This document shows positions 1 to 64,000 of a stretch of DNA of 64,000 bases, one piece after another. The stretch spans positions 68,738 through 132,737 of the forward strand of contig CAIMEY010000121.1 in the NCBI GenBank assembly GCA_903840165.1, written 5' to 3'. The notes beneath the pieces were generated by a model. The model was not told the origin of the DNA. It was given only the letters and a program-made list of their open reading frames with translations, and made no database searches. This DNA comes from an uncultured Myxococcales bacterium. GTDB taxonomy: Bacteria; Myxococcota_A; UBA9042. The first letter of the stretch is position 1. Every line of letters starts with the position of its first letter. The position numbers and the translations under genes are program-made.

Positions 1-843
1 GCAACTGTCTTCGCCATCGGCAATGCCGTCGCCATCTTTGTCCGGGCAGCCGCGCAGCGCTGTGGTTCCAGCCACATCGGGGCAAGCGTCCTCAGCGTCG
101 ATGATGCCATCGTGGTCGCGGTCGGCCGGCGGCGGACAGCCTTGCAGTTCCTTGGTGCCAGCCACATCGGGGCAGTTGTCGGCGCCGTCGGGGATTCCGT
201 CGTGATCGCGGTCACTCTCGGCGACCTTGATGACGGGTGCCGGCTTGGGCTCGGGCTTGGGCTCGGGCTTCTTGGTGCCAAAGAAGATGTCGACGCCACC
301 GGTGATGCCCAAGTTCCAGGCGTTGGCCGCGTCAAAGCCGTCTGTCCACATCTCGCGCGCTTCGGCACGCAGCGCCAACCACGGCAGAATCAAGCCGCGA
401 ATACCAATGCCCGCGTGCACTTGTGGGTCGATGTCCTTGCCCAACGCACCACCGGTCGAGTGATAGGCGCCGAGGCCCGCGACCAGAAAGGGCGTCCAGT
501 TGCCGCTAGAGAGGTGGTACAGCACATCGACGTCGTAGCGAAACGCCTTGGTTTTGCCACCGGTGTCGGCCGTGATCGGCAGGTAACCGGCGCCAAGCTC
601 GACAGCCAAACGCTTGCCCACCTGGTAGCCCAAGCGCACCCCCATGTCGCCCGATGTCGTCGGCAACGGCCGGGGATCCAGCGCGACATTGCCCAAATCC
701 CAGTTGCGTTCAGGGAGATGGACGCCGCCAAAAAGGCCCAAGTACACTTCCTGCTCTGGATAATCGGCCAAGGCGGGCGCTGCGCACAGCAGGCTCGCGG
801 CGAGCAGGGAGAAAAAGTAACGGCGGAAAGCAACGGTGCGCAT
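1..843 (-). CDS. OmpA-like outer-membrane beta-barrel protein with thrombospondin type-3 (calcium-binding) repeats; N-terminal part only, gene continues beyond window start
   Basis: Minus-strand ATG at 841-843 with GGAG 7 nt upstream. Translation begins [26 protein letters not shown] (signal peptide). A barrel-like region follows ([10 protein letters not shown]..), then repeated DxDxDGIxDxxDxCP motifs typical of TSP3 repeats. The frame stays open to position 1. The ORF track misses it because no stop codon falls inside the window. Confidence 0.6.
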
Positions 844-1421
844 GCACGAACTCCAATGGATGAAAAGGCCAAAAGCGGCGTAGACGAAGCAAAGACGACT
901 AAGAGCGAGCCGGAAGGTGAATCGTTTTCAGGCTATGGACGGCCGGCAACGACAATGCAAGGCGGCGATGGCACGCGACAAGGCTGGCACTGGCGAGGCG
1001 GGTAGGAACCGCAAGGCCCCTGCCCCGGCTCGAATATTCCCGTGAACTGCCACGAAATTCCCGGATCCGCGCTTGGACTGGCAGCCACCTGGCTGATCAG
1101 CCCCATCCCTGCCGCTTTCGCCCCAAACTGCCTCCTCCTGCGGTCCCCCGTGGCCGATTGTCCCGGCGGCCGGGGCACCGTCAAGGATGGCTACGACAAC
1201 TACGCTAGAATCATTGGATTTTGACGTCTAGGCAGCGGTCCATCGGCGCTGACATCGCCTTGCGCAGGACGGGGCGCCGGATGGAGGGGCCATGACGGCG
1301 GGCTCACGTCGCCAGCAAGGTCTTGGCCAAAGGGCGCACGCGCGCCTCTCCCAGCCGCCTGAGCGACCGGTCTGGGGGCCCATGCTGCGTTGTGCGGGGG
1401 AGAGAGACACCGGCGATTTCG

Positions 1422-1769
1422 CTATTTGAACGGGCGCTTGGACCCACGCTTGGGCGCTGCGGCACGCACGGCATCGACGCGGAACTGCACGATTTGGGCA
1501 ATCAGGTCCACGGGAAAGGGCCTGTTGTGCGGGAACTGCACGGAACCCTTGGCATACTTGTAGGGCGCCAGCGCAGAGACAAACGCCGCGATGCCCGAGG
1601 CGGTCGGAAACAAGCCGATGTGGTGCTTGAACGCGGCAAAGTGGACCAGGTGCGCGCCGAGTAGGTCAAAGGTCGGGATGCCGTAGGACACGACCTCTAT
1701 CGCGTCGGGGGCTTGTTCACGCACAATTCCGCGGATTTGCTCGAGGCGTGCAGTTGCGTCATCGGCCAT
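1422..1769 (-). CDS. DUF1801 (YdhG-like) domain protein
   Basis: The peptide LEQIRGIVREQAPDAIEVVSYGIPTFDLLGAHLVHFAAFKHHIGLFPTASGIAAF..VQFRV matches the DUF1801 family closely. The start is taken at the internal Met (MADDATARLEQIR); the upstream extension overlaps the promoter region. Confidence 0.6.
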   Translation of the reverse strand: MADDATARLEQIRGIVREQAPDAIEVVSYGIPTFDLLGAHLVHFAAFKHHIGLFPTASGIAAFVSALAPYKYAKGSVQFPHNRPFPVDLIAQIVQFRVDAVRAAAPKRGSKRPFK

Positions 1770-2192
1770 GGGCCCTCCAATCCATCGTCCGGCCCTGACC
1801 GCCGGCTGCGCCCTGATTCTGGGTCGGGAGCCCATTGGCGTCAAGAGCCCACGCTAGTCCTGCGCGAGGTAACCTCGGTTTCTGCAAGGCGAAACTGGCA
1901 GGTAATGCGCGAGGGATGTGGACTGCGGAGCAGCGGCGTCCGACGCCGTTTTCCGCCGCCTAGGCGGAAAATCCCAGCCCGGTCGCCGCTTCGGCGACGC
2001 GCCCCTATCACGCCTGATTTCATGTGGATCCGGGCGCAACGGCCTCAACGCGCCGAGCATCGCCAATTGGCGGTTCTGCGCCGCCCTTCCTTGCCGCCAA
2101 GTCGCCTTGACGCCCCGGGCAGCAAGGCGCAGTCTGGGCTTAGGCTGTTGAGGGGTCGGGAGCACCACGGCATCAACAATCGAGCGGCAGAA

Positions 2193-3992
2193 ATGGCGAT
2201 TCAGTCCAATCAAGTCGCCGGCAAAGGTGCCGCCAAGGGCCTAGCAGCCCCGCCATGCCCTGTTGTGGCCCTCGGAGCCTCCGCAGGCGGCCTAGAGGCT
2301 TACGAGGCCTTCTTTCGCGCTTGGCCTGCCGGGGGGGCCGCGGCCTTTGTCCTCATCAGCCACCTCGACCCAACGCATGTGAGCCTTCTCACTGAGATTG
2401 TGCAGCGAGTGACTGCCCTGCCGGTCGTAGAAGTGACCCAGGCCCTGCCGGTGCAGCCGGGCCACGTCTACGTGATTCCGCCCAATCGGGCCCTTACGAT
2501 TGCTCAAGGGGTTTTGCAGTTGACGCTGCCCAAGAAGCCGCGAGGACACCGCACGCCTATCGACGCGTTCTTTGCGACGCTGGCCAGTGATTTGGGGGAA
2601 CGTGCTGTAGGCATTGTCCTTTCTGGGAGCGGCAGTGACGGCACCTTGGGCCTGCGCGCCATCCGAGCTGCTGGCGGCCTGACCCTGGTGCAAGAGCCGA
2701 CGACGGCCAAGTACGATTCAATGCCACTTAGCGCAATTGCTGCGCAGTGTGCGATGCAGGTGCTGTCCATTGAAGCGATGGTGCCCGTGCTCCAAGCCCA
2801 CCTCAAGGCGCTGCCGCAGCGACTGTTGCCACCGCCGCTGCCGCCGCCGTCCCTACTGCCCGCCGATGGGATCGAGAGGCTGCTGAGCCTGCTCAAGTCC
2901 ATGACTGGCCATGATTTTCGCCTCTACAAGCAGAGTACCATTGCCCGGCGCATCGAAAGGCGGATGGGTCGCCACAACCTGACGGACTTGGACGTCTACG
3001 CGCGCTTTCTGCAGGAAAATCCTAGTGAAGCCAATGCGTTGCTGCGGGAAATGCTGATCAACGTGACCAGTTTCTTCCGCGATCCAGAGGTGTTTGTCGC
3101 GCTCAAACAAGAGGTTCTGCCTCTGCTTTTTGCCGACAAGCCCGACGACTACGTATTTCGCGTTTGGGTCGCGGGCTGCGCTACGGGCGAGGAGGCTTAC
3201 TCCATAGCGATGGTTCTGCGCGAATGGATGGAGGAATCGCACACGCATCGCCGAACGCAGATCTACGCCACAGACCTCGACGATGGGGCGATCGCCACGG
3301 CGCGGGCGGGTGTCTATCCCACGACCATTGTCGCCGACGTGACGCCAGAACGGTTGCAGCGCTTTTTCTTTAAACAAGACGGGGCCTTGCGCATCCACAA
3401 AGATATCCGCGAGATGATCGTATTTGCGGTGCAGGACGTGATCAAGGATCCGCCTTTTACCAAGCTTGACCTGCTCTCGTGTCGCAACCTCCTGATTTAC
3501 CTGGAGACATCGATGCAGAATCGGCTGCTGACGGTCTTTCACTACACGCTGCGGCCGGGTGGCGTGCTGCTGCTGTCGCCGTCTGAAAGCATTGGCAAGC
3601 ACAGCCACTTGTTTGCGCCGCAGAACCGTAAGTCTAAGTTTTATCGCGCCATTCATGGGATCCCTAACATTGGGTCTGCGCGCGAGGCAAGTCCCGCGTG
3701 GGCGCCGGACCTGACGCCACGGGTCGTCGATAATAGCGTCAAGAAGGACAAACTATTGAACTTCTCCGACATGACCAAGCGTTTGCTGCTTCAGTCCTAC
3801 GCGCCCGCCTCAGTCGTCGCTGATGTGCACGGCAACCTGCTGTTTGTCTATGGAGAAACCGGGCGTTACCTGAGACCGGCGCCCGGAGCGGCATCGCTGC
3901 AGTTGGTAGAAATGGCCCGCGACGGCTTGCAACTAGCTTTAAAAACTGCGATTCGCCGCGTAGCCGACCAGGACCAGCCGACCCTGGCCTAG
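2193..3992 (+). CDS. CheB methylesterase - CheR methyltransferase - PAS fusion protein, N-terminal 600 aa, terminated by an in-frame TAG at 3990-3992
   Basis: The CheB catalytic core is present (VVALGASAGGLEAYEAFF..SGSGSDGTLGLRAIRAAGGLTLVQEP). The CheR SAM-methyltransferase region follows (FRLYKQSTIARRIERRM..FFRDPEVF..VWVAGCATGEEAYSIAMVL). A PAS-like segment then begins. The start is chosen at MAIQSNQ (2193); the long upstream extension of the ORF is Arg/Pro-rich junk overlapping the divergent promoter. Confidence 0.75.
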   Translation: MAIQSNQVAGKGAAKGLAAPPCPVVALGASAGGLEAYEAFFRAWPAGGAAAFVLISHLDPTHVSLLTEIVQRVTALPVVEVTQALPVQPGHVYVIPPNRALTIAQGVLQLTLPKKPRGHRTPIDAFFATLASDLGERAVGIVLSGSGSDGTLGLRAIRAAGGLTLVQEPTTAKYDSMPLSAIAAQCAMQVLSIEAMVPVLQAHLKALPQRLLPPPLPPPSLLPADGIERLLSLLKSMTGHDFRLYKQSTIARRIERRMGRHNLTDLDVYARFLQENPSEANALLREMLINVTSFFRDPEVFVALKQEVLPLLFADKPDDYVFRVWVAGCATGEEAYSIAMVLREWMEESHTHRRTQIYATDLDDGAIATARAGVYPTTIVADVTPERLQRFFFKQDGALRIHKDIREMIVFAVQDVIKDPPFTKLDLLSCRNLLIYLETSMQNRLLTVFHYTLRPGGVLLLSPSESIGKHSHLFAPQNRKSKFYRAIHGIPNIGSAREASPAWAPDLTPRVVDNSVKKDKLLNFSDMTKRLLLQSYAPASVVADVHGNLLFVYGETGRYLRPAPGAASLQLVEMARDGLQLALKTAIRRVADQDQPTLA

Positions 3993-3995
3993 CAA

Positions 3996-4793
3996 GTGGC
4001 GTATGAGGTCGACGGGCACCCACAGCGCGTGCTCTTGACCGTGCGCCCCTTGCATAGTGGCGAGGCGGTGACGCCCTATCTGCTGATTAGCTTTGAAGAA
4101 TCGGCCAGCCTGCCCAGCGATGAGAGCGCGGGGCTGACGCCCAATGCCGATTCCGCAACGGAACGCCGCCTTGGCACGCTGACCCGTGAACTGGCCTACA
4201 CGCGAGAGAACCTGCAGACGACGATCGAGAAGCAGCAAGTATTTAATGAGGAATTGCAATCGACCAACGAGGAACTGCAGTCCACCAATGAGGAACTGCA
4301 ATCGGCCAACGAGGAGCTGGAGACCTCCAAGGAAGAGCTGCAATCGGTCAATGAGGAACTGGTCTCGGTCAATGCGGAACTGCAGGCCAAGATCGAGCAA
4401 CTGGCGGCAATTCAGAGTGATATGAAGAACTTGCTTGACAACATCAGTGTGGGCGCGGTGTTCTTGGACCTGCAGTTGGCCATCCGCCGCTTTACGCGCG
4501 AGGCCGGGCAGATTTACCGGCTCGTCGCTACCGATGTGGGCAGGCCGTTGAGCGACATCAAGTCTGAGGTTGTTGGCGACCTACTTGTGGATCTACCTAA
4601 ACTTGTTCTAGAAACCAGAGAAGCTGTTGAGCGACACGTGCGCACGGGCAGTGGTGCTTTGTACCAGGTGCGGGTGCAGCCGTACCGAACGCTGGACAAT
4701 ATTGTGGACGGCGTGGTGCTCACTTTTGTCAATATTTCCGAGAGAATCGCTGGGCAGTCGGCCGAGGGACCAGGCCCTGTACCGGCGCGCTAG
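3996..4793 (+). CDS. Continuation of the CheB-CheR-PAS protein (rest of PAS fold, NEELQSxNEEL coiled coil, second PAS-like region); same frame as the upstream piece, separated only by TAG plus two codons
   Basis: It lies in the same reading frame as 2193..3992; the junction reads ..QPTLA-TAG-QVAYEVDGHPQRVLLTVRPL... The repeated EELQSTNEELQS heptads are typical of the coiled-coil linker in CheB/CheR/PAS hybrid proteins. Confidence 0.65.
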   Translation: MAYEVDGHPQRVLLTVRPLHSGEAVTPYLLISFEESASLPSDESAGLTPNADSATERRLGTLTRELAYTRENLQTTIEKQQVFNEELQSTNEELQSTNEELQSANEELETSKEELQSVNEELVSVNAELQAKIEQLAAIQSDMKNLLDNISVGAVFLDLQLAIRRFTREAGQIYRLVATDVGRPLSDIKSEVVGDLLVDLPKLVLETREAVERHVRTGSGALYQVRVQPYRTLDNIVDGVVLTFVNISERIAGQSAEGPGPVPAR

Positions 4794-4938
4794 GGGACGG
4801 GAACGGGGAAGCCGTGGGGACGGCGACTGTAACGGAGCATGGGAAAGCAGATAGTATGCGCGCGGTCTCAATTTTATTGGAGATTGTGCGCCCTGCACCG
4901 GCTGGCTCCGAACTGGAGGGGGTGCGTATTGGGGGGCC

Positions 4939-7182
4939 ATGATGAACAGGGCGCGAAAACCCGACGATTCGGCCAGCGCTTTGGACAAAAAGGCGTTGCG
5001 CATTGCGGCCGAGGCAGCATGGCAGCCCGAGCCACTGCGAACGAACTTGCCGGACGACGCGGCGCTGCACCACGAGCTGCAGGTGCATCAGATTGAATTG
5101 CAGATGCAGAATGACTCGTTACGGGAGGCACAGACGGCGCTCGAAGAGGCCCGTGACCACTACGTCGACCTCTACGAGTTTGCCCCGGTGGGCTATTTGA
5201 CCCTCTCGAGGCAGGGGTACATTGTCGATATCAACTTAACTGGCGCAGGGTTACTGGCCCAGGACCGAGCGCAGCTGTGTAAGCGCCGCTTTAGCAACTG
5301 GATTGCGGCCAAATCGCGGGACCAGTGGTACCAGCACTTCCTGAAGACGCTAAACCGTCCAGGGAGAAATACCATTGAAATACAGTGCTTACAGCATGGA
5401 GAGATAGAGTTCTGGGCCGAACTGGACTGCGTCGCCAAGCAAGGGATGGATGGCAACAGCGTCATGCGTGTCACGCTGACGGACATCAGTGAACGCCGCT
5501 TGGCTCAAGAGGAATTGCGCATTGCCGCCATTGTCTTTCAATCCCATGAAGGCACAGTTGTCACGGACGCCAACGCTCAGATTTTGCGTGTGAATAATGC
5601 GTTCTGCCGCCTGACTGGCTACACGCCTGAGGAGGTGATTGGTCGCAATCCGTCGCTTTTGCAATCTGGCCGACATGACTCGTCTTTCTATACGCAAATG
5701 TGGCGACAGCTGGCAGAACATCGCTATTGGCAAGGGGAAGTCTGGAATCGGACCAAGACGGGCGAGGCCTATGCCGAGCGTTTGACCATTTCCGCCCTGG
5801 CCAATGACCACGGCAGCATCACGCATTATGTCGGCACCTTCTCGGACATCACCAAAGCGCTTGAATCAGAAGCGGAAATCGAGCGGCTGGGCCATTACGA
5901 TCCGCTGACTGGCCTGCCCAATCGGCGCTTGCTCTACGACAGAATCAACCAAAATCTCATACGGTTGCAGCGCACCACGAGCCACAGCGGCTTGCTATTC
6001 CTGGACCTCGATAACTTCAAGAACCTCAATGATACCCGTGGCCACGGCGTCGGAGATGAGCTCTTGATTGAGACCGCCAAGCGAATTCACGCCTGTATCC
6101 GCGAAAGTGACACGGTAGCGCGACTGGGCGGCGACGAGTTTGTCGTCCTGCTCTATGACCTGCCCATTGGCACCACCGACGCTGCGGTGCAGGCCACCCG
6201 CATTGCCCAAGAAATTCGCGTGGCTATCGCTGCCCCTTGGGCCTATGACGGGCAGGATCTGCGTTGCACGGCGAGCATTGGTGTGGTCCTCATCGACCAG
6301 CAACTGCATTCGGTCGAGACGCTGATCAAGCGCGCCGACATGGCCATGTACGAAGCCAAGCACCTGGGACGCAACACGATTCGCTTCTTTGACCCGACGA
6401 TGCAGACGGCGCTTGACGAGCGCGTTACCCTGGACGCTGAGCTACGAAAAGCCATTGTGGGCGAGGAGTTGCGCGTGCACTTCCAGCCTCAGGTCGATGC
6501 CCACCGCTGCGTCATCGGTGCGGAGGCATTGGTTCGCTGGGCGCATCCGCGGCTTGGTCTGGTGCAACCGCTTCAATTTATTGCACTTGCCGAAGAAACG
6601 GGGCAGATCTCAGCGCTGGGCGATTGGGTCCTGCGGCACGTATGCGCCCAACTGCGCATATGGGCAGAGATTCCGGCCCTGGCCAACATCGATGTCGCGG
6701 TCAATGTCAGCGTGCACCAGTTTCGCCAGCCGGACTTTGTCGACCGCGTGCGCGAAATCCTCGAAACGACGGGGGCCAAACCGCGACGGCTCAAGCTGGA
6801 ACTCACGGAAAGTGTTGTTGTTGATGAAGTCCCCGAGACCATTGCCCGGATGCAGGAACTCAAGGACCTCGGCATGCGCTTCTCAATGGATGATTTTGGC
6901 ACGGGATTCTCGTCCCTGACTTACCTCAAGCGCCTGCCCCTGGACCAAATCAAGATTGACCGCGCCTTTGTCAGCGACTTGGCCATGAATACAAGCGACG
7001 CTGCGATCGTCCAAACCATCATTACGATGGGCAAAACGCTGGGTCTGGACGTCATTGCCGAGGGCGTGGAAACCGAAGCGCAGTTGGCGTGCCTAGCCCA
7101 CTTCGGCTGCTTGAGCTATCAGGGCTACCTGTTCTCGCGCCCCCTGCCGACCGCGGAATTCGAAGCCTTTGTGATGGCTTAA
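4939..7182 (+). CDS. PAS-PAS-GGDEF-EAL signalling protein (diguanylate cyclase/phosphodiesterase)
   Basis: A GGDEF motif is present (RLGGDEFVVLL) together with the upstream RxGGDEF context. An EAL domain is present (GAEALVRW.., ELTESVVVDE, DDFGTGFSSLTYLKRLPLDQIKIDRAFV). Two N-terminal PAS-like regions precede them. Confidence 0.85.
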   Translation: MMNRARKPDDSASALDKKALRIAAEAAWQPEPLRTNLPDDAALHHELQVHQIELQMQNDSLREAQTALEEARDHYVDLYEFAPVGYLTLSRQGYIVDINLTGAGLLAQDRAQLCKRRFSNWIAAKSRDQWYQHFLKTLNRPGRNTIEIQCLQHGEIEFWAELDCVAKQGMDGNSVMRVTLTDISERRLAQEELRIAAIVFQSHEGTVVTDANAQILRVNNAFCRLTGYTPEEVIGRNPSLLQSGRHDSSFYTQMWRQLAEHRYWQGEVWNRTKTGEAYAERLTISALANDHGSITHYVGTFSDITKALESEAEIERLGHYDPLTGLPNRRLLYDRINQNLIRLQRTTSHSGLLFLDLDNFKNLNDTRGHGVGDELLIETAKRIHACIRESDTVARLGGDEFVVLLYDLPIGTTDAAVQATRIAQEIRVAIAAPWAYDGQDLRCTASIGVVLIDQQLHSVETLIKRADMAMYEAKHLGRNTIRFFDPTMQTALDERVTLDAELRKAIVGEELRVHFQPQVDAHRCVIGAEALVRWAHPRLGLVQPLQFIALAEETGQISALGDWVLRHVCAQLRIWAEIPALANIDVAVNVSVHQFRQPDFVDRVREILETTGAKPRRLKLELTESVVVDEVPETIARMQELKDLGMRFSMDDFGTGFSSLTYLKRLPLDQIKIDRAFVSDLAMNTSDAAIVQTIITMGKTLGLDVIAEGVETEAQLACLAHFGCLSYQGYLFSRPLPTAEFEAFVMA

Positions 7183-7233
7183 CAGCGCAGTGCCCAAATC
7201 CCGCGTCAGCGCAGGATGATTGCTGCGTTAGGG

Positions 7234-7956
7234 CTACCGCTGGGCAAAAAGCGTCCGCCGCCAATTGGCCAATTCCTCAGGGTCGGTCGGCACTTTCTGC
7301 ACGAGCTCAGCACCAGCCAAGCGACCTCGCTGCACCGCCGGCCTTTGCTGCACCCGCTCGCTCCAAGCCTGAGTCAACGGAAATGCCTTGATATCTTGGT
7401 CATAGTTCTTCACCAAGCTCACCCATGGCCAGCAAGCCATATCGGCAATGCTGTAGTCGCCCGCGAGGAAGTCACGGTCGGCCAAGCGCCTTTCGAGAAC
7501 CCCAAGCAACCGCCCGACTTCACGCGTATATCGCTCAATCGCGTAGGGCACGGGCTCGGGCGCGTACAGCTTGAAATGCCCCGCCTGACCGCACATCGGC
7601 CCAAGACCGCCGACTTGCCAGTAAAGCCACTGCTCGACATCGACGCGTTGACGCTCGCTTGCGGGATAGAAAAGGCCAGTCTTTCTGCGGAGATACTGCA
7701 GAATGGCACCCGACTCAAACACCGAGATGGGCTGTCCGCCCGGGCCATTAGGGTCGACAATCACTGGAATGCGATGATTGGGGTTGAGGTGCAGGAATTC
7801 CGGCGTGAATTGGTGCCCTTGGCCGATGTTGACCGGCACGATGCGATAGGGTAGGCCCATTTCCTCCAAAGCAATCGCGATCTTCCAGCCGTTGGGGGTC
7901 GGCCAGTAGTGCAACTCAATGGGATCCTGCAGGGATTTCGCTTGCAGCTGTGTCAC
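7234..7956 (-). CDS. Glutathione S-transferase, Nu class (YghU/YfcG-like)
   Basis: The N-terminal thioredoxin-like GST motif HYWPTPNGWKIAIALEEMGLPYRIV..NPNHRIPVIVD is present, followed by a C-terminal GST domain. Confidence 0.8.
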   Translation of the reverse strand: MTQLQAKSLQDPIELHYWPTPNGWKIAIALEEMGLPYRIVPVNIGQGHQFTPEFLHLNPNHRIPVIVDPNGPGGQPISVFESGAILQYLRRKTGLFYPASERQRVDVEQWLYWQVGGLGPMCGQAGHFKLYAPEPVPYAIERYTREVGRLLGVLERRLADRDFLAGDYSIADMACWPWVSLVKNYDQDIKAFPLTQAWSERVQQRPAVQRGRLAGAELVQKVPTDPEELANWRRTLFAQR

Positions 7957-7965
7957 AGTCGACTC

Positions 7966-8646
7966 CTAGCGCCGGCGGCCAAAAAGTCGCAGCAAAAACA
8001 GGAACATATTGATGAAGTCGAGGTACAGCTGCAGGGCACCCATCAGCGCCATTTTGCGGTTCTCGTCCTCAGTCTGCGAACCCATAAAGCCAAGCTTGCG
8101 GAAACGTTGAACATCTACCGCCGTCAGCCCGGTGAAGATCAGGGCACCAAAGGCCGAGACGACAAAGTCCAAGGCGGTCGAATGTAAGAAGAAATTCAAG
8201 ACCATGGACGCCAAAATGGCCCAAACGCCCATCATCAGGAAGGAACCGATGCCGCTGAGGTCCTTCTTGGTGACGGCGCCAAATACGGCCATGCCGCCAA
8301 AGGCAAAGGCGGCGGTGAAGAAGGCGTTGGACACGGAAGCCGCTGTGTAAGCACTGACAATGACACCGATTGTCAAGCCATTGAGCGCCGAATAACCTAG
8401 AAACGCCGCCGTAGCCACCAAGGGCGACATGCGACGCAGCATCGCAGAAAGTCCCATAACAATAATGAGTTCTGCGATAGCAAACGCCATGAAGTGGCGG
8501 CCGACGGTCAGGTACAAGCCTTGATCGCTGAGGACCGCCCAGGCCGCGCCGCCCGAAACGAGTAAACCTGCGAACATCCAGGTGAAAACGCGATTGAGGA
8601 AGGCGCGGGCCATGGTTGTTCGGCCGGCCAGTTCTTCGTCCCCCAT
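7966..8646 (-). CDS. Bax inhibitor-1/YccA family membrane protein
   Basis: Seven hydrophobic segments are present. The C-terminal signature ALQLYLDFINMFLFLLRLFG is typical of BI-1/YccA. The start is uncertain (8646 or 8613); the ORF extends to 8754. Confidence 0.75.
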   Translation of the reverse strand: MGDEELAGRTTMARAFLNRVFTWMFAGLLVSGGAAWAVLSDQGLYLTVGRHFMAFAIAELIIVMGLSAMLRRMSPLVATAAFLGYSALNGLTIGVIVSAYTAASVSNAFFTAAFAFGGMAVFGAVTKKDLSGIGSFLMMGVWAILASMVLNFFLHSTALDFVVSAFGALIFTGLTAVDVQRFRKLGFMGSQTEDENRKMALMGALQLYLDFINMFLFLLRLFGRRR

Positions 8647-8849
8647 GTGCGCCAGCGGATCGCCAGCGCCGCGTTGGTTCCAGCCTGATCCCGCCCCGCC
8701 CAGTCCATCACGTTGATGTTGTTGGGAATTCCGATCTTGCCAAGCCATGTGCATCTCCGGCAGGCAAAAAAGTGGGCACCGATGGGTGTCCCTGTGCCTG
8801 TGGAACTCAGAGTAAGCCGCCCGTGCCAGCGGTCAAGCGGCCCGCGTAG

Positions 8850-10190
8850 CTACAGCGGCAATCCCTCGATATTTTTGGCAAATCCATAGCCTTCCCACAT
8901 GGCGTCTTCCATGGAGGCGTAGACCCAGCCGCCATAGCGTCCCAAGGAGGCGACCTTGCACGCCTGCAGGTAGTCGAGGCAAGTCTGCCTAGCGCCAAAG
9001 TAATTGCGGTCAAACACCACGTAGCCGTAGGCAATGTGGCGAACTTCTTCGACCTCGACCTCGGCATCGTCGCCTAGCCAATCGTGTTCACGGAGGAATT
9101 GCCGGACCGAAGCCTTGACCTCGTCATCGGATTGCGTAGCACCGGCAGCCACTTCCACGTACAAGCTCGATTTGCCCGGCGGGGCCAGACTCGGCACGGC
9201 GTTGGAAAAGGATCCCAAGCGGTAGAACGGGTACTTCGGCTCGGGCACGTACAACCACTGAATCGAATCAAGGACTTTCTCGCGGGCGATGCCGACCGAC
9301 AGGTAACGCAGCGAGGTGCAGCGCAGTTCGCTGCGCGCGGTTTGGACCAAGTCCGGCAAATCCTTTGTTAATCCAAGTAGATCTGGCAAGGGAACCGAGC
9401 TAAGGATCTCCTGCCAGGCGACGACCGTACCATCGCTAAGCTCAGCCGTCCTTGCCGCTAGATCAATAGCAACTGGCTGAGTATTTAAGCGAATCTTCTC
9501 CGCCGGCAAATGCGCGATGATGCCTTTGGCGAACGATTCAATGCCACCCTGCCGCGGATAGACGAAGGAGGCGTTGTAGCCCGCCTGATCATCAACGATT
9601 CCAAGGGCTCCGGCGACAATCTGCGACAGATTGGGCTTGGGAAGAAACCGCGCGCACCAATCGGGCGTGATTTCCTCAGGCGGACAGCCCCAGAGCTTGG
9701 TGTTGTAGGGCACCATGAAGCGCTCAGTAATGCCGCGACCGAAGCGCTGCATACAGAAATCGCGAAAGTCTGTAGGCGGTTGCAGCTCGCCGCGCGCTTG
9801 AGCCAGGGCTGCGTCAATGGCCGCTTGCACGCACTCGTGCACGACATCGAGGGGCAACCCATGAAGATTTTGCTGAAATGGGAACTGAGTCAGCACGCCG
9901 TGTGACCAGATGCGCGACTGGCGGTGGACCCGGACCATGGCGTCGCCCATGACGTCCTGGACAAACTGCTGCATTTGTGGGTGGCGCAGGTGCAGCCAAT
10001 GCCCTGTATGATCAAAGTGATAGCCATTGATCACTTCGGTCCGCGTTAGGCCCCCCAGGCGCGCCTCCCTCTCCACCAGGAGCCAATCCCCAGACTTTGC
10101 ATGGCCTTGACGGGCCTGCTGCTCCAAGAAATACGCGCCGCTGAGACCGGTGAGACCGCCGCCGAGGATGAGCGTGTGAACTTTGAGCAC
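8850..10190 (-). CDS. FAD-dependent oxidoreductase (amine-oxidase / UDP-galactopyranose-mutase-like fold)
   Basis: An N-terminal Rossmann dinucleotide motif is present (LILGGGLTGLSGAYFLE..VEREARLGG). A GTG start at 10190 has AGAGGAAA 10 nt upstream and removes the overlap with ribBA. Confidence 0.65.
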   Translation of the reverse strand: MLKVHTLILGGGLTGLSGAYFLEQQARQGHAKSGDWLLVEREARLGGLTRTEVINGYHFDHTGHWLHLRHPQMQQFVQDVMGDAMVRVHRQSRIWSHGVLTQFPFQQNLHGLPLDVVHECVQAAIDAALAQARGELQPPTDFRDFCMQRFGRGITERFMVPYNTKLWGCPPEEITPDWCARFLPKPNLSQIVAGALGIVDDQAGYNASFVYPRQGGIESFAKGIIAHLPAEKIRLNTQPVAIDLAARTAELSDGTVVAWQEILSSVPLPDLLGLTKDLPDLVQTARSELRCTSLRYLSVGIAREKVLDSIQWLYVPEPKYPFYRLGSFSNAVPSLAPPGKSSLYVEVAAGATQSDDEVKASVRQFLREHDWLGDDAEVEVEEVRHIAYGYVVFDRNYFGARQTCLDYLQACKVASLGRYGGWVYASMEDAMWEGYGFAKNIEGLPL

Positions 10191-10258
10191 GTGACCCCCA
10201 TTTCCTCTTTGTGATACAGAGCTTAGACCTTTGGTATACAAGCCTGCTTGGACCCCAA

Positions 10259-11506
10259 TCAGCCTTGAGCTGGATCCAGCCAATGCCCCATTCGATCGCG
10301 TTTTGTTTGTAAATACCGGATGTTATCAGCGGTAGGCTGCACAACGATGGGTTCGCGGCGGACAATCTGGATACCGAGCTGCCGCAAGGCCGTGATCTTG
10401 TGAGGATTATTGGTCAGCAAGGCGATTTCGGTCATGTCCAGGTCGCGCAGGATCTGGGCCGCCACGGCGTAGTCGCGCTCATCGGGTGCAAAGCCAAGCT
10501 GCAGATTGGCATCGACAGTATCGGAGCCCTGGTCCTGCAGTGCATAGGCGCGAATCTTTTGGACAAGTCCAATGCCCCGCCCTTCTTGGCGCAGGTAGAC
10601 GATGGCGCCATGGCCGTACTTGGCTATTCTCTCCATCGATTCAGCTAGTTGCGCGCCACAGTCGCAGCGGCGCGAATGCAAAATGTCGCCAGTCAGGCAC
10701 TGACTATGCAGGCGGACCAGAGGCACACTACCTACGGCCCGCTCGGGCGAATCGCGCAGCAGGGCGATGTGGCTCTCTCCATCAATATCGCTTTCATAAA
10801 TGCGGATTTGGAAGGGTCCCTGCTGCGTTTCGACAGGCCCCTCGGACACGACGTGGACCAGGCGCTCATGGTGCGTGCGGTAGGCGACGACCTGACTCAC
10901 GCGAACCATGGGCCAACCTCTTACCTCGCAAAAACGTTCCGCATTTTCCGGCAACAATGGGTCCAGACCGTCCAGCACGTGACTCACGGCCGCGCAAGGC
11001 TGCAATCCGGCTAGCAAAGTGAGGTCATGGGCCGCCTCAGGGCCATAGGCGCGCTCGAGGCAGCCGCGAATTGGCACCAAAATCGGCATGATATGGCCGG
11101 GTCGGACAAAGTCAGCAGCCGTTGCCGCCGGATCAGCCGCAAGCTGGACGGTCAATGAGCGGTCAGCGGCTGAAATTCCAGTGGAAGTACCACGCGCTGC
11201 TTCAATGCTGATGCCGTAGCGTGGCAGACTAGCGGGTGCTCGCTTGCGCTCCAAGGCTTGGCAATGCAAGGCATCGGCGCGGGCAAAGGTCATCGTCGCG
11301 CCGACAATCCCGCGGGCATGGGTCGCGAGTTCATTGACTACGGCGGCCGTGGCGTACTGCCCGGGCAATGCGGCAAAGACGCTGCCACCATCGGAGACAT
11401 CCTCGACCACGACGACTATTTTTCCCTGACGGACCGCGTGAAGGGCTCTTTCCACCGCCACATCGGCAGGGTCAGGCGGGGGCTGGATCTGAGAATCGCT
11501 GGACAA
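10259..11506 (-). CDS. ribBA: Bifunctional 3,4-dihydroxy-2-butanone-4-phosphate synthase / GTP cyclohydrolase II
   Basis: The RibB half is present (GTSTGISAADRSLTV..RPGHIMPI). The RibA half is present (HSQCLTGDILHSRRCDCGAQL..RQEGRGIGLVQKIRAYALQDQGSDTVDANLQLG). Confidence 0.9.
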   Translation of the reverse strand: MSSDSQIQPPPDPADVAVERALHAVRQGKIVVVVEDVSDGGSVFAALPGQYATAAVVNELATHARGIVGATMTFARADALHCQALERKRAPASLPRYGISIEAARGTSTGISAADRSLTVQLAADPAATAADFVRPGHIMPILVPIRGCLERAYGPEAAHDLTLLAGLQPCAAVSHVLDGLDPLLPENAERFCEVRGWPMVRVSQVVAYRTHHERLVHVVSEGPVETQQGPFQIRIYESDIDGESHIALLRDSPERAVGSVPLVRLHSQCLTGDILHSRRCDCGAQLAESMERIAKYGHGAIVYLRQEGRGIGLVQKIRAYALQDQGSDTVDANLQLGFAPDERDYAVAAQILRDLDMTEIALLTNNPHKITALRQLGIQIVRREPIVVQPTADNIRYLQTKRDRMGHWLDPAQG

Positions 11507-11604
11507 AGGAGCCTCCGGGGCGGCAGGGGCAGGTATTGTCCGCAGGCGGCTAGGGCAGTGTCAACCCGATGGCCGGTCATGGGCGCTCGAATCCTGGGAT
11601 ACGC

Positions 11605-11618
11605 ACTTGTATACAAGT
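11605..11618. promoter_or_regulatory. Perfect 14-bp AT-rich palindrome ACTTGTATACAAGT ~100 bp upstream of ribBA; candidate operator
   Basis: The palindrome was read directly in the sequence. It is the only strongly AT-rich dyad in the 620-bp ribBA/yebC intergenic region. Confidence 0.3.
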
Positions 11619-12129
11619 AGTTTAAGGGGGATGTGCAGTCAGCTTGGCGCGCGACACACGCCAAAAATCCGCAAGCCCCTGGGCCATCAGCTGCAGCGGC
11701 GCGATCGGCTGCGTTTGGCTGAGGCTTTCCGCCGCTCTGAGCCTCTGCTACCATTTGGCCCCCGCAGGATCGCCACGATTGTGTCGACGGTGGGCAAAAC
11801 CATTGAAGTTTCCATGCGTTCTCCCTTGTCCTCGCTGACAATCGCAGGGCGCCGCGGCGGGCATTCGGGCCTGCAGAACGATCAAGGTCAGGGTCAGCGT
11901 GTTCGCCAGGATTGGTCACCCTAGGCTGGCCTAGATCCCAGCATCCGCAGCAGCGAATGGCGGCGATCGAGTCCACGAACCGATTGAAATACAAGGAACT
12001 TACCCGCAACGTGCCTGCAAAAATTCCATCCATTTCGCCTGCTGCTCGCGCCTTGGCCCGGTCAGCGGACGGCCTTTGCGATGAATGGACCACCCCAGCA
12101 GGACCAGCCCCAAGCCAAGGTGTGCGTCG

Positions 12130-12876
12130 ATGAGCGGTCACAATAAATGGAGTACGATCAAGCACAAGAAGGGCAAAGCGGACGCCGTGCGCGGCCGAAT
12201 CTTCACCAAGCTGATCAAGGAAATCACCATCGCAGCGCGGCTCGGAGGCGGTGACGCCGCTGGCAATCCCCGCTTGCGCAAAGCGGTTTCGGACGCGCGG
12301 GCCAACAACATGCCCATCGAGAACATCGGGCGCGCGATCAAGAAGGGTACGGGCGAACTCGAGGGCGTGGCCTACGAGGAAGTCACCTACGAGGGCTATG
12401 GTCCCGGAGGTACGGCGATTTTGGTCGATGTCATGACCGACAATCGCAACCGATCGATCACCGATGTGCGCATCGTCTTCAACAAGATCGGTGGCAAGAT
12501 TGCCGAGCCCGGGGCTGTGTCGTACTTGTTCAGCACTGTCGGCCAAATCTTCATTGATAAGACCAAGATGGGCGAGGACGAGATGATGATGACGGCCCTG
12601 GACGCCGGTGCCTCCGACGTCAGCGATGACGGGGAACAATGGCTTATTACCACTGATTACGCAGACTTGTGGACCGTGCGCGAGAAGCTGGAAGGCCTGG
12701 GCCTAGTGGTGGCGGATTCCAAGATTGCCAAGGTGTCGTCGACCACCATCGAACTCAGCGGCAAGGATGCGGAACAGGCGATGCGGATTGTCGATGCGCT
12801 GGACGACTTGGACGACGTGCAAAACGTGTGGTCCAACTTCGACATCGACGACGAAACCGCCGCGCAGCTCAGTTAA
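12130..12876 (+). CDS. yebC: YebC/PmpR family DNA-binding transcriptional regulator
   Basis: The N-terminus MSGHNKWSTIKHKKGKADAVRGRIFTKLIKEI is the canonical YebC signature, and the full ~248 aa length is present. Confidence 0.9.
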   Translation: MSGHNKWSTIKHKKGKADAVRGRIFTKLIKEITIAARLGGGDAAGNPRLRKAVSDARANNMPIENIGRAIKKGTGELEGVAYEEVTYEGYGPGGTAILVDVMTDNRNRSITDVRIVFNKIGGKIAEPGAVSYLFSTVGQIFIDKTKMGEDEMMMTALDAGASDVSDDGEQWLITTDYADLWTVREKLEGLGLVVADSKIAKVSSTTIELSGKDAEQAMRIVDALDDLDDVQNVWSNFDIDDETAAQLS

Positions 12877-13053
12877 CGCCTGAGGCGGAATCCCTGCGAC
12901 GCAGTCCTGCACCGGTTGGGGCGCGCCGGGCTGTTTGGAGTTATTTCAGGCAGTTTGACGCGCTGTTCTGTGCCACCATCGTTGTCACTGGACCTAGACC
13001 GAGCGCACCGGTCGATGACGAGCTCAGCTGTCCGGCGACGGCAGGAGTATCCC

Positions 13054-14007
13054 ATGAAAATGGTTGAGTTTTCGCGGACACGCACGGCATCCTGGTTGGG
13101 TCTGCTGACCGTCACGGCACTGGCGGCTCCGCTTTCGGGCTGCAAGGGCTGCGGGCAACCGCCTGCGCTGCCTGCACAAACGCCGGACAAGGCCGCCTCC
13201 CCGGGCAAGGTCGTGGCGCTGCCCAAGGCTGCGACCGAAACAGGCCTTCCTGCGGCCAATTCGCCCAGTGATTTACCCACTTATCCAGGACCACGTTCGG
13301 AGTCGGTGGACCATTACCGCATCACCACGGGCTTTGCCAACAACCAGGGCGAGCCCCTGCCCCAGCCGGTAGCCCTTGAGAAGAATCAGGTTTACGCCTC
13401 GGTGCTGGCTCCAGACGGCCATCCGATTGGTCAGCTGGATCGGTTAGAACGGGGTGATATGCATGGCTTTTTGCTCGCCCGAGACCTGCGCCAAGCCCTG
13501 TACGCCCGCGCCGATGGACCGGTCAAGTCGGGGGCCGACGCTCGACAGCTGAACTTTGAACCGCGTGAAGGCGGCGAACATGCCCTGATCACAGTGTTTC
13601 GCATCCCAGGCCAGAGGGCCCGCGCCGTTTCGGCCCCCGTGGCGATCAAAGGGGCGCTGCCGGAAGTGGTCGGTCCGGGCCTTGGCAGCCTGGGTAACCG
13701 CGCGAAAGCAGGGCACGATTTGCTGCAGATCAACACAGATCCCGTTGAGCCTGTCTTTGGCAAGCCGGTCCTGATCACGGCGCAGGATTTCGACGAAAAA
13801 GGGGCGATGCGCGGCGAGGTCGTTCTGCCCTTTGTCGTTATTTTCAATGACCAAATGGGGTGGGGCGAAGTCGTTGAGTGGCAAGCTGGGGGCAAAGGTG
13901 TCTGGACCCCTCCGCAAGCCGGCGATTTTCTTGTGCTTGCCCCGCCGACGCAGGGTTCCCAAGCCCTGACCTTCCGCTTGCATGTGGCACCGGCCAAGGC
14001 GCCGTAG
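13054..14007 (+). CDS. Hypothetical lipoprotein
   Basis: The signal peptide with lipobox (LAAPLSGC) starts at MKMVEF with AGGAG 5 nt upstream. No family was recognised. Confidence 0.5.
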   Translation: MKMVEFSRTRTASWLGLLTVTALAAPLSGCKGCGQPPALPAQTPDKAASPGKVVALPKAATETGLPAANSPSDLPTYPGPRSESVDHYRITTGFANNQGEPLPQPVALEKNQVYASVLAPDGHPIGQLDRLERGDMHGFLLARDLRQALYARADGPVKSGADARQLNFEPREGGEHALITVFRIPGQRARAVSAPVAIKGALPEVVGPGLGSLGNRAKAGHDLLQINTDPVEPVFGKPVLITAQDFDEKGAMRGEVVLPFVVIFNDQMGWGEVVEWQAGGKGVWTPPQAGDFLVLAPPTQGSQALTFRLHVAPAKAP

Positions 14008-14037
14008 GGCTTGGCGCAGCAAGGACATAGACGAACG

Positions 14038-15354
14038 ATGCAACCCTCTGAAAATCATGATGATTCTCTGTTCGACGACTTGGTCGCCCGCGGCCTGCTC
14101 TACCAGGTGACGGACCCTGCGCTGGCCAAGCAGGCCCTGCGCCGCAATGGCAACCTCGCGGTCTATATCGGTTTTGATCCGACCGCCTCGAGCCTGCACG
14201 TCGGTTCACTGTTACAAATCACGCTCTTGCGTCGCCTGCAGGATTGGGGACATCACCCCTTGGCGGTGGTAGGCGGTGGCACCGGGCTTATCGGCGATCC
14301 CAGCGGTAAGTCCGCAGAACGCAAGCTACTTGATCGACCCACCTTGGACGGCCATGTCGCGGCCATTCGCGCCCAGTTGAGTCAATTCCTGGACTTTGAC
14401 GCGGGCCGGGCCGAGTTGATCGACAACCACACGTGGCTGGGCGAAGTCAACTTGCTGGAATTCCTACGAGATATTGGCAAGCACTTTAGCGTCAACGCCA
14501 TGATCGCCCGCGATTCCGTGCGCACCCGGCTGGAGACCCGCGATCAGGGCATCAGCTTCACGGAATTTAGCTATATGCTCCTACAAGCATATGACTTTCT
14601 TGAGCTTTACCGTCGGCACAGCTGCCGCGCTCAGTTTGGCGGCTCCGATCAGTGGGGCAACATCGTTTCGGGCACCGACCTCATCGATCGCATGGCCGCG
14701 CCGAGCGACAGTCAACGCGCCTTTGGCCTGACGGTGCCTCTGATCACCATGAAATCGGGGCAGAAATTCGGCAAGACCGAAGAAGGCACCGTTTGGCTCG
14801 ACCCGCAACTAACTAGTCCCTATCGCTTTTACCAGTTTTGGCTCGGTGCCGATGATGAGGACGTGCTGCGTTGGCTTCCAGCCTTTTCCCTGAGACCTTT
14901 CGCGCAGTTGCAGCCTATTCTTGAGGAACAGCGCATTGCGCCTCACCTGCGTCCGGCGCAAAAGGCCTTGGCTGCGGAGCTGACCTCGCTGGTTCACGGC
15001 GCAGAGGCGTGCCAGCAAGTCCAAGCAGCAACAGCGGTTCTCTTTGGCGGCGACCCCAAGGACCTGAGCCTTGAGGCCCTGTCCATGCTGGAGGCCGAAC
15101 TGCCGACATTTCACGGGCAAGAACGTGAAATAACCTTGCAATCTCTGCTGGTTGGTTCCGAGCCAGGGCGCGCTTTTGCCAGCAATGGGGAAGCCCGTCG
15201 GGCCATGCAGGCCAACTCCGTCTCCATCAATGGCCATAAAATTGCAGGCGAATTAGCGTCATTGCTGCCGCCGGCGACTTTGCTGCACGACCGCTACGCC
15301 TTGATTCGCGTAGGCAAGAAGCAGTTTTTCCTTGCGATTTTGCCGCAGGCCTAG
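14038..15354 (+). CDS. tyrS: Tyrosine--tRNA ligase
   Basis: The class I HIGH-like region is present (GFDPTASSLHVGSL), followed by the KMSKS-like KFGKT motif and a C-terminal S4-like region. Confidence 0.9.
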   Translation: MQPSENHDDSLFDDLVARGLLYQVTDPALAKQALRRNGNLAVYIGFDPTASSLHVGSLLQITLLRRLQDWGHHPLAVVGGGTGLIGDPSGKSAERKLLDRPTLDGHVAAIRAQLSQFLDFDAGRAELIDNHTWLGEVNLLEFLRDIGKHFSVNAMIARDSVRTRLETRDQGISFTEFSYMLLQAYDFLELYRRHSCRAQFGGSDQWGNIVSGTDLIDRMAAPSDSQRAFGLTVPLITMKSGQKFGKTEEGTVWLDPQLTSPYRFYQFWLGADDEDVLRWLPAFSLRPFAQLQPILEEQRIAPHLRPAQKALAAELTSLVHGAEACQQVQAATAVLFGGDPKDLSLEALSMLEAELPTFHGQEREITLQSLLVGSEPGRAFASNGEARRAMQANSVSINGHKIAGELASLLPPATLLHDRYALIRVGKKQFFLAILPQA

Positions 15355-15402
15355 AGCCCAGACAGCTGGGGCCTCGCCCGACCGCCTAGGGGCACAGCGA
15401 AG

Positions 15403-16011
15403 ATGCCGGTGAACGACAAAGCTCCGTTAGAATGCGAGGTTCTGCGCGACCTGCTGAGACAGGCCTTGGCCGTGCCGCACCAGCTGATGGACCCGGGCGG
15501 CGATCGGCGTTCGGCGGTGCTCCTGCCCTTTGTCGTGCGACCGCGTGGGGTCCAGGTTGTGTTCGTGCGCAAGGGCAAACACCTAGCCAAGCACGCAGGA
15601 CAACTTGGTTTTCCCGGCGGAGGGCTTGAAATCGGTGAATCAGCTTTGCAGGCAGCGCTGCGCGAGGCTGAGGAAGAAATCGCCCTGCCCCGGCAATCTG
15701 TTGAAATTCTTGGACAACTCGACGACGATCGCACTTTTGCCACCACCTACCACATCGCGCCGCTGATCGGCTGGATCGCGCAGCCTCCCGCCATTTTTCA
15801 TTGTGATCCCGGTGAGATAGCTTCCGTGCACGAGGTCGACGCTTGGTCCGTCCTGCGCGCCGAACCGATGTCGTGGCTGGAATGGCGCATCCTGGGCGTC
15901 ACGCTACGGGCGCCCCGCTACCGCCTAGTCGATAGTCAGGGCGAGGCGCTGATTCTGTGGGGTGCCTCGGCGCGCATTGTGCGAAACCTGCAGGAACGCG
16001 CTGATTGGTAA
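15403..16011 (+). CDS. NUDIX hydrolase, CoA pyrophosphatase (NudL-like)
   Basis: A Nudix box is present (GFPGGGLEIGESALQAALREAEEEIAL), with a CoA-pyrophosphatase-type N-terminal context. Confidence 0.7.
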   Translation: MPVNDKAPLECEVLRDLLRQALAVPHQLMDPGGDRRSAVLLPFVVRPRGVQVVFVRKGKHLAKHAGQLGFPGGGLEIGESALQAALREAEEEIALPRQSVEILGQLDDDRTFATTYHIAPLIGWIAQPPAIFHCDPGEIASVHEVDAWSVLRAEPMSWLEWRILGVTLRAPRYRLVDSQGEALILWGASARIVRNLQERADW

Positions 16012-16143
16012 CGTATTTTCGACTTTCCCTAACGGGTGGAGCACGAGAACCGCCAACTGCGTCATGAGGGCTTGACGCAGCGTGTCATAGGCCGACAATG
16101 CAGGCTCAAGCTGCAGAATCGGTGGCGGCGGCAGAGGGCGAAA

Positions 16144-16821
16144 ATGGGCGAGACGCGGGTGATAAAGCGCTATGCAAATCGCAAGATGTATGACACTTCG
16201 CGCTCGTGCTATGTGACGCTGGAAGAAGTCGCGACCATGGTGCGCGACGGCCACGAAGTGCAAGTTATTGATAATAAAACGAAAGAAGACCTTACCGAAG
16301 TCACGCTGACCCAGGCCCTGCTGGACTCGGAGCGGCGAAACCGCGGGACGGTGCCCCTGCATGGGCTGCGACACCTCATCGCTTCTGGCAATGAATTCCT
16401 ACTCAAGCGCGTGACCGAGCCCGTGACGCGCGCGCGATCGGAGGCCGAGAAGTCGCTGGCGACCTGGAAGGATGAAGCCGGGCGAACGGTCCTCACGTGG
16501 AAGACCGAGGCTGAGAAGCGTGCGGAATCCTTGCTACATCGCACCAAGTTGGAAGGCGAGGAAGGGGGCGCTGCGGTCGACCCGCACTCTGGGCAGACGC
16601 TCAGTCACTTGGCGCAGCAGACCCACCGCGCCGTGGACGACTTTCAACACCGCATAGATGAAGGCATTCGTCACGCCGTGGCTGCGCTGGGCATTATTCG
16701 CGACGATGAAGCGTTGCACCAGTTGCGCATCCAGGTTGAAGCGTTGGAGGGGAGGCTTGCTGTCCTGGAAGGGCGCACAACGCCAAAGGAATCGCCAGAG
16801 GGTGCCGAACAAAAAGGCTGA
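16144..16821 (+). CDS. phaR: Polyhydroxyalkanoate synthesis repressor PhaR
   Basis: The N-terminus VIKRYANRKMYDTSRSCYVTLEEVATMVRDGHEVQVIDNKTKEDLT is the PhaR DNA-binding signature. The C-terminal coiled coil is present. Confidence 0.8.
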   Translation: MGETRVIKRYANRKMYDTSRSCYVTLEEVATMVRDGHEVQVIDNKTKEDLTEVTLTQALLDSERRNRGTVPLHGLRHLIASGNEFLLKRVTEPVTRARSEAEKSLATWKDEAGRTVLTWKTEAEKRAESLLHRTKLEGEEGGAAVDPHSGQTLSHLAQQTHRAVDDFQHRIDEGIRHAVAALGIIRDDEALHQLRIQVEALEGRLAVLEGRTTPKESPEGAEQKG

Positions 16822-16928
16822 GCGCGCGCGGGCCCTTGATTCGCAACTCGATTGGCGCGACGATCACGCCGCCGAGGGTGGCCAATGCCGGCCTTGCCCC
16901 GGGCGCTGACTGGATAATGAGGTAAACA

Positions 16929-17453
16929 ATGAACTGCAATATCAAACGATTGTGTGCGAGCACCCTGGCTAGCGTTGTGGCCCTGAGCCTGTGCGCCGTC
17001 GTGGTGCCGAGCGTGGCAGTGGCCAAAGGCAAGCCCGCGGAACCCAAAGCGGATGAGCCGGTGGTCGACGAGGACACCATTCCCGGTGAAGCCCATGTGG
17101 CGATGAAGGTTCAGTTCGTCAAGTTCACGGTCGACGGCAAAGAGTGGGAAAACTACGAATTCGTCGACGGTGCCAAGACTTTGATCGTCCGCGGCCTCAA
17201 TCGGGCCGACGACCACACCCTGGTGCTCACGCCCCGGGAATCGGGCTTTGACGCCTACTCGCTGACCTTGAAGACCGCGGATTTCAAGAAGACTGTGGTC
17301 AAATCCAAGGGCAATACCAAGACGTTGACCTTCAAGGCTGCGTACCACGTCGATTTTGCCAAGGGCGCCGACAAGAAACCCGACGAGAAGAAGCCCGACG
17401 AGAAGAAGCCGGATGACAAAAAGCCGGACGAGAAGAAGGGCGACGCCAAGTAG
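16929..17453 (+). CDS. Small secreted protein with C-terminal (KKPDE)n repeats
   Basis: A signal peptide is present (MNCNIKRLCASTLASVVALSLCAVVVPSVAVA). GAGG lies 7 nt upstream. The tail reads KKPDEKKPDEKKPDDKKPDEKKGDAK. Confidence 0.55.
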   Translation: MNCNIKRLCASTLASVVALSLCAVVVPSVAVAKGKPAEPKADEPVVDEDTIPGEAHVAMKVQFVKFTVDGKEWENYEFVDGAKTLIVRGLNRADDHTLVLTPRESGFDAYSLTLKTADFKKTVVKSKGNTKTLTFKAAYHVDFAKGADKKPDEKKPDEKKPDDKKPDEKKGDAK

Positions 17454-17567
17454 GCCCAGGCGCAGTTAGGCAAAGCACCCGTATGCGTTGATGCTCTGCC
17501 ATTTTTGGGCACTGCAAAGCGCAGTTGGGTCCCGGGCCGATTTCTCAAAGTCCGTGCGGTAGGAGCC

Positions 17568-18686
17568 ATGAGCAACGACGCCTTGCAGCGTTTGGACGCC
17601 GTTCTACGGTTTGCCTCTGCGCGTAATATCAGCGATTTGCACATCAAGGCCTTGCAACGCCCGGTGTACCGCCGCCACGGCGCTTTGATTTCGCGCAAGG
17701 ACGAGCCCGCGTTTTCCGCCTCAGATTTGGAGGAGTTGCGCGACATTCTCCTGCCCAAGGCTTTGATCCCGGAGTTTAGTGCCCAAGGCGAAGCGACGTT
17801 CTGCTATGGCCTAGTCGGCGGCGGCCAATTCCGCATGACGGTGCTGCAACAGGCCGGAATTCCTGCGATCGCCGCGCGCGTGCTTGCCACCAAGGTGACC
17901 AATCTGCGCGAGCTGAACCTGCCGAAACACTTTGGCAATTGGGCCTTGGCACCTGGAGGCCTTGTGCTGATTGCGGGCGCGGCCGGCTCCGGGCGCAGTT
18001 CGCTGTGGGCGGCCTTGATCGACCACGTCAATACCTCGGCCCCGTCGACGCGGCACGTGCTGGCCCTGCAAAGTCCCATTGAGGCCAACTTTGACGATCG
18101 CGTCGCCTTTTTGCGCCAGCGGCAAATTGGCACAGATTGTCCTGACTTAGCAAGTGCTTTGCGCTCTGCGGCGCGCCTAGACTGCGATCTGGTTGCCATC
18201 GATGCTGTGGCACCCAGGTTGCTGGAACAGGCCTTGGACGTTGCGGATGCCGGGCCGACTGTGCTCATGGTGGTGCCGGGCACGGGGCCAATTGAAGCGC
18301 TGCGGCGGTTGCTCGACGACAGTGACCCTGTCCACCGCGAGGTGCTGCGTCAACGTTTGACAGGCCGCCTGCGGGCCGTCGTTTCGCAAACCCTGATTCC
18401 TACGCAGGATGGGCAGTCGCGCGTGCCTGCGGTCCAAGCCTTGGTGGCGACGGCACCGGTGCAGGAAGTGCTGCGCGGCGGCCACGACCTCGAGCTGCTG
18501 CGCAACGTCATGGAACAAGGGCGAGCCTGGGGAATGGTGACGATCGACCAGTCTCTGGCGGAGTTGGTGTCGGCCGGCCAGATTTCTTTGGAAGTTGGCC
18601 TGCAGTACGCGCACTCGCCGGAGCAAATGCGCAGTAAGATTGGCCATGTTCGCCCCGGTGCGACCGGCTTGACGGAGATTCTCTAG
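17568..18686 (+). CDS. PilT/PilU-family protein with degenerate ATPase motifs (likely pseudo-ATPase)
   Basis: The PilT N-terminus is present (..ASARNISDLHIKA). Walker A reads GAAGSGRSS (Lys to Arg). The Walker B/Glu region reads IDAVAP instead of GEMRD. The His box is lost (VVPGT instead of GTLHT). Confidence 0.7.
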   Translation: MSNDALQRLDAVLRFASARNISDLHIKALQRPVYRRHGALISRKDEPAFSASDLEELRDILLPKALIPEFSAQGEATFCYGLVGGGQFRMTVLQQAGIPAIAARVLATKVTNLRELNLPKHFGNWALAPGGLVLIAGAAGSGRSSLWAALIDHVNTSAPSTRHVLALQSPIEANFDDRVAFLRQRQIGTDCPDLASALRSAARLDCDLVAIDAVAPRLLEQALDVADAGPTVLMVVPGTGPIEALRRLLDDSDPVHREVLRQRLTGRLRAVVSQTLIPTQDGQSRVPAVQALVATAPVQEVLRGGHDLELLRNVMEQGRAWGMVTIDQSLAELVSAGQISLEVGLQYAHSPEQMRSKIGHVRPGATGLTEIL

Positions 18687-18727
18687 CCGCCCCTTTTCGG
18701 CAAGAGACGGGAAACGACGCAGCAGGC

Positions 18728-19591
18728 TTGACCTCAGACGGGGTTTTGCACAGAATTCCGGCCCCTCGCGCGGCGACCTTTGCCGGTCCAACCGACGCGC
18801 CAACGCGGAGCTTGACCGTGGCCAAGACGACGAAAAAGACCGATGCCGTTGCCCCCAACTCGACGGGCGGCAGCGTAAACGACACACCTGAAATCAGTGT
18901 CGTAATCCCATGTTACAATGAAGAGGCCATCCTGTGGTCCTCGGCAGCGGAACTGCACGCAGGCCTCAAGGTGATAGGTCGCAGCTTTGAGATTCTCATC
19001 AGCGAGAACGGCAGCAAGGACGATACTCGGGCGATTGCCGAGAAATTGAGTCGCGCTTTCCCGGAGATCCGTGCCGTCACCTCCGACGAGCCCAACTACG
19101 GCAAGGCCCTGCGGCGCGGCATCGAATCGGCCCGTGGCCACTACGTGTTCTGTGACGAAATCGACTTGTGCGACCTGGACTTCTACCGCCGCGCATTGGT
19201 GATTCTCGACGAGGGGCGCGCCGACCTGGTCGTCGGGTCTAAGGCCCATCCGGATGCCAAGGACGAGCGGCCCATGACCCGGCGCGCGGCGACCATGGTG
19301 ATGAACGGTTTGCTCCGTGTTTTGCTGGGCTTTCACGGCACCGATACCCACGGTCTCAAGGCCTTTGTGCGTGAGAAGCTGGTGTTTACGGTCGACAAGT
19401 GCGTGGTCGACAAGGACCTTTTTGCCTCTGAACTGGTCGTCCGGGCGCAGCGCTACAAGGTGCGGATCACGGAAATTCCGATTCAAATTCATGAGAAACG
19501 TCCTCCCAGCATTCACTTGTTCAAGCGCGTACCCAATGTGCTGAAGAACTTGGCCAAGCTGGTGTACGTGGTGCGCATTGCCAACCGCTGA
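18728..19591 (+). CDS. Family 2 glycosyltransferase (Dpm1/polyprenol-phosphate glycosyltransferase-like)
   Basis: The GT2 signature is present (ISVVIPCYNEE..ILISENGSKDDT); a DxD region follows. The start is uncertain. Confidence 0.7.
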   Translation: MTSDGVLHRIPAPRAATFAGPTDAPTRSLTVAKTTKKTDAVAPNSTGGSVNDTPEISVVIPCYNEEAILWSSAAELHAGLKVIGRSFEILISENGSKDDTRAIAEKLSRAFPEIRAVTSDEPNYGKALRRGIESARGHYVFCDEIDLCDLDFYRRALVILDEGRADLVVGSKAHPDAKDERPMTRRAATMVMNGLLRVLLGFHGTDTHGLKAFVREKLVFTVDKCVVDKDLFASELVVRAQRYKVRITEIPIQIHEKRPPSIHLFKRVPNVLKNLAKLVYVVRIANR

Positions 19592-19654
19592 TCGCGGCGA
19601 GCGCCTGGGATGCTAAGGCATCGAGCAAAGACAGAACAAAGACAGGGAGTTGCT

Positions 19655-20635
19655 GTGCAAGACCCGTCGCCAACTACTTCCGCTCCTGGCCAACAGCCCC
19701 CACGCCGGCCTCGCGCGGCGATCAACGTCGACATCGATGGCCTCTACCTTTACGACCGCATCCACGGTCACGCCGGAGCGTCGGGAAATACAGCGGATTT
19801 TTCCGCTGCCAGCCATGATGCGACCGTGTGGACCAAGGGCGTGACGCGATTTCTCGACCTCTTCGCGCGGACCGGCATTCAAGCGACCTTCTTTGTGGTG
19901 GCGCAGGATCTGGAAAACCCGGAAGTTCAAGCGGTTTTGCGCGACTTGGTCGCAGCTGGCCATGAGATTGGCAGCCATAGCCTGACCCATCCCTATGACC
20001 TATCGCGGCGACCGGCGGCGGAGATTGTCAACGAATTAACCAGTGCTCGGGCGAAGTTGCAAGATGCCACGGGGCAAGCAGTAACTGGGTTTCGTGCGCC
20101 GGGCTACGTCCTATCGACGCCTCTGCGCCTGGCCATCGCCGATGCAGGCCACGCCTGGGACAGTTCGCGCTTTCCGTGTCCGGCCTATCAAGCTGCGAAA
20201 TTGAGTGCAATTACGCTGTATCACCTGCTCGGACGGCCCAGCGGCAGCGTCGCCGAAACGCCCGACATTTGGCTGGGACCGCGCACGCCCTACGTGGACC
20301 GGTTGCCCGATGGCCGGGCCCTGCTTGAGATGCCCATTGGTGTAATACCGCGGATTCGTTGGCCTCTTATCGGCACGTCGCTGATCATGGCGGGCCTGCC
20401 CGGGTGGTTGGCGCTGCGGCCCCTCACCCGCACTATGGATTGGTTCAACTTCGAGTTGCACGGCATTGACCTGACCGACCACGAGGCCGACGGCATCCCA
20501 GACCGCCTGAAAACACAGCCAGATCAATGGATTGCGCTGCGACGCAAGTGGCCGCTTCTGGTGCGCGTCTGCGAAGATCTACGTCAAAGTCATGACATCC
20601 GCACCCTTGGACAGTGGGCGGAAAGCGAAATCTAG
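19655..20635 (+). CDS. Polysaccharide deacetylase (NodB-homology) family protein
   Basis: The region ATFFVVAQDLENPE..GHEIGSHSLTHP matches the NodB-type deacetylase family. A GTG start has GGGAG 5 nt upstream. Confidence 0.7.
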   Translation: MQDPSPTTSAPGQQPPRRPRAAINVDIDGLYLYDRIHGHAGASGNTADFSAASHDATVWTKGVTRFLDLFARTGIQATFFVVAQDLENPEVQAVLRDLVAAGHEIGSHSLTHPYDLSRRPAAEIVNELTSARAKLQDATGQAVTGFRAPGYVLSTPLRLAIADAGHAWDSSRFPCPAYQAAKLSAITLYHLLGRPSGSVAETPDIWLGPRTPYVDRLPDGRALLEMPIGVIPRIRWPLIGTSLIMAGLPGWLALRPLTRTMDWFNFELHGIDLTDHEADGIPDRLKTQPDQWIALRRKWPLLVRVCEDLRQSHDIRTLGQWAESEI

Positions 20636-20799
20636 GGGCGCATTTGCGGGCGCCCAGGCGATTAGGCCAGGGCGATGCACCCGAGAGCCCGAGAAGCATT
20701 CGATATTTGCCGAACCTGACGCTCCACCTTGGCCGCGTCCATCAGACTCAGCAACCACAACGCGCGTGATGCCCTGCGGGGACAACGCCGGGAGAACCC

Positions 20800-21264
20800 A
20801 TGGCAACTGCACTGGAAAATGAACTGACCGAACAGCTTAAGGTCAGCATGAGGGGCGGGGACAAGATCGCCACGGCCGCCATTCGCATGGTCCGCACCAA
20901 GATCATGGAAAGGAGAACGGCGAAGAATGCTCCTGAAATTACGGATGAATTGGTGGTAGACACCATCCGCAACTATGTCAAGGTGTTGCAAGGCTCCATC
21001 GAAGAGCTCAAGGCCGGTGGTGCCAGCGACGATGAAGACAACCTTGCGCAAATGCGCGTAGAAATCAAGTACTTAGACCGATTCCTGCCGCGGATGATGG
21101 ACGAGGCCGAAACGGCGGCCTTAGTCGACAAGATCCTGGCGGAAAACGACATCACGGATCCGAAGAAGGCGGGCCAAGCGACGGGCCTAGTCATGAAGGA
21201 TTACAAGGGCAAAGCCGATCCCGGCCTGGTTTCACGCTTGGTCAGGGCCAAGCTGGGCGCCTAA
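20800..21264 (+). CDS. GatB/YqeY domain protein
   Basis: The peptide LTEQLKVSMRGGDKIATAAIRMVRTKI...PKKAGQATGLVMKDYKGKADPGLVSRLVRAKL matches the YqeY family closely. Confidence 0.8.
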   Translation: MATALENELTEQLKVSMRGGDKIATAAIRMVRTKIMERRTAKNAPEITDELVVDTIRNYVKVLQGSIEELKAGGASDDEDNLAQMRVEIKYLDRFLPRMMDEAETAALVDKILAENDITDPKKAGQATGLVMKDYKGKADPGLVSRLVRAKLGA

Positions 21265-21390
21265 TTTTCGCGGCCCAAGCACCAACGCACTGTGCCCAGA
21301 GGGCCCATTGGCGGCGCAGTGGGGCTCAAGAACGCGTTTTGACAGGCTGAACAGCCGTTCCCACAGGGTAGCCTGGCGCGCTTGCATCGC

Positions 21391-21454
21391 GTGGCTCGGG
21401 CTGGGCGGGTGCGTGGCTCGGGCTGGGCGGGTGCGTGGCTTTGGCTGGGCCGGG
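21391..21454. repeat. Tandem 22-bp repeat (GTGGCTCGGGCTGGGCGGGTGC x ~2.9)
   Basis: Read directly in the intergenic region between the yqeY-like gene and the 3' end of the beta-helix gene. Confidence 0.8.
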
Positions 21455-21488
21455 GTCTTATTGCGCAATGGCGGGCGTGCGTGAATTC

Positions 21489-22637
21489 CTACCAGCCGCT
21501 GCCGTCGGTTTTTTTCCCCTTGCTTTTCTGGTCTTTGCGCATCTTGCGGGTCGCCGCTATGTCGGCCCTGGGCGCTTCCAAGGCCCCCGCCGTGCAGGTG
21601 CGTGGGCGAGGCTGTCCAACCAAGTCGCGGTGAGCGTCGCGATCGTCGCAGCTGCCGCGGTCGATGGCGGGAGAGCCTTTTTGTGGTCGGTACTTTTCGA
21701 CGTCGACCAGGTTGAACTCGGGCAAGGCGCGAATGGTCTGCAAATCCGTTGGAATAAAGGCGATATTGCCGTAAACCACCGATCGCGAAATGCCCACACG
21801 CTCGGCTTCGAGGCGATTGACGCGGATGGCGTCGGGCGAGCCGAGCAAGATGCTGGACTCCACGCGGCCTTGGGTCAGTCCGACGCCGTGGGGCTCAAAA
21901 ACGATCGCGGCCCCGGTGTTGTAGGCGATGGTGCTCGCGGTCACCTGCAGGTGGGCGTTATCGGCAACGCGGACGGCGCCATCGACGTTGGCTTGCACCA
22001 GGTTTTCCACAATCAAAGTCGAGACTAAGCGCGCCTGCACGGTACCGGTGAGGTCCAGGGCAACGCCTCCTTGCGCAGTATTGCCGGTCACGCGCACGGC
22101 GATCAGGTCGAGTTGTCCGGCCGACGCGGCGATGGCCCCGCCGCCCTTGGCTGTGGCGCGATTGCCCATCAACCAGGCATTGTGCAAGGTTAAATGCGCA
22201 CGTTGGCTCAGCAAAATGGCCCCGCCGGTGGTCGCAGTGCCGTGGGTCAGCGTGACGTTGTCCAAGGTGAGGTCGACGCCGTCCTGCGGCATGGTCAGGA
22301 TACGGCCTTGGTTGCCAGCATCGAGGATGGCCCTCTCCTTATCGATGCCGCGGACCGTGGCCGACTGCGTCGCAACTAGGCGCGCGCCTGTGTAAATTCC
22401 GGCGTGCAGGCAGATGACCGGACGGTCCCTGCGGTCCATGGCGTGCTGCAGGGCGGCGGTGTTGCCATCGGCCTTGAGCGTCACGGTGCACGCCGCAAAC
22501 GCATGTGAAGGCTTTGTAATCCCGAGGCAAATGGCCAGGACAAAAAGAACTGCAAAGCCCTTGAAGGCGTTGGTGCGGCGCCCTGGGTGAAACCAGGGGT
22601 CCGGACGCAAATTTCTGAAATTACAAAACTCTAGCAT
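21489..22637 (-). CDS. Secreted right-handed parallel beta-helix repeat protein
   Basis: A signal peptide is present. Repeated GNxAxxGGAI / NxTLT turns are typical of pectin-lyase-fold beta-helix proteins. Confidence 0.55.
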   Translation of the reverse strand: MLEFCNFRNLRPDPWFHPGRRTNAFKGFAVLFVLAICLGITKPSHAFAACTVTLKADGNTAALQHAMDRRDRPVICLHAGIYTGARLVATQSATVRGIDKERAILDAGNQGRILTMPQDGVDLTLDNVTLTHGTATTGGAILLSQRAHLTLHNAWLMGNRATAKGGGAIAASAGQLDLIAVRVTGNTAQGGVALDLTGTVQARLVSTLIVENLVQANVDGAVRVADNAHLQVTASTIAYNTGAAIVFEPHGVGLTQGRVESSILLGSPDAIRVNRLEAERVGISRSVVYGNIAFIPTDLQTIRALPEFNLVDVEKYRPQKGSPAIDRGSCDDRDAHRDLVGQPRPRTCTAGALEAPRADIAATRKMRKDQKSKGKKTDGSGW

Positions 22638-23044
22638 CCGTCCCCTTGTTGGCTGCGACGCCCGACGCCACCCCGCAAATCGAAGGCAGCCGCGCGGGCA
22701 AAGCTACCATGGCCGCATGCGCGACCGCAAATGTCTCGGCCGGGCGATTGTGGATGCAAATCAAGGATCAAGCCAGCCGCAGCAGGGCACGCCCCGGCAA
22801 GGGCCCCAGCTGGTGGAAGCGCCGCCGCAACGCTGGCTTGGCCCTCAGTTGGCAGCTGCGCCCGAGTCTTGACCCGTGCGCCAAAGCGCTGAGCTTGCTA
22901 CAGTATCCCGGCGAACCGGTTGGCTCGCCGAAGGTCGCAGCCTTGGGCCTGCGGGATCGGGACTTCATGAACAATGACAAGGCCTTGCCCCACTCTTCCC
23001 AGCCGTTCTTGCCCGAGCCCCCGTGCCACACGCCGAGGTGATGG

Positions 23045-24400
23045 ATGCCCGTGAACAGCCGAATTCAGTCGCAGGGGGCAAAGCCCGAGGCGTCTCGCCG
23101 CGATCCGGGTGAGAAACCGCCGACTTGGCTCTTGCCCGATCTGACCATGCCCCAAAGCGACACGCGGACTGTCCGACGTGTGCTCAGCGGCTGGCTCAGT
23201 CAACTAGCCCAGTCCTTTCTGCGTCTTCCGCTGGCCGTGCTCCTGCCGAGCAACCGGGCCCTGTACCAAGCGACGGCGGCGCTGTACGGCGATTTGCTGC
23301 GGCGGCAGCCCAATGCGGTGGCGCTGTGGCGCTGGCCCACGCTCAACGCGCCCATGCACTGTTTGCGGAAGGAACTGGCTAAGACTGCGGATCAACAGAT
23401 AGATCGCACGGCCGTCAATGCCTGGCTGCGCGAGGTGTGCAGCTTGCTGCTGCTCGAGCTTGGGGGCCAAGGTCTGCTGCCGGAGCCGCTGCGTCTGGGC
23501 CCTGACGCGCAGGGTCAATGGCCGGTGCTGCGGTCGCCGGGCCTGGGGCTGCTGATTGCGGCCAATGACCGGACGCGAACCATTGAAATTTCTAATTATT
23601 TTTTTGCTTTGCGGGGCGATTCAGCGTCCCAATCGGTTGACTTGACCCCAACGGCGCCGCGCATGGACGGACCGCTAGCGCACTGCGCAAACCCGTATCA
23701 TGAAGTGGAGCCCGGCCTGTACCTCGCGGAAACAGACAACAATCCCCTATCCGACTTTGAGGCGCACCCGGACAAGCAAGGCAACCGCCTGGACTTGGGT
23801 GGACGACCGGTTGCCCAGTGGCTCGACAGCATCCGCGCTTCCTTGGCACTGATCGATCGCTATCTGCCCGTACTAGGTCAGGAATTTCGCCTAGTCATGC
23901 GTGTGCTGGTGCCCGTGGGTTGGCATGATACGCAGCACCTCTCGGCCAGTTATCAAGAGGCGATCGGTCAGTACTACCTGACTTTGCACCCGAACTGCAT
24001 GACGATGACCGAGGCCATCATCCATGAGTTTCAGCACAACAAGCTCAATGCCGCCTTTCACCTCGATCCCTTGCTGCGAAATGCTTGGAATCCCCTGTAT
24101 ACTTCACCAGTTCGCCCCGATCCGCGGCCTCTGCATGGGGTGATTCTCGCTGTGCACGCTTTTCAGCCCGTGGCGCTGCTCTACGCGCAGATGCTGGAGG
24201 CGGGAGATCCGCTGGCGAAAAATGCCTATTTTCTTGAGCGTTTTCGGGCGGTCCTCCAGGTCAACCGCAGTGGAGCCGAGGTGGTGATCAGCCACGCACA
24301 GCCCACTGCCGTGGGTGAGCTGTTCTTTGCCGAGATGTGTCAACTAAATGATATTATGGCTGATTATCAAGAAAAGACGGCAGAGCCGCAAGTGTTTTGA
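23045..24400 (+). CDS. HEXXH-motif domain protein (TIGR04267-like; candidate aKG/HExxH-type peptide-modifying enzyme or cryptic zincin)
   Basis: It is ~450 aa long. A conserved IIHEFQHNKLN motif sits in the C-terminal third. No signal peptide is present. The family assignment is from memory of that family's length and motif position. Confidence 0.55.
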   Translation: MPVNSRIQSQGAKPEASRRDPGEKPPTWLLPDLTMPQSDTRTVRRVLSGWLSQLAQSFLRLPLAVLLPSNRALYQATAALYGDLLRRQPNAVALWRWPTLNAPMHCLRKELAKTADQQIDRTAVNAWLREVCSLLLLELGGQGLLPEPLRLGPDAQGQWPVLRSPGLGLLIAANDRTRTIEISNYFFALRGDSASQSVDLTPTAPRMDGPLAHCANPYHEVEPGLYLAETDNNPLSDFEAHPDKQGNRLDLGGRPVAQWLDSIRASLALIDRYLPVLGQEFRLVMRVLVPVGWHDTQHLSASYQEAIGQYYLTLHPNCMTMTEAIIHEFQHNKLNAAFHLDPLLRNAWNPLYTSPVRPDPRPLHGVILAVHAFQPVALLYAQMLEAGDPLAKNAYFLERFRAVLQVNRSGAEVVISHAQPTAVGELFFAEMCQLNDIMADYQEKTAEPQVF

Positions 24401-24431
24401 CCGCGTCACAGTGGGGCGGTACGGTGTAGGC

Positions 24432-26888
24432 ATGAAGGATTTGAACCGACCACGCCCGGTCCCAAGATTGACCTCGCTGCACGAGCGAAGACCGCAGGGG
24501 CCATATTATCGTTTATTACTGAGCAGTTTGCTTGGTGGACTCCTAGTCGTGGTCACGGCCTGTGGGGCCAGCAAGCCACCCTACAATGGGCCCTTGGCGC
24601 TGGCCGATGCTGCGGGAGATATGGCCGGGCAAGCTAGCGAAACTACAGTAGATACCGTCGAGATTGGCGACGACACGGCGGAAGTTCCAAGCGCCGATGT
24701 GACCGCGACCGACAGCAGTGACGTTGGCCAAGAGGACGCACAACCCCTTGATGATCAAGTAGATAGCCAGGACGATGCGCTCGCTAGTGATACAGCGCTG
24801 CCTGTCGACACGGACGATGCGCTGGCAGACGACGCAACGGACAACGACGGCGGCGAATCTGTCAGCGGAGTCTGCAGCTTTGATAAAGATTGCGCAGGGT
24901 TTGCCAACATTGGCGCATGCCAGTTGCTGCGCTGTCTGGGCGGACAGTGCGTTGTGGCCAATCAGGTGGAGGGCACGCCGTGCAGCGCCGCGCAATGCCT
25001 TGATATCAATGGACAACCTGTGTTGTCAGCCCGAGTGTGCAGTGCGGGCGCATGCAGCGACAAGGTGCTCAAAACGTCGTGCTACGACAACTTGGGCTGC
25101 ACCGACGATTCCTGTTCGGTTAGCAAGGGTTGCATCCACACGCCCAACCATGCCGCGTGCGATGACGGCCAAGCGTGTACCAGCGATATCTGTGACGGAA
25201 CAGGCGGTTGCCAACACGGCGCGGCGACCGGCAACTGCAACGACGGTGATCCGTGCACCACCGGGGACAGCTGCCTCAACGGCACATGCCAAGGCACGCC
25301 AGGCAGTTGCCCGTGCACCAAGAACAGCGACTGCAAGACGACCAAGCCGTGCGTGCAATCTGTATGTGAATCAGGGAGTTGCCAGATTCAGTTTCTCACA
25401 TCCTCACTCTGCAGTGACGGCAATGCGTGCACGGGCAGCGACACCTGTACCAGCGATGGCAGTTGCGTGGGGCTGAGCATCGGCTGCGATGACGGCGTCG
25501 ATTGCACCCTGGACCTTTGCGATAACGTGCTTGGTTGCCAGCACTTAGCAGACTCGCTGCAATGTGCTGACGGCAATTCGTGCACCCAGGATAGCTGCAC
25601 CGCCAGTGACGGTTGCACTTTTTCCCCCGTCAGTTCGGGCAGTTGTGACGACGGCAACGCCTGCACCACCGAAGACGTCTGCATCGGTGGCCTTTGTTAC
25701 GGAAACAATAGCGTTTGCAACAAGCCCAGTGCCTGCCAGGCGGCGACCTGCGACCCGGGCACGGGCCTGTGCAAGACCGCCCTCGCCGTCGACGGCGCGC
25801 TGTGCGATGACGCAAACCCATGCAGCGCCAAAGACACCTGCAAATCCGGCAGTTGCGTGGGCCAGCAGAATCCCTGCGACGACCTCAACGCGTGCACGTT
25901 TGACGCGTGCGGCGCCGGCGGCAGTTGCAGCCACAGCCCCCAGGACGGCCCCTGCGACGCCGACGGCAACCAATGCACGCTCGACACCTGCAGCGCCAGC
26001 AAATGTCAGGCAGGGCCAGTGCCGACCTGCAATGACAAAAATCCTTGCACGGTCGATAGCTGCGACCCTGCGAGCGGCTGCGTCGCCAAGGCTTCACCCG
26101 TGGGCACCCCCTGCGGCAGCGGGCTGTGGTGCGGCCAGGGCGGCCAAAAGGGCACCTGCGTCACCGTGCCGGCGATCGCGGGCATGGTCTACGTGCCGGC
26201 GGGCGAGTTCAAGCAGGGGTGCAACAAGCCCGTCGATAACTACTGCAAAACAGACGAGAATCCAGCGCACGTTGTCGATCTAAGCTCCTACTTCATCGGC
26301 AAGACCGAAGTCACAGCGAGCCAATATGCGGCCTGCGTGCAGACAGGCGGTTGCTCGGTGCCAGGCGGCAAGGCCAGCAGCGACGGGACGTACGGGGTCG
26401 CGGGCAAGGAGCAACACCCAGTCAATTACGTAAGTTATAGCCAGGCTGGGGAGTTCTGCGCCTGGAGCGGCGGCCGCCTGTGCACCGAAGCCGAGTGGGA
26501 AATGGCGGCGCGTGGCAGCGATGGGCGCGAATTCCCTTGGGGAAATGGCACGCCTGACTGCGGCCTCGCGATCTTCGCCGGTTGCTCAACCAAGGGCACC
26601 CAACCGGCGGGCAAGGCGGCCAATGGCAGCAGTCCCTACGGTGCACTAGACATGGCGGGCAATGTCCGCGAATGGGTTGGGGATTGGTACGGGGCCGGTG
26701 CCTACGCCGCAGCCGCCTCTGTCAGCCCAGCCAGCAATCCCAAGGGGCCAGTGAGCGGCAGTCAGCGGGTTCTCCGCGGTGGCTATTTTGCCGACAGCGC
26801 TCCGGATTTGCGAACGTCTGGGCGGAGTTTTGCAACACCGAGTACGAGCGCTGCGTCCGTCGGCTTCCGGTGCTGCCGCAATCCGTAG
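24432..26888 (+). CDS. Lipoprotein with acidic linker, ~12 Cys-rich C(D/N)DGNxCTxDxC modules and C-terminal formylglycine-generating-enzyme (FGE-sulfatase/SUMF1) domain
   Basis: A signal peptide with lipobox is present (LLVVVTAC). Repeated disulfide modules are rich in Asp/Asn. The FGE-domain signature is present (YVSYSQAGEFCAWSGGRLCTEAEWEMAARG...RVLRGGYFAD...GFRCC). Confidence 0.75.
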   Translation: MKDLNRPRPVPRLTSLHERRPQGPYYRLLLSSLLGGLLVVVTACGASKPPYNGPLALADAAGDMAGQASETTVDTVEIGDDTAEVPSADVTATDSSDVGQEDAQPLDDQVDSQDDALASDTALPVDTDDALADDATDNDGGESVSGVCSFDKDCAGFANIGACQLLRCLGGQCVVANQVEGTPCSAAQCLDINGQPVLSARVCSAGACSDKVLKTSCYDNLGCTDDSCSVSKGCIHTPNHAACDDGQACTSDICDGTGGCQHGAATGNCNDGDPCTTGDSCLNGTCQGTPGSCPCTKNSDCKTTKPCVQSVCESGSCQIQFLTSSLCSDGNACTGSDTCTSDGSCVGLSIGCDDGVDCTLDLCDNVLGCQHLADSLQCADGNSCTQDSCTASDGCTFSPVSSGSCDDGNACTTEDVCIGGLCYGNNSVCNKPSACQAATCDPGTGLCKTALAVDGALCDDANPCSAKDTCKSGSCVGQQNPCDDLNACTFDACGAGGSCSHSPQDGPCDADGNQCTLDTCSASKCQAGPVPTCNDKNPCTVDSCDPASGCVAKASPVGTPCGSGLWCGQGGQKGTCVTVPAIAGMVYVPAGEFKQGCNKPVDNYCKTDENPAHVVDLSSYFIGKTEVTASQYAACVQTGGCSVPGGKASSDGTYGVAGKEQHPVNYVSYSQAGEFCAWSGGRLCTEAEWEMAARGSDGREFPWGNGTPDCGLAIFAGCSTKGTQPAGKAANGSSPYGALDMAGNVREWVGDWYGAGAYAAAASVSPASNPKGPVSGSQRVLRGGYFADSAPDLRTSGRSFATPSTSAASVGFRCCRNP

Positions 26889-26905
26889 TTGGGCCCAAGC
26901 GGCTG

Positions 26906-27694
26906 CTAGAAGGCACCCGAGCGTTCGACCTCAGTGCGCTCCCACTTCCCTAGGATTTGCAAGACTTTGGCCTCGAGCTTGTGCGGATCCATCTTGGCAT
27001 GGGCGCCATCTGCTGGCGCGGAGGCGTGCCCCTCGCCCGCGGGTGCACTGGGCAAGGAAGGCGACGCGGCCCCATCTTCCTCAGCATAAACACGAGCTTC
27101 TGCGGCGCGGGCACGGCGTTCGTGGGCTTCACTGCCGGCTGCATCCTCGTCGCCCCTCTTGCGCTCATTGAGCACAGGAGCCCCAAAACTGCTAGACATG
27201 GACCCGAAATTACTGGGCATTGCTGCGGGGCCAGCGGAGAAGCCTCCGTCTCCGGCTGGGGCCGCGTCCGGCGGTGCAATGTGCGCCACTTCGTGGGCAA
27301 TGACGGCGCGTCCAGAGCGCGAATTGGGATCAAACTCGCCTTGGCCAAAGAAGATATCCTGATCGCCGATGGCAAAGGCCCGCGCGCCCAAGGCCGAAGC
27401 CGCGTCCTGCGCTTTTGTACCGCGGTGGACACGAACGGTGTCTAGGGTTTCCTTGCGAAATCCTTGGCGAACCAGGCGATCGACCAGTTGACTGTCTAGG
27501 CGCGTAGGCACCTGATCGGCCAGCCAGCGCGCACCAATGCTGGCATAGCGATCGGCCACGCCCTGCCCCATGGCCGCCGATTGCGTCGACGCCAACTGCG
27601 CGGCCAGCTTACCGGCATCTCCGCCCTGTTCCAAAGCAATTGCAGCGCCTTGGGCGTGTAGCTGTTCGAGTTCGTCGTCGCGCGGTGTGGCCAT
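26906..27694 (-). CDS. DUF4157 domain protein (zincin-like HExxH)
   Basis: The DUF4157 signature is present (VRVHRGTKAQDAASALGARAFAIGDQDIFFGQGEFDPNSRSGRAVIAHEVAHI). The C-terminus is Ala/Gly-rich and low-complexity. Confidence 0.7.
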   Translation of the reverse strand: MATPRDDELEQLHAQGAAIALEQGGDAGKLAAQLASTQSAAMGQGVADRYASIGARWLADQVPTRLDSQLVDRLVRQGFRKETLDTVRVHRGTKAQDAASALGARAFAIGDQDIFFGQGEFDPNSRSGRAVIAHEVAHIAPPDAAPAGDGGFSAGPAAMPSNFGSMSSSFGAPVLNERKRGDEDAAGSEAHERRARAAEARVYAEEDGAASPSLPSAPAGEGHASAPADGAHAKMDPHKLEAKVLQILGKWERTEVERSGAF

Positions 27695-28023
27695 AGACAC
27701 CTCCCTGCGGACCACGGTACCACGGCGGGAGGAGGCGCGCCAAGGCACGACGCAGCTTGAACAACAGGCTGGGGCGGTCGCACCCCACGGTCGCTGGCGA
27801 CGGCCTGGGACCGCTGAGGAGCCAACGGTTGACAGCTAAGCCGCAGACGTCAAATGCTATCGCCTGCGCGGGCGTGGCGCACAAGAGGCAGGCAGGCGGG
27901 ACAGCACGAAAATCATGGAGTTGCCTTCAACTCCCAAAGTCGATGCAGGTGCCGGAACGCGCACATGTTGAAAGTATAGGCAACCTGAGGGATTGGGCCA
28001 CAGCCCTGACGAAGGACCGATTC

Positions 28024-28857
28024 ATGACTTGGAACCGCCCCAAGCCCACAGGCCGGCCAACAACGCAAGATTCCAACGTCTTTGCCACGGTGGCGGCGCG
28101 CGCCGTCTCGGACGTGGTGCAGGCCCAGCCGCTGGACCTCGGGCCGGAACCCAAATGGGCTGGCGCTGTGCGGGTTTTGGGGCTGCTGCTGCCCTCGTCT
28201 TGGGTCTGGCTGACCGTCTGCCTGTGGTGGGCCTGGCGCGTTTTGGCGATGTACGCGCGGGGTGAACAGGCAGCGCTGCAGGTGGCGGCTCCGGGATTGT
28301 GGCTGGGCTTGCTGCTAGATGCCATGTTTTTACAGACGTTGTTTGCCACAACACGGCTGCTGGCGGCGCTCAGTGGGAGCGATCGCAATCGGCGCCACAG
28401 CGTGGTGACCTGGACGACCTGGATGATGCTGGTGATCATGGCGTGTTCGGCCATGCTGCGAATTGGTGAACTGGTTCATTGTGCAGTGGAAAGAACGCCA
28501 CCGACCGCTGCGTTTTGGCGGCAGTTGATCGATCAGCCGAGCACGGTCGTGCTGCAGGGGGCCTTTTTCGCCTGCGCCGCGGCAGCCCTGGTCACGGCGG
28601 CCATCGGTCGATACTCGATGAGATGTGACCTGCAAACGGCGTCGGACCTGATGGAGCGCCTGTCGCCGCGCAAAGCGTTGGCCCTGATCGCACTTTCCGT
28701 TCTTCTATCAGCTGTTACGCTGACAGCCTTGGTCCACCAGTCCTGGAGCGCAACGGAAAGTGACCTGCGCAGGACCCCGGAATTGCACGCCATTCGCACA
28801 TTCCAGACAGCGCTAGACCGTCGTGCCCAGCAGCACGCACCGTCGCTTGAGCCCTAG
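28024..28857 (+). CDS. Hypothetical polytopic membrane protein
   Basis: Four to five hydrophobic helices are present and the ORF is long. No homology was recognised. The start is chosen at MTWNRPKP. Confidence 0.4.
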   Translation: MTWNRPKPTGRPTTQDSNVFATVAARAVSDVVQAQPLDLGPEPKWAGAVRVLGLLLPSSWVWLTVCLWWAWRVLAMYARGEQAALQVAAPGLWLGLLLDAMFLQTLFATTRLLAALSGSDRNRRHSVVTWTTWMMLVIMACSAMLRIGELVHCAVERTPPTAAFWRQLIDQPSTVVLQGAFFACAAAALVTAAIGRYSMRCDLQTASDLMERLSPRKALALIALSVLLSAVTLTALVHQSWSATESDLRRTPELHAIRTFQTALDRRAQQHAPSLEP

Positions 28858-28995
28858 ACCGGCCCGGGGCGTAGGCATCACGGACGCCAAGGCTGAATCA
28901 GCGCAGAAGGGCGTTGCGATAAGCGACGAATTTCCATGGAGATTCTGAGAAGCAGTACGATTCGCCGAGGAACTCAGCACGATTCGCCGAGTAAC

Positions 28996-29490
28996 TCAGT
29001 GCGCTTCGCAGGGACACTGCCGGGGAACCTGGCTGCGGTGGCTGCGGCAACGTTCGCGCGTCACGTCGCAGCGGGCATTGAGCGCTGGAACTGCGGGATA
29101 TCGCTTAGAAACATTGCAGACGCTGGCTGAGAGGTGGCAACTTTCGCTGGAGCGATTGCACATCTCAAAGCACAGGTCGACGGCATTGTCCGACGCGGCT
29201 ACTGACGCGATTTGAAAGCCGATTTGCATCTGGCGATTGGTTGCGACGTCCACAGTCAGACGGTCCTGCTCGGCTACGGCCGAAATGCCGACGTCGCCGT
29301 CCTTGTCGCCCGAGCAACCGGACAAAAGCAGCCCGAACAACACAGGGATTAGCGCTGCAGGGATTAGCGCTGCAGGGATAAGCGCTGCGGGGACCAACCG
29401 ACGCGACGCCAAGACGGACCCAAGCCCAGACGAACTAGGCTTGTGCGTGGGACAATCTATCTGCAATGTTCGGGCCTTCAACTGAAACAT
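28996..29490 (-). CDS. Small Cys-rich lipoprotein with (PAALI)x3 repeat in signal peptide
   Basis: The lipobox is LLSGC. A 15-bp in-frame tandem repeat lies at 29343-29387. The start is chosen at MFQLKA; upstream in-frame starts are possible. Confidence 0.4.
   Translation of the reverse strand: MFQLKARTLQIDCPTHKPSSSGLGSVLASRRLVPAALIPAALIPAALIPVLFGLLLSGCSGDKDGDVGISAVAEQDRLTVDVATNRQMQIGFQIASVAASDNAVDLCFEMCNRSSESCHLSASVCNVSKRYPAVPALNARCDVTRERCRSHRSQVPRQCPCEAH
29343..29387. repeat. Tandem 15-bp repeat x3 (CAGGGATTAGCGCTG) inside lipoprotein signal-peptide coding region
   Basis: Read directly in the sequence. It is in-frame and encodes PAALI/PAALI/PAALI on the minus strand. Confidence 0.85.
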
Positions 29491-29750
29491 GCTCGGCGCG
29501 ATGCCTCCCCTATGGGGCCAAGTGTATGCATAGCGGCCCGCAACGGCAAATTGCCCTACTTGCTGCAATCGCGCGTCAGGGGCAGACCGTCCCACTTCTG
29601 GCATCGCCAGCGCCCGCTTGGACCCTAATACGCCTGTAACAACAGGATGATATGCATAGAGCGCGGGTTCAGCAACTTGACGCCCCCTTGAACTAGAGGC
29701 CACAAGGACGGACTATGGTGCGCCCGCGCGCAGTGGGCCCTGGACCTGGC

Positions 29751-31607
29751 ATGCCGGTGACTGTTGATACCAAAACGCTCGTCGACCTCTTTGAGACGGC
29801 TGTCATGGAACAGCCGCAGAAGACGATTTTGCGCTGTCGTGTCGCAGGGATATGGCACCCAACGACCTTGCTACAATGGCGGACGATGGCGGCCAACTGG
29901 GCACGAGGTTTGGTCGCCCATGGCATTGAACTCGGTGATCGTGTTGGGATCTTGAGCAATACCCGGCGCGAGTGGCTGATCGCCGACATGGCCATCCAGA
30001 TGGCGGGTGCCGTGACCGTACCTGTCTATCCATCGATTTTGGCAGATGAAGTGAGTTGGATTCTCCACGACAGCGGCACGACGGTGCTCTTTGTCGAGGA
30101 TCCCTGCCAGCTTGAGAAAGTGCTTGAGATCAAAAATGATCTGCCACACCTTCGCTTGATCGTGTGCCTCGACGAACAGGCCGACGCTTCCCGTCCCGAC
30201 CAGCCGGGTGTGCGTACCGTACGGCTGGCCGAAATTCGCCCCAATCACCCGGGGTTACTTGCGACGATGGCCCAACTCGCCGATGCCGGCCGTTCGGTCC
30301 ATGCCGACGAGTTGGCCGGCCGTCGTCTGGCTTTGCAGGCAGCCGACACGAGCACGATCGTCTATACATCGGGCACCACGGGGCGTCCCAAAGGCGTGAT
30401 TCTCAGCCATGGTGCTCTGGTTTTTGAAGTAAAATCATGCACAAGCGCCCTTGACGTCCGCCCCGACGACGCCGTCATGCTGTTCCTGCCCCTGGCGCAC
30501 AGCTTCGCCAAGCTCATCTACCTGGTCTGCGTCGGCGTGCGCACTGAAATGATATTTCCCCAATCTATCCAAACACTTCTTGCTGACATGGCCGATGCCC
30601 AGCCGACGGTCCTACCCAGCGTCCCGCGGATCTTTGAGAAGGCGCACATGCGCATTCTGGGCGGCGTCGATGCGGCCGGTCCGGTCAGAAAACGCTTGTT
30701 TGAAGCGGCCTTGGCGACGGGCTATCGCGTTTCGCAGCTTCGTCAGGCCGGCAAAGAGCCCTCGGGCTTGCTGGCCGCCCAACACCAGGTGGCGCATCGC
30801 TTTGTCTTTGCAAAGATTCACGCGATTTTTGGTGGCCGGGTGCGCGCCTTCATTTCGGGTGGCGCGCCGCTAGCCAAGGAACTGGCGGAGTTCTTCCACG
30901 CCGTCGGTCTGCCCGTGCTAGAAGGCTATGGGATGACTGAGAATTGTGCGGCGGCGACGGTCAATCGTCCGGACCGCTACCGCCTTGGGTCGGTGGGGCA
31001 GCCTCTGCCGGGGATCGACGTGCGGATTGCGGCCGACGGTGAAATCTTGATCCGCGGCGCCAACCTGTTCTCGGGCTACCAGAACAATGAAGCCGCAACC
31101 GCAGAATCGTTGAAAGACGGATGGTTATACACGGGCGATGTCGGTGCGCTGGACGCCGACGGCTTTCTATACATCACCGACCGCAAGAAGGACCTGCTGG
31201 TGACTGCGGGCGGCAAGAACATCGCACCCCAGAATATTGAACGGCTTTTGCGTTCAGACCCTTTGATTGCCAACGCCCTGGTCTACGGCGATCGGCGCAA
31301 GTTCCTCAGCGCGCTGCTGACGCTTGACGAAGAAGTCCTGCAGAAATGGGCAGATAGCCAAGCAATTTCCTACGCCTCGCTGGCGGAGTTAACCCAGCAC
31401 GCCGAAGTGTTCAAGCGCGTGCAGGCGATCGTCGACGCCAAGAACCGCGGTCTGGCAAGCTATGAAACCATCAAGAAATTTGCGATCTTGGAACGGGACC
31501 TGAGCGAGCAGGACGGAGACCTGACACCTTCGCTCAAGGTCCGGCGGCAAAGCGTGATTAGCAAACACAAAGGTCTGCTGGATTCCTTTTACAGCGAGCA
31601 CTATTAG
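29751..31607 (+). CDS. fadD: Long-chain fatty acid--CoA ligase (AMP-forming)
   Basis: The AMP-binding motif I is present (IVYTSGTTGRPKGVILSHG). Motif II is present (GYGMTEN). The C-terminal region is conserved. Confidence 0.85.
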   Translation: MPVTVDTKTLVDLFETAVMEQPQKTILRCRVAGIWHPTTLLQWRTMAANWARGLVAHGIELGDRVGILSNTRREWLIADMAIQMAGAVTVPVYPSILADEVSWILHDSGTTVLFVEDPCQLEKVLEIKNDLPHLRLIVCLDEQADASRPDQPGVRTVRLAEIRPNHPGLLATMAQLADAGRSVHADELAGRRLALQAADTSTIVYTSGTTGRPKGVILSHGALVFEVKSCTSALDVRPDDAVMLFLPLAHSFAKLIYLVCVGVRTEMIFPQSIQTLLADMADAQPTVLPSVPRIFEKAHMRILGGVDAAGPVRKRLFEAALATGYRVSQLRQAGKEPSGLLAAQHQVAHRFVFAKIHAIFGGRVRAFISGGAPLAKELAEFFHAVGLPVLEGYGMTENCAAATVNRPDRYRLGSVGQPLPGIDVRIAADGEILIRGANLFSGYQNNEAATAESLKDGWLYTGDVGALDADGFLYITDRKKDLLVTAGGKNIAPQNIERLLRSDPLIANALVYGDRRKFLSALLTLDEEVLQKWADSQAISYASLAELTQHAEVFKRVQAIVDAKNRGLASYETIKKFAILERDLSEQDGDLTPSLKVRRQSVISKHKGLLDSFYSEHY

Positions 31608-31673
31608 CCACGGACGCCGCGCGCCATTGCGGTGTCGGCCTAAAGCGAGATTTTGTCCCTCAAGACGGGGTTG

Positions 31674-32417
31674 ATGGCCATGCCCGATGCGAAAATCATC
31701 ATCTGTTTGCCTACTTATAACGAGAAGGAGAACCTTCCCCTACTGGTGGAAGCGGTCCGTCAGATCGTGCCGCAGGCTGATCTGCTGGTGATCGATGACA
31801 ACAGCCCGGACGGCACCGGGCAGATCGCCAACGCGCTGGCCCTGGCTGACCCCCAGGTCCATGTTCTACATCGGCAGGAAAAACAAGGGCTTGGCCGAGC
31901 GTACATCGCCGGCTTTCGCTGGGCTTTGGCGCGCGACTATGAGCTGATCTTTGAAATGGATTGCGACTTTAGCCATCCGCCTCCCCTGCTGCCGGCCTTT
32001 CTCGCCAAGGCGCAGAGTTGCGACGTCGTCCTGGGTTCCCGTTACATTCCGGGCGGTAGCACCGAGGACTGGGATTGGCGGCGGCGCCTGATCTCGCGCG
32101 GTGGCAATACGTACGCGCAGGCTATTCTCGGGCTGCCTTTTCGCGACTTGACGGGCGGTTTCAAGTGCTTCCATCGCCGCGTGCTGGAAACGCTGCCTTT
32201 GGATGAAATCGTCAGCAATGGCTATGTGTTCCAGATCGAGATGACGTATCGGGCGATTCTCGCGGGCTTTCGCGTTGGCGAAGTGCCGATTCAGTTCCCC
32301 GATCGGACCCGCGGCCAGTCCAAGATGACTGGCAACATCGTGCGCGAAGCCATCGTCAACGTGTGGAAGTTGCGATTGCGCAAAGCACAACTGCAGAGGC
32401 AGGCGGCACAAACCTAG
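31674..32417 (+). CDS. Polyprenol-phosphate mannosyl/glycosyltransferase (GT2, Dpm1-like)
   Basis: The Dpm1-type GT2 signature is present (IIICLPTYNEKENLPLLV..LLVIDDNSPDGTGQIA..EMDCDFSHPP). Confidence 0.8.
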   Translation: MAMPDAKIIICLPTYNEKENLPLLVEAVRQIVPQADLLVIDDNSPDGTGQIANALALADPQVHVLHRQEKQGLGRAYIAGFRWALARDYELIFEMDCDFSHPPPLLPAFLAKAQSCDVVLGSRYIPGGSTEDWDWRRRLISRGGNTYAQAILGLPFRDLTGGFKCFHRRVLETLPLDEIVSNGYVFQIEMTYRAILAGFRVGEVPIQFPDRTRGQSKMTGNIVREAIVNVWKLRLRKAQLQRQAAQT

Positions 32418-32711
32418 GCGCGACGCGGGCTCAGGCCGCTGGGGCAACAAGCGCAGTCCTCGGTGGGCGACAGCGCTTTTGCACTGGTCAGCGCGCCCAA
32501 TTTGCCCTAGCATCACGCGCTTGCGCTACGCGGATCGGGCCTTGGTCCTTTCCAGGAAGGACGCATACATTCAAGTGGTTATGGCTGGGCGCTTCGGCAT
32601 CCCAGTCTCCATCCGCAGACGCCCGCTGTGCCAAGCCTGAGGCCGCCACGCCCGGGACCGCAGCAGCAGGCCAACTCAGGGCGACAGCATCGCCGCAAGG
32701 ACAACAAGACC

Positions 32712-33227
32712 ATGGCCAATGAACTGAATGCGCTGCTCGGAAAAGGCAGTGATTTCCAAGGGAAACTCACCTTTGAAGGCAATGTCCGCATCGACGGACG
32801 CTTTACCGGTGAGATCTTCAGCGATGGCCTGCTGATCATCGGCGAAGGCGCCCAAGTGCAAGCGGAAATTTCCGTCGGCTCGGTGCAGGTCTATGGCAAC
32901 GTCACCGGCAACATCACGGCCCATGAAGCCGTGGAATTGCACGCACCTGCCAGCCTGCGCGGCAACATCTCGTCGCCGGCTTTGCACATCGACAAAGGCG
33001 TATTCTTCGACGGCGCCTGCCAAATGACCAATGGTTCTGGGGTCTCGCAGGTGCGTGACGGCGGACTGCCGCCGAGCCTGCCGAGCCGCCCTTCGCAACC
33101 GCCCGTCGCTCGTCCCGCCGCCGCCGTGGGCCTCAATCCGCCCCCGGCGCAGCGCCCGACGGGTTCGAGCGGCATGTTTGTGCCCGAGCCGACCCGGACC
33201 ACAGGCGAGTTGCCCCACAAGTTCTAA
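32712..33227 (+). CDS. Bactofilin family cytoskeletal protein
   Basis: The N-terminus MANELNALLGKGSDFQGKLTFEGNVRIDGRFTGEI and the beta-helical DUF583 core are present, followed by a Pro-rich tail. Confidence 0.8.
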   Translation: MANELNALLGKGSDFQGKLTFEGNVRIDGRFTGEIFSDGLLIIGEGAQVQAEISVGSVQVYGNVTGNITAHEAVELHAPASLRGNISSPALHIDKGVFFDGACQMTNGSGVSQVRDGGLPPSLPSRPSQPPVARPAAAVGLNPPPAQRPTGSSGMFVPEPTRTTGELPHKF

Positions 33228-33329
33228 CCGAATTTCCAGTGCTTGGTGCCGCCCCTGCCCCCGGTGGCGCAGGCAAGCGGTCCGCCGAGCGCTTGTCGCG
33301 TGCCGCACGTTCGCGGCCGTGGAGCTGCC

Positions 33330-34277
<948 letters not shown>

Positions 34278-34289
34278 TACGCGGGCAAG

Positions 34290-35468
34290 ATGGCCCAGGG
34301 TACCGCGGCTATGTGGCGTATATTCCTAAAAGAACAGCCGCTTTCTGCTCACTTACCCTCGCGGGCTTTGCGGGTGTGGGCGGCGCTCTTGCCCGTTGTG
34401 CTGGCGATCGTGCTCGGCGCGTGTCATCGACCTGAACCTGTCGCGCAATCTCCTGTTATTCAAAAGAAATCTGTGACGACGGCTCAGGCAGCGGACCCCG
34501 TGCTGGTCAAGGTCGACCTGAGCGAAGTGCTTTCTTCACAAGTCCATGAACGCTTAGCGCAATTGCCCGTGAGCCTGACGCCGGCGGATGCGGCTGTACA
34601 GGCCTTGCTGGCAGCGACTGCGGATGTTCTGATCGTACGGGAAATGGGCGTTTTAAAAGAACAAAGGCGGCCAGGCGAGACCTTTGGGCAGGCGGCCGAT
34701 CGCTTCCTAACGACGGTGTGGAAGCCCGATGCCACCTGCAATCTGGACCGGCAGGACCTCAAGTGGACCTATTTGCGCGACCTGGGCAAGTATAAGCACC
34801 CGACTTCCTACGCGATCTGGGATGCGCAGGGACAGTGCTGTCCGGATGTGGACGACTGCCCTCTGCTCAAAGCCGAACAGTGCCGCCAGGAACTTCGACC
34901 CGTGCTGACGCAGATGCACGCCGACATTGCCCTTGCTTTCAAGGCGTTATCTCAACCAGCCGATGTGACCAGCGTCGCCTTTGACCAGAGCCCGTGGCGG
35001 GCCCTGCACGTGCCGACCTTTGAACGAATTGTTTCCCAATACAATCAGAAGGATTCGCGGGTTCAGCTGCGGCGCTACACCTTTTTTGCCCAAGGCGAGC
35101 CGGGGTTTGAGAAGGCCCGGTTTCGCCCCGGAGAGCCGCACATGGCAGAGTTGGCTAAGCGTGCGAAACCAGGACAGTTACTCGGGCCAGTGGACACTGA
35201 ATGGGGCATTGACGTCGCTTTGCTCGTAGGCCTTGAGCCCGCCATGCGCGGTCTGGCCGACGCCGACGTTGAAGCGCAAGTGCGTGAAAAGGCTTGCGGA
35301 GAGTTGGCGCAGCGCAGCCGCAACGAGTACCGCGAACGCTTGCTGGCTGGCGCGCAGATCCTGTGGCAAAGGCCGGCGATTGAAGCGGATTTTGGCAAGC
35401 TGGTGCTGGGCAAGCTGCCGGCCGATGCGTCGCAGCGAGACCTGCCCTATCGGCCGCTGAAGCCCTGA
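34290..35468 (+). CDS. Hypothetical lipoprotein
   Basis: A signal peptide with lipobox is present (LAIVLGAC). No family was recognised. Confidence 0.5.
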   Translation: MAQGTAAMWRIFLKEQPLSAHLPSRALRVWAALLPVVLAIVLGACHRPEPVAQSPVIQKKSVTTAQAADPVLVKVDLSEVLSSQVHERLAQLPVSLTPADAAVQALLAATADVLIVREMGVLKEQRRPGETFGQAADRFLTTVWKPDATCNLDRQDLKWTYLRDLGKYKHPTSYAIWDAQGQCCPDVDDCPLLKAEQCRQELRPVLTQMHADIALAFKALSQPADVTSVAFDQSPWRALHVPTFERIVSQYNQKDSRVQLRRYTFFAQGEPGFEKARFRPGEPHMAELAKRAKPGQLLGPVDTEWGIDVALLVGLEPAMRGLADADVEAQVREKACGELAQRSRNEYRERLLAGAQILWQRPAIEADFGKLVLGKLPADASQRDLPYRPLKP

Positions 35469-35490
35469 AAATATCTGAAAGAAGTGATGA

Positions 35491-37767
35491 TTAGCCGCGA
35501 ACTCGTTCGACGCGGGTCACGCCTTGGGTCCTCTTGAGGCGCTCAATCACGTCATTGAGTTGAGACACACTTTGCACAATGACTTCAAAGTCATTGATGG
35601 CTCGGCGTCCGTCGACGGTGCGGCAATGGGCGCTTTGAATGGAGATCCCAGCCTCGGTAAAACGCTGGGACATGGCGGACAAAAGGCCCGTCTCATCAGC
35701 GGAATACACGCGAACGGTCACTGTGGCGCCATTGCCCGCCTGTGTATTCCAATCGCAGTCGATGCGGCGCATGGGGTCGGCGTCGAGCACAAAGCGACAC
35801 TTCTTTTCGTGCACCGTGATTCCGCGACCGCGGGTGACCACGCCGATCACCGGATCGCCCGGAACAGGCGAACAACACTTGGCAAAGCGGACCACGACGT
35901 CGTCAATGCCATTGACCAGGATGGTCGCAGCGCCTGCCTTGCCGGGACGGCGAGCACGACGAACCTCGGGTTCTGGTTCGGCTTCTCGCGCTTCAACCGG
36001 ATCGGCCGCGACAACGTACTCAGCCACCGAGGCCGCACTCACCTTCCCATAACCGACCGCGACGGCGACATCGTCAAAGGTCGACACACCGAAGTGCGCC
36101 AAAGTCTTGGGAATACGTTCGTGGTTTTGGGCCCGAGTGAGCGACATCTTGACGCGCCGGAAGGCCTTTTCCAGCAAATCCAAGCCCAGATCCTGGGCGT
36201 GTACGCGCTGTTCCCCATGGATATAGCTACGGATCTTGGTCTTGGCTCGACCCGTGACGACGAATTCCAGCCAGTCGATGCTGGGATGGGCATCCGGTTT
36301 CGTTAATATTTCAACGATGTTGCCGTTACGCAGGTGGTGGCGCAGGGGCACCATCACGCCATCGACCTTGGCGCCGACCGTCCGCTGCCCGACCTTTGAG
36401 TGAATTGCGTAAGCAAAATCCACAGGTGTCGCGCCACGCGGCAGCACTTTGACGTCGCCCTTGGGCGTGAAGGCGTAGACCTCGTCGTTAAAGAGGTCGA
36501 TCTTCATGGAATCCAAGAACTCGTCACTGTCTTTGACGCCGCTCTGGTATTCCAGCAGCTGCTTGAGCCAGCCGAAGCGCTCTTCGTCGCGAACACTAAT
36601 GGATTCGCCGCGTTCCTTGTACCGCCAGTGAGCCGCCACGCCTTCTTCGGCCAGGCGGTGCATTTCATAGGTGCGAATCTGCACTTCAATGCGCTCGGCC
36701 TGAGGTCCGATCACGGCAGTATGCAAGCTCTGATAACGATTGGGCTTTGGCAGCGCAATGTAGTCCTTGAACCGCCCCGGAATCGGCTTCCACTGCGTGT
36801 GCACGGCCCCCAAGGCGGCGTAACACTCGCGAACGTCATCAACAACAATGCGAAATCCTTGGGCATCGTAGATTTGGTCATAGGGCAGCTTGGACTGCTC
36901 CATCTTGCGCCAGATGCCATACAGGTGCTTGGGGCGGCCATACACCACGGCGTGCGTCAGGCCATCGTGTTCGAGAAACTCGCGAATTTCCTCAACAGTA
37001 CCAGTCACATACGCTTGACGCTCGGATTGGCGCTGGCCAACGAGATCGGTCAACTGCTTGTATTCAACGGGGTTCAAGTGGCGAAAACAAAGATCCTCCA
37101 GTTGCGCCTTCATCCAGCCAATGCCGAGGCGATTGGCCAAAGGTGCATAGATCTCTTGGGTTTCCGTGGCAATGCGCCGCTGACTGTCCGGCTTCATGTG
37201 CTGAAGCGTCGTCATATTGTGCAGACGATCCGCGAGCTTAATCAGCAGGACGCGAATGTCCTTGGCCATGGCCACGAGCATTTTGCGAAAGTTTTCAGCC
37301 TGCTTGTGCTCCTGACTGGAGAACTTGATCTGGTCGAGCTTGGTGACGCCATCGACGATGTGCGCGATTTCTGCCGAAAAGCGACGCTGAATTTCTTCGA
37401 CGCTGACCGTGGTATCCTCGACGACATCGTGCAATAACCCCGCGCAAATACTGGCGGAATCCAGGCGAAGACGGGTCAGGAGAAAGGCGACGTCCACCGG
37501 GTGGGCAAAGTAGGCCTCCCCGCTCTTGCGGAACTGGCCCTGGTGGCTGCGCGCGGCGAAATAGTAGGCGCGGCGAACCATCTCCTTGTCGCCTTCCGGC
37601 AAGTAACTGCTCATTGCGGCAAGCAATTCTTCGACGCTCGGCACGCCTGGAATCACGATGGGCGCTTCAGCCGGGTCCCCTGCCGCCCCGGAAAGCGGGC
37701 GCAGAGGGGCCGCAGTAGGCGAAGAAGCGGGCTTATCAGCTGTCGAATTCGGAAGTTCCATAACCAT
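35491..37767 (-). CDS. relA: Bifunctional (p)ppGpp synthetase/hydrolase RelA/SpoT
   Basis: The HD hydrolase motif is present (HPVDVAFLL..LLHDVVEDT). The synthetase motif is present (DYIALPKPNRYQSLHTAV..IRTYEMH). TGS and ACT-like C-terminal regions follow. Confidence 0.9.
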   Translation of the reverse strand: MVMELPNSTADKPASSPTAAPLRPLSGAAGDPAEAPIVIPGVPSVEELLAAMSSYLPEGDKEMVRRAYYFAARSHQGQFRKSGEAYFAHPVDVAFLLTRLRLDSASICAGLLHDVVEDTTVSVEEIQRRFSAEIAHIVDGVTKLDQIKFSSQEHKQAENFRKMLVAMAKDIRVLLIKLADRLHNMTTLQHMKPDSQRRIATETQEIYAPLANRLGIGWMKAQLEDLCFRHLNPVEYKQLTDLVGQRQSERQAYVTGTVEEIREFLEHDGLTHAVVYGRPKHLYGIWRKMEQSKLPYDQIYDAQGFRIVVDDVRECYAALGAVHTQWKPIPGRFKDYIALPKPNRYQSLHTAVIGPQAERIEVQIRTYEMHRLAEEGVAAHWRYKERGESISVRDEERFGWLKQLLEYQSGVKDSDEFLDSMKIDLFNDEVYAFTPKGDVKVLPRGATPVDFAYAIHSKVGQRTVGAKVDGVMVPLRHHLRNGNIVEILTKPDAHPSIDWLEFVVTGRAKTKIRSYIHGEQRVHAQDLGLDLLEKAFRRVKMSLTRAQNHERIPKTLAHFGVSTFDDVAVAVGYGKVSAASVAEYVVAADPVEAREAEPEPEVRRARRPGKAGAATILVNGIDDVVVRFAKCCSPVPGDPVIGVVTRGRGITVHEKKCRFVLDADPMRRIDCDWNTQAGNGATVTVRVYSADETGLLSAMSQRFTEAGISIQSAHCRTVDGRRAINDFEVIVQSVSQLNDVIERLKRTQGVTRVERVRG

Positions 37768-37977
37768 TGGGCGGGCCTGGAGGATGGCCAACAGCGCGTC
37801 CTGCACTTCACCACTTCCGTGGGGGTTGGGCAAGTTCCTGGTTGCCAATGCGGTGATCTTGCACAGGCCGGCCGGCACTGTCACGATCGCGCCCACGGGC
37901 GGCGCCGGAGTTCCCTGCGGGTGCCCCAAGGTGCCTTGAGACCGCTGTGCACGGGCGCATGGCCGGCGACGGAGACG

Positions 37978-38652
37978 ATGACCAACCAGTTGTCCCTGCT
38001 TCTAAATCAGCTTGGCGTGGACTGGATTCTAGTGCTGCTCATGGCGCTGTCCCTGGCCTCGGTGACCGTGATTGTCGAGCGTTGGTGGTTCTTTCGCCGC
38101 CAGCGGGTGCCTGTGGCGCTGATCCACGCGGAGTTGCTGACGCGCTTGAGCCAAGCGCCTGATTCGATTGAAGCTTGGCTGGAGCCGTATTCCGGCATGG
38201 AGGCGCGGGTCGTTGTCGCTGGCGTGCGCGAAAGGCACAGGGGCGCGGCTGCGGTGGCTGAGCTGATGGCTGCGCGGGCGATGCTCGAGGCGATGAAGTA
38301 CGAAAAGCGCCTGAATTTCCTGGCTTCTCTGGGCTCAAATGCGCCTTTTATCGGCCTGCTTGGCACGGTGATCGGCATCATGGGGGCCTTTGGCGATCTG
38401 CGCACTCAGGTCGATCATGCCGGCCAAGCGTCGCGTACTTCCTTGATCATGGGCAGCATTTCTGGCGCGTTGGTGGCGACGGCTGTTGGCCTGCTGGTGG
38501 CCATTCCAGCGGTGATCGCCTACAACCAACTGCGAACGCGGCTCAAGCAATTGCAGGCAAATACCGATAGTCTCACGGCTATTGTCCTTGCTCACCTCAA
38601 GACGACCACGCCGGCTGCGGTTCAGCTACCGGTGCCTGGCCAGGGGAATTGA
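37978..38652 (+). CDS. exbB: MotA/TolQ/ExbB proton-channel family protein
   Basis: Three transmembrane segments and the conserved C-terminal region (PFIGLLGTVIGIMGAF) are present. GGAG lies 3 nt upstream of the ATG. Confidence 0.8.
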   Translation: MTNQLSLLLNQLGVDWILVLLMALSLASVTVIVERWWFFRRQRVPVALIHAELLTRLSQAPDSIEAWLEPYSGMEARVVVAGVRERHRGAAAVAELMAARAMLEAMKYEKRLNFLASLGSNAPFIGLLGTVIGIMGAFGDLRTQVDHAGQASRTSLIMGSISGALVATAVGLLVAIPAVIAYNQLRTRLKQLQANTDSLTAIVLAHLKTTTPAAVQLPVPGQGN

Positions 38653-38655
38653 GCC

Positions 38656-39081
38656 ATGGCCGGCCGCGTCAGCCGCGACGATCAGGTGGTGGCTGAGATT
38701 AACGTCACGCCGCTTGTCGATATCATGCTAGTTTTGCTGATTATTTTCATGCTGACGAGCGAGGAGATCGCCGCCAAGGTACAGCAACCGGCGATCGAGG
38801 TGGACCTGCCGACAGCCAGTAGCGGTGGGCAGCACCCGCCGACGCCCTTGACGGTCCTGATCAGCAAGTCCGGAGAATTGTACTGTAATGGCGCGCGGGT
38901 TGACGAAAACGCCCTCAAACTCCAGGCACGCCAGGCCCACGCGGCGACGCCGAAATTGCAGGCGGTCGTCAGCGCTGACCAGCGGGTAGCCCACGGAGTG
39001 GTCATTCATATCGTTGATATTCTTCGGCTTGAGCAGATTGAGCAGGTCGCCATCAATACCAAGGCCCTGACAATCGAGTAG
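38656..39081 (+). CDS. exbD: ExbD/TolR biopolymer transport protein
   Basis: The N-terminus EINVTPLVDIMLVLLIIFM and a single transmembrane segment are present. The gene is tightly coupled to exbB. Confidence 0.8.
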   Translation: MAGRVSRDDQVVAEINVTPLVDIMLVLLIIFMLTSEEIAAKVQQPAIEVDLPTASSGGQHPPTPLTVLISKSGELYCNGARVDENALKLQARQAHAATPKLQAVVSADQRVAHGVVIHIVDILRLEQIEQVAINTKALTIE

Positions 39082-39273
39082 CAGCAGGGCCGCGCATCGG
39101 GCCAACTGCAGCCTTTGCCGCAGCTTGACGCCCCGAGGCAGTCGCCGCAGCATGCTCAGCGCCCATGGGCCGCACCCGCGCTTAGATGGGTCCGCCCCGC
39201 TGGCCGCCGTTGGCCGGGGCTCAAAATGCGCCACCGCCGGCACCTCCGCCGGCCTATTGTTTCCGGGGTATTC

Positions 39274-40431
39274 ATGAATAAGCCCAGCGTGTTGCCGAAT
39301 AATCCCTGTTTTTCCTCGGGTCCGTGCGCCAAGAGGCCGGGCTGGTCCCTGCAGGCCCTCAGTGGCGCGCTGGTGGGGCGCTCGCACCGGTCCAAGCCGG
39401 GCAAGGCTCGCATTGAGCAAGTGCTCGATAAGTCCCGTTCTATCCTGGGCTTGCCTGCCAATTACCGGATCGCCATCGTCGCTGGTTCCGATACGGGCGC
39501 CGTCGAAATGGCGATGTGGTCCCTGCTCGGCCCGCGCGGCATTGACGCCTTGGCCTGGGAAGCTTTTGGCGACGGCTGGATCACCGACATCGTCAAGCAG
39601 CTGAAAATCAAGGACGTTCGCACCTTCAAGGCCGATTACGGCCATCTGCCCGACCTCAGCCAAGTCGACTTCAACCGCGACGTGATCTTCACGTGGAATG
39701 GCACCACGTCCGGCGTGCGCGTGCCCAATGGCGACTGGATCCCGGACGATCGCCAAGGCCTGACCATCTGTGACGCCACAAGTGCGGCATTTGCCATGGA
39801 ATTGCCCTGGTCCAAGCTCGACGTAGTGACCTGGTCCTGGCAAAAAGTGCTCGGCGGCGAGGCGGCCCACGGCATGTTGGTGCTCAGTCCGCGCGCGGTG
39901 GCCCGTTTGGAGTCCTACAGCCCCGCGTGGCCGATGCCCAAGCTCTTTCGCATGACCAAGGGCGGCAAGATTCAAGAGGGCATTTTCCTTGGCGAAACCA
40001 TCAACACGCCGTCGATGCTGTGCGTAGAAGACGCTGTGGACGGGCTCAAATGGGCCGAGAGCGTCGGCGGTTTGCCGGGCCTCATCGCTCGTTCCGAAGC
40101 CAACTTGCAGGCTGTGCGTGCGTGGGCCGCCAAGACGCCGTGGATCGAACTGCTGGCGGCCGATGCAAATACCGTATCTTGCACCAGCGTTTGCCTCATC
40201 TATACGGCGCCTTGGTTCCGTGCCCTGGATGCCGATGGCCAGACGGCGGCGGCTAAGAAAATCAGCAGCTTGCTCGATGCGGAAAAGGTCGCCCTGGACG
40301 CGGGGTCCTACCGCGACGCGCCTGCTGGCCTGCGCCTTTGGTGTGGTGCAACGGTGGAAACCTCGGATGTGCAAGCGGTTTTGCCGTGGATCGAATGGGC
40401 CTATGCCCAGGTCGCTCCCGCCAACGGCTGA
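39274..40431 (+). CDS. serC: Phosphoserine aminotransferase (short-form SerC)
   Basis: It is a class V aminotransferase with the N-terminus [17 protein letters not shown] typical of the ~370-aa SerC subfamily. Confidence 0.75.
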
Positions 40432-40453
40432 TTTGGCCCCCGAGGAGCTTGCC

Positions 40454-41104
40454 ATGAGTTTGCCACGTCCCAGCCTGGCATCCCTGCGCGTGGAATATGG
40501 CCGTGCAGGGCTTGCTGAAGGGGATCTGCACTCCGACCCGCTGTTGCAGTACGAACAATGGCTTCACGAGGCTGTGCACGCCCCTGTGGAGGACGCCAAC
40601 GCCGTCACCCTGGCGACGGTTTCCAGCGATGGGCAACCGCACGCGCGCACGGTGCTGGTCAAGGCCATTGAGGCCCGCGGCGTCCAGTTTTTTACCAATC
40701 AAAACAGCCACAAAGGCCAGGAGTTGGCGGCGCATCCTCAGGCTGCGCTCTTGAGCTTTTGGCCGGCTTTGCAGCGGCAGGTTCGCCTTGAGGGCTGGGT
40801 GGAGCCTCTGACAAGCGCTGAAAATGACGCGTATTTCGCTGAGCGCCCGCGACTTTCGCAAATCGGCGCGTGGGCTTCGCCGCAGAGTCAGCCTATCGCC
40901 GATCGCCAATGGCTGGAGCAGCAGTTTTCGCTACTTCTCGCGCAATTTGGCGAAGATCCCGTGCCGCGGCCTACCCATTGGGGCGGCTATGTCCTAAAGC
41001 CCCAGCGCATCGAATTCTGGCAGGGTCGGCCTTCGCGTCTGCACGATCGCTTGGTGTTCCAGCGTGTTGGCGATCAGTGGCAGGTGCAGCGGCTTGCGCC
41101 GTAG
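40454..41104 (+). CDS. pdxH: Pyridoxamine 5'-phosphate oxidase
   Basis: The PdxH signature is present (RTVLVKAIEARGVQFFTNQNSHKGQEL..EFWQGRPSRLHDRLVFQR). GAGGAG lies 6 nt upstream. Confidence 0.85.
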   Translation: MSLPRPSLASLRVEYGRAGLAEGDLHSDPLLQYEQWLHEAVHAPVEDANAVTLATVSSDGQPHARTVLVKAIEARGVQFFTNQNSHKGQELAAHPQAALLSFWPALQRQVRLEGWVEPLTSAENDAYFAERPRLSQIGAWASPQSQPIADRQWLEQQFSLLLAQFGEDPVPRPTHWGGYVLKPQRIEFWQGRPSRLHDRLVFQRVGDQWQVQRLAP

Positions 41105-41159
41105 AGGCCAAGGGCCAGCACACCAGAGCTAAACCATTGAAAATATTGTGGTTACTCGA

Positions 41160-41771
41160 TTAGCCGTGACTGGGATGCCAGCCGTCGAGCATTCGGCCGA
41201 CAAATTCGAGCCGATCTTGGCCCCAGACAATGTGCGGGCCGACAAAGAAGGTCGGAGCCCCGCAAGCGCCGCGAACAAAGGCTTCTTGTGTTGACGAAAT
41301 CAGCGCTTGCTTGATTTCGGGCAGCTCCGTTCCGGCCAGCAGCGCCTCGGCGTCCAGGCCCAAAGAGGTCAGGATGGCTTGGAGCACCCGGGCATCGCCG
41401 ATGTCCTGATCGGCCGCCCAATATTGGCGAAATAGGTGTGACGCCACGCGGCTTTGCAGCTCACCGGGCAGCTGCGCCAGCACGCGCATCGGCCGCACTG
41501 TGTTCATCGGGAAGACCGACGGCCACTGTAGGGGCAGGTTGCGCACCTCTGCCCAGCGATAGATATCTTTGCGGAATAGCTCGCGCTTATTGGGCGAGGC
41601 ATCGTTGAAGGGCACGATGGAGCTAGCCAGGGCCTTGAACAAGCCGCCCAGGAGCAAGGGCCGCCACAGCACTTGAGCGCCATGCGCCGCCGCCACGCGC
41701 ACCACTTCTTCGTGAGCGAGATAGGCGTAAGGGCTTGAAACGTCGTAGAAAAACTCGACTTGCTTGGCCAT
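41160..41771 (-). CDS. 2-hydroxychromene-2-carboxylate isomerase / DsbA-like thioredoxin-fold protein
   Basis: The N-terminus VEFFYDVSSPYAYLAHEEV and the region GAPTFFVG match the HCCA-isomerase (DsbA family) pattern. Confidence 0.7.
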   Translation of the reverse strand: MAKQVEFFYDVSSPYAYLAHEEVVRVAAAHGAQVLWRPLLLGGLFKALASSIVPFNDASPNKRELFRKDIYRWAEVRNLPLQWPSVFPMNTVRPMRVLAQLPGELQSRVASHLFRQYWAADQDIGDARVLQAILTSLGLDAEALLAGTELPEIKQALISSTQEAFVRGACGAPTFFVGPHIVWGQDRLEFVGRMLDGWHPSHG

Positions 41772-41960
41772 GATCTACCCCAACGGCGGGTTGCAATCCG
41801 CGCAGCGCGCTGGCTGGAGGTCGCGGCCGCGGCAAACGGAGGCGGGCGATCGAGACCGGGCCCTTGCGTGGAGCTTCGCCGACCGAGCCTCGGCAATGAT
41901 CGCCTAAGGACGGGAAATGGGCACCGGCGCTGGACCAAGGCTACGGGCCCTGGCGAGGGC

Positions 41961-42137
41961 TTAGGCTACTTCTTTGGCGAGGAAAGCCCGCGTGCCAACA
42001 TGCTTTTCCGCACGGGCGCGACGCAGCTTGTTGCGCTGAGCGTGGGTCAGGGCGTGCTCGACGGACTTGAGGCGCTTGCGGGCAGCGTGCTTGAGCGACT
42101 TGCGAAGGCTATTGTTTTTCAAGGTCTTGGTGTTCAT
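41961..42137 (-). CDS. Small highly basic protein (58 aa), unknown function
   Basis: ATG at 42137 has GGAG 6 nt upstream. The protein MNTKTLKNNSLRKSLKHAARKRLKSVEHALTHAQRNKLRRARAEKHVGTRAFLAKEVA is Lys/Arg-rich. It lies immediately downstream of the HisF-like gene on the same strand. Confidence 0.4.
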   Translation of the reverse strand: MNTKTLKNNSLRKSLKHAARKRLKSVEHALTHAQRNKLRRARAEKHVGTRAFLAKEVA

Positions 42138-42278
42138 ATCTGCTCCAGATGATAGGTCTCGGCCCGTGTCGGCTGCGACAGCCAAGTCGCGGGGCGCAAT
42201 AGCTTAGCGAAGTTGCGTGGAATCGACAAGCGCTTGGTGCTCGCGGACGTCAACCGCGTAGGCTGTCCCCGGCGCGTT

Positions 42279-43064
42279 CTAGCCGACCGCTGGGCTGCCT
42301 TGCACGCCAGACGGGTCGCGAACGGACAGGCCACGCGCCCGAGCAACCTGTTTAAATATCGCGACATCCTGGGCACAATGGCTGGCGGCATCGAGCAGCA
42401 AGGCATCGGCCTGCCCCGCCGTCAAAAGGTCGACAGCCTGGCTCGGCGCCAATGGAACTCCGCAGATAACCAGGGGAATCGGCAAGTGACCCGCCAGTAC
42501 CCTGATCAGGTTCACCGGGCATGGTACGGTCTCAGCCTGGTCATTGACAGCACGAACAATCAGTTCGCCCGCACCTAAGGTCGCGCAACGACGCGCCAAT
42601 TCTAGCGGATCAAGCCCCGTTGCGACGCGACCGTTGCGGGTCATGACCTGCCAAATGCCCTGATCTTGGCGAACATCGAGGGCCACGGCGACCCGACTGC
42701 GCCCAAGTTGGTTGGCGGCCCGCGCCAGTAGAGGCGGATCGCGGACCACGGCGTCCCCCCAAATGATCCGATCGCAACCAGCAGCCAAAAGTGATTGTGC
42801 ATCAAGGAGATCGCGAAGATGTCCACCGACGGCCAGGGGCAGGAACACCTGGCGTGACACGCGATCGACCAAGTTGAGGAGCACCTCGGGCGGGGGCAGG
42901 TCGGTCGAGGCGTCTTGCAGCACGAAGCCGTCGACGCCTTCAAGCTCGAGCGATTGCAGCAGGGCCAGAGGGTCCCAAGGGTCTGGCAAATCACGCAGTT
43001 GCAGCGATTGCACGGCGCGATCGCCTTGAACCTGCACAAGGGAGAGAAAGCGACGGCTCATCAC
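42279..43064 (-). CDS. HisA/HisF-family TIM-barrel protein, divergent (cyclase Asp11-equivalent apparently Gln)
   Basis: The N-terminus reads RFLSLVQVQGDRAV against RIIPCLDVRDGQVV in HisF. One phosphate-binding GG motif is kept (LAVGGHL). The second is degenerate (ICGVPL against ASGGAG). Confidence 0.65.
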   Translation of the reverse strand: MMSRRFLSLVQVQGDRAVQSLQLRDLPDPWDPLALLQSLELEGVDGFVLQDASTDLPPPEVLLNLVDRVSRQVFLPLAVGGHLRDLLDAQSLLAAGCDRIIWGDAVVRDPPLLARAANQLGRSRVAVALDVRQDQGIWQVMTRNGRVATGLDPLELARRCATLGAGELIVRAVNDQAETVPCPVNLIRVLAGHLPIPLVICGVPLAPSQAVDLLTAGQADALLLDAASHCAQDVAIFKQVARARGLSVRDPSGVQGSPAVG

Positions 43065-43075
43065 GGCACTTCTCC

Positions 43076-43891
43076 TTATGGATCAATCGATTCTGGGGGT
43101 ATTGCTGTGTCCACTCCGCCGCTCTCGGGCCGAATCAAGCGCACCTGAACGGTGCGGGTGGCCGAGCCAAGGTCGCGCACCATCGGCACTTTCTGCGTGG
43201 ACGGCAGGCTTCGCCACGGCGCAGTGACGGCGGCGCGCAGAAGCTCGAGACCCGCATGCCCAGACTTATAAGGCTGAAATTGCACAGCAAAAATATTGCG
43301 ATGGCGAATCGCGGCCACCAGGGGTCCGGCCAAGGGGGCCGTCGCCACGGCCAGGGTGGGATCCTCGGGTATCACGTGAAAACTATGTTGGAAATAGAAC
43401 CACTGGCTAGGAACGTGATCCAGGGGCGAGCCGGGACGCTGCATATCCAGGCGATTCCAACCGGCGTGGAGTTGTTTGCGCGGCGTGGTCAGACCGGCAC
43501 AATAGCCTGAAAGAATGCCTAGTCCTGGTTGGCCGGGCGCTTCGTCGCTGCGGTCGAACAGCAGTTGCAAGCCTAGGCCCAGACCCAAGTACGGCGTGCC
43601 AGCTTGGATAATTTCTTTAAGCAGATCATGGAGTTTTCGCTCGTGCAGACCTTTCATCGCTTCGGCGAAGGCGCCATGCCCGGCGACGATCACCAGCGGT
43701 GCCCGCAAAAGATCCACCGGGTCAGCCGTCACCAGCGCATCAATGCCTAGGAACTGCAGAGCCTTCGCGACGCCAGAAGGGGCGCTCGGACTCAGTTCCA
43801 GCACGGCGATCGGCGCGGACGCACTGTCTGGCGCAACCTCGGGGTGCATGAAGGCTCCTGGGTCTATGGAACCCGGAAAATGCTTGATCAA
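43076..43891 (-). CDS. HisH-like class I glutamine amidotransferase homolog with catalytic triad replaced (pseudo-glutaminase)
   Basis: The nucleophile elbow reads LGLGLGLQLL against LGICLGMQLL in HisH (Cys to Gly). The C-terminal motif reads AVQFQPYKSG against GVQFHPEKSG (His to Gln, Glu to Tyr). The gene lies 11 bp upstream of the HisF-like gene. Confidence 0.7.
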   Translation of the reverse strand: MIKHFPGSIDPGAFMHPEVAPDSASAPIAVLELSPSAPSGVAKALQFLGIDALVTADPVDLLRAPLVIVAGHGAFAEAMKGLHERKLHDLLKEIIQAGTPYLGLGLGLQLLFDRSDEAPGQPGLGILSGYCAGLTTPRKQLHAGWNRLDMQRPGSPLDHVPSQWFYFQHSFHVIPEDPTLAVATAPLAGPLVAAIRHRNIFAVQFQPYKSGHAGLELLRAAVTAPWRSLPSTQKVPMVRDLGSATRTVQVRLIRPESGGVDTAIPPESIDP

Positions 43892-43997
43892 CGCTGGCTA
43901 TGTTCCGATGTATGCCGAAGCAAATCAACTGAGGGCGGGCCGGGCTTGGCCGATGATTTGGCAGCAATTCTCTTTGTATACAAGGTCTTGACTGCGG

Positions 43998-45008
43998 CTA
44001 CAGCGCCTGCAACTCGGCAACGCCATAGCGCTCGGCATAATCACAGCCGACGCCCGCGCAGGAACGACGGGCGACGCATTGGCTGCAGACGGGCGCGAAT
44101 ACCGTGAGATCGGCTTCAATTTCGCCGATGCTGTAGACGCGGTCGCCGCTAAGGTCGTCGAGGTAATGGGTTTCGCCAAAGCCCGAGCGACTGATGTTGC
44201 TCAGATCGTGGCGGCCAAGGATGCAGTGGGGCACGGCCTCAAATTGCAGGTGCCAGCCTTGGGCTTCTGCAAGGTCGAGCGCTGCCCGCAATTCATTCTG
44301 AATATCGCTGTATTGCAGGTCAATCCCTGACCATTGCCCGCCCTTGCCCAGGTGCGACGGCGCGCAAAGCTTGACCTTGATGTCCGCGCCGAATTCGCGG
44401 ATGCACCAAGCGAGAAAATCGCACAGCTCGCCCTGATTTTGCTTGCTGATCACGCAGTTGATCGTCACGTCGCAACCTGCCGCGCGTAGCTGGGCGATAC
44501 CGGCGAGGATTTCTTGATGCCCGCGATCGCCAATTCCACTCATGATTTGGCTAGCTTGGCTGCGATGACTGTGAAGGGAAACAATCGCGCGTTCAAGCCC
44601 CGATTCCATGGCGCGGGCGGCCATGTCTAAAGCTGCGAAATTGCGGCCGTTAGTATTGAGATCCCATGCGATCTTTTGCTGCTGCAATCGCTCCACCACG
44701 GGCCAAAATGCGGGATGCAGGGTCGGCTCACCGCCGGTGAGAATGACTCGGCGAAATCCACGGCTTGCGAGGAAATCGGCGCGCTGGAGCAATTCAACAG
44801 CGGGCGGATAAAGGGCCGCGGACTCGCCTGAATTCGAGCACATCGGGCACTTGTTGTTGCATTGTTCACCCAGGCGAAACAAGCACAGGCTCGACGCCGT
44901 GACCGGCACCAACAAAGGACGCGGGCGACGCAAAAGGCGCAGGTTGGGCTCAGGCGCTTGGGTTGAGGGGCGCGGGTCCATGGGCTCCTGGGTGCTCAGA
45001 GGCGACAT
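43998..45008 (-). CDS. Radical SAM enzyme with C-terminal SPASM/twitch-like Cys cluster
   Basis: The CxxxCxxC motif is CNNKCPMC. The motifs GGEPTLHP, NTNG and a C-terminal CSQCVARRSCAGVGC cluster are present. The start is uncertain; the ORF is open to a GTG at 45065. Confidence 0.7.
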   Translation of the reverse strand: MSPLSTQEPMDPRPSTQAPEPNLRLLRRPRPLLVPVTASSLCLFRLGEQCNNKCPMCSNSGESAALYPPAVELLQRADFLASRGFRRVILTGGEPTLHPAFWPVVERLQQQKIAWDLNTNGRNFAALDMAARAMESGLERAIVSLHSHRSQASQIMSGIGDRGHQEILAGIAQLRAAGCDVTINCVISKQNQGELCDFLAWCIREFGADIKVKLCAPSHLGKGGQWSGIDLQYSDIQNELRAALDLAEAQGWHLQFEAVPHCILGRHDLSNISRSGFGETHYLDDLSGDRVYSIGEIEADLTVFAPVCSQCVARRSCAGVGCDYAERYGVAELQAL

Positions 45009-45249
45009 CCGCCATCTACCGGTAAATGAAGCGCTTTTTAGGATGCGGTGTGGCCCTGATCCCACCGTTGGCTCAGACTAGCAACGCGGATTCACAAGCG
45101 TACAGGCGCGCGTGGTGGTCCGCAAACCGTAGGAAAGCTGATTTCGCCGCGGCGTTTGAGCCATCGGCCGCGGCGCAGTGGAATGATTGGCGCCGGCTGA
45201 AGACTTGATCCGTCCGGGCGACGCGGCCATGCGACGTTGAGAAGCCAAG

Positions 45250-47124
45250 GTGGGCTTGCGGGGCAGGCCCGAGTTGCCCCACGATCAGGGCCGTGCGCGC
45301 CTTCGGCCGAGGCATTGCCTCGAGAGGTCATTCTTGGGCAAGAACCGTTTATTACTCTGGATTCTCGGCGGTTTTGCGCTGCTGACCTTGCTGATCATCG
45401 GGGCCATCGTCGCCTGGGATGATGCCGGCAGTCGCCCGACGCAGGCAGCCGAAAGCGCGTGCGTCTTGCAAGGCGTTGTTGTCGATGGCGCAGGAAAACC
45501 GATTGATGGCGCGGTTGTACGCGATGGTGCCCGCAAAGCGACGACAGGTGACGGCGGGCATTTCCACCTGCCCTGCCCCGGCCCAGACGGCGCGGAATTG
45601 GATGTCACAGCAAGCGGTTATGCCCACCCGGAGCCGGCTGCTGACAGTCCATTGCGGGTCGACCCGCTGGGCGATGAGTCTATTCGCTTGATTCTGCATC
45701 GGGTTGGCGAGATTTCTGGAACCGTTAGCTCTGGCGAAGGGCCGGTGGCTGAGGCGCAAATCGATGTGGAATGGCTGGCTTGCGACTGGCTGGGCACGCC
45801 GCTGCCGGCTTTCTCGCGGCGGGGTGCGGCGCGTAGCGATGCCCAAGGACGCTTTCGTCTGCGCGATTTGCCTCCGGGAACGCTGCTGCTGAGCGCCAAG
45901 GCGGCGGGGCAAACGGCCGCAGCGACGGCGCAGGTGACTCTTGAGGATGGCGGCCAACTGCCTGATGTGGTGCTGCATTTTGGTGGTGTTGCCGCAGCCA
46001 AAGCGCCAGTGGTCCCGGTTGGGGTGCCCGCAACTGCGGGGCCAGCCGATGGAACCGTGCTGCAAGCCAATGGCCAGCCAGGCCGAGACGCGATTGTCGT
46101 CGTGACGGGCCCCGGCATAGGCCAGCAATTACGCACAGATATCGAAGGCCATTTTCGCGTGCAGGGAGATGCAAAGGCGCTGATCGGAGCGCAGGCTGTG
46201 GCCGTGACCGATGACCAGGCCCCCAGTGAGCCGGTGACCATCCGCGCCAACACCCCGATTATCTTGAAGCTTGGCCTAGGTGGCTACATTTCAGGCAAGG
46301 TGGTCGACAGCCGCGGTCAAGGCCTTGGGGCGCAGGTAACCGTCGATCACGTTGAAGCCAAAGGGCCTTTGCCGCAATTGGTGCCCATGCACGCCCAACT
46401 AGGCGCAACGCCGGGGACGGGCGCTTTTCGCATCGGCCCGTTTCGTCCTGGAACCTATGATTTACACGCTGAAATACCTGGTCTGCCCGTGGGCCGGTTG
46501 GGCGGCATTGAAGTGACCTCCGGCGGCGATACCCAAGGCGTGGTGCTGACTTTACAAGATGGCGCGCGCGTGGTCGGGCGTATCACGTCAGCTGCCAACG
46601 GCCAGTCAGTGGTGGGTGCCGAAGTCGTTGTAACGGAACCGGGATCGGCCCGCGGGATCACCAAAAAGGCCAAGACCAATGCCCAAGGTGAGTACGTGCT
46701 GGAACATGTCAGCGCGGGCCCGCACACCGTCACGGCGCAGGCCGAAGGCTTTGTCACGGAATCAGCGAGTGGCGTGGTCGTGCCTGAAACAGGCGAAGTT
46801 CACAAGGATTTGGCCCTGGAAGCGAGCGCCGGCGGACGCAAAGTCGCCTTTCAAGGAATTGGCGCCGGTCTGGCGCGCACGCCAGAAGGCGTCGTAATCG
46901 GCTGGACCATGCCCGATTCACCAGCAGCCAAGGCTGGTTTGCAATCGGGCGATGTGATCAAGCGCATCGACGGCAAAGACGTGTCATCTATGCAAGTGCC
47001 TCAAATTGTAGAGCTTATTCGAGGCGAACCGGGCACCCAGGTCAACATCGAAGTGGACGCCCAAGGCGGCGGGCATCGCGCACTGACGATCGGCAGGGCG
47101 AGAATCATCAACCAAGGCGAGTAG
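45250..47124 (+). CDS. Membrane-anchored protein with carboxypeptidase-regulatory-like (CarbopepD_reg) beta-sandwich repeats and C-terminal PDZ domain
   Basis: An N-terminal transmembrane helix is present. Repeated modules of the form GxVVDxxGxPxxGAxV..TdxxGxFrL follow. A C-terminal PDZ domain is present (GVVIGWTMPDSPAAKAGLQSGDVIKRIDGKDV). The start is uncertain (GTG). Confidence 0.55.
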   Translation: MGLRGRPELPHDQGRARLRPRHCLERSFLGKNRLLLWILGGFALLTLLIIGAIVAWDDAGSRPTQAAESACVLQGVVVDGAGKPIDGAVVRDGARKATTGDGGHFHLPCPGPDGAELDVTASGYAHPEPAADSPLRVDPLGDESIRLILHRVGEISGTVSSGEGPVAEAQIDVEWLACDWLGTPLPAFSRRGAARSDAQGRFRLRDLPPGTLLLSAKAAGQTAAATAQVTLEDGGQLPDVVLHFGGVAAAKAPVVPVGVPATAGPADGTVLQANGQPGRDAIVVVTGPGIGQQLRTDIEGHFRVQGDAKALIGAQAVAVTDDQAPSEPVTIRANTPIILKLGLGGYISGKVVDSRGQGLGAQVTVDHVEAKGPLPQLVPMHAQLGATPGTGAFRIGPFRPGTYDLHAEIPGLPVGRLGGIEVTSGGDTQGVVLTLQDGARVVGRITSAANGQSVVGAEVVVTEPGSARGITKKAKTNAQGEYVLEHVSAGPHTVTAQAEGFVTESASGVVVPETGEVHKDLALEASAGGRKVAFQGIGAGLARTPEGVVIGWTMPDSPAAKAGLQSGDVIKRIDGKDVSSMQVPQIVELIRGEPGTQVNIEVDAQGGGHRALTIGRARIINQGE

Positions 47125-47138
47125 TTGACGTAAGCTGC

Positions 47139-48203
47139 CTAGCCGACGGCTTGCTGCAAGAGGCCGTCCAACGTGTCAAAGAGGACGCGATTGCCGTCCT
47201 GCTCATAGCTGTCCATCGCCGCAGCCAGGGCCGATGAGCGGTCCAGGAGCTCGGCAACATCTTGTTTTGTCACGGTTTCTCGACACAGCCCCCAGCCCAA
47301 ATGTTGCAGGTAGCGCGCATTGAGTATCTGTTCAAATTGCCCCACCAAAGGTACTGAAAGTACAGGCTTATGCAGGTAGACGGCTTCGGACAAGAGTGAA
47401 AAACCGCCGCCCGCAATCACCGCCTTGGCCGCCGCTAGGTGATCGATGAAGCCCGTCTCGCTGAACGGCTGATAGGCGAGGTTGCCGTCCACCTGAACTT
47501 CGCTCAGGCCACGGCGGATGCCATAGAGCAGAAACCGCTGATTAGGAAATTGTTTTAGCAGGTTAGGCAGTGCATCTCCGCCGTCCGCCGAGCTATAGAC
47601 CACCACGGCGTCGCCACGGCTGGCATGAGCCGCGAGGACTTCCGGCCTCAAGATCGGCGGCACCAGCGTGGTACGCTCTTTGCGCACGGGCGGGTAGAAA
47701 AATGTCGTCACAACATAGTGATACGCGCCAGGGAGCTTGGTCTTGACGATGCCCTTGGCCAGCAGAAATTCGGCCATGCGATCGACCAACAGCGCGTCTT
47801 CATGCTTGCAACGATTGATGATTTGCATGTTGTCGACGCTAATCACCGGGATGTGGTGGGCCTGGGCGTAGGCGTAGGTCCAGGACTCGAAGTCGCTGAC
47901 CACGACTTCTGGACGAAAATCCTCGAGTTGCCTCCAGGCATTGGCCAGCATCGGCGCATCGTGAACCAACTCGGTCAGATTGGACCAGGCGGTGCGGCGC
48001 TTTTGCACTTCGTTGTCGTCGTAGACCAAATGCCAGCCATGAACACGGTGAACCCCTTGAAAATGCTTGCTAAGCATGTCGTGGGCGCGCCCTGACACCA
48101 GGACGTGGACTGTGTGCCCGGCCTGCAGCAGATGGCTGATGACGACCCGCGACCGGGTGGCGTGCCCCATGCCTTCACCGACAACACCATAGAGAATTCG
48201 CAT
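47139..48203 (-). CDS. MJ1255/VC2487-family (GT-B) glycosyltransferase
   Basis: The N-terminus MRILYGVVGEGMGHATRSRVV and the C-terminal GGFSLLSEAVYLHKPVLSVP are typical of TIGR00661-type UDP-glycosyltransferases. Confidence 0.75.
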   Translation of the reverse strand: MRILYGVVGEGMGHATRSRVVISHLLQAGHTVHVLVSGRAHDMLSKHFQGVHRVHGWHLVYDDNEVQKRRTAWSNLTELVHDAPMLANAWRQLEDFRPEVVVSDFESWTYAYAQAHHIPVISVDNMQIINRCKHEDALLVDRMAEFLLAKGIVKTKLPGAYHYVVTTFFYPPVRKERTTLVPPILRPEVLAAHASRGDAVVVYSSADGGDALPNLLKQFPNQRFLLYGIRRGLSEVQVDGNLAYQPFSETGFIDHLAAAKAVIAGGGFSLLSEAVYLHKPVLSVPLVGQFEQILNARYLQHLGWGLCRETVTKQDVAELLDRSSALAAAMDSYEQDGNRVLFDTLDGLLQQAVG

Positions 48204-48408
48204 GGTTGACCTGACCTGCGGCACAGAAATGTGCGCTCCGTCCATTGTCGCTTGGCTGGCGCGAATTGCAACGGCACCCATTGTCGCAGGCAACCGCGGC
48301 TGTTGTGGCAAGTGGCGTTGCGTTTCGCTAAAATGCCCGCCGTGGCGTTGGGGGCGCCATCTGCGGGGCAACTCCGGCGCCAAGGCGCCCAATATCTCGA
48401 GCAAAATC

Positions 48409-50049
48409 ATGAAGAAATCATCTAGCTTATCGAATTGTACCTCCAGTGACTGCTCGACGCGCAGCCGCCGGAACCCGGCATGGCTCATGGCCATAGTCGC
48501 GCTAACCTGGCTTGCCGCAACGGCTTGCTCGTCTACCTCTGCGGGCGGAGGTGGCGGGGGAGGCTATACCGGAGGCGTGCCGGGCGCCGTCTGCAACACC
48601 CAGTACCAAAGCGCCGGCTGCGTGCTCTATCAGAACGTACCTACACGGGTTTTGTGCGCTGCGGGCGTTTGGACTCTGGTCGAAGCCTGCGCCAGCGGCA
48701 CCACCTGCAAGGAAGCGTTTGACAGCGGATCTAAGGCAAAAACAACGAGTTGTGTATTGATCACCTTACCCGGGGGAACCACGCCCAGTGATGCCAGCGG
48801 CGGCGATACCGCAGTCAGCGACAGCACCGGCAGCGACAGCACCGGCAGCGACGCAATCGGCACCGACAGCAGCGGAGACGTCACCGTCGTGCCAATGGAC
48901 ATTCCCGGCGCCAACGATGGTAACAGCTCCTGCGGCAATGGCACCTGTGAAGTCGGCGAAAACGTGAGCAATTGTCCGATTGACTGCGCCACCTGCGGCG
49001 ACAAAGTCTGCTCGGCCAATGAGTCGAGCGAGACATGCCCGGCGGACTGCAAGCCCGGCGTGGTCTGCGGCAATGGCACCTGTGAAGCCGGCGAAAACGT
49101 GGGTAATTGTCCGACAGACTGCGCAAGTTGTGGCGACGGCGTCTGCTCGGCCAATGAGTCCAACCAGACCTGCCCCGCCGACTGCAAGCCGAACGTGGTT
49201 TGCGGCGACGGCACCTGCTCAAGCGGTGAATCCTATTCCAATTGCCCGACCGACTGCCCCGCCAAATGCGGCGATGGCACCTGCAATGGCAACGAAAGCA
49301 ACGCCACGTGCCCAAGCGACTGCCCGGCGAAGTGTGGCAATGGCGTCTGTGAAGCTTCTGAGACGATTGCTAAATGTCCCGCGGACTGCGTCAAGTGCGG
49401 CGACGGCATTTGTAGCCCGGGCGAGAGCAGCGCCAACTGCGCCCAGGACTGCCCGGTGAAGCCAGTGTGCGGCAACGGCACCTGTGAAACGGGCGAAACG
49501 GTTGCAAATTGTGCGACGGATTGCGGCGCCAGCACCAAGGTCGGCTGCATCGCTGCGACCGGCACGGGCTGCGGCGGCTGTGCGTGCGAGGCGTGCGTGT
49601 GCAAGGGCCCGATTCCAGGCGGTTCTGCCACGGGCGACACCTACTGCTGCGGCACGGCCTGGGACGCCACGTGCGCGGGCGAGTGCAAGAGCTGCGGCGC
49701 TTGCGGGGCCTGCGTACCTGCCTGCAGCGGCAAACAATGCGGCAGTGACGGGTGCAGCGGCAGCTGCGGCACCTGCGGCGCTGGAACCGCCTGCTCGGCC
49801 ACCGGGCTCTGCCAAGCCGTCAGCAAGTGCGGCAACGGCGTCTGCGACAGCGGCGAGACCAATGCCACCTGCCCCAGCGACTGCCCCGCCGGCGGGGGTG
49901 CGTTTTGCGACACCCATTGCGGCGGATCCAGCGGCACCACCTGCTATTGCGACGCGGCCTGCAAGACCAACGGCGACTGCTGCAACTTCGCTGGTACGGC
50001 CACGGGAGGCACGTCCTGCGCGGGGTCAACGTGCGCGTCTTGCAAGTAG
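48409..50049 (+). CDS. Cys-rich lipoprotein with ~10 CG(D/N)GxCExGExxxNCPxDC modules (Myxococcus-type cysteine-rich repeat) and a Cys/Gly-rich C-terminal domain
   Basis: A lipobox is present (LAATAC). The repeated modules were read directly in the translation. A Ser/Thr/Asp-rich linker is present. The start is uncertain (48409 or 48487). Confidence 0.6.
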   Translation: MKKSSSLSNCTSSDCSTRSRRNPAWLMAIVALTWLAATACSSTSAGGGGGGGYTGGVPGAVCNTQYQSAGCVLYQNVPTRVLCAAGVWTLVEACASGTTCKEAFDSGSKAKTTSCVLITLPGGTTPSDASGGDTAVSDSTGSDSTGSDAIGTDSSGDVTVVPMDIPGANDGNSSCGNGTCEVGENVSNCPIDCATCGDKVCSANESSETCPADCKPGVVCGNGTCEAGENVGNCPTDCASCGDGVCSANESNQTCPADCKPNVVCGDGTCSSGESYSNCPTDCPAKCGDGTCNGNESNATCPSDCPAKCGNGVCEASETIAKCPADCVKCGDGICSPGESSANCAQDCPVKPVCGNGTCETGETVANCATDCGASTKVGCIAATGTGCGGCACEACVCKGPIPGGSATGDTYCCGTAWDATCAGECKSCGACGACVPACSGKQCGSDGCSGSCGTCGAGTACSATGLCQAVSKCGNGVCDSGETNATCPSDCPAGGGAFCDTHCGGSSGTTCYCDAACKTNGDCCNFAGTATGGTSCAGSTCASCK

Positions 50050-50055
50050 GGACGC

Positions 50056-50510
50056 GCGAAATCGTTGGCGAATTGTTTGTATAGCAAGGCTCTATCTTGC
50101 TGTTCTGTAAGCACTTTTCCCGATCGCCGCTTCAGCCCAAAACCCAGCCAGAGAACCGCGCCGGCTCGGCGGGGTGGCCAGGGCGAAATCATTGGCGAAT
50201 TGTTTGTATAGCAAGGCTCTATCTTACTGTTCTGTAAGCACTTTCCCCGATAGCCGCTTCAGCCCAAAACCCAGCCAGAGAACCGCGCCGGCTCGGCGGG
50301 GTGGCCAGGGCGAAATCATTGGCGAATTGTTTGTATAGCAAGGCTCTATCTTGCTGTTCTGTAAGCACTTTCTCCGATAGCCGCTTCAGCCCAAAACCCA
50401 GCCAGAGAACCGCGCCGGCTCGGCAGGGCGGCCAGGGCGAAATCATTGGCGAATTGTTTGTATAGCAAGGCTCTATCTTGCTGTTCTGTAAACCTATTTT
50501 CCGTCAAGCG
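50056..50510. repeat. Tandem array of a 127-bp unit, 3 full copies plus a partial one, each with an embedded hairpin (AGCAAGgctctatCTTGCT)
   Basis: Copies begin at ~50056, 50183, 50310 and 50437 and are more than 95% identical. The array abuts the stop codon of the upstream gene and ends at the 3' end of the convergent GMC oxidoreductase gene. Confidence 0.9.
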
Positions 50511-50518
50511 CTTCAGCC

Positions 50519-52180
50519 TCAGGCCGCTACGACGTCCGTCGGCACAACAGCTTGGCCGTTGGCGCTGGGGATGGCCGCCATGGCGTGCTCGGTCAGCGCC
50601 GTGATGGTCAGGCTTGGATTGACGCCTAAGTTCGCAGGCATGACCGAGCCATCGCACACGTACAGGCCCTGGTAGCCGTAGACGCGGTGCTGGGCGTCGA
50701 CGACGCCGTGGCCCTCGGCACCAATCGCGCAACCACCGAGAATGTGTGCGGTTGTCGGGATATCCAGCAGCACTTCATTGACGGCCGACATGGGGATGCC
50801 GCCGATCTTCTTGGCGACGCGACGCGCGACTTCGTTGCCGATGGGGATGTAGGTCGGGTTGGTCGGTTGCCCGGCGGGACGCTCGGTGGTGAGGCCACGG
50901 CTAAAGGGCCACCACCACTGGCGTTTCCATCGCGCATTCAGGCTGTTATCGAGGGTCTGCATCACCAGCAGAATCACGCCTCGCCGCGCCCAGCCGAACT
51001 TCCAGCAGGTGCCGAGAAATTGCAGTGGGTGGCCAATGACGGTCGCCAACCACCTGATTCCGCGTGGTATCTTGCCGCCGCCATCGGTCAAGAGCGTGGC
51101 CAGCAGGGACAGGGCGTCGTTGCCCTCACCGTAACGGACGACTTCGATGTGGGTGTGCTCGTCAAAGAAAGCGCCGGAGGTGATGGCAACGCCTTTGCTG
51201 AAATCGATGCCGCCCGAGGCCCCCATGGCGCCACAGATGGCCTCGCTGTTGGTGCGCAGCTTGTTGCCCAAGGCGTCGGGCAAATACGCTAGTGATCCTT
51301 TGTGCTTGCAGTCCATGAGCAGAGGCAGTGTTCCCATGACGCCGCCGGCACAGACCACGTGTTTGGCGCGCAGGCGTTGACGCTTGCCGAATAGTCGCGC
51401 TAGACCGATCGACGGGCGGATTTCTACTTCATATCCATTGCTTCCCCGGGTCTCGGCCCCGCCAATGCAGTGGATGGCGATGACTTCCCGCTCCGCCGTG
51501 ACCGTGGTGCCAAGGCGCTCGGCTAGGTATAAGTAATTGCGATCTAAGGTGTTTTTTGCGCCGTGCTTGCAACCGGTCATGCACGCGCCGCATTGAATGC
51601 ACCCCGTGCGCGCTGGCCCTTTGCCGCCAAAATAGGGGTCAGGCACGGTCTTGCCATTTTCTCCAAAGAAAACGCCCACATCAGTAGCTTTAAAGGTGTG
51701 AGCGGTACCCATGTCCTGGGCGATTTCGCGCAGCACATCGTCGGCCGGGCCAAAGACCGGGTTGGCCACGGCGCCGAGCATTCGTTGAGCCTGCCGGTAG
51801 TAAGGGCTTAATTCCTTTTGCCAATCTTCGCTCAGGCCGGCCCACTGCGGGTCGCGAAAGAAGGGCTCCGGCGGAATCAACAAGGTGTTGGCATAGACGA
51901 GCGAACCGCCGCCGACGCCCGACCCAGACAAGACCAGAACATCTTTGAGCAAACTAAGGTTGAGGATGCCGACGCAGTGCAAGAGCGGCAGCCACATCGA
52001 GCCAAAGACGTTCCAGTTTGTCTTGGGGAAGTCGCTGGGCGCCCAGCGTTTTCCACGCTCGATGACCTGTACGCGGTAGCCCTTTTCGGCCAGACGCAGC
52101 GCCGAGACACTGCCGCCAAAGCCGGAGCCAATGATGAGATAGTCGCAGTCAAAGCCTTCCGAATCACTCATATTTTCCAC
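50519..52180 (-). CDS. GMC-family FAD-dependent oxidoreductase (cholesterol-oxidase-like)
   Basis: The N-terminal motif YLIIGSGFGGSVSALRLAEKGYRVQVIERG is present, together with the conserved C-terminal His-containing region. Confidence 0.85.
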   Translation of the reverse strand: MENMSDSEGFDCDYLIIGSGFGGSVSALRLAEKGYRVQVIERGKRWAPSDFPKTNWNVFGSMWLPLLHCVGILNLSLLKDVLVLSGSGVGGGSLVYANTLLIPPEPFFRDPQWAGLSEDWQKELSPYYRQAQRMLGAVANPVFGPADDVLREIAQDMGTAHTFKATDVGVFFGENGKTVPDPYFGGKGPARTGCIQCGACMTGCKHGAKNTLDRNYLYLAERLGTTVTAEREVIAIHCIGGAETRGSNGYEVEIRPSIGLARLFGKRQRLRAKHVVCAGGVMGTLPLLMDCKHKGSLAYLPDALGNKLRTNSEAICGAMGASGGIDFSKGVAITSGAFFDEHTHIEVVRYGEGNDALSLLATLLTDGGGKIPRGIRWLATVIGHPLQFLGTCWKFGWARRGVILLVMQTLDNSLNARWKRQWWWPFSRGLTTERPAGQPTNPTYIPIGNEVARRVAKKIGGIPMSAVNEVLLDIPTTAHILGGCAIGAEGHGVVDAQHRVYGYQGLYVCDGSVMPANLGVNPSLTITALTEHAMAAIPSANGQAVVPTDVVAA

Positions 52181-52216
52181 CTTCTCTCAGTCGGGCTTGG
52201 CACAGCCAGGGTCCAC

Positions 52217-52279
52217 ATGCTACCGACCCGTGCCCAGATGCTACCGACCCGTGCCCAGATGCTACCGACCCGTGCGCTG
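52217..52279. repeat. Tandem 21-bp repeat x3 (ATGCTACCGACCCGTGCCCAG)
   Basis: Read directly in the sequence. It lies between the 3' end of the 52262..52918 membrane-protein gene and the start of the GMC oxidoreductase gene. Confidence 0.85.
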
Positions 52280-52918
52280 CCCTGACAATGGCTGCAGTAG
52301 CACGAGCCCCGCCGGCCGCAGTCGCCGCGTCGTCCACAAGGCCACCGGCGCGCCGTGCAGATAGATGCCAGCCAGCCACCAGGGCACCTGGCCAAGCCCT
52401 GGATGTAAATAGTGAAAAGCGCCCGTGCTCGCCAGCAAATGCTCATACGTGCAGCCGACCAGCGCTAGCCCCGCCCCATGCAACCACAACACGCGCCGCT
52501 CCGGCTGCCGGGCCGTGCGCCACAGCCAAGTCAGCCCGTAGCCCGCCGTCAGCGCCATGGGCCACTGCGACAGCAAACCGCTTGCGCCATAAGCGCCTAA
52601 AAACCAAAGCCAACTTTGCAGCAACTGGCCCCGCGTTGGCTCTAGCGGTTGCTGGGCCACGGCAAACAAGGCCGGCCCCTGACTCTGCAAAAACATGAGC
52701 AAAGCCGCTAGGCCGAACTGAGGGCCTACCCACCAAGCCTGCGCCAAGAAATCGGCATGGGCATAGGCAAGAATCTGACATTGCACGTGAATCTGATCGA
52801 ACAGCGCGCCAAGCACCGTGCCACCCAGGAGCACGACAACCCACTGCCAAAGGGGCGGCACCCAGTGCGGGCGGAAAAACTGCAGCAATCTCCAAGCATT
52901 CTGGGGCATTTGCCGCAC
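52262..52918 (-). CDS. Hypothetical Trp-rich polytopic membrane protein
   Basis: Six hydrophobic segments are present. No family was recognised. Confidence 0.4.
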   Translation of the reverse strand: MRQMPQNAWRLLQFFRPHWVPPLWQWVVVLLGGTVLGALFDQIHVQCQILAYAHADFLAQAWWVGPQFGLAALLMFLQSQGPALFAVAQQPLEPTRGQLLQSWLWFLGAYGASGLLSQWPMALTAGYGLTWLWRTARQPERRVLWLHGAGLALVGCTYEHLLASTGAFHYLHPGLGQVPWWLAGIYLHGAPVALWTTRRLRPAGLVLLQPLSGQRTGR

Positions 52919-52954
52919 CCTCCGCAGCGCCGACGCGCCCGTACCACCCGCAGT

Positions 52955-54295
52955 CTATAGGTTTTCACAGGGCTGCACGCAAGCAGCTTGCCCGTGGCAC
53001 ACCGCGGCGCACGACTGGCCAAGAGTGCGCAGCGCGGTACGCAGAGGTTCGCGGTCGCATTGCTCGGGCGCTAGCAGCCGGCAGGCGCTCCAGGCGGCCA
53101 GGGCCTGCTTCCACGCCCTTCTAGAAATTGCCTTATGGATCGTTTGGTTAGCCCCTTGTACTACACGCTTCTGGGTGCGCAAAAGACCGTCTATGCAGCG
53201 TGTTTCCTGGGGCACCAAGGTCTGGCACTGCTGCCAAGCCAAAGCCGCCTGCAGAGCGTTGCGCCGCTCCAGCGCCTGGGCCCTCCTAACCAGAGCCCCT
53301 ACCTGCAGTTGCACCAATTCCTGATACTGCGCGCTCACTTGATCGGCCAGGAGCAGGCAGCCACGATCGGCAGGTGCCAAGGCCTGGCACCGTTCGACGA
53401 AGATGCCGGCCATGCTGAAGTCTCTGCGCTCTAACGCTTTTTGCCCATTGTCGACGGCGAAATCCACACGCCCCTGCAGTACCGCCTGCCTCAGGCCATC
53501 ACACCGCACGTCATTGCGCGCCGCCAAGTCACAGCGCCACACGGCCAGCGCTGCGGCATCAAAGCGCTGTTCTTGCAAGGCGTTACGCACCGCCTCGACC
53601 TGTTCAGTCACAAAGGTATCGATGATGTGCTGTTGCAAGGCCTCGCAGGCCGGCGAAGGCCCATAGGCCAGACGGGTGCACGCTTCAATCGCCTGTTGCG
53701 CGCCGGCAAAATCATCTTGTACCAAAGCTGCTTGTGCTGTTTGCAGCAGGCGGTCTTGCTCGGCCCTGTCTGCCGCCCAGCGATCCTTGCGCGCTTGGGT
53801 GACGCGGCCATCGTCGCTGCCAACCCCATGAATCGCCAGCCAAGCATCCAGATCATCGAGGCTGCCTCGCGCGATCACAAGCAGCGCGCCGGCCTGGGCA
53901 GACGCTTGGATCGCCAGCGGCGCCTGCTGGCCCAGAACCACCTCAAGCAGCGGTTTACGATACGGAAACGTCTCGGCAGGCAGCGCTGTCAGCGGTAGCT
54001 CCGCGTGCCCCTGCGCATCGGTCACTAGGTCGAGTCGCCCGCGCTCACTGCGCACCTGCAGGGGCACCCAGGGCAAGGGTTCACACTGCGGACTCTCGGC
54101 ACATCCCAAGCACTTTTGGGTAGTTATATGCAGCCCCGCCGCATCCAGCCAGGCTTGCAGGGGCGGGCGAACCGTCAGAAGCGTGCAGGTCGGCGACAAC
54201 GGCTCGGCTGGAAACCGCACCGCGCCGCTACAGCTCATGCCCGCGACACAGCAGAATAGCGCAAGAATACCAAGCCATTGGTGCTGTAGCGTCCG
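52955..54295 (-). CDS. Hypothetical secreted/lipoprotein with helical repeats containing paired Cys
   Basis: A signal peptide is present (MRTLQHQWLGILALFCCVAGMSC). No family was recognised. Confidence 0.4.
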   Translation of the reverse strand, partial: RTLQHQWLGILALFCCVAGMSCSGAVRFPAEPLSPTCTLLTVRPPLQAWLDAAGLHITTQKCLGCAESPQCEPLPWVPLQVRSERGRLDLVTDAQGHAELPLTALPAETFPYRKPLLEVVLGQQAPLAIQASAQAGALLVIARGSLDDLDAWLAIHGVGSDDGRVTQARKDRWAADRAEQDRLLQTAQAALVQDDFAGAQQAIEACTRLAYGPSPACEALQQHIIDTFVTEQVEAVRNALQEQRFDAAALAVWRCDLAARNDVRCDGLRQAVLQGRVDFAVDNGQKALERRDFSMAGIFVERCQALAPADRGCLLLADQVSAQYQELVQLQVGALVRRAQALERRNALQAALAWQQCQTLVPQETRCIDGLLRTQKRVVQGANQTIHKAISRRAWKQALAAWSACRLLAPEQCDREPLRTALRTLGQSCAAVCHGQAACVQPCENL

Positions 54296-54413
54296 CATCT
54301 GAACTGCCTGGGAGAACCGCGCCATGGCCACAGAATTGCCGCTTTGGCCGCCGGGTGCAAACCGCGACCGGCTGTGGCAAAGTCGCCGCCTGCCGCACGC
54401 CGTGTGCGCTTGA

Positions 54414-55925
54414 TTGCGGGTGAACGTGACCAATTTTCAAGAACTTGCCGCTGCTGCTGCCGTCGATCTGAGCCGAGGGGATGCCGCAGCTCAACTCGCG
54501 GCCGCATTTTCGCCTGTGGCACCGGAACGCCGACTCTATTGCAATCGGACCCTGAACTTACGCGCGATCAAGGCCATCGGCTTTGACATGGACTACACCT
54601 TGGTCCACTACCGGGTCCGCGCCTGGGAAGGCAGAGCTTACGCGCACTTGCGGCAGCGCTTGCTCGCCCAAGGCTGGCCCGTGGCCGAACTTCAGTTTGA
54701 GCCGGACCGAGTCATGCGCGGGCTGGTCATCGACAAGCAGCTTGGCAACATCGTAAAAGCCAATCGTTTTGGGTATATCAAGACGTCCATGCACGGTACG
54801 CGGCCGCTCAGCTTTGACGAGCAGCGCCTGGCCTACGCCGACACGTTGATCGACTTGGTGGACACCTCGCGCTGGGTTTTCCTCAATACGCTCTTTGAGT
54901 TGTCAGAGGGCTGCATGTACGCGCAGCTGGTCGACTTGCTCGATCACAAGCAACTATCTGAAATCTTTAGCTATGAGGCGCTTTACAAAAAGGTCCGTTT
55001 TACGCTGGACCGCGCCCACGTCGAGGGTGAGCTCAAAGCTGAAATCCTTGCAAATCCAGAGATGTATGTCGATCTGGATCCCGATCTGCCTCTGGCCCTG
55101 CTGGACCAGCGGGAGGCGGGCAAAGAGCTGCTGCTCATCACAAATAGTGAATGGAGTTACACAGATGCGATGATGCACTACGCGTTTGACCGCTACCTGC
55201 CCGCAGGGCAGACCTGGCGCGACCTGTTTGCGCTGGTGGTGGTTTCGTCGCGCAAGCCATCGTTTTTCCAGAGCAATAATGTGATGTTTGAGGTAGCTAG
55301 CCCTGAAGGCCTGCTGCGTCCCTTGGACAACCCGCCTGAACTGGGCAAGGTCTACTTTGGCGGCACGGCTGAAAAAGTACAGCAAGCGCTGGGACTTGCC
55401 GGTGATGAGGTGCTCTACGTCGGTGACCACATGCTCAGCGACGTGCACCAATCCAAGAAGCTGCTCAAGTGGCGTACGGCGCTGATTCTTCGTGAAATTG
55501 AAGACGAATTGCTGGCACTGACGCCGTGGAAGCACGCCCAGCGGCGCCTGGACGACCTCACGGAAGAAAAGGAGACACTGGAATTTGCTTTTTCGCAACT
55601 GAGGTTACAGCGGCAGCGCCATCGCTCAGGCTACGGGCCCGATAGTGGGGCGCCCAAGGACTTGCAGGAACGCATCAACCTGCTACGCGAGCGCCTCGTG
55701 CAACTCGATGGAGAGATTGCTATTTTGGTCGCAGCGGCGGGACAACTGCACAATCAGCACTGGGGGCTGATGATGCGCGCTGGCAATGACAAAAGCCTGC
55801 TGGCGCGCCAGATTGAGGGCCACGCCGACGTCTACACCGGGCGCGTGTCGAATTTCTCGCTGGAAACACCCTTTGTGTTTCTGCGGAGTTTGCGCGGTTC
55901 CCTGCCCCACGACCATACGACCTGA
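54414..55925 (+). CDS. HAD-superfamily 5'-nucleotidase (cytosolic 5'-nucleotidase II-like, HAD-IG)
   Basis: HAD motif I is present (IGFDMDYTLVHY), together with downstream VGDHMLSDV (motif IV) and the overall ~480-aa architecture of the 5'-nucleotidase domain family. Confidence 0.7.
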   Translation: MRVNVTNFQELAAAAAVDLSRGDAAAQLAAAFSPVAPERRLYCNRTLNLRAIKAIGFDMDYTLVHYRVRAWEGRAYAHLRQRLLAQGWPVAELQFEPDRVMRGLVIDKQLGNIVKANRFGYIKTSMHGTRPLSFDEQRLAYADTLIDLVDTSRWVFLNTLFELSEGCMYAQLVDLLDHKQLSEIFSYEALYKKVRFTLDRAHVEGELKAEILANPEMYVDLDPDLPLALLDQREAGKELLLITNSEWSYTDAMMHYAFDRYLPAGQTWRDLFALVVVSSRKPSFFQSNNVMFEVASPEGLLRPLDNPPELGKVYFGGTAEKVQQALGLAGDEVLYVGDHMLSDVHQSKKLLKWRTALILREIEDELLALTPWKHAQRRLDDLTEEKETLEFAFSQLRLQRQRHRSGYGPDSGAPKDLQERINLLRERLVQLDGEIAILVAAAGQLHNQHWGLMMRAGNDKSLLARQIEGHADVYTGRVSNFSLETPFVFLRSLRGSLPHDHTT

Positions 55926-55934
55926 GGGGCTGCC

Positions 55935-57716
55935 GTGGGCAAAAACCGCACAGCGCAAGCACAATTCGTCGTCCCTGCGCGGACTCGAAGGCGCCTCGGG
56001 CCCTGGACCGTGGCGCTGTGCACGGCGTGGCTGAGCCAAACATCTGGATTTGCAGCGGAACCTCAGCCTCCCCCGCCGCCGCCCCCAGCGAGCGATGACA
56101 TGGCCGAGCCTACCGCGAAGCCTGCGCCGTCCCTGGCCCCGGGTGCCCAGAAGACGGCTAAACCCCTGCACTTGCAGGAACAATTCCCGGCTTTGGCTGG
56201 AGATTGCGAGTCCTGGTTGCGTCAAGGGCCGGAACAGGCCGCGGTCCATTGCGCCACGGTGGCCGCGCGGCAGAATTCCGATTCGGGCAGACAGCAGGCC
56301 GCTCAAGCGCTTGAAAATACAGGTCAATTCTCCCGTGCAGGCATGATCTGGCGGGCGATGAGCGGCTCGGCCCTGGGCGAGTTGGGCAAGGCGGTCACCC
56401 GGCGGGCAAACGCGATGGCTGAAGCGGAGTTAGGCCTAGTGGCACTGGCGTCCGGTCGGGCGGCGGATGCGGTCAAGAAGTTTCGCTCAGTAACGGTCGA
56501 TGCGGCTGCGCAAACCGCTGCAGGGATTACGCATTCGGCCGGCCTCTGGCTGGCCCTGGCCTTGGCTGAACAGGCGGCACGCCATGGTCCAGAGGCGGTG
56601 GCGGCACTACGCAAGGTCTTAGAACTAGGCGGTATTCAGCAGAAGTCGCGGGCTGCATGGCTTTTGCAGCATCCGCAGGCCCTTTGGCCCATCCTGGAGC
56701 GGCAGATGGGCGACACCGACGACGAGGCGCCCATCGGCACCGCACCTCTGCCAGGCGGCAACTGGGTGATCGCGGCCGACGTGTACGCACAGAGCCATGG
56801 CAGCCACAAGTTGCGTCTGTGGTACACCGATCCTAGTGGATTTACACGGCAATCCATTACCTGGGGCAGCGGCGGTGACGACCGACCCCAAGCCTTGGCA
56901 GTGACCAAGGAAGGCATCGTTGCGATCGCCGGAGCGAGTACTTTAAATGACAAAACAAGTGGTTGGCTTGTGACCTTTGACCGGCCGGGAAATCCACTGC
57001 GCGACCAACGCGGTGCCTGCAGCCGCCTGCCGGTCCTTATCGCCCTGCCCGACGGCTCCTTGTTCGTGGCTGGACAGAGCGATGATCTGCAAGGAAATTC
57101 TACCCTTTGCTACGGTCATACAGGGGCTGGAGCGGCGCTCGTGGCGCATACCGAGCCCGAGCCCTGGCAAGCGCGGGTCGGCGTGGCAGCGATGAGCAAG
57201 AAAGGTGGCGTCATCCTTGGCGAAATTGGCGCAACCGCGGTTCCCTCGGTGCGAGCGACGCTGCGCGACAATCAGGGGCAACGCCTTTGGCAAGTGCCCT
57301 TGCCGCTGACAGAACCCCTTGCCGTGACAAGCATTTCTCAAGGGGTACTGTTCGCCAGTGCTAACGCCCGCGGTCTCGACGTAGTCGTCGTCAGCGCCGC
57401 CGGCAAGGCCAAACCGCTGCAGCACCTGAACTTGGTGCAGGCGCAGACGCCGGTGTGGCTCACTAGCGCTGGAAAGTCTACACTTTTCGCTAGTTCGAAT
57501 GCCAATGGTCAATTCGGCTGGACTGCGGTTACGGCGGCCGGCAAGCCGGGCCCGTGGCATGAACTGCCGAATCTGCCAGGCGAATCGCTCATCGCGGCCG
57601 TCCAAACCAAGCCGGGAGCCGTATTGCTCAGCAGCCTTCGGCCTATGCCCGGCAATCCCGCCAATTCACAAGAGAATCCACGGGATGCGATGTGGCGGCG
57701 CATCAAGGTGCCCTAG
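55935..57716 (+). CDS. Hypothetical secreted protein (N-terminal helical region, C-terminal beta-rich region)
   Basis: A signal peptide is present (LGPWTVALCTAWLSQTSGFA) and a Pro-rich linker follows. No family was recognised. Confidence 0.45.
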   Translation: MGKNRTAQAQFVVPARTRRRLGPWTVALCTAWLSQTSGFAAEPQPPPPPPPASDDMAEPTAKPAPSLAPGAQKTAKPLHLQEQFPALAGDCESWLRQGPEQAAVHCATVAARQNSDSGRQQAAQALENTGQFSRAGMIWRAMSGSALGELGKAVTRRANAMAEAELGLVALASGRAADAVKKFRSVTVDAAAQTAAGITHSAGLWLALALAEQAARHGPEAVAALRKVLELGGIQQKSRAAWLLQHPQALWPILERQMGDTDDEAPIGTAPLPGGNWVIAADVYAQSHGSHKLRLWYTDPSGFTRQSITWGSGGDDRPQALAVTKEGIVAIAGASTLNDKTSGWLVTFDRPGNPLRDQRGACSRLPVLIALPDGSLFVAGQSDDLQGNSTLCYGHTGAGAALVAHTEPEPWQARVGVAAMSKKGGVILGEIGATAVPSVRATLRDNQGQRLWQVPLPLTEPLAVTSISQGVLFASANARGLDVVVVSAAGKAKPLQHLNLVQAQTPVWLTSAGKSTLFASSNANGQFGWTAVTAAGKPGPWHELPNLPGESLIAAVQTKPGAVLLSSLRPMPGNPANSQENPRDAMWRRIKVP

Positions 57717-57760
57717 AGCCAATGTGGACAGCGCACGATCGCGTGAATTGCGGGGCGTAC

Positions 57761-59242
57761 TTACTCAACGTCAGCGAAATCAAGGGGATCGCGCCCCGCG
57801 AAGTACGCCTTGGTCGGCCGGTTGAACAGGGCCTTGGTCGTCAGCACCAGCAGGCCGAAGGCGACAAACAGCACGCGCACGGCATACTTGGTGATGGCGT
57901 ACATCTGGTCTTCCTTCTCTAAATCATTGACGATCTTCCAGCGCCGAGCGAAGCCATCGACCACTGCGAACTCCCGCCGCGTCGCCTTGGACAGGTCGGC
58001 GTCGCTCATCCGGTCCACGTCGCGCAGCTTGGCCTCCAGTTCGCGTTTGCGTGGCTCATAGCGCTCTGAAATCTTAGTCAATTCCTGGAAATGACGGTCG
58101 GCCGCCGCGGATTCGGACTTGCGGTTACCCTCTGAGCGTGAATCGATGTCTGACTGCCTTTGCGCTTTAGTCTCAGCCAGTTGCTTTTGCAACGTCTCGC
58201 GGGCTGTGTTCAGGCGCAGCCATTCCGGACCGTGACCGCTGCGATGGCCGTCGCGCCAGCCCCTTTCCTCCAGCTGCAAATCCGTTGTTGTTTTATCGAG
58301 TTGTACCTGAAGCGCTTTGATCTTGTCGTCGAGTTGCGGCGTGGTCAGCTCGGAAAGGCGAACCTCCGGGGTCTCGTCCTTGACGCGCTTACGAGAACTG
58401 CCTTCTTCCCTATCCAGCTCCTCAATATCCTTATGAAAATCGGTGCGCATCTGCTGCCGGGCCTGCTCGCGAATGCCTTGCAGCTCCCCGTTGAGGCGCC
58501 CCTGGATCACGTCATTGAACACCAACATTTCCACGGGGATAGCCGTCACCGACGCGAACAGAATGACCACGCCGATGCGCATGAGAATCGCCGGATTGAG
58601 CATCAGCGGCAGTTTGCGGTTCTGCACGTCGGCCGTAATCACAAAACGCTCAAAAATCACGATGATCGAGGACACCAAGAAGGCAAAAAGCACAGCCAGA
58701 ATCCAGCCGGCTGGTCCCATGGCGTTGACGAAAACCCAGCGAAAGCCGAGGATCCAGGCCAGCATATCTATGCAGAATTGCACGAACATCAGCATGGCCG
58801 CAAAGCCGACCTGCGCCTGAACCGTGCGCGGCATGGGGCCGTGTTCGTCCAGAATCAGCAGGCGAATGATCCCGTACAACCAGGTCTGGGCGTAGAGGTC
58901 CATGTACGGTGCAACTTGGCGTCGCACATGGGGAATCTTGGGCGCTGTGGCGGCCGCGGCGTCAGACAGCTCCTGGGCTTGGCGGGCGCGGCGATTGGCC
59001 TCGATGACCGGCGATGGCTTCGGTCCAGGCGCGGTGGCGCTCGATGCGTCGAGGGGCGCAGACTCCGAGGAATCAGAAAAAATGTCTTCATTACTGGGAA
59101 GTTGCACACCCTCAGGCGGCGTCTCCTCGGGCGGTGGCACCACGCCCAGGGCGCGGGTCACCTCGTGACTGTCCGCGTCTATCGTTCGTGGATTCAGTGG
59201 CTTGACAGGCAATGTGGCCATAGAACTCCTGAGGCAAAGCAC
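57761..59242 (-). CDS. Membrane protein with central coiled coil (DUF4407-like architecture)
   Basis: A disordered N-terminus is followed by 3 transmembrane helices, a ~150-aa coiled coil and a C-terminal transmembrane helix. The family assignment is from memory of that architecture. Confidence 0.5.
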   Translation of the reverse strand: MLCLRSSMATLPVKPLNPRTIDADSHEVTRALGVVPPPEETPPEGVQLPSNEDIFSDSSESAPLDASSATAPGPKPSPVIEANRRARQAQELSDAAAATAPKIPHVRRQVAPYMDLYAQTWLYGIIRLLILDEHGPMPRTVQAQVGFAAMLMFVQFCIDMLAWILGFRWVFVNAMGPAGWILAVLFAFLVSSIIVIFERFVITADVQNRKLPLMLNPAILMRIGVVILFASVTAIPVEMLVFNDVIQGRLNGELQGIREQARQQMRTDFHKDIEELDREEGSSRKRVKDETPEVRLSELTTPQLDDKIKALQVQLDKTTTDLQLEERGWRDGHRSGHGPEWLRLNTARETLQKQLAETKAQRQSDIDSRSEGNRKSESAAADRHFQELTKISERYEPRKRELEAKLRDVDRMSDADLSKATRREFAVVDGFARRWKIVNDLEKEDQMYAITKYAVRVLFVAFGLLVLTTKALFNRPTKAYFAGRDPLDFADVE

Positions 59243-59648
59243 CGGCTGCCAGGGGCCAGGATCTGCTGTTGTCGCCGGTTGCCGGGGTCAAGCGCGACGC
59301 AATTCCTTGGCGGGGAACCCATTTTTCTGCAACACCGATCGGCAGTCCGCTGTTCCCGGGTGCGGCGCGATCATCGCGGGCGTCAACTGGCGATCCGCAG
59401 CGGCGGCACCAGTCTGGCAAAGGGGCGAAAGTATAGGGATGCCGCGGCGGCCTGTCTATGAATTTCAGGACAATGCAGCAACCATTTGAAAAGCAAGCAT
59501 AAATTGCATCCGGGCGCGGTCAAGGGGAACTGCATAGAAGAGTTCGAAAATTCTCAGTGCTTGACCTAGATCAAGAGCAAGATTACGCTGGATCAACGGC
59601 TTGTTCGGGGGAAGGATGGGGCCGCAGCCACCCACAATGGGGGAGCCA

Positions 59649-62297
59649 ATGTCCACACAGGTATTGAAGTTATTTGCAAAAACGCTTGTTTGGGCGGGCG
59701 TCACCGTGGCGATGACGGCTTGCCAAGACGCAACGCCGACCGCGACCAGCCAGTGCGCGCCGGGCAAGATCTGCACCATCGCCGGCACGGGCATCGATGG
59801 CTTCAGCCCGGACGGGGCCCAGGCCCGCAATACGCGCCTGTTTTGGCCGGTGGACATCGCGCAGTGCTCGGGCGTGACCTACCTAATCGACTGGAATAAC
59901 TATAGAATCCGCAAGATCGCCAGCGACGGCACCTTGCAAACCGTCATCGGCACTGACTTTGCCGGCGATGGCGACCCCCAGCAGCTCGATGCCACGGCCA
60001 GCGGCGCACCGGGAACAACGGTATCCCTCAACCACCCGTCGGACTTGACCTGTGCGGCAATTGACTCAGCCGTTGCCGCCAAAGGCACTGTGATTGTCAC
60101 GTCTTGGCACAACCATCGCTTGAGAGTCCTCGACCCCAGCACCGGCACGGTGTTCGCCCATTGCGGGGCCCAACCCGGCTTCTTTGGCGACGGCGACGTG
60201 GTCAGCCCCAAGACCAAGTTCAGCCAACCGTCGAAATCTACGCAGGATTCGCTGGGCAACACCTACATCATCGATTCGCGCAACTGGCGGATTCGCAAGG
60301 TCGCCACAGGCGGCCTAGTCAGCACCATCGCCGGCAATGGCAAGCCGGGCTTTGACCCCGCTTCCGACACGGCGCCCCTCGAAGCGCTCAAGACCCCATT
60401 TTTGTTCTTTGATCCCAATGAGTTCAGCAACCCCAGCAATCCAGGCGGTGGCTTAGCCCTGAGCAAGGATGAGAAGACCCTCTACGTCGCCGACACCATG
60501 AATCACCGCATTCGTGCTGTGGATTTGGTCGGCGGCACCGTCACCACCGTCGCCGGCAGTGGCACGGCCGGCTGCTGGGTGCCCGCGAGTCATGACGCCA
60601 CCCCGTGCGCCCAAGACGGCGTCAACCCCGTTACAACAGGCGATTTTTCCGGCGATGGCGGCGAAGCGGTCAAAGCGCATCTGAACCAACCCCATGATTT
60701 GGCGTGGGGCCCGGACGGGCGCTTGTACTTTGCCGACTCGCTCAACCACCGAATTCGCGCCCTGAATTTGGCGACGGGCACCATCGCCACGGTCGCAGGC
60801 AGCGGCGATCCGGGCACAGCGGCCGAGAACAGCGACACAGTGGACGTCGGCGACGGCGGCGACCCGCTCAAGGCTAAGCTCGACCAACCCTGGGGCATTG
60901 CGTTTGACGCAGAAGGCAGTCTTTTGATTGCGGATACCTGGCACAGCCGCGTCCGCAAGGTCAGCGCTGGCGGGGCATCGTCCACGCCCGACGTCGCGCT
61001 CAAGCGCCCCGCAGTGGTCGAACCGCCGAAATGCAGCGGCAGCGGTTGCATCACCACCGTCATCGGCACCGGCTATGCCGGTCGCGCAGCCGAAGGCGTG
61101 GTGGGCTGGAAGTCGGATCTCTATTGGCCTCAAGGTGTTCGCTATAGTCCCGATGGGACCGTGCACTACATTGACTGGAACAACCACCGCATTCGCACGT
61201 GGAATGCAGCGACGCAGCTGACGCAAACCGTTGTCGGCGCTGGTCAATTGGGCGACGCAGGCACCGGCGAGCCTGGCACCGATGCGCGCCTGAACCACCC
61301 CACCGGCATGGCTTTTGCCCCTTCCGGCAACCTGTGGCTGGCCGCTTGGCACAACTCAAAGCTCAAGGAGTTCAACGTAAGTTCCCAGATTCTCACCGAT
61401 CGTGTCGGCACGGGCGCGCGGGCCTTCGGCGGCGACGGTGTGGCGGGAGGCGCCAACAAGGCCAAGATGGACCTGCCGTCGTCCATGGTCTTTACGTCCC
61501 AGGGTGACATCGTGTTCTCTGACCAGGCCAACCAGCGGATCCGTAAGGTGGATTTGACGACGCTGACCGTCACGACCTTGGTAGGCGACCATTGGCTGAC
61601 CGACGATGATACGCCTAAGGGCAAGCCGCTACAGGATAAAGACGGCAACTACCTAGGTTGTGGTCAGTCGCCAGACGGTGGACGCGTCAACATTCCAGTG
61701 GCCAATTCGGCCAAGTGCACCTACGACGCCACGCGAGATGACCATTGTTTTCGCGATGCTGCGGGCGCGCCTGTACCCTTCACTCCCCTGCCCTTGTACG
61801 ACAACTGCGGTGGCGCGGGGCAAGATGGCCCGGCTGCCAAGGCGTGGCTGCACAACACCCGCGGGCAAAATGGCTTTCCCAATGGCAGGTTAGCGATCGA
61901 CGCCAAGGACGTGATCTACATCACCGACACTTTCAATCAGCAGATTCGCACCTTAGACCTCAAGACCATGACGGTGGGCACCCTCGCTGGCACGGGCAAG
62001 CCGGGCTTTCAGGACGGCGACGCCAAGTCCGCGCAATTCCTCAATCCTGTGGATGTGACCGTCGCCCTCGACGGTGCACTGCTGGTGGCCGATATGGGGA
62101 ATCATTGCATTCGCCGGATCAAAGACGGCCAAGTCAGTACGTTTGCAGGACAATGTGGAAGCAAGGGCTTTGCTGGCGACGGCGGTCCGGCAGGGAAAGC
62201 GAAATTCAATAGTCCTTACGGGGTGTACGCGGCCCCCGATGGCAAGGTGTGGATTGCCGACACCTACAACCACAGAATTCGCGTGGTATTACCGTAG
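59649..62297 (+). CDS. NHL-repeat beta-propeller lipoprotein (~880 aa, multiple propellers)
   Basis: A lipobox is present (VAMTAC). More than 12 NHL-type repeats follow (NHRIRAVDLVGGTVTTVAGSG, NHRIRALNLATGTIATVAGSG, NHCIRRIKDG..). Confidence 0.75.
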   Translation: MSTQVLKLFAKTLVWAGVTVAMTACQDATPTATSQCAPGKICTIAGTGIDGFSPDGAQARNTRLFWPVDIAQCSGVTYLIDWNNYRIRKIASDGTLQTVIGTDFAGDGDPQQLDATASGAPGTTVSLNHPSDLTCAAIDSAVAAKGTVIVTSWHNHRLRVLDPSTGTVFAHCGAQPGFFGDGDVVSPKTKFSQPSKSTQDSLGNTYIIDSRNWRIRKVATGGLVSTIAGNGKPGFDPASDTAPLEALKTPFLFFDPNEFSNPSNPGGGLALSKDEKTLYVADTMNHRIRAVDLVGGTVTTVAGSGTAGCWVPASHDATPCAQDGVNPVTTGDFSGDGGEAVKAHLNQPHDLAWGPDGRLYFADSLNHRIRALNLATGTIATVAGSGDPGTAAENSDTVDVGDGGDPLKAKLDQPWGIAFDAEGSLLIADTWHSRVRKVSAGGASSTPDVALKRPAVVEPPKCSGSGCITTVIGTGYAGRAAEGVVGWKSDLYWPQGVRYSPDGTVHYIDWNNHRIRTWNAATQLTQTVVGAGQLGDAGTGEPGTDARLNHPTGMAFAPSGNLWLAAWHNSKLKEFNVSSQILTDRVGTGARAFGGDGVAGGANKAKMDLPSSMVFTSQGDIVFSDQANQRIRKVDLTTLTVTTLVGDHWLTDDDTPKGKPLQDKDGNYLGCGQSPDGGRVNIPVANSAKCTYDATRDDHCFRDAAGAPVPFTPLPLYDNCGGAGQDGPAAKAWLHNTRGQNGFPNGRLAIDAKDVIYITDTFNQQIRTLDLKTMTVGTLAGTGKPGFQDGDAKSAQFLNPVDVTVALDGALLVADMGNHCIRRIKDGQVSTFAGQCGSKGFAGDGGPAGKAKFNSPYGVYAAPDGKVWIADTYNHRIRVVLP

Positions 62298-62318
62298 CAT
62301 GGCCGACGTCCCTCTCAC

Positions 62319-62342
62319 CCGGCGCTGTTCATTGCGCCGGGC
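62319..62342 (+). terminator. GC-rich hairpin (CCCGGCGC-tgttcatt-GCGCCGGG) between convergent genes; possible intrinsic terminator without U-tract
   Basis: An 8-bp perfect stem was read directly, 22 nt after the stop of the NHL-repeat gene. Confidence 0.3.
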
Positions 62343-62411
62343 GAGTGGGGCCGTTGCCATCCGCAAATCGGCGTCAATGCAGTGAACTTTGTGTGTGTTT
62401 TACCGGCCCGC

Positions 62412-63203
62412 TCAGGCCACGGGCTTCTTGCCGGCATCCGGACCGGGGGCCTTGGCTGAGGCGGCGGCTTTGGCGGGCGCGGCCTTGGCAGTAGCGGCTG
62501 CAGCACCGCCTTGTTGGGCCGCAAAACTACGGATGAAATCCATCTGACACGGCATCTTCATGCCAAAGCTTTGTGCCTCAGCGACGGCAGCCTCGGCAGT
62601 CCAACCCTGCTTGGCGATTCGGTAACAGGCCACCATGGTACCCGTGCGGCCCTGCCCTGCTTCGCAATGCACGTAGACTGGCGCCTTTGACCCGACAAAG
62701 TCCAAGAATTGCTGCACTTGCCCAATCTTTGGTGCGGTATTGTCGATGATAGGAATGTGCAGCGGCTGCAGCCCGCATTGGGTCGCCCGCGCCGTGTCCA
62801 TATCATTCTCTGCGCAAAGATTGACGATTCCCTTGATTCCTTGCTTGGCCAACGCCTGCATGTGGGCATCGTCCTCAACGCGCGCGCCGCGATATAACTG
62901 CCCGGAAACTTGGGCCTCATAGGGCTTGACCGGGTATTTCAGGCCGACCATTTCGGCAAGGCCGATGGCCTCTCCGCCAAGGTTCATCGCTTCATTTTTG
63001 ACACCCTGGGCGACTTTGCCGGCACCAGCTTCCAATTGCCCCAACAATCCCTTAGGTTGCACTGCCGATTTTTGCTGTGCATAGCCCCCTCCCGGTGCGG
63101 CCGCGGCAGCCCCGGCCTTGGGTGCGGCCTTGGCAGCAGCAGGGGCAACTTGCGGGGCTTTGGCCTTTGGAGCGGCCGATTTCGCTTTCGATTCAATCAA
63201 CAT
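62412..63203 (-). CDS. Dual-specificity/tyrosine protein phosphatase (CX5R) with Lys/Ala/Pro-rich N- and C-terminal tails
   Basis: The P-loop VHCEAGQGRTGT is present. GGAGAAGG lies upstream of the ATG at 63203. Confidence 0.7.
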   Translation of the reverse strand: MLIESKAKSAAPKAKAPQVAPAAAKAAPKAGAAAAAPGGGYAQQKSAVQPKGLLGQLEAGAGKVAQGVKNEAMNLGGEAIGLAEMVGLKYPVKPYEAQVSGQLYRGARVEDDAHMQALAKQGIKGIVNLCAENDMDTARATQCGLQPLHIPIIDNTAPKIGQVQQFLDFVGSKAPVYVHCEAGQGRTGTMVACYRIAKQGWTAEAAVAEAQSFGMKMPCQMDFIRSFAAQQGGAAAATAKAAPAKAAASAKAPGPDAGKKPVA

Positions 63204-63593
63204 AGCCTTCTCCAACACCCTGATGGATCGCGATGGCGCCTCAAGGTTTGGCCCGCACGGGGCCGCGTAATGGCGATGAACCCTTGGAACACTGCGCAAT
63301 ACTTGCAAAGTTGCCTTAGGCTGCGCAGGCGACGCTGGCGGGTCGCCCAAAGGTTCATTTCGCTTGGTTTATCCTCCCCTGACCGTTCCCCCTCGCACGG
63401 GCCCAGCCTGCATGGCTCCAGTGTCTGGGTCAAGTCAAATCGCTCGGGGAGCCGCAGCCTGGGGTTGCCATACCCCTGCGACGGCTGGAGAACCTTGGGT
63501 GCGGGCTCAGCGGCATGATGCGAAAGGGTCCCGCAATGCCCCTTGCCCCAGCTTGTTGACGCGATGGCCGAGGGGATTGACCATCGGTCGGGC

Positions 63594-63627
63594 TTGACAT
63601 TATTTGCATGGTTGTGCAATGATGCAA
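63594..63627 (+). promoter_or_regulatory. Candidate promoter (TTGACA -35) overlapping an AT-rich inverted repeat TTGCAT-N12-ATGCAA upstream of the ArsR-family gene
   Basis: TTGACA lies at ~63594-63599. The dyad lies at ~63604-63627 in otherwise GC-rich DNA. Confidence 0.3.
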
Positions 63628-63727
63628 ACGTTGGCCCCGGTGGCCGCCTCGAGTTGCCATGACCCTGTCCGGCTGCCCCCCCTTGATTCTGCCACGCAAC
63701 CTTGCAGAACTTCACGCACTTTCTGAC

Positions 63728-64000
63728 ATGTTCCAAGCCCTGGCCGACCCGCAACGGCTATGGCTGGTCTGCAGCTTGGCTTCGCGGTCACGTGCCGTGA
63801 CGCTGACCGAGGCTTCGAGCTGCTGCGGTGTTCACTTGTCTGGTGTTTCTAGGCACTTGGCTCGCCTTGCTGCCGTGGGGCTGGTGAACTCGCGCAAGCA
63901 AGGTCGGCAGGTGCTTCACCGCCTAGACCGAGATAACCTCGCGCAATTGTTACGCGAAACTGCCGATTGGCTTCAGGCGGGTGCCCCCTGTTGCGCGGCC
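63728..64000 (+). CDS. ArsR/SmtB-family metalloregulator (partial, runs off window end)
   Basis: The N-terminus reads LADPQRLWLVCSL. The helix-turn-helix reads LTEASSCCGVHLSGVSRHLARLAAVGLV, with a CC pair at the alpha3 metal/metalloid-sensing position. An alternative upstream start lies at 63659. Confidence 0.6.
   Translation, partial: MFQALADPQRLWLVCSLASRSRAVTLTEASSCCGVHLSGVSRHLARLAAVGLVNSRKQGRQVLHRLDRDNLAQLLRETADWLQAGAPCCAA

Follow-up and report, generated by a model that had tools for sequence, protein, structure and literature searches.

An in-frame amber codon in a CheB-CheR-PAS signalling gene of an uncultured Myxococcota-like bacterium: a probable fixed nonsense mutation coinciding with a strong RNA hairpin

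Why should an amber codon stand in the middle of a signalling gene whose reading frame continues, still recognizably homologous, on the far side of the stop? The gene lies in a window of 64,000 nucleotides (the whole stretch of DNA that was analysed) from an uncultured Myxococcota-like bacterium, on the plus strand, as do all features described below unless stated otherwise. TAG at 3990-3992 is in frame between a 599-codon CheB-CheR open reading frame (ORF) and a 265-codon remainder. Delimited mechanically, the two ORFs occupy 1713..3992 and 3996..4793 of the same frame; the public gene calls place the first gene start at ATG 2193, which gives a protein of 599 amino acids (2193..3992). A preliminary description had stated that the ORFs share a frame, which they do, and that they are separated by the TAG plus two codons; only one codon, CAA (3993-3995), lies between the TAG and GTG 3996. 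The flanking peptides given there match the translation exactly. At the junction the joined reading is PTLA-X-QVAYEVDGHPQR, where X is the TAG position, and the ORF from GTG 3996 begins Val-Ala-Tyr-Glu. A single tblastn alignment of homologue P0002 (849 aa, 60.4% identity) spans 2235-4766 through the stop, and together with the ORF reading it confirms that an in-frame TAG splits a CheB-CheR-PAS gene. Judged from sequence, chance cannot account for the continuity of homology across the stop.

The upstream ORF carries a CheB methylesterase domain, CheR_N, CheR, and the first part of a PAS-like domain (Pfam E-values of 8.5e-51 for CheB_methylest, 1.9e-16 for CheR_N, and 7.4e-50 for CheR). The CheB domain (residues 25-198; 2265..2786) retains Ser30, His57, and Asp149, all three of which are invariant in 103 sequences, and its alignment to PDB 1chd pairs GASAGG with GASTGG, SHLDP with QHMPP, and GSGSDG with GMGNDG (window protein first). 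CheR_N (2871-3023) and the CheR SAM-dependent methyltransferase (3060-3623), which together span 2871..3623, are also matched by profiles of PDB 5y4r and 1af7. The protein thus has the features of the CheB/CheR fusion family, namely the CheB Ser-His-Asp triad and a CheR_N domain together with a SAM-binding CheR domain. When genome contigs were searched with the 599-aa protein, the sole match was in Methylomonas methanica, at 45% identity.

According to the structural model, the break sits within a folded domain and not at a domain boundary. From an input of 103 sequences, AlphaFold2 predicts a PAS-like fold at residues 524-636 of the joined reading (3762..4100; block-mean pLDDT 65-94), composed of two strands, helices, and then three strands. 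The stop, at residue 600, is placed between helix 579-593 (F-alpha) and strand 602-606 (G-beta), and the domain is followed in the model by a 90-residue helix and then by PAS_10. Foldseek aligned about 290-400 columns (mostly 334-402) to tandem-PAS proteins. The Pfam profile alone is insufficient to identify this first PAS, as PAS_4 scores 13.6 bits (E = 0.081) against a cutoff of 23.1. It is the model and the Foldseek alignments that support the earlier proposal of a PAS-type domain continuous across the stop.

The remainder of 265 codons from GTG (3996..4793) encodes, by Pfam and the model, the last three PAS strands, a coiled coil (4170-4439; coiled-coil matches and model helix 660-749), and PAS_10 (4422-4736; Pfam E = 1.5e-25). 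The NEELQSTNEEL coiled coil follows the PAS-type domain as had been reported, and as it does in the homologues of the family. No further stops or frameshifts occur in the 265 downstream codons, every family-invariant residue is kept, and the deviation at conserved columns is 12-18% downstream of the stop versus 17-26% upstream. Neither relaxed constraint nor extra lesions, as might be expected of a pseudogene, are seen in this part, which is uninformative if the mutation is recent. Disabling lesions are nevertheless present in the gene as a whole, since in addition to the TAG inside a domain the last PAS domain has been lost. This C-terminal PAS (about 110 aa; PF00989/PF08448) is present in nearly all close homologues; here the joined reading stops short by about 100 aa, and 4794-4938 shows no remnant.

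In its homologues the gene encodes one unbroken polypeptide, as the preliminary description had supposed for the family. The comparison of orthologs that it had proposed reveals a sense codon at the TAG position in 185 of 185 homologues (102 proteins and 83 DNA loci), mostly for Arg or Lys, and none of these is split at this site. The window gene aligns continuously with them (57-62% identity over 95-99% of the joined reading), although its own ORF is broken by the TAG. Variation at this position is high: 14 different residues occur there among 83 homologues. The literature searched on CheB-CheR fusions yielded no experimentally characterised member of this family. The window protein is 59% identical to the homologues, which are 72% identical among themselves, and it departs 5-6 times more often at conserved columns. 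We did not read decay into this long branch, since the host is phylogenetically distant and the excess has the same size on either side of the stop.

The simplest explanation first offered for the stop was a sequencing or assembly error, and the window is indeed a metagenome-assembled contig. However, the identical TAG is found in five other assembled loci from four assembly records (ERZ27313596, ERZ27313597, ERZ18667851, and Logan ERR4194711) that derive from different pipelines and runs. Elsewhere these loci show 3-6 SNPs relative to the window, and they represent two to three further haplotypes, or three to four when the window is counted. This recurrence across assemblies and haplotypes led us to reject an artefact, which is barely credible. 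No intact allele was found among 5.8 billion protein clusters, in which the top full-length match is 61% identical. The TAG allele is present in every sampled haplotype, i.e. it is fixed rather than rare. For annotation, the two adjacent ORFs should be treated as one broken CheB-CheR-PAS gene, and the break as a real allele.

The gene probably belongs to the same operon as a partner gene encoding a PAS-GGDEF-EAL protein (4939..7182), identified by Pfam and by its pairing in homologues. The partner is 55% identical over 718 aa to the product of the PAS-GGDEF-EAL gene adjoining homologue P0002, and the same pairing occurs beside a second homologue, P0062. The CheBR/GGDEF-EAL module looks accessory, because two relatives lack it in the syntenic region and the homologues nearest to it are in Beta/Gammaproteobacteria-type MAGs; possibly it was acquired horizontally.

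Stop-codon readthrough or recoding had also been put forward. In one form of this explanation, TAG would encode pyrrolysine, be read by a suppressor tRNA, or have another meaning in an altered genetic code, and an in-frame TAG followed by a stem-loop is superficially PYLIS-like. However, TAG is the commonest terminator in the window, where it ends 15 of 29 Pfam-supported genes (52%), and two relatives likewise use it more than any other stop codon (8/20 and 10/19 genes). No other credible in-frame TAG was found in the window, and the residue aligned with the stop occupies a variable loop position rather than a catalytic one. A check for pyl genes and suppressor tRNAs had been suggested; the 64-kb window contains no tRNA, no pyl-like gene, and no Rfam element. 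We regard such decoding as very improbable. More generally, recoding of the TAG is unlikely because TAG is the preferred terminator of the lineage, and it is kept as a minority hypothesis because of a hairpin at the TAG.

Other arrangements in the window that resemble interrupted genes were examined and rejected. At 48.6-50.2 kb, four minus-strand ORFs separated by TAG proved to be shadow frames of a Cys-rich repeat gene on the plus strand, and TAG-adjacent same-frame pairs, e.g. 12916-14007/14011-15354 (lipoprotein-like, then TyrRS), consist of separate genes. These data also document a preference for TAG as stop codon in an uncultured Myxococcota-like lineage.

We favour an ordinary fixed nonsense mutation, which has left either a truncated accessory gene or a young pseudogene, and assign this reading a probability of about 0.6. 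A nonsense mutation giving a truncated CheBR or a pseudogene was among the options listed at the outset, and it best fits a break that lies in a domain and at a position where all homologues have a sense codon. An amber nonsense codon would have broken a CheB-CheR-PAS-coiled-coil-PAS signalling gene in the variable F-alpha/G-beta loop of its first PAS-like domain, and would have become fixed in the sampled natural population of this bacterium. The ancestral codon was most likely one step from TAG, e.g. AAG or CAG. Normal termination would be expected at the TAG because codon usage points to it as the preferred stop codon of the lineage. Translation would yield a protein of 599 aa in which the catalytic CheB and CheR domains are complete and the PAS is broken, without the coiled coil or the PAS_10 sensor. 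The 265-codon remainder would be made at most at a low level, via reinitiation or near-cognate readthrough, because no ribosome-binding site precedes it and a hairpin encloses its GTG. No Shine-Dalgarno sequence precedes GTG 3996 (dG of -3.0, compared with -3.5 for background and -6 to -7.6 for good genes), whereas one is present in six genes with confident starts.

The hairpin at the TAG is unusually strong. Folding predicts a structure of 24-27 base pairs, including four G-U pairs (3989..4057), the base of which includes the TAG, with GTG 3996 in the stem. Its predicted stability of -35.8 kcal/mol (z = -4.55) was reached by 0 of 200 shuffles, and the antisense strand folds with -25.4 (z = -0.84), so that the structure is specific to the sense strand. 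The stem has no A-C mismatches. Codon choice contributes to the stability, with 0 of 500 synonymously randomised variants as stable. An equally stable fold was found in only 1 of 15,926 sense coding windows, and hairpins with -33 to -35 kcal/mol are found at some 19 further coding sites in the window. When UAG occupies the ribosomal A site, the middle stem begins 5 nt downstream. By our estimate, the chance that such a hairpin would start exactly at the TAG by coincidence is roughly 0.001-0.01.

Several origins for the hairpin were considered and rejected. An intrinsic terminator is not indicated, as no U-tract follows the hairpin and a terminator scan was empty there. A DNA-level quasi-palindrome or template switch is contradicted by the need for four G-U pairs and by the antisense fold, which is 10 kcal/mol worse; correction to a perfect palindrome predicts CUAUGCAAG, not CUAGCAAG. 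Nor is the hairpin a repeated or mobile element, since no second copy exists in the window or in 85 other fetched loci. The hairpin has no rare-codon signature. A comparable hairpin is absent from the 83 homologous loci, a check that reaches homologues at most 62% identical to the window protein. At locus L011, a stable fold nearby is a different, shorter hairpin.

A stable structure lies a few nucleotides 3' of the stop, as readthrough would require, although related sequences preserve neither of the two. If the hairpin stimulated programmed amber readthrough, one gene would yield two isoforms: most ribosomes would stop and release a sensor-less CheB-CheR protein, and a fraction would insert a near-cognate residue and produce the full 866-aa sensor-coupled protein. 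Spacing of 5 nt is typical of recoding stimulators, and the hairpin begins at the stop. Its strand specificity, its G-U pairs in a stem free of A-C mismatches, and the contribution of codon choice are consistent with this kind of signal, as is the intact downstream ORF. Any inserted residue would probably be tolerated because the aligned position is so variable. However, the lineage prefers TAG as its terminator, no homologue within the identity limit given above has the TAG or the hairpin, and almost equally stable hairpins recur in coding sequence of the window. We are also aware of no established case in bacteria in which a hairpin drives UAG readthrough outside Sec/Pyl-type systems, and consider this explanation quite unlikely.

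The same hairpin could instead serve a gene split by termination and reinitiation. Ribosomes reaching the TAG would melt the hairpin and restart at GTG 3996, and the two PAS halves (two and three strands) would reassemble. A start just after a stop and inside a stem is the classical arrangement for translational coupling, and here the GTG is 3 nt past the TAG, inside the stem. In addition, gene callers predict the 265-aa ORF in eight contigs, and the downstream part is free of decay. However, a gene fission would normally fall at a domain boundary, and this break cuts through a beta-sheet. The start has no Shine-Dalgarno sequence, no homologue is split here, and reassembly of a split PAS is speculative, all of which makes reinitiation rather unlikely.

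Taken together, the amber codon and hairpin might constitute a bacterial recoding or coupling signal, in which ribosomes stall at UAG and a regulated fraction either reads through or reinitiates at GTG 3996. We judge this unlikely. If true, one locus would supply two forms of the CheB-CheR methylation enzyme, one free-running and one coupled to the PAS/coiled-coil sensor, by chromosomal, Sec/Pyl-independent, structure-stimulated stop-codon recoding in bacteria. To our knowledge, neither readthrough nor reinitiation stimulated by structure at a chromosomal amber codon is established in bacteria. The hairpin, the intact downstream part, and the fixed allele do not contradict a recent nonsense mutation; together, they fit a downstream part that is still used equally well.

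Several known systems resemble the locus. In coupling of the phage MS2 type, a hairpin masks the downstream start. The locus shares with such pairs a start located 3 nt past the stop and masked by a stem, which the terminating ribosome would open, but it has no Shine-Dalgarno sequence and its 'second gene' begins mid-domain. Bacterial SECIS and archaeal PYLIS elements are hairpins at recoded stops. A pseudoknot accompanies readthrough of the UAG between gag and pol in MuLV (PMC4178896; reviewed in PMC13517186), and Sec has likewise been reviewed (PMC10778597). In common with these readthrough signals, the locus has an in-frame UAG, a stable structure within a few nucleotides, and a frame that continues into homologous protein. 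In contrast to them, it has a simple hairpin rather than a pseudoknot, lies on a bacterial chromosome, and combines an unconserved stop and structure with no dedicated machinery seen, and any such function is putative.

The joined reading shares its domain order (CheB_methylest-CheR_N-CheR-PAS-coiled coil-PAS_10-PAS) with CheB/CheR fusion proteins, named 'two-component system, chemotaxis family, CheB/CheR fusion protein' in JGI/KEGG style. Also shared are the catalytic residues, the NEELQSTNEEL coiled coil, and a PAS-GGDEF-EAL or hybrid-kinase neighbour. The window gene differs from these in the TAG at residue 600, in the missing last PAS of about 110 aa, and in its Myxococcota-like genome, the closest homologues being in Beta/Gammaproteobacteria-type MAGs. 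With nonsense-disrupted bacterial genes (young pseudogenes and truncated alleles) it shares a lone premature stop in a gene that otherwise aligns, accessory and non-syntenic status, and a second structural loss, that of the C-terminal PAS. As a nonsense-truncated accessory signalling gene it would be ordinary, set apart from others of its kind by a stop that is fixed in all sampled haplotypes, by a downstream part free of extra decay, and by the strong hairpin at the stop.

We find an amber codon (TAG, 3990–3992) in frame between one ORF that ends at 3992 and a second, 3996..4793, where the preliminary description had placed it. The flanking peptides it quoted are exact; one codon (CAA), rather than the two it counted, lies between the TAG and the GTG at 3996. 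In public gene calls the first gene begins at ATG 2193 and encodes 599 amino acids. Pfam identifies CheB_methylest (E = 8.5e-51), CheR_N and CheR upstream of the TAG, and PAS_10 (E = 1.5e-25) with coiled-coil-type matches downstream, and a tblastn search with the homologous protein P0002 returns a single alignment (2235–4766, 849 amino acids, 60.4% identity) that crosses the stop. These domains and the unbroken alignment indicate that the two ORFs are one gene, CheBR, interrupted by a stop codon.

AlphaFold2, run on the joined reading (103 sequences, mean pLDDT 78), predicts a PAS-like domain at residues 524–636, with ten-residue block-mean pLDDT of 65–94. Before the stop it consists of a helix (524–535), two strands (539–543 and 548–553) and two further helices (571–574 and 579–593). 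The stop, at residue 600, falls between helix 579–593 and strand 602–606, the first of three strands (602–606, 609–620 and 629–636) that complete the domain; a 90-residue helix (660–749) and the PAS_10 domain follow. In the model the stop thus splits a beta-sheet, two strands from three, at a site that is no domain boundary. Foldseek aligns about 290–400 columns (mostly 334–402) to tandem-PAS proteins in the PDB, including DosP, the FixL PAS pair, LOV-PAS and PpsR. Pfam profiles give no significant match to this first PAS (PAS_4, E = 0.081), so its assignment rests on the predicted fold, for which AlphaFold2 and Foldseek agree with the original placement of the TAG inside a PAS-like fold.

The 119 best non-self matches are 883–1120 amino acids long, with the domain series of CheBR. 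It had been considered that the family might naturally end at this point; in an alignment of 102 homologues none starts or stops near the TAG column, which holds R in 82, Q in 8, H in 7 and K in 5. The aligned codon is also a sense codon in 83 of 83 further homologous DNA loci at 41–59% identity (R 18, K 18, P 14, S 8, H 7, Q 4, E 4, and others), and some, as anticipated, lie one nucleotide from TAG (AAG 7, GAG 2, CAG 1, TGG 1, TCG 1). Since an Arg codon would need two changes to become TAG, the immediately ancestral codon probably specified Lys or Gln.

A sequencing or assembly error, one origin first proposed for the TAG, can be dismissed with near certainty. The codon is kept in all five fetched loci, which are spread over four assembly records (ERZ27313596, ERZ27313597, ERZ18667851 and, for the single run ERR4194711, its Logan assembly). 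Each matches the window at 99.9% identity, and they differ from it and from each other at 3–6 other positions, so that three to four haplotypes, the window included, share the stop. The exact 599-amino-acid product is recorded from 5 contigs and the exact 265-amino-acid product from 8. A protein search over 5.8 billion clusters found no intact allele, the best match after self being 61% identical.

TAG ends 15 of the 29 Pfam-supported genes of the window (TAA 9, TGA 5) and is the commonest stop in two relatives, L089 and L090 (8/20 and 10/19). Of the pyl genes and suppressor tRNAs for which a check was suggested, the 64-kb window shows no sign: it has no tRNA, Rfam family or pyl-like gene. Because TAG is a routine stop and these genes are absent from the window, reassignment or general suppression of TAG is very unlikely, and Pyl or suppressor decoding of this codon is scarcely credible. 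Preference for TAG in a lineage of 61% GC is unusual for GC-rich bacteria; stops in L007, a proteobacterial homologue locus, are mostly TGA. What looked like extra in-frame TAGs at 48.6–50.2 kb proved to be shadow frames of a plus-strand gene (48202–50049) for a 615-amino-acid Cys-rich repeat protein (CGNGTCExGExxxNCPxDC units, 135-bp period); the antisense frames of this gene are GC-rich and give the appearance of four ORFs separated by TAG. Between this gene and a GMC oxidoreductase gene lies an intergenic tandem repeat (50056–50491; 127-bp unit, 3.4 copies, 97% matches) with no Rfam match.

A downstream protein with its own ribosome binding site had also been envisaged. No Shine-Dalgarno-like sequence precedes GTG 3996 (dG −3.0 kcal/mol, 24 nt away, where the background is −3.5); in six genes whose starts are confident, dG is −6 to −7.6 at 10–14 nt. 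For this reason ORF 3996..4793 does not look, from its sequence, like an independently evolved gene.

A fixed nonsense mutation in an accessory gene, the truncation or pseudogene among the options first listed, is our preferred account, with a probability of about 0.6; it is the simplest explanation of everything but a hairpin at the stop. Such a mutation would leave a catalytically complete CheB-CheR enzyme without its sensor and dimerisation modules, and the 265-codon remainder would be weakly expressed or not at all. The CheB triad is kept upstream (Ser30, His57 and Asp149 pair with the motifs GASTGG, QHMPP and GMGNDG in the CheB structure 1chd), as are the CheR residues invariant in the family, and the 265 downstream codons contain no further stops or frameshifts. 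The joined protein forms a long branch, with 59% identity to homologues versus about 72% among them. At columns at least 90% conserved it deviates 5–6 times more often than any homologue (17–26% upstream, 12–18% downstream, the excess being counted as equal on both sides). The last PAS domain (about 110 amino acids) of nearly all close homologues is missing from the joined reading, with no remnant detected in 4794–4938.

For RelA/SpoT and RibBA of the window, identity to MAG relatives reaches 76% and 69%, and all relatives with a name belong to Deltaproteobacteria or Myxococcota (62% 'Deltaproteobacteria bacterium' MAG, 54% Anaeromyxobacter, 52% Chondromyces, 50% 'Myxococcales'). The best matches of CheBR are Beta/Gammaproteobacteria-type MAGs. 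L089 and L090, family-level relatives, share YebC-...-T2SSE, RibBA-amine oxidase and Bax1-I with the window and carry fumarase and other genes in place of its GST, PAS-GGDEF-EAL and CheBR genes. Relative to both, the stretch that runs from amine oxidase-RibBA to YebC...T2SSE (7234–21264) appears inverted, and one breakpoint, beside Bax1-I, holds the CheBR/GGDEF-EAL/GST block. The PAS-GGDEF-EAL gene downstream of CheBR (4939–7182) is 55% identical over 718 amino acids to the neighbour of P0002; the homologue P0062 is likewise followed by such a gene, and hybrid kinases adjoin others. CheB-CheR-PAS genes recur beside genes for PAS-GGDEF-EAL, hybrid histidine kinase or PAS-GAF-HD proteins, as at 4939–7182 here, in L008 (3301–5514) and at the loci of P0062, P0004, P0005 and P0008, which suggests a conserved two-gene signalling module. 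Given these recurring neighbours, the relatives lacking it and the Beta/Gammaproteobacteria-type matches, the module looks mobile and, in this genome, accessory and possibly horizontally acquired.

Elsewhere in the window, ten consecutive predicted ORFs (21489–28857) have no Pfam match at E <= 1e-5, nor do several others, among them 12916–14007, 34290–35468, 39115–40431 and 52262–54433. HisF-like, glutamine amidotransferase and radical-SAM genes (42279–45065, minus strand), grouped near a family-1 glycosyltransferase gene, resemble a sugar-modification cluster.

The hairpin came up during a test for readthrough-promoting structure. It runs from 3989/3992 to 4053/4057, with the TAG in its base and 24–27 base pairs (4 G-U pairs counted). 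The sense strand (64 nt) folds at −35.8 kcal/mol (z = −4.55 versus dinucleotide shuffles, 0/200 as stable) and the antisense at a much weaker −25.4 kcal/mol (z = −0.84), which marks an RNA-level, sense-strand feature. Synonymous redraws with the peptide fixed and window codon usage average −20.6 ± 4.4 (0/500 as stable, for boundaries picked after the fact). Across the 64 kb, just 1 of 15,926 coding windows on the sense strand is equally stable, with −33 attained at about 19 places; the few equally stable plus-strand windows are mostly intergenic and terminator-like. The aligned region of the 83 homologues averages −17.1 ± 5.2 (minimum −27.6), and a stable fold nearby in the homologue locus L011 is a different hairpin. 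The 5' arm encodes a variable peptide (QVAYEVDGH) and the 3' arm a conserved one (VLLTVRPL), with ordinary codon usage; the sequence is not a repeat element. By our estimate, a hairpin like this would begin within a few nucleotides of this one codon with a probability of roughly 0.001–0.01.

When UAG occupies the A site, the middle stem begins 5 nt downstream, as would suit hairpin-stimulated readthrough, which we consider improbable. A split gene whose second part is translated from GTG 3996 by translational coupling, the stem hiding this start until a ribosome terminating at the TAG opens it, is unlikely. A role as 3'-end or terminator hairpin of the truncated gene can also be attached to it; no U-tract was found on its 3' side. 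Of 32 gene ends compared, a single one, that of the NHL gene at 62297, surpasses it in the strength of the hairpin at the stop. That NHL-repeat gene end (62289–62524) carries two very strong terminator-like hairpins (−47.6 kcal/mol over 88 nt), which begin at the G of the TAG stop, lack a U-tract and open like the CheBR hairpin ('UAG-CA...'). A G-rich direct repeat, GGCUCGGGCUGGGCGGGUGCGU, present in two copies downstream of the YqeY gene (21373–21440), folds at −40.1 kcal/mol.

If the hairpin is younger than the stop, several substitutions were needed, and in that case the intact downstream ORF would point to continued selection and therefore translation; if older, its association with the stop is a coincidence or has a mutational origin. 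No relative above 62% identity, able to order the two, was found. The hairpin is genuinely odd but is not enough alone to make this a recoding site. Most probably the locus is a truncated gene or young pseudogene of an ordinary kind, from a family that is well known yet functionally uncharacterised.

Follow-up and report, generated by a model that had tools for sequence, protein, structure and literature searches.

What kind of element is a near-identical 127-bp sequence that is repeated head to tail, carries small hairpins and fills the entire space between two convergent genes? The question is raised by an array at 50056 to about 50518 of a 64-kb stretch of DNA (the whole of which is called the window here) from an uncultured freshwater member of the Myxococcota. 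The first-pass annotation of this DNA had read the array as an expanded, structured intergenic element, either REP/MITE-like or a repeated 3' UTR or small-RNA module. We consider it to be a near-neutral minisatellite (VNTR) in the spacer between the two genes, a reading to which we assign a probability of roughly 0.75. The array combines a tandem structure and copy-number polymorphism with a lack of coding, RNA-family, promoter, terminator and transposon features.

Three full copies of the unit (u1, 50056–50182; u2, 50183–50309; u3, 50310–50436), 97% identical to one another, are followed by an 82-nt partial copy (u4, 50437–50518). Tandem Repeats Finder (TRF) delimited the array at 50056–50491, with a period of 127, 3.4 copies, 97% matches and no indels, and gave it a score of 823, the highest in the window. 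A 38-nt core, TTGTTTGTATAGCAAGGCTCTATCTTGCTGTTCTGTAA, occurs four times at a spacing of 127 nt, with 0.00 occurrences expected from shuffled sequences. Between u1 and u3 seven positions vary, with pairwise differences of 4–6 per 127, and both halves of the unit are affected (two substitutions in unit positions 1–55, five in positions 56–127). The partial copy is identical to u3 over unit positions 1–55 (55/55), and 67% identical over positions 56–82 (18/27), a segment that includes the exact 10-mer CGCTTCAGCC, although 11 of 500 shuffles matched as well. Since similarity is at chance level past position 82, homology ends at about 50518, and the array comprises approximately 3.65 copies, close to the 3.6 proposed in the first-pass annotation. 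A minisatellite or VNTR is defined by units, from about 10 to over 100 bp in length, that are repeated in tandem head to tail, and the array has this arrangement. It also displays the pattern of concerted evolution, in which internal copies are more alike than the edge copy, as u1 to u3 are near-identical and u4 is diverged past position 55. No coding capacity was found: the period of 127 is not divisible by 3, so that the mechanical ORFs listed for the array shift frame from one unit to the next.

The array begins at the seventh base past the TAG (50047–50049) of a gene for a Cys-rich protein on the plus strand and ends one base short of the TGA (50519–50521) of a GMC oxidoreductase gene on the minus strand, occupying the whole spacer between the two stop codons. 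Both limits, and the nature of the two genes, had been correctly recognized in the annotation. The Cys-rich gene (48409–50049, plus strand, within a mechanical ORF from 48202) encodes a secreted protein or lipoprotein with a somatomedin-B-like C-terminus, and its N-terminus, SRRNPAWLMAIVALTWLAATAC (SRRNPAWL...LAATAC), looks like a lipoprotein or Tat signal. The protein belongs to a real family with 902 homologues, several of them carrying PF01033 (somatomedin-B); it has itself no Pfam or NCBIfam match and no close orthologue. Within its coding sequence, the gene has repeats of its own, one a 135-bp tandem repeat (48930–49257) in which a CGNGTCExGEN...C module occurs about 2.4 times, the other of 15 bp (48816–48875). 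Gene callers missed it in most public assemblies and called four antisense ORFs (82, 99, 132 and 194 aa) instead, of which the 82-aa ORF begins within the 127-bp array.

The convergent GMC-family oxidoreductase gene (50519–52171, minus strand) is cholesterol-oxidase-like and encodes both GMC_oxred_N and GMC_oxred_C domains. Its nearest orthologues are 72%–79% identical at the amino acid level and have different downstream genes; in GTDB, the closest genomes are MAGs of uncultured freshwater 'Myxococcales', whose GMC proteins are 72%–74% identical. At its C-terminus the protein is extended by about 11 aa (...SANGQAVVPTDVVAA; 50519–50563, minus strand) compared with the relatives at 72%–74% identity, which end in ...ASVPQKV or ...ASVPRKS. 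Derivation of unit positions 83–127 from the 3' coding end of the GMC gene, or of the extension from a decayed unit, was considered and rejected, the alignment not exceeding that of shuffles. A second tandem repeat lies at the other end of this gene, where the 90-bp spacer preceding the GMC start codon (52171) contains 3.0 copies of the 21-bp sequence CCAGATGCTACCGACCCGTGC (52213–52275). On the minus strand each 21-bp unit contains TAGCAT, and a promoter-like TTGTCA-18-TAGCAT was called at 52288–52259; as this site overlaps the repeat, copy number could shift promoter spacing. Further short tandem repeats occur at 21389–21450 (22 bp × 2.8), 28953–29009 (22 bp × 2.6) and 29343–29393 (15 bp × 3.4), with 85%–95% identity and apparently in or near intergenic regions, which suggests that small tandem duplications are common in the host genome.

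Comparison between strains revealed that the number of 127-bp units varies. The 550-aa GMC protein was found with identical sequence on nine public metagenome contigs, the names of which point to stratified-lake metagenomes. These same-species contigs match the window at 99.9% identity or more in the flanks, and their flanking proteins are 100% identical. Array length was read from the spacing between the GMC stop and the start of the glycosyltransferase gene, which is 2025 nt in the window (3.6 copies). This spacing is 1898 nt (−127) on contig 7lV1i2E_ (ERZ1426621), where 2.6 copies are indicated from gene spacing only, and 1771 nt (−254) on five contigs from ERZ27313596 and ERZ27313597 (L001, L004, L078, L100 and L101), corresponding to 1.6 copies. 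The sequence of L001 is exactly u1 fused to u4, u1 being the single full unit of the 1.6-copy allele. The strains of ERZ27313596 and ERZ27313597 that carry this allele also have 2.0 copies of the easily assembled 21-bp repeat, compared with three in the window. The view of the array as an expanded intergenic sequence is borne out by alleles of 1.6, 2.6 and 3.6 copies, the kind of variation between strains that the annotation had proposed to look for.

All compared assemblies are short-read assemblies, by which tandem arrays can be mis-sized, and the repeat or its variation in copy number could in principle have been created by the assembler, a concern that the first-pass annotation had itself raised. 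Illumina reads are known to size MIRU-type minisatellites poorly (PMC3635867), and four of the contigs (L002, L005, L079 and L003) are broken or carry an N gap within the array. Nonetheless, at least 1.6 copies are present in every independent assembly, and the order of the units, which can be told apart by their seven variable positions, is consistent wherever it can be followed: in the window, in L003, where the unit order of the 3.6-copy structure continues through a scaffold gap of 100 N whose true length is zero, and in L079 and L002, two contigs of a single sample that stop within the array and meet at 50307/50310. Moreover, the 1.6-copy contigs derive from k=141 assemblies, and variants specific to u1 and to u4 lie about 113 nt apart, inside one 141-mer, so that the junction between them should exist in the reads. 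The 1.6-copy allele is also paired with a different allele of the 21-bp repeat. Because copy numbers of 1.6, 2.6 and 3.6 occur between flanks at least 99.9% identical, next to a 21-bp repeat that is itself variable, we regard the array as a VNTR rather than an assembly artefact. The array is real and polymorphic in copy number between near-identical strains, collapse by the assembler is unlikely, and an artefactual origin is barely credible.

Near-identical internal copies, a degenerate edge, alleles that differ by whole units between strains only a few point mutations apart, and a second variable repeat nearby all point to a minisatellite evolving by unequal exchange. Under this model, an old local duplication would have placed a second copy of an AT-rich segment (about 55–80 nt) 127 nt from the first. 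The shortest allele still has such an A-B-A' layout, with two AT-rich segments of 55–82 nt at a distance of 127 nt. RecA-dependent unequal homologous recombination, or replication slippage, between the direct repeats would then add or remove whole 127-bp units, giving rise to the alleles of 1.6, 2.6 and 3.6 copies while the internal copies were kept homogenised. An old duplication followed by unit exchange would account for the drop in identity from 100% to 67% at u4 position 55. The hairpins would, in such a history, be incidental features of a duplicated spacer and not selected structures. Both the mutational mechanism and the near-neutrality of the array are inferred from these patterns, and sequence alone cannot prove neutrality.

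Each unit was originally described as carrying an AT-rich hairpin (AGCAAG-gctctat-CTTGCT) and a GC-rich dyad, a description that holds for most copies. The hairpin, at 50083–50101 in u1 (plus strand), is intact in u3 (50337–50355) and u4 (50464–50482), but in u2 (50210–50228) a G>A change at unit position 44 turns CTTGCT into CTTACT and breaks the stem. The GC-rich dyad (50155–50175 in u1, with repeats at 50282–50302 and 50409–50429) has the core CGCCG-gct-CGGCG at 50159–50171 in u1 and 50286–50298 in u2, and is weakened in u3, where G>A at unit position 116 gives CGGCA. Two of the seven substitutions thus hit proposed stems, neither of them compensated, and with substitutions scattered across the entire unit, its hairpin-bearing half shows no sign of being under purifying selection. 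As plus-strand RNA, the AT-rich hairpin extends to nine pairs with about −11 kcal/mol and is followed by a U-containing tail, GUUCUGUAAGCACUUUU. It is the best local hairpin, at z = −1.4, and 17 of 200 shuffles fold equally well; the GC-rich dyad reaches z = −1.1 on the plus strand and −0.2 on the minus strand. Compared with dinucleotide shuffles, the RNA fold of the whole 127-bp unit is not better than expected on either strand (z = +1.0 and +0.8 for plus and minus), which speaks against calling the element structured.

Searches for RNA genes and transcription signals were likewise negative. At gathering thresholds, Rfam gave no match in the whole window, and with E up to 10 the sole match in the array region was a chance snoZ40 snoRNA (20 bits versus a gathering score of 50); a tRNA/tmRNA scan found none. 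Neither a sigma-70-type promoter nor an intrinsic terminator was detected in the array on either strand, in a scan whose promoter model covers the sigma-70 type only. Terminator-like sites are not enriched at 40–60 kb of the window (16 seen versus 20.6 expected), and their absence from the array is accordingly weak, largely uninformative evidence. A sigma-54 reading of TGGCGAATTGTTTGT (TGGCGA-N5-TTGT) was rejected, as it needs three mismatches and such matches are at chance frequency in the window (760 seen versus 761 expected).

The unit was further searched for elsewhere, by DNA and by translation. BLASTN at word size 7 found no further copies in the 64-kb window. DNA pattern scans gave no match to the unit in GTDB (one genome per species) or in IMG/VR, the exact core had no match in the JGI metagenomes, and BLAST with the unit returned no match among plasmids and phages. 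A protein search with the translated unit, used as a proxy for a DNA search of the ENA and Logan assemblies, compared the unit ORF with 5.8 billion proteins and recovered only the spurious 82-aa ORF of the same locus, although such a search would miss single copies that stand alone. No second copy, and with it no sign of MIRU-like dispersal, was seen in the window or in the collections searched, but single dispersed copies may lie elsewhere in the host genome. The unit is absent from all relatives, and no orthologous spacer exists, as both flanking genes have other neighbours in the nearest relatives. With a looser hairpin pattern, 13 matches were obtained in JGI, which we rejected since all are on unrelated contigs, mostly AT-rich (27%–51% G+C), without flank similarity. 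L088, L089, L091, L093 and L097 (JGI Ga0081479 and Ga0080004) belong to an unrelated AT-rich genome of about 27%–29% G+C. That genome has its own dispersed repeat of at least 120 nt, with a terminator-like hairpin, TTTTTTGTATAGCAAGGATTTATCCTTGCTTTTAAAATC, and conserved flanks, on five contigs; it matched the search pattern by chance.

A short motif in the unit was found at other sites in the window. Three independent places in the 64 kb carry the sequence TTGTATA(N0-2)CAAG, versus 0.02 expected. In the array it takes the form TTTGTATAGCAAGG (50076–50089 in u1, recurring every 127 nt). The second place is the perfect 14-mer palindrome ACTTGTATACAAGT at 11605–11618, between ribBA (minus strand) and yebC (plus strand) and upstream of ribBA, which the annotation had pointed out and which is present there. 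The third is the palindrome TTTGTATACAAGG/CTTTGTATACAAGG at about 43972–43985, 12 nt past the stop of a radical-SAM gene and upstream of a GATase gene. The CTTGTATACAAG-type sites at 11605 and about 43973 are perfect palindromes of 11–14 nt, both intergenic. Given that such a palindrome is expected only 0.02 times per window, CTTGTATACAAG may be an operator for a regulator, and the rarity of the motif hints at a possible protein-binding site within the duplicated segment. The resemblance between array and palindrome noted previously is thus real at the level of the motif, but goes little further. The unit form equals the site TTTGTATACAAGG (43973–43985) with one extra G, and this extra base shifts the right half-site out of the register of the palindrome. 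The high z-scores of the unit against the 43973 region mainly come from the motif by which that site was chosen; once it is excluded, the flanks are only marginally similar (p of about 0.025–0.5, depending on the scoring, and 1% when real sequences serve as controls). We did not accept that the unit and the 43973 region are homologous outside the motif, since the similarity is marginal and varies with the scoring scheme. Same-species copies apart, the motif is also missing from some 830 kb of other loci, both related and unrelated.

Several functional readings of the array can be weighed against these results. As a functional 3'-UTR module, the unit might serve as a weak terminator, as an insulator between the convergent genes or as a REP-like barrier to 3' exonucleases, which would stabilise the Cys-rich mRNA to a degree tuned by copy number. 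Its location, beginning just past the Cys-rich stop and filling the entire convergent spacer, would suit such a role, as would the nine-pair plus-strand hairpin and its U-containing tail, and the lack of a canonical terminator carries little weight in a region where such sites are not enriched. We count it against the neutral reading that this hairpin, lying in the position of the 3' UTR of the Cys-rich gene, is somewhat stabler than shuffles. However, its stability remains within the shuffle range and the whole unit has z above zero; the tail offers no U-tract satisfying the terminator scan, the stem-breaking change in u2 is uncompensated, no covariation is seen, and conservation outside the species is lacking. 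A 3'-UTR function for the unit thus seems unlikely. Tandem small-RNA genes, each repeat with its own promoter and terminator as in NsiR1 of Anabaena, appear highly improbable. The near-identical intergenic units, with an AT-rich segment preceding a GC-rich dyad, do recall that arrangement, and there is a precedent in the 12 tandem nsiR1 copies, each with its own promoter (PMC4030482). Yet the array has no sigma-70-type promoter or terminator on either strand, its sigma-54-like match is at chance level, and neither an Rfam family nor a fold signal was found. The unit is moreover conserved in no related genome, unlike the nsiR1 arrays shared across heterocystous cyanobacteria, and the small-RNA module suggested initially was not upheld.

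The same sequence could instead act at the level of DNA. With a degenerate CTTGTATACAAG in each unit, the array might form a cluster of protein-binding sites, two to four copies of which would bind or titrate a regulator or act as a roadblock. The recurrence of the motif well above expectation favours this, together with the two perfect intergenic palindromes upstream of ribBA and of the GATase gene and the single G that separates the unit form from one of them. That same G, however, places the half-sites out of register, the flanks resemble each other only marginally once the motif is held out, the motif is missing from other loci beyond the species, and there is no candidate regulator, all of which makes such a cluster very unlikely. 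A miniature mobile element or REP-type dispersed repeat, amplified locally, was one suggestion of the first-pass annotation and is largely refuted. Only the short dyads and the intergenic location speak for it. The inverted-repeat search yielded no terminal inverted repeats, just the internal GC dyad and short chance pairs, and no target-site duplication was detected, as the left flank ...TAGGGACGC (GGGACGC) and the right flank TCAGGCCGC... (TCAGGCC) have no common direct repeat. The copies run strictly head to tail with no other copy in the data searched, and the short dispersed palindrome typical of REP/BIME elements is not seen here, dispersed copies being absent and the dyads no stabler than shuffles.

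A near-neutral minisatellite accordingly remains our preferred reading, although its position invites one more elaborate scenario. The 127-bp array at the 3' end and the 21-bp array in the promoter region bracket the GMC gene and together might constitute a contingency locus, which we regard as quite unlikely. If this were true, copy number would switch or tune the expression of the GMC oxidoreductase, the Cys-rich surface protein or both, and the units might be sites for a CTTGTATACAAG-recognising regulator, or RNA 3'-end modules. As a minisatellite, the array is of small biological significance: a conspicuous, hairpin-bearing repeat turns out to be a fast-evolving minisatellite and not a new RNA or mobile element. 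In practice, the 127-bp array and the 21-bp repeat are ready strain markers for the lake population of the host, and the larger array is a predictable site of breakage and mis-sizing in short-read metagenome assemblies, four public contigs being truncated or gapped inside it.

Among known systems, regular periodicity in non-coding DNA is shared with CRISPR arrays, but there are no unique spacers here, since the repetition, at 97% identity, extends over the full 127 bp, so the exclusion of a CRISPR array in the annotation was well founded. REP/BIME and MITE elements occur as tens to hundreds of dispersed copies, and MITEs are bounded by terminal inverted repeats and target-site duplications. 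The array resembles such elements (including Correia elements and REPINs) in being a short intergenic sequence with dyad symmetries, of a kind frequently located at the 3' ends of genes; it differs in lacking dispersal, terminal inverted repeats and a target-site duplication. With the NsiR1 array it has in common near-identical, non-coding tandem units in an intergenic region. However, every repeat of nsiR1 gives rise to a 60-nt sRNA from a promoter of its own, and that array is conserved across genomes of heterocystous cyanobacteria (PMC4030482), whereas the 127-bp array lacks a promoter, a terminator, a fold signal and conservation.

The closest known kind is the bacterial minisatellite, as represented by the MIRU-VNTR loci of Mycobacterium tuberculosis, which are mostly intergenic, variable in copy number, fast-mutating and poorly sized by short reads (PMC3635867). 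The 127-bp unit departs from MIRUs in occurring at one locus only in all searchable data, and between convergent genes. MIRUs, for their part, reportedly form a dispersed family at about 40 loci, often within operons. The array is an instance of this known kind, with no evidence of a new mechanism. With the MIRU-VNTR loci it shares head-to-tail units some tens of bp to about 100 bp long, a location that is mostly intergenic, a high-GC host genome and a copy number that differs between close strains, changing much faster than point mutations accumulate (PMC3635867).
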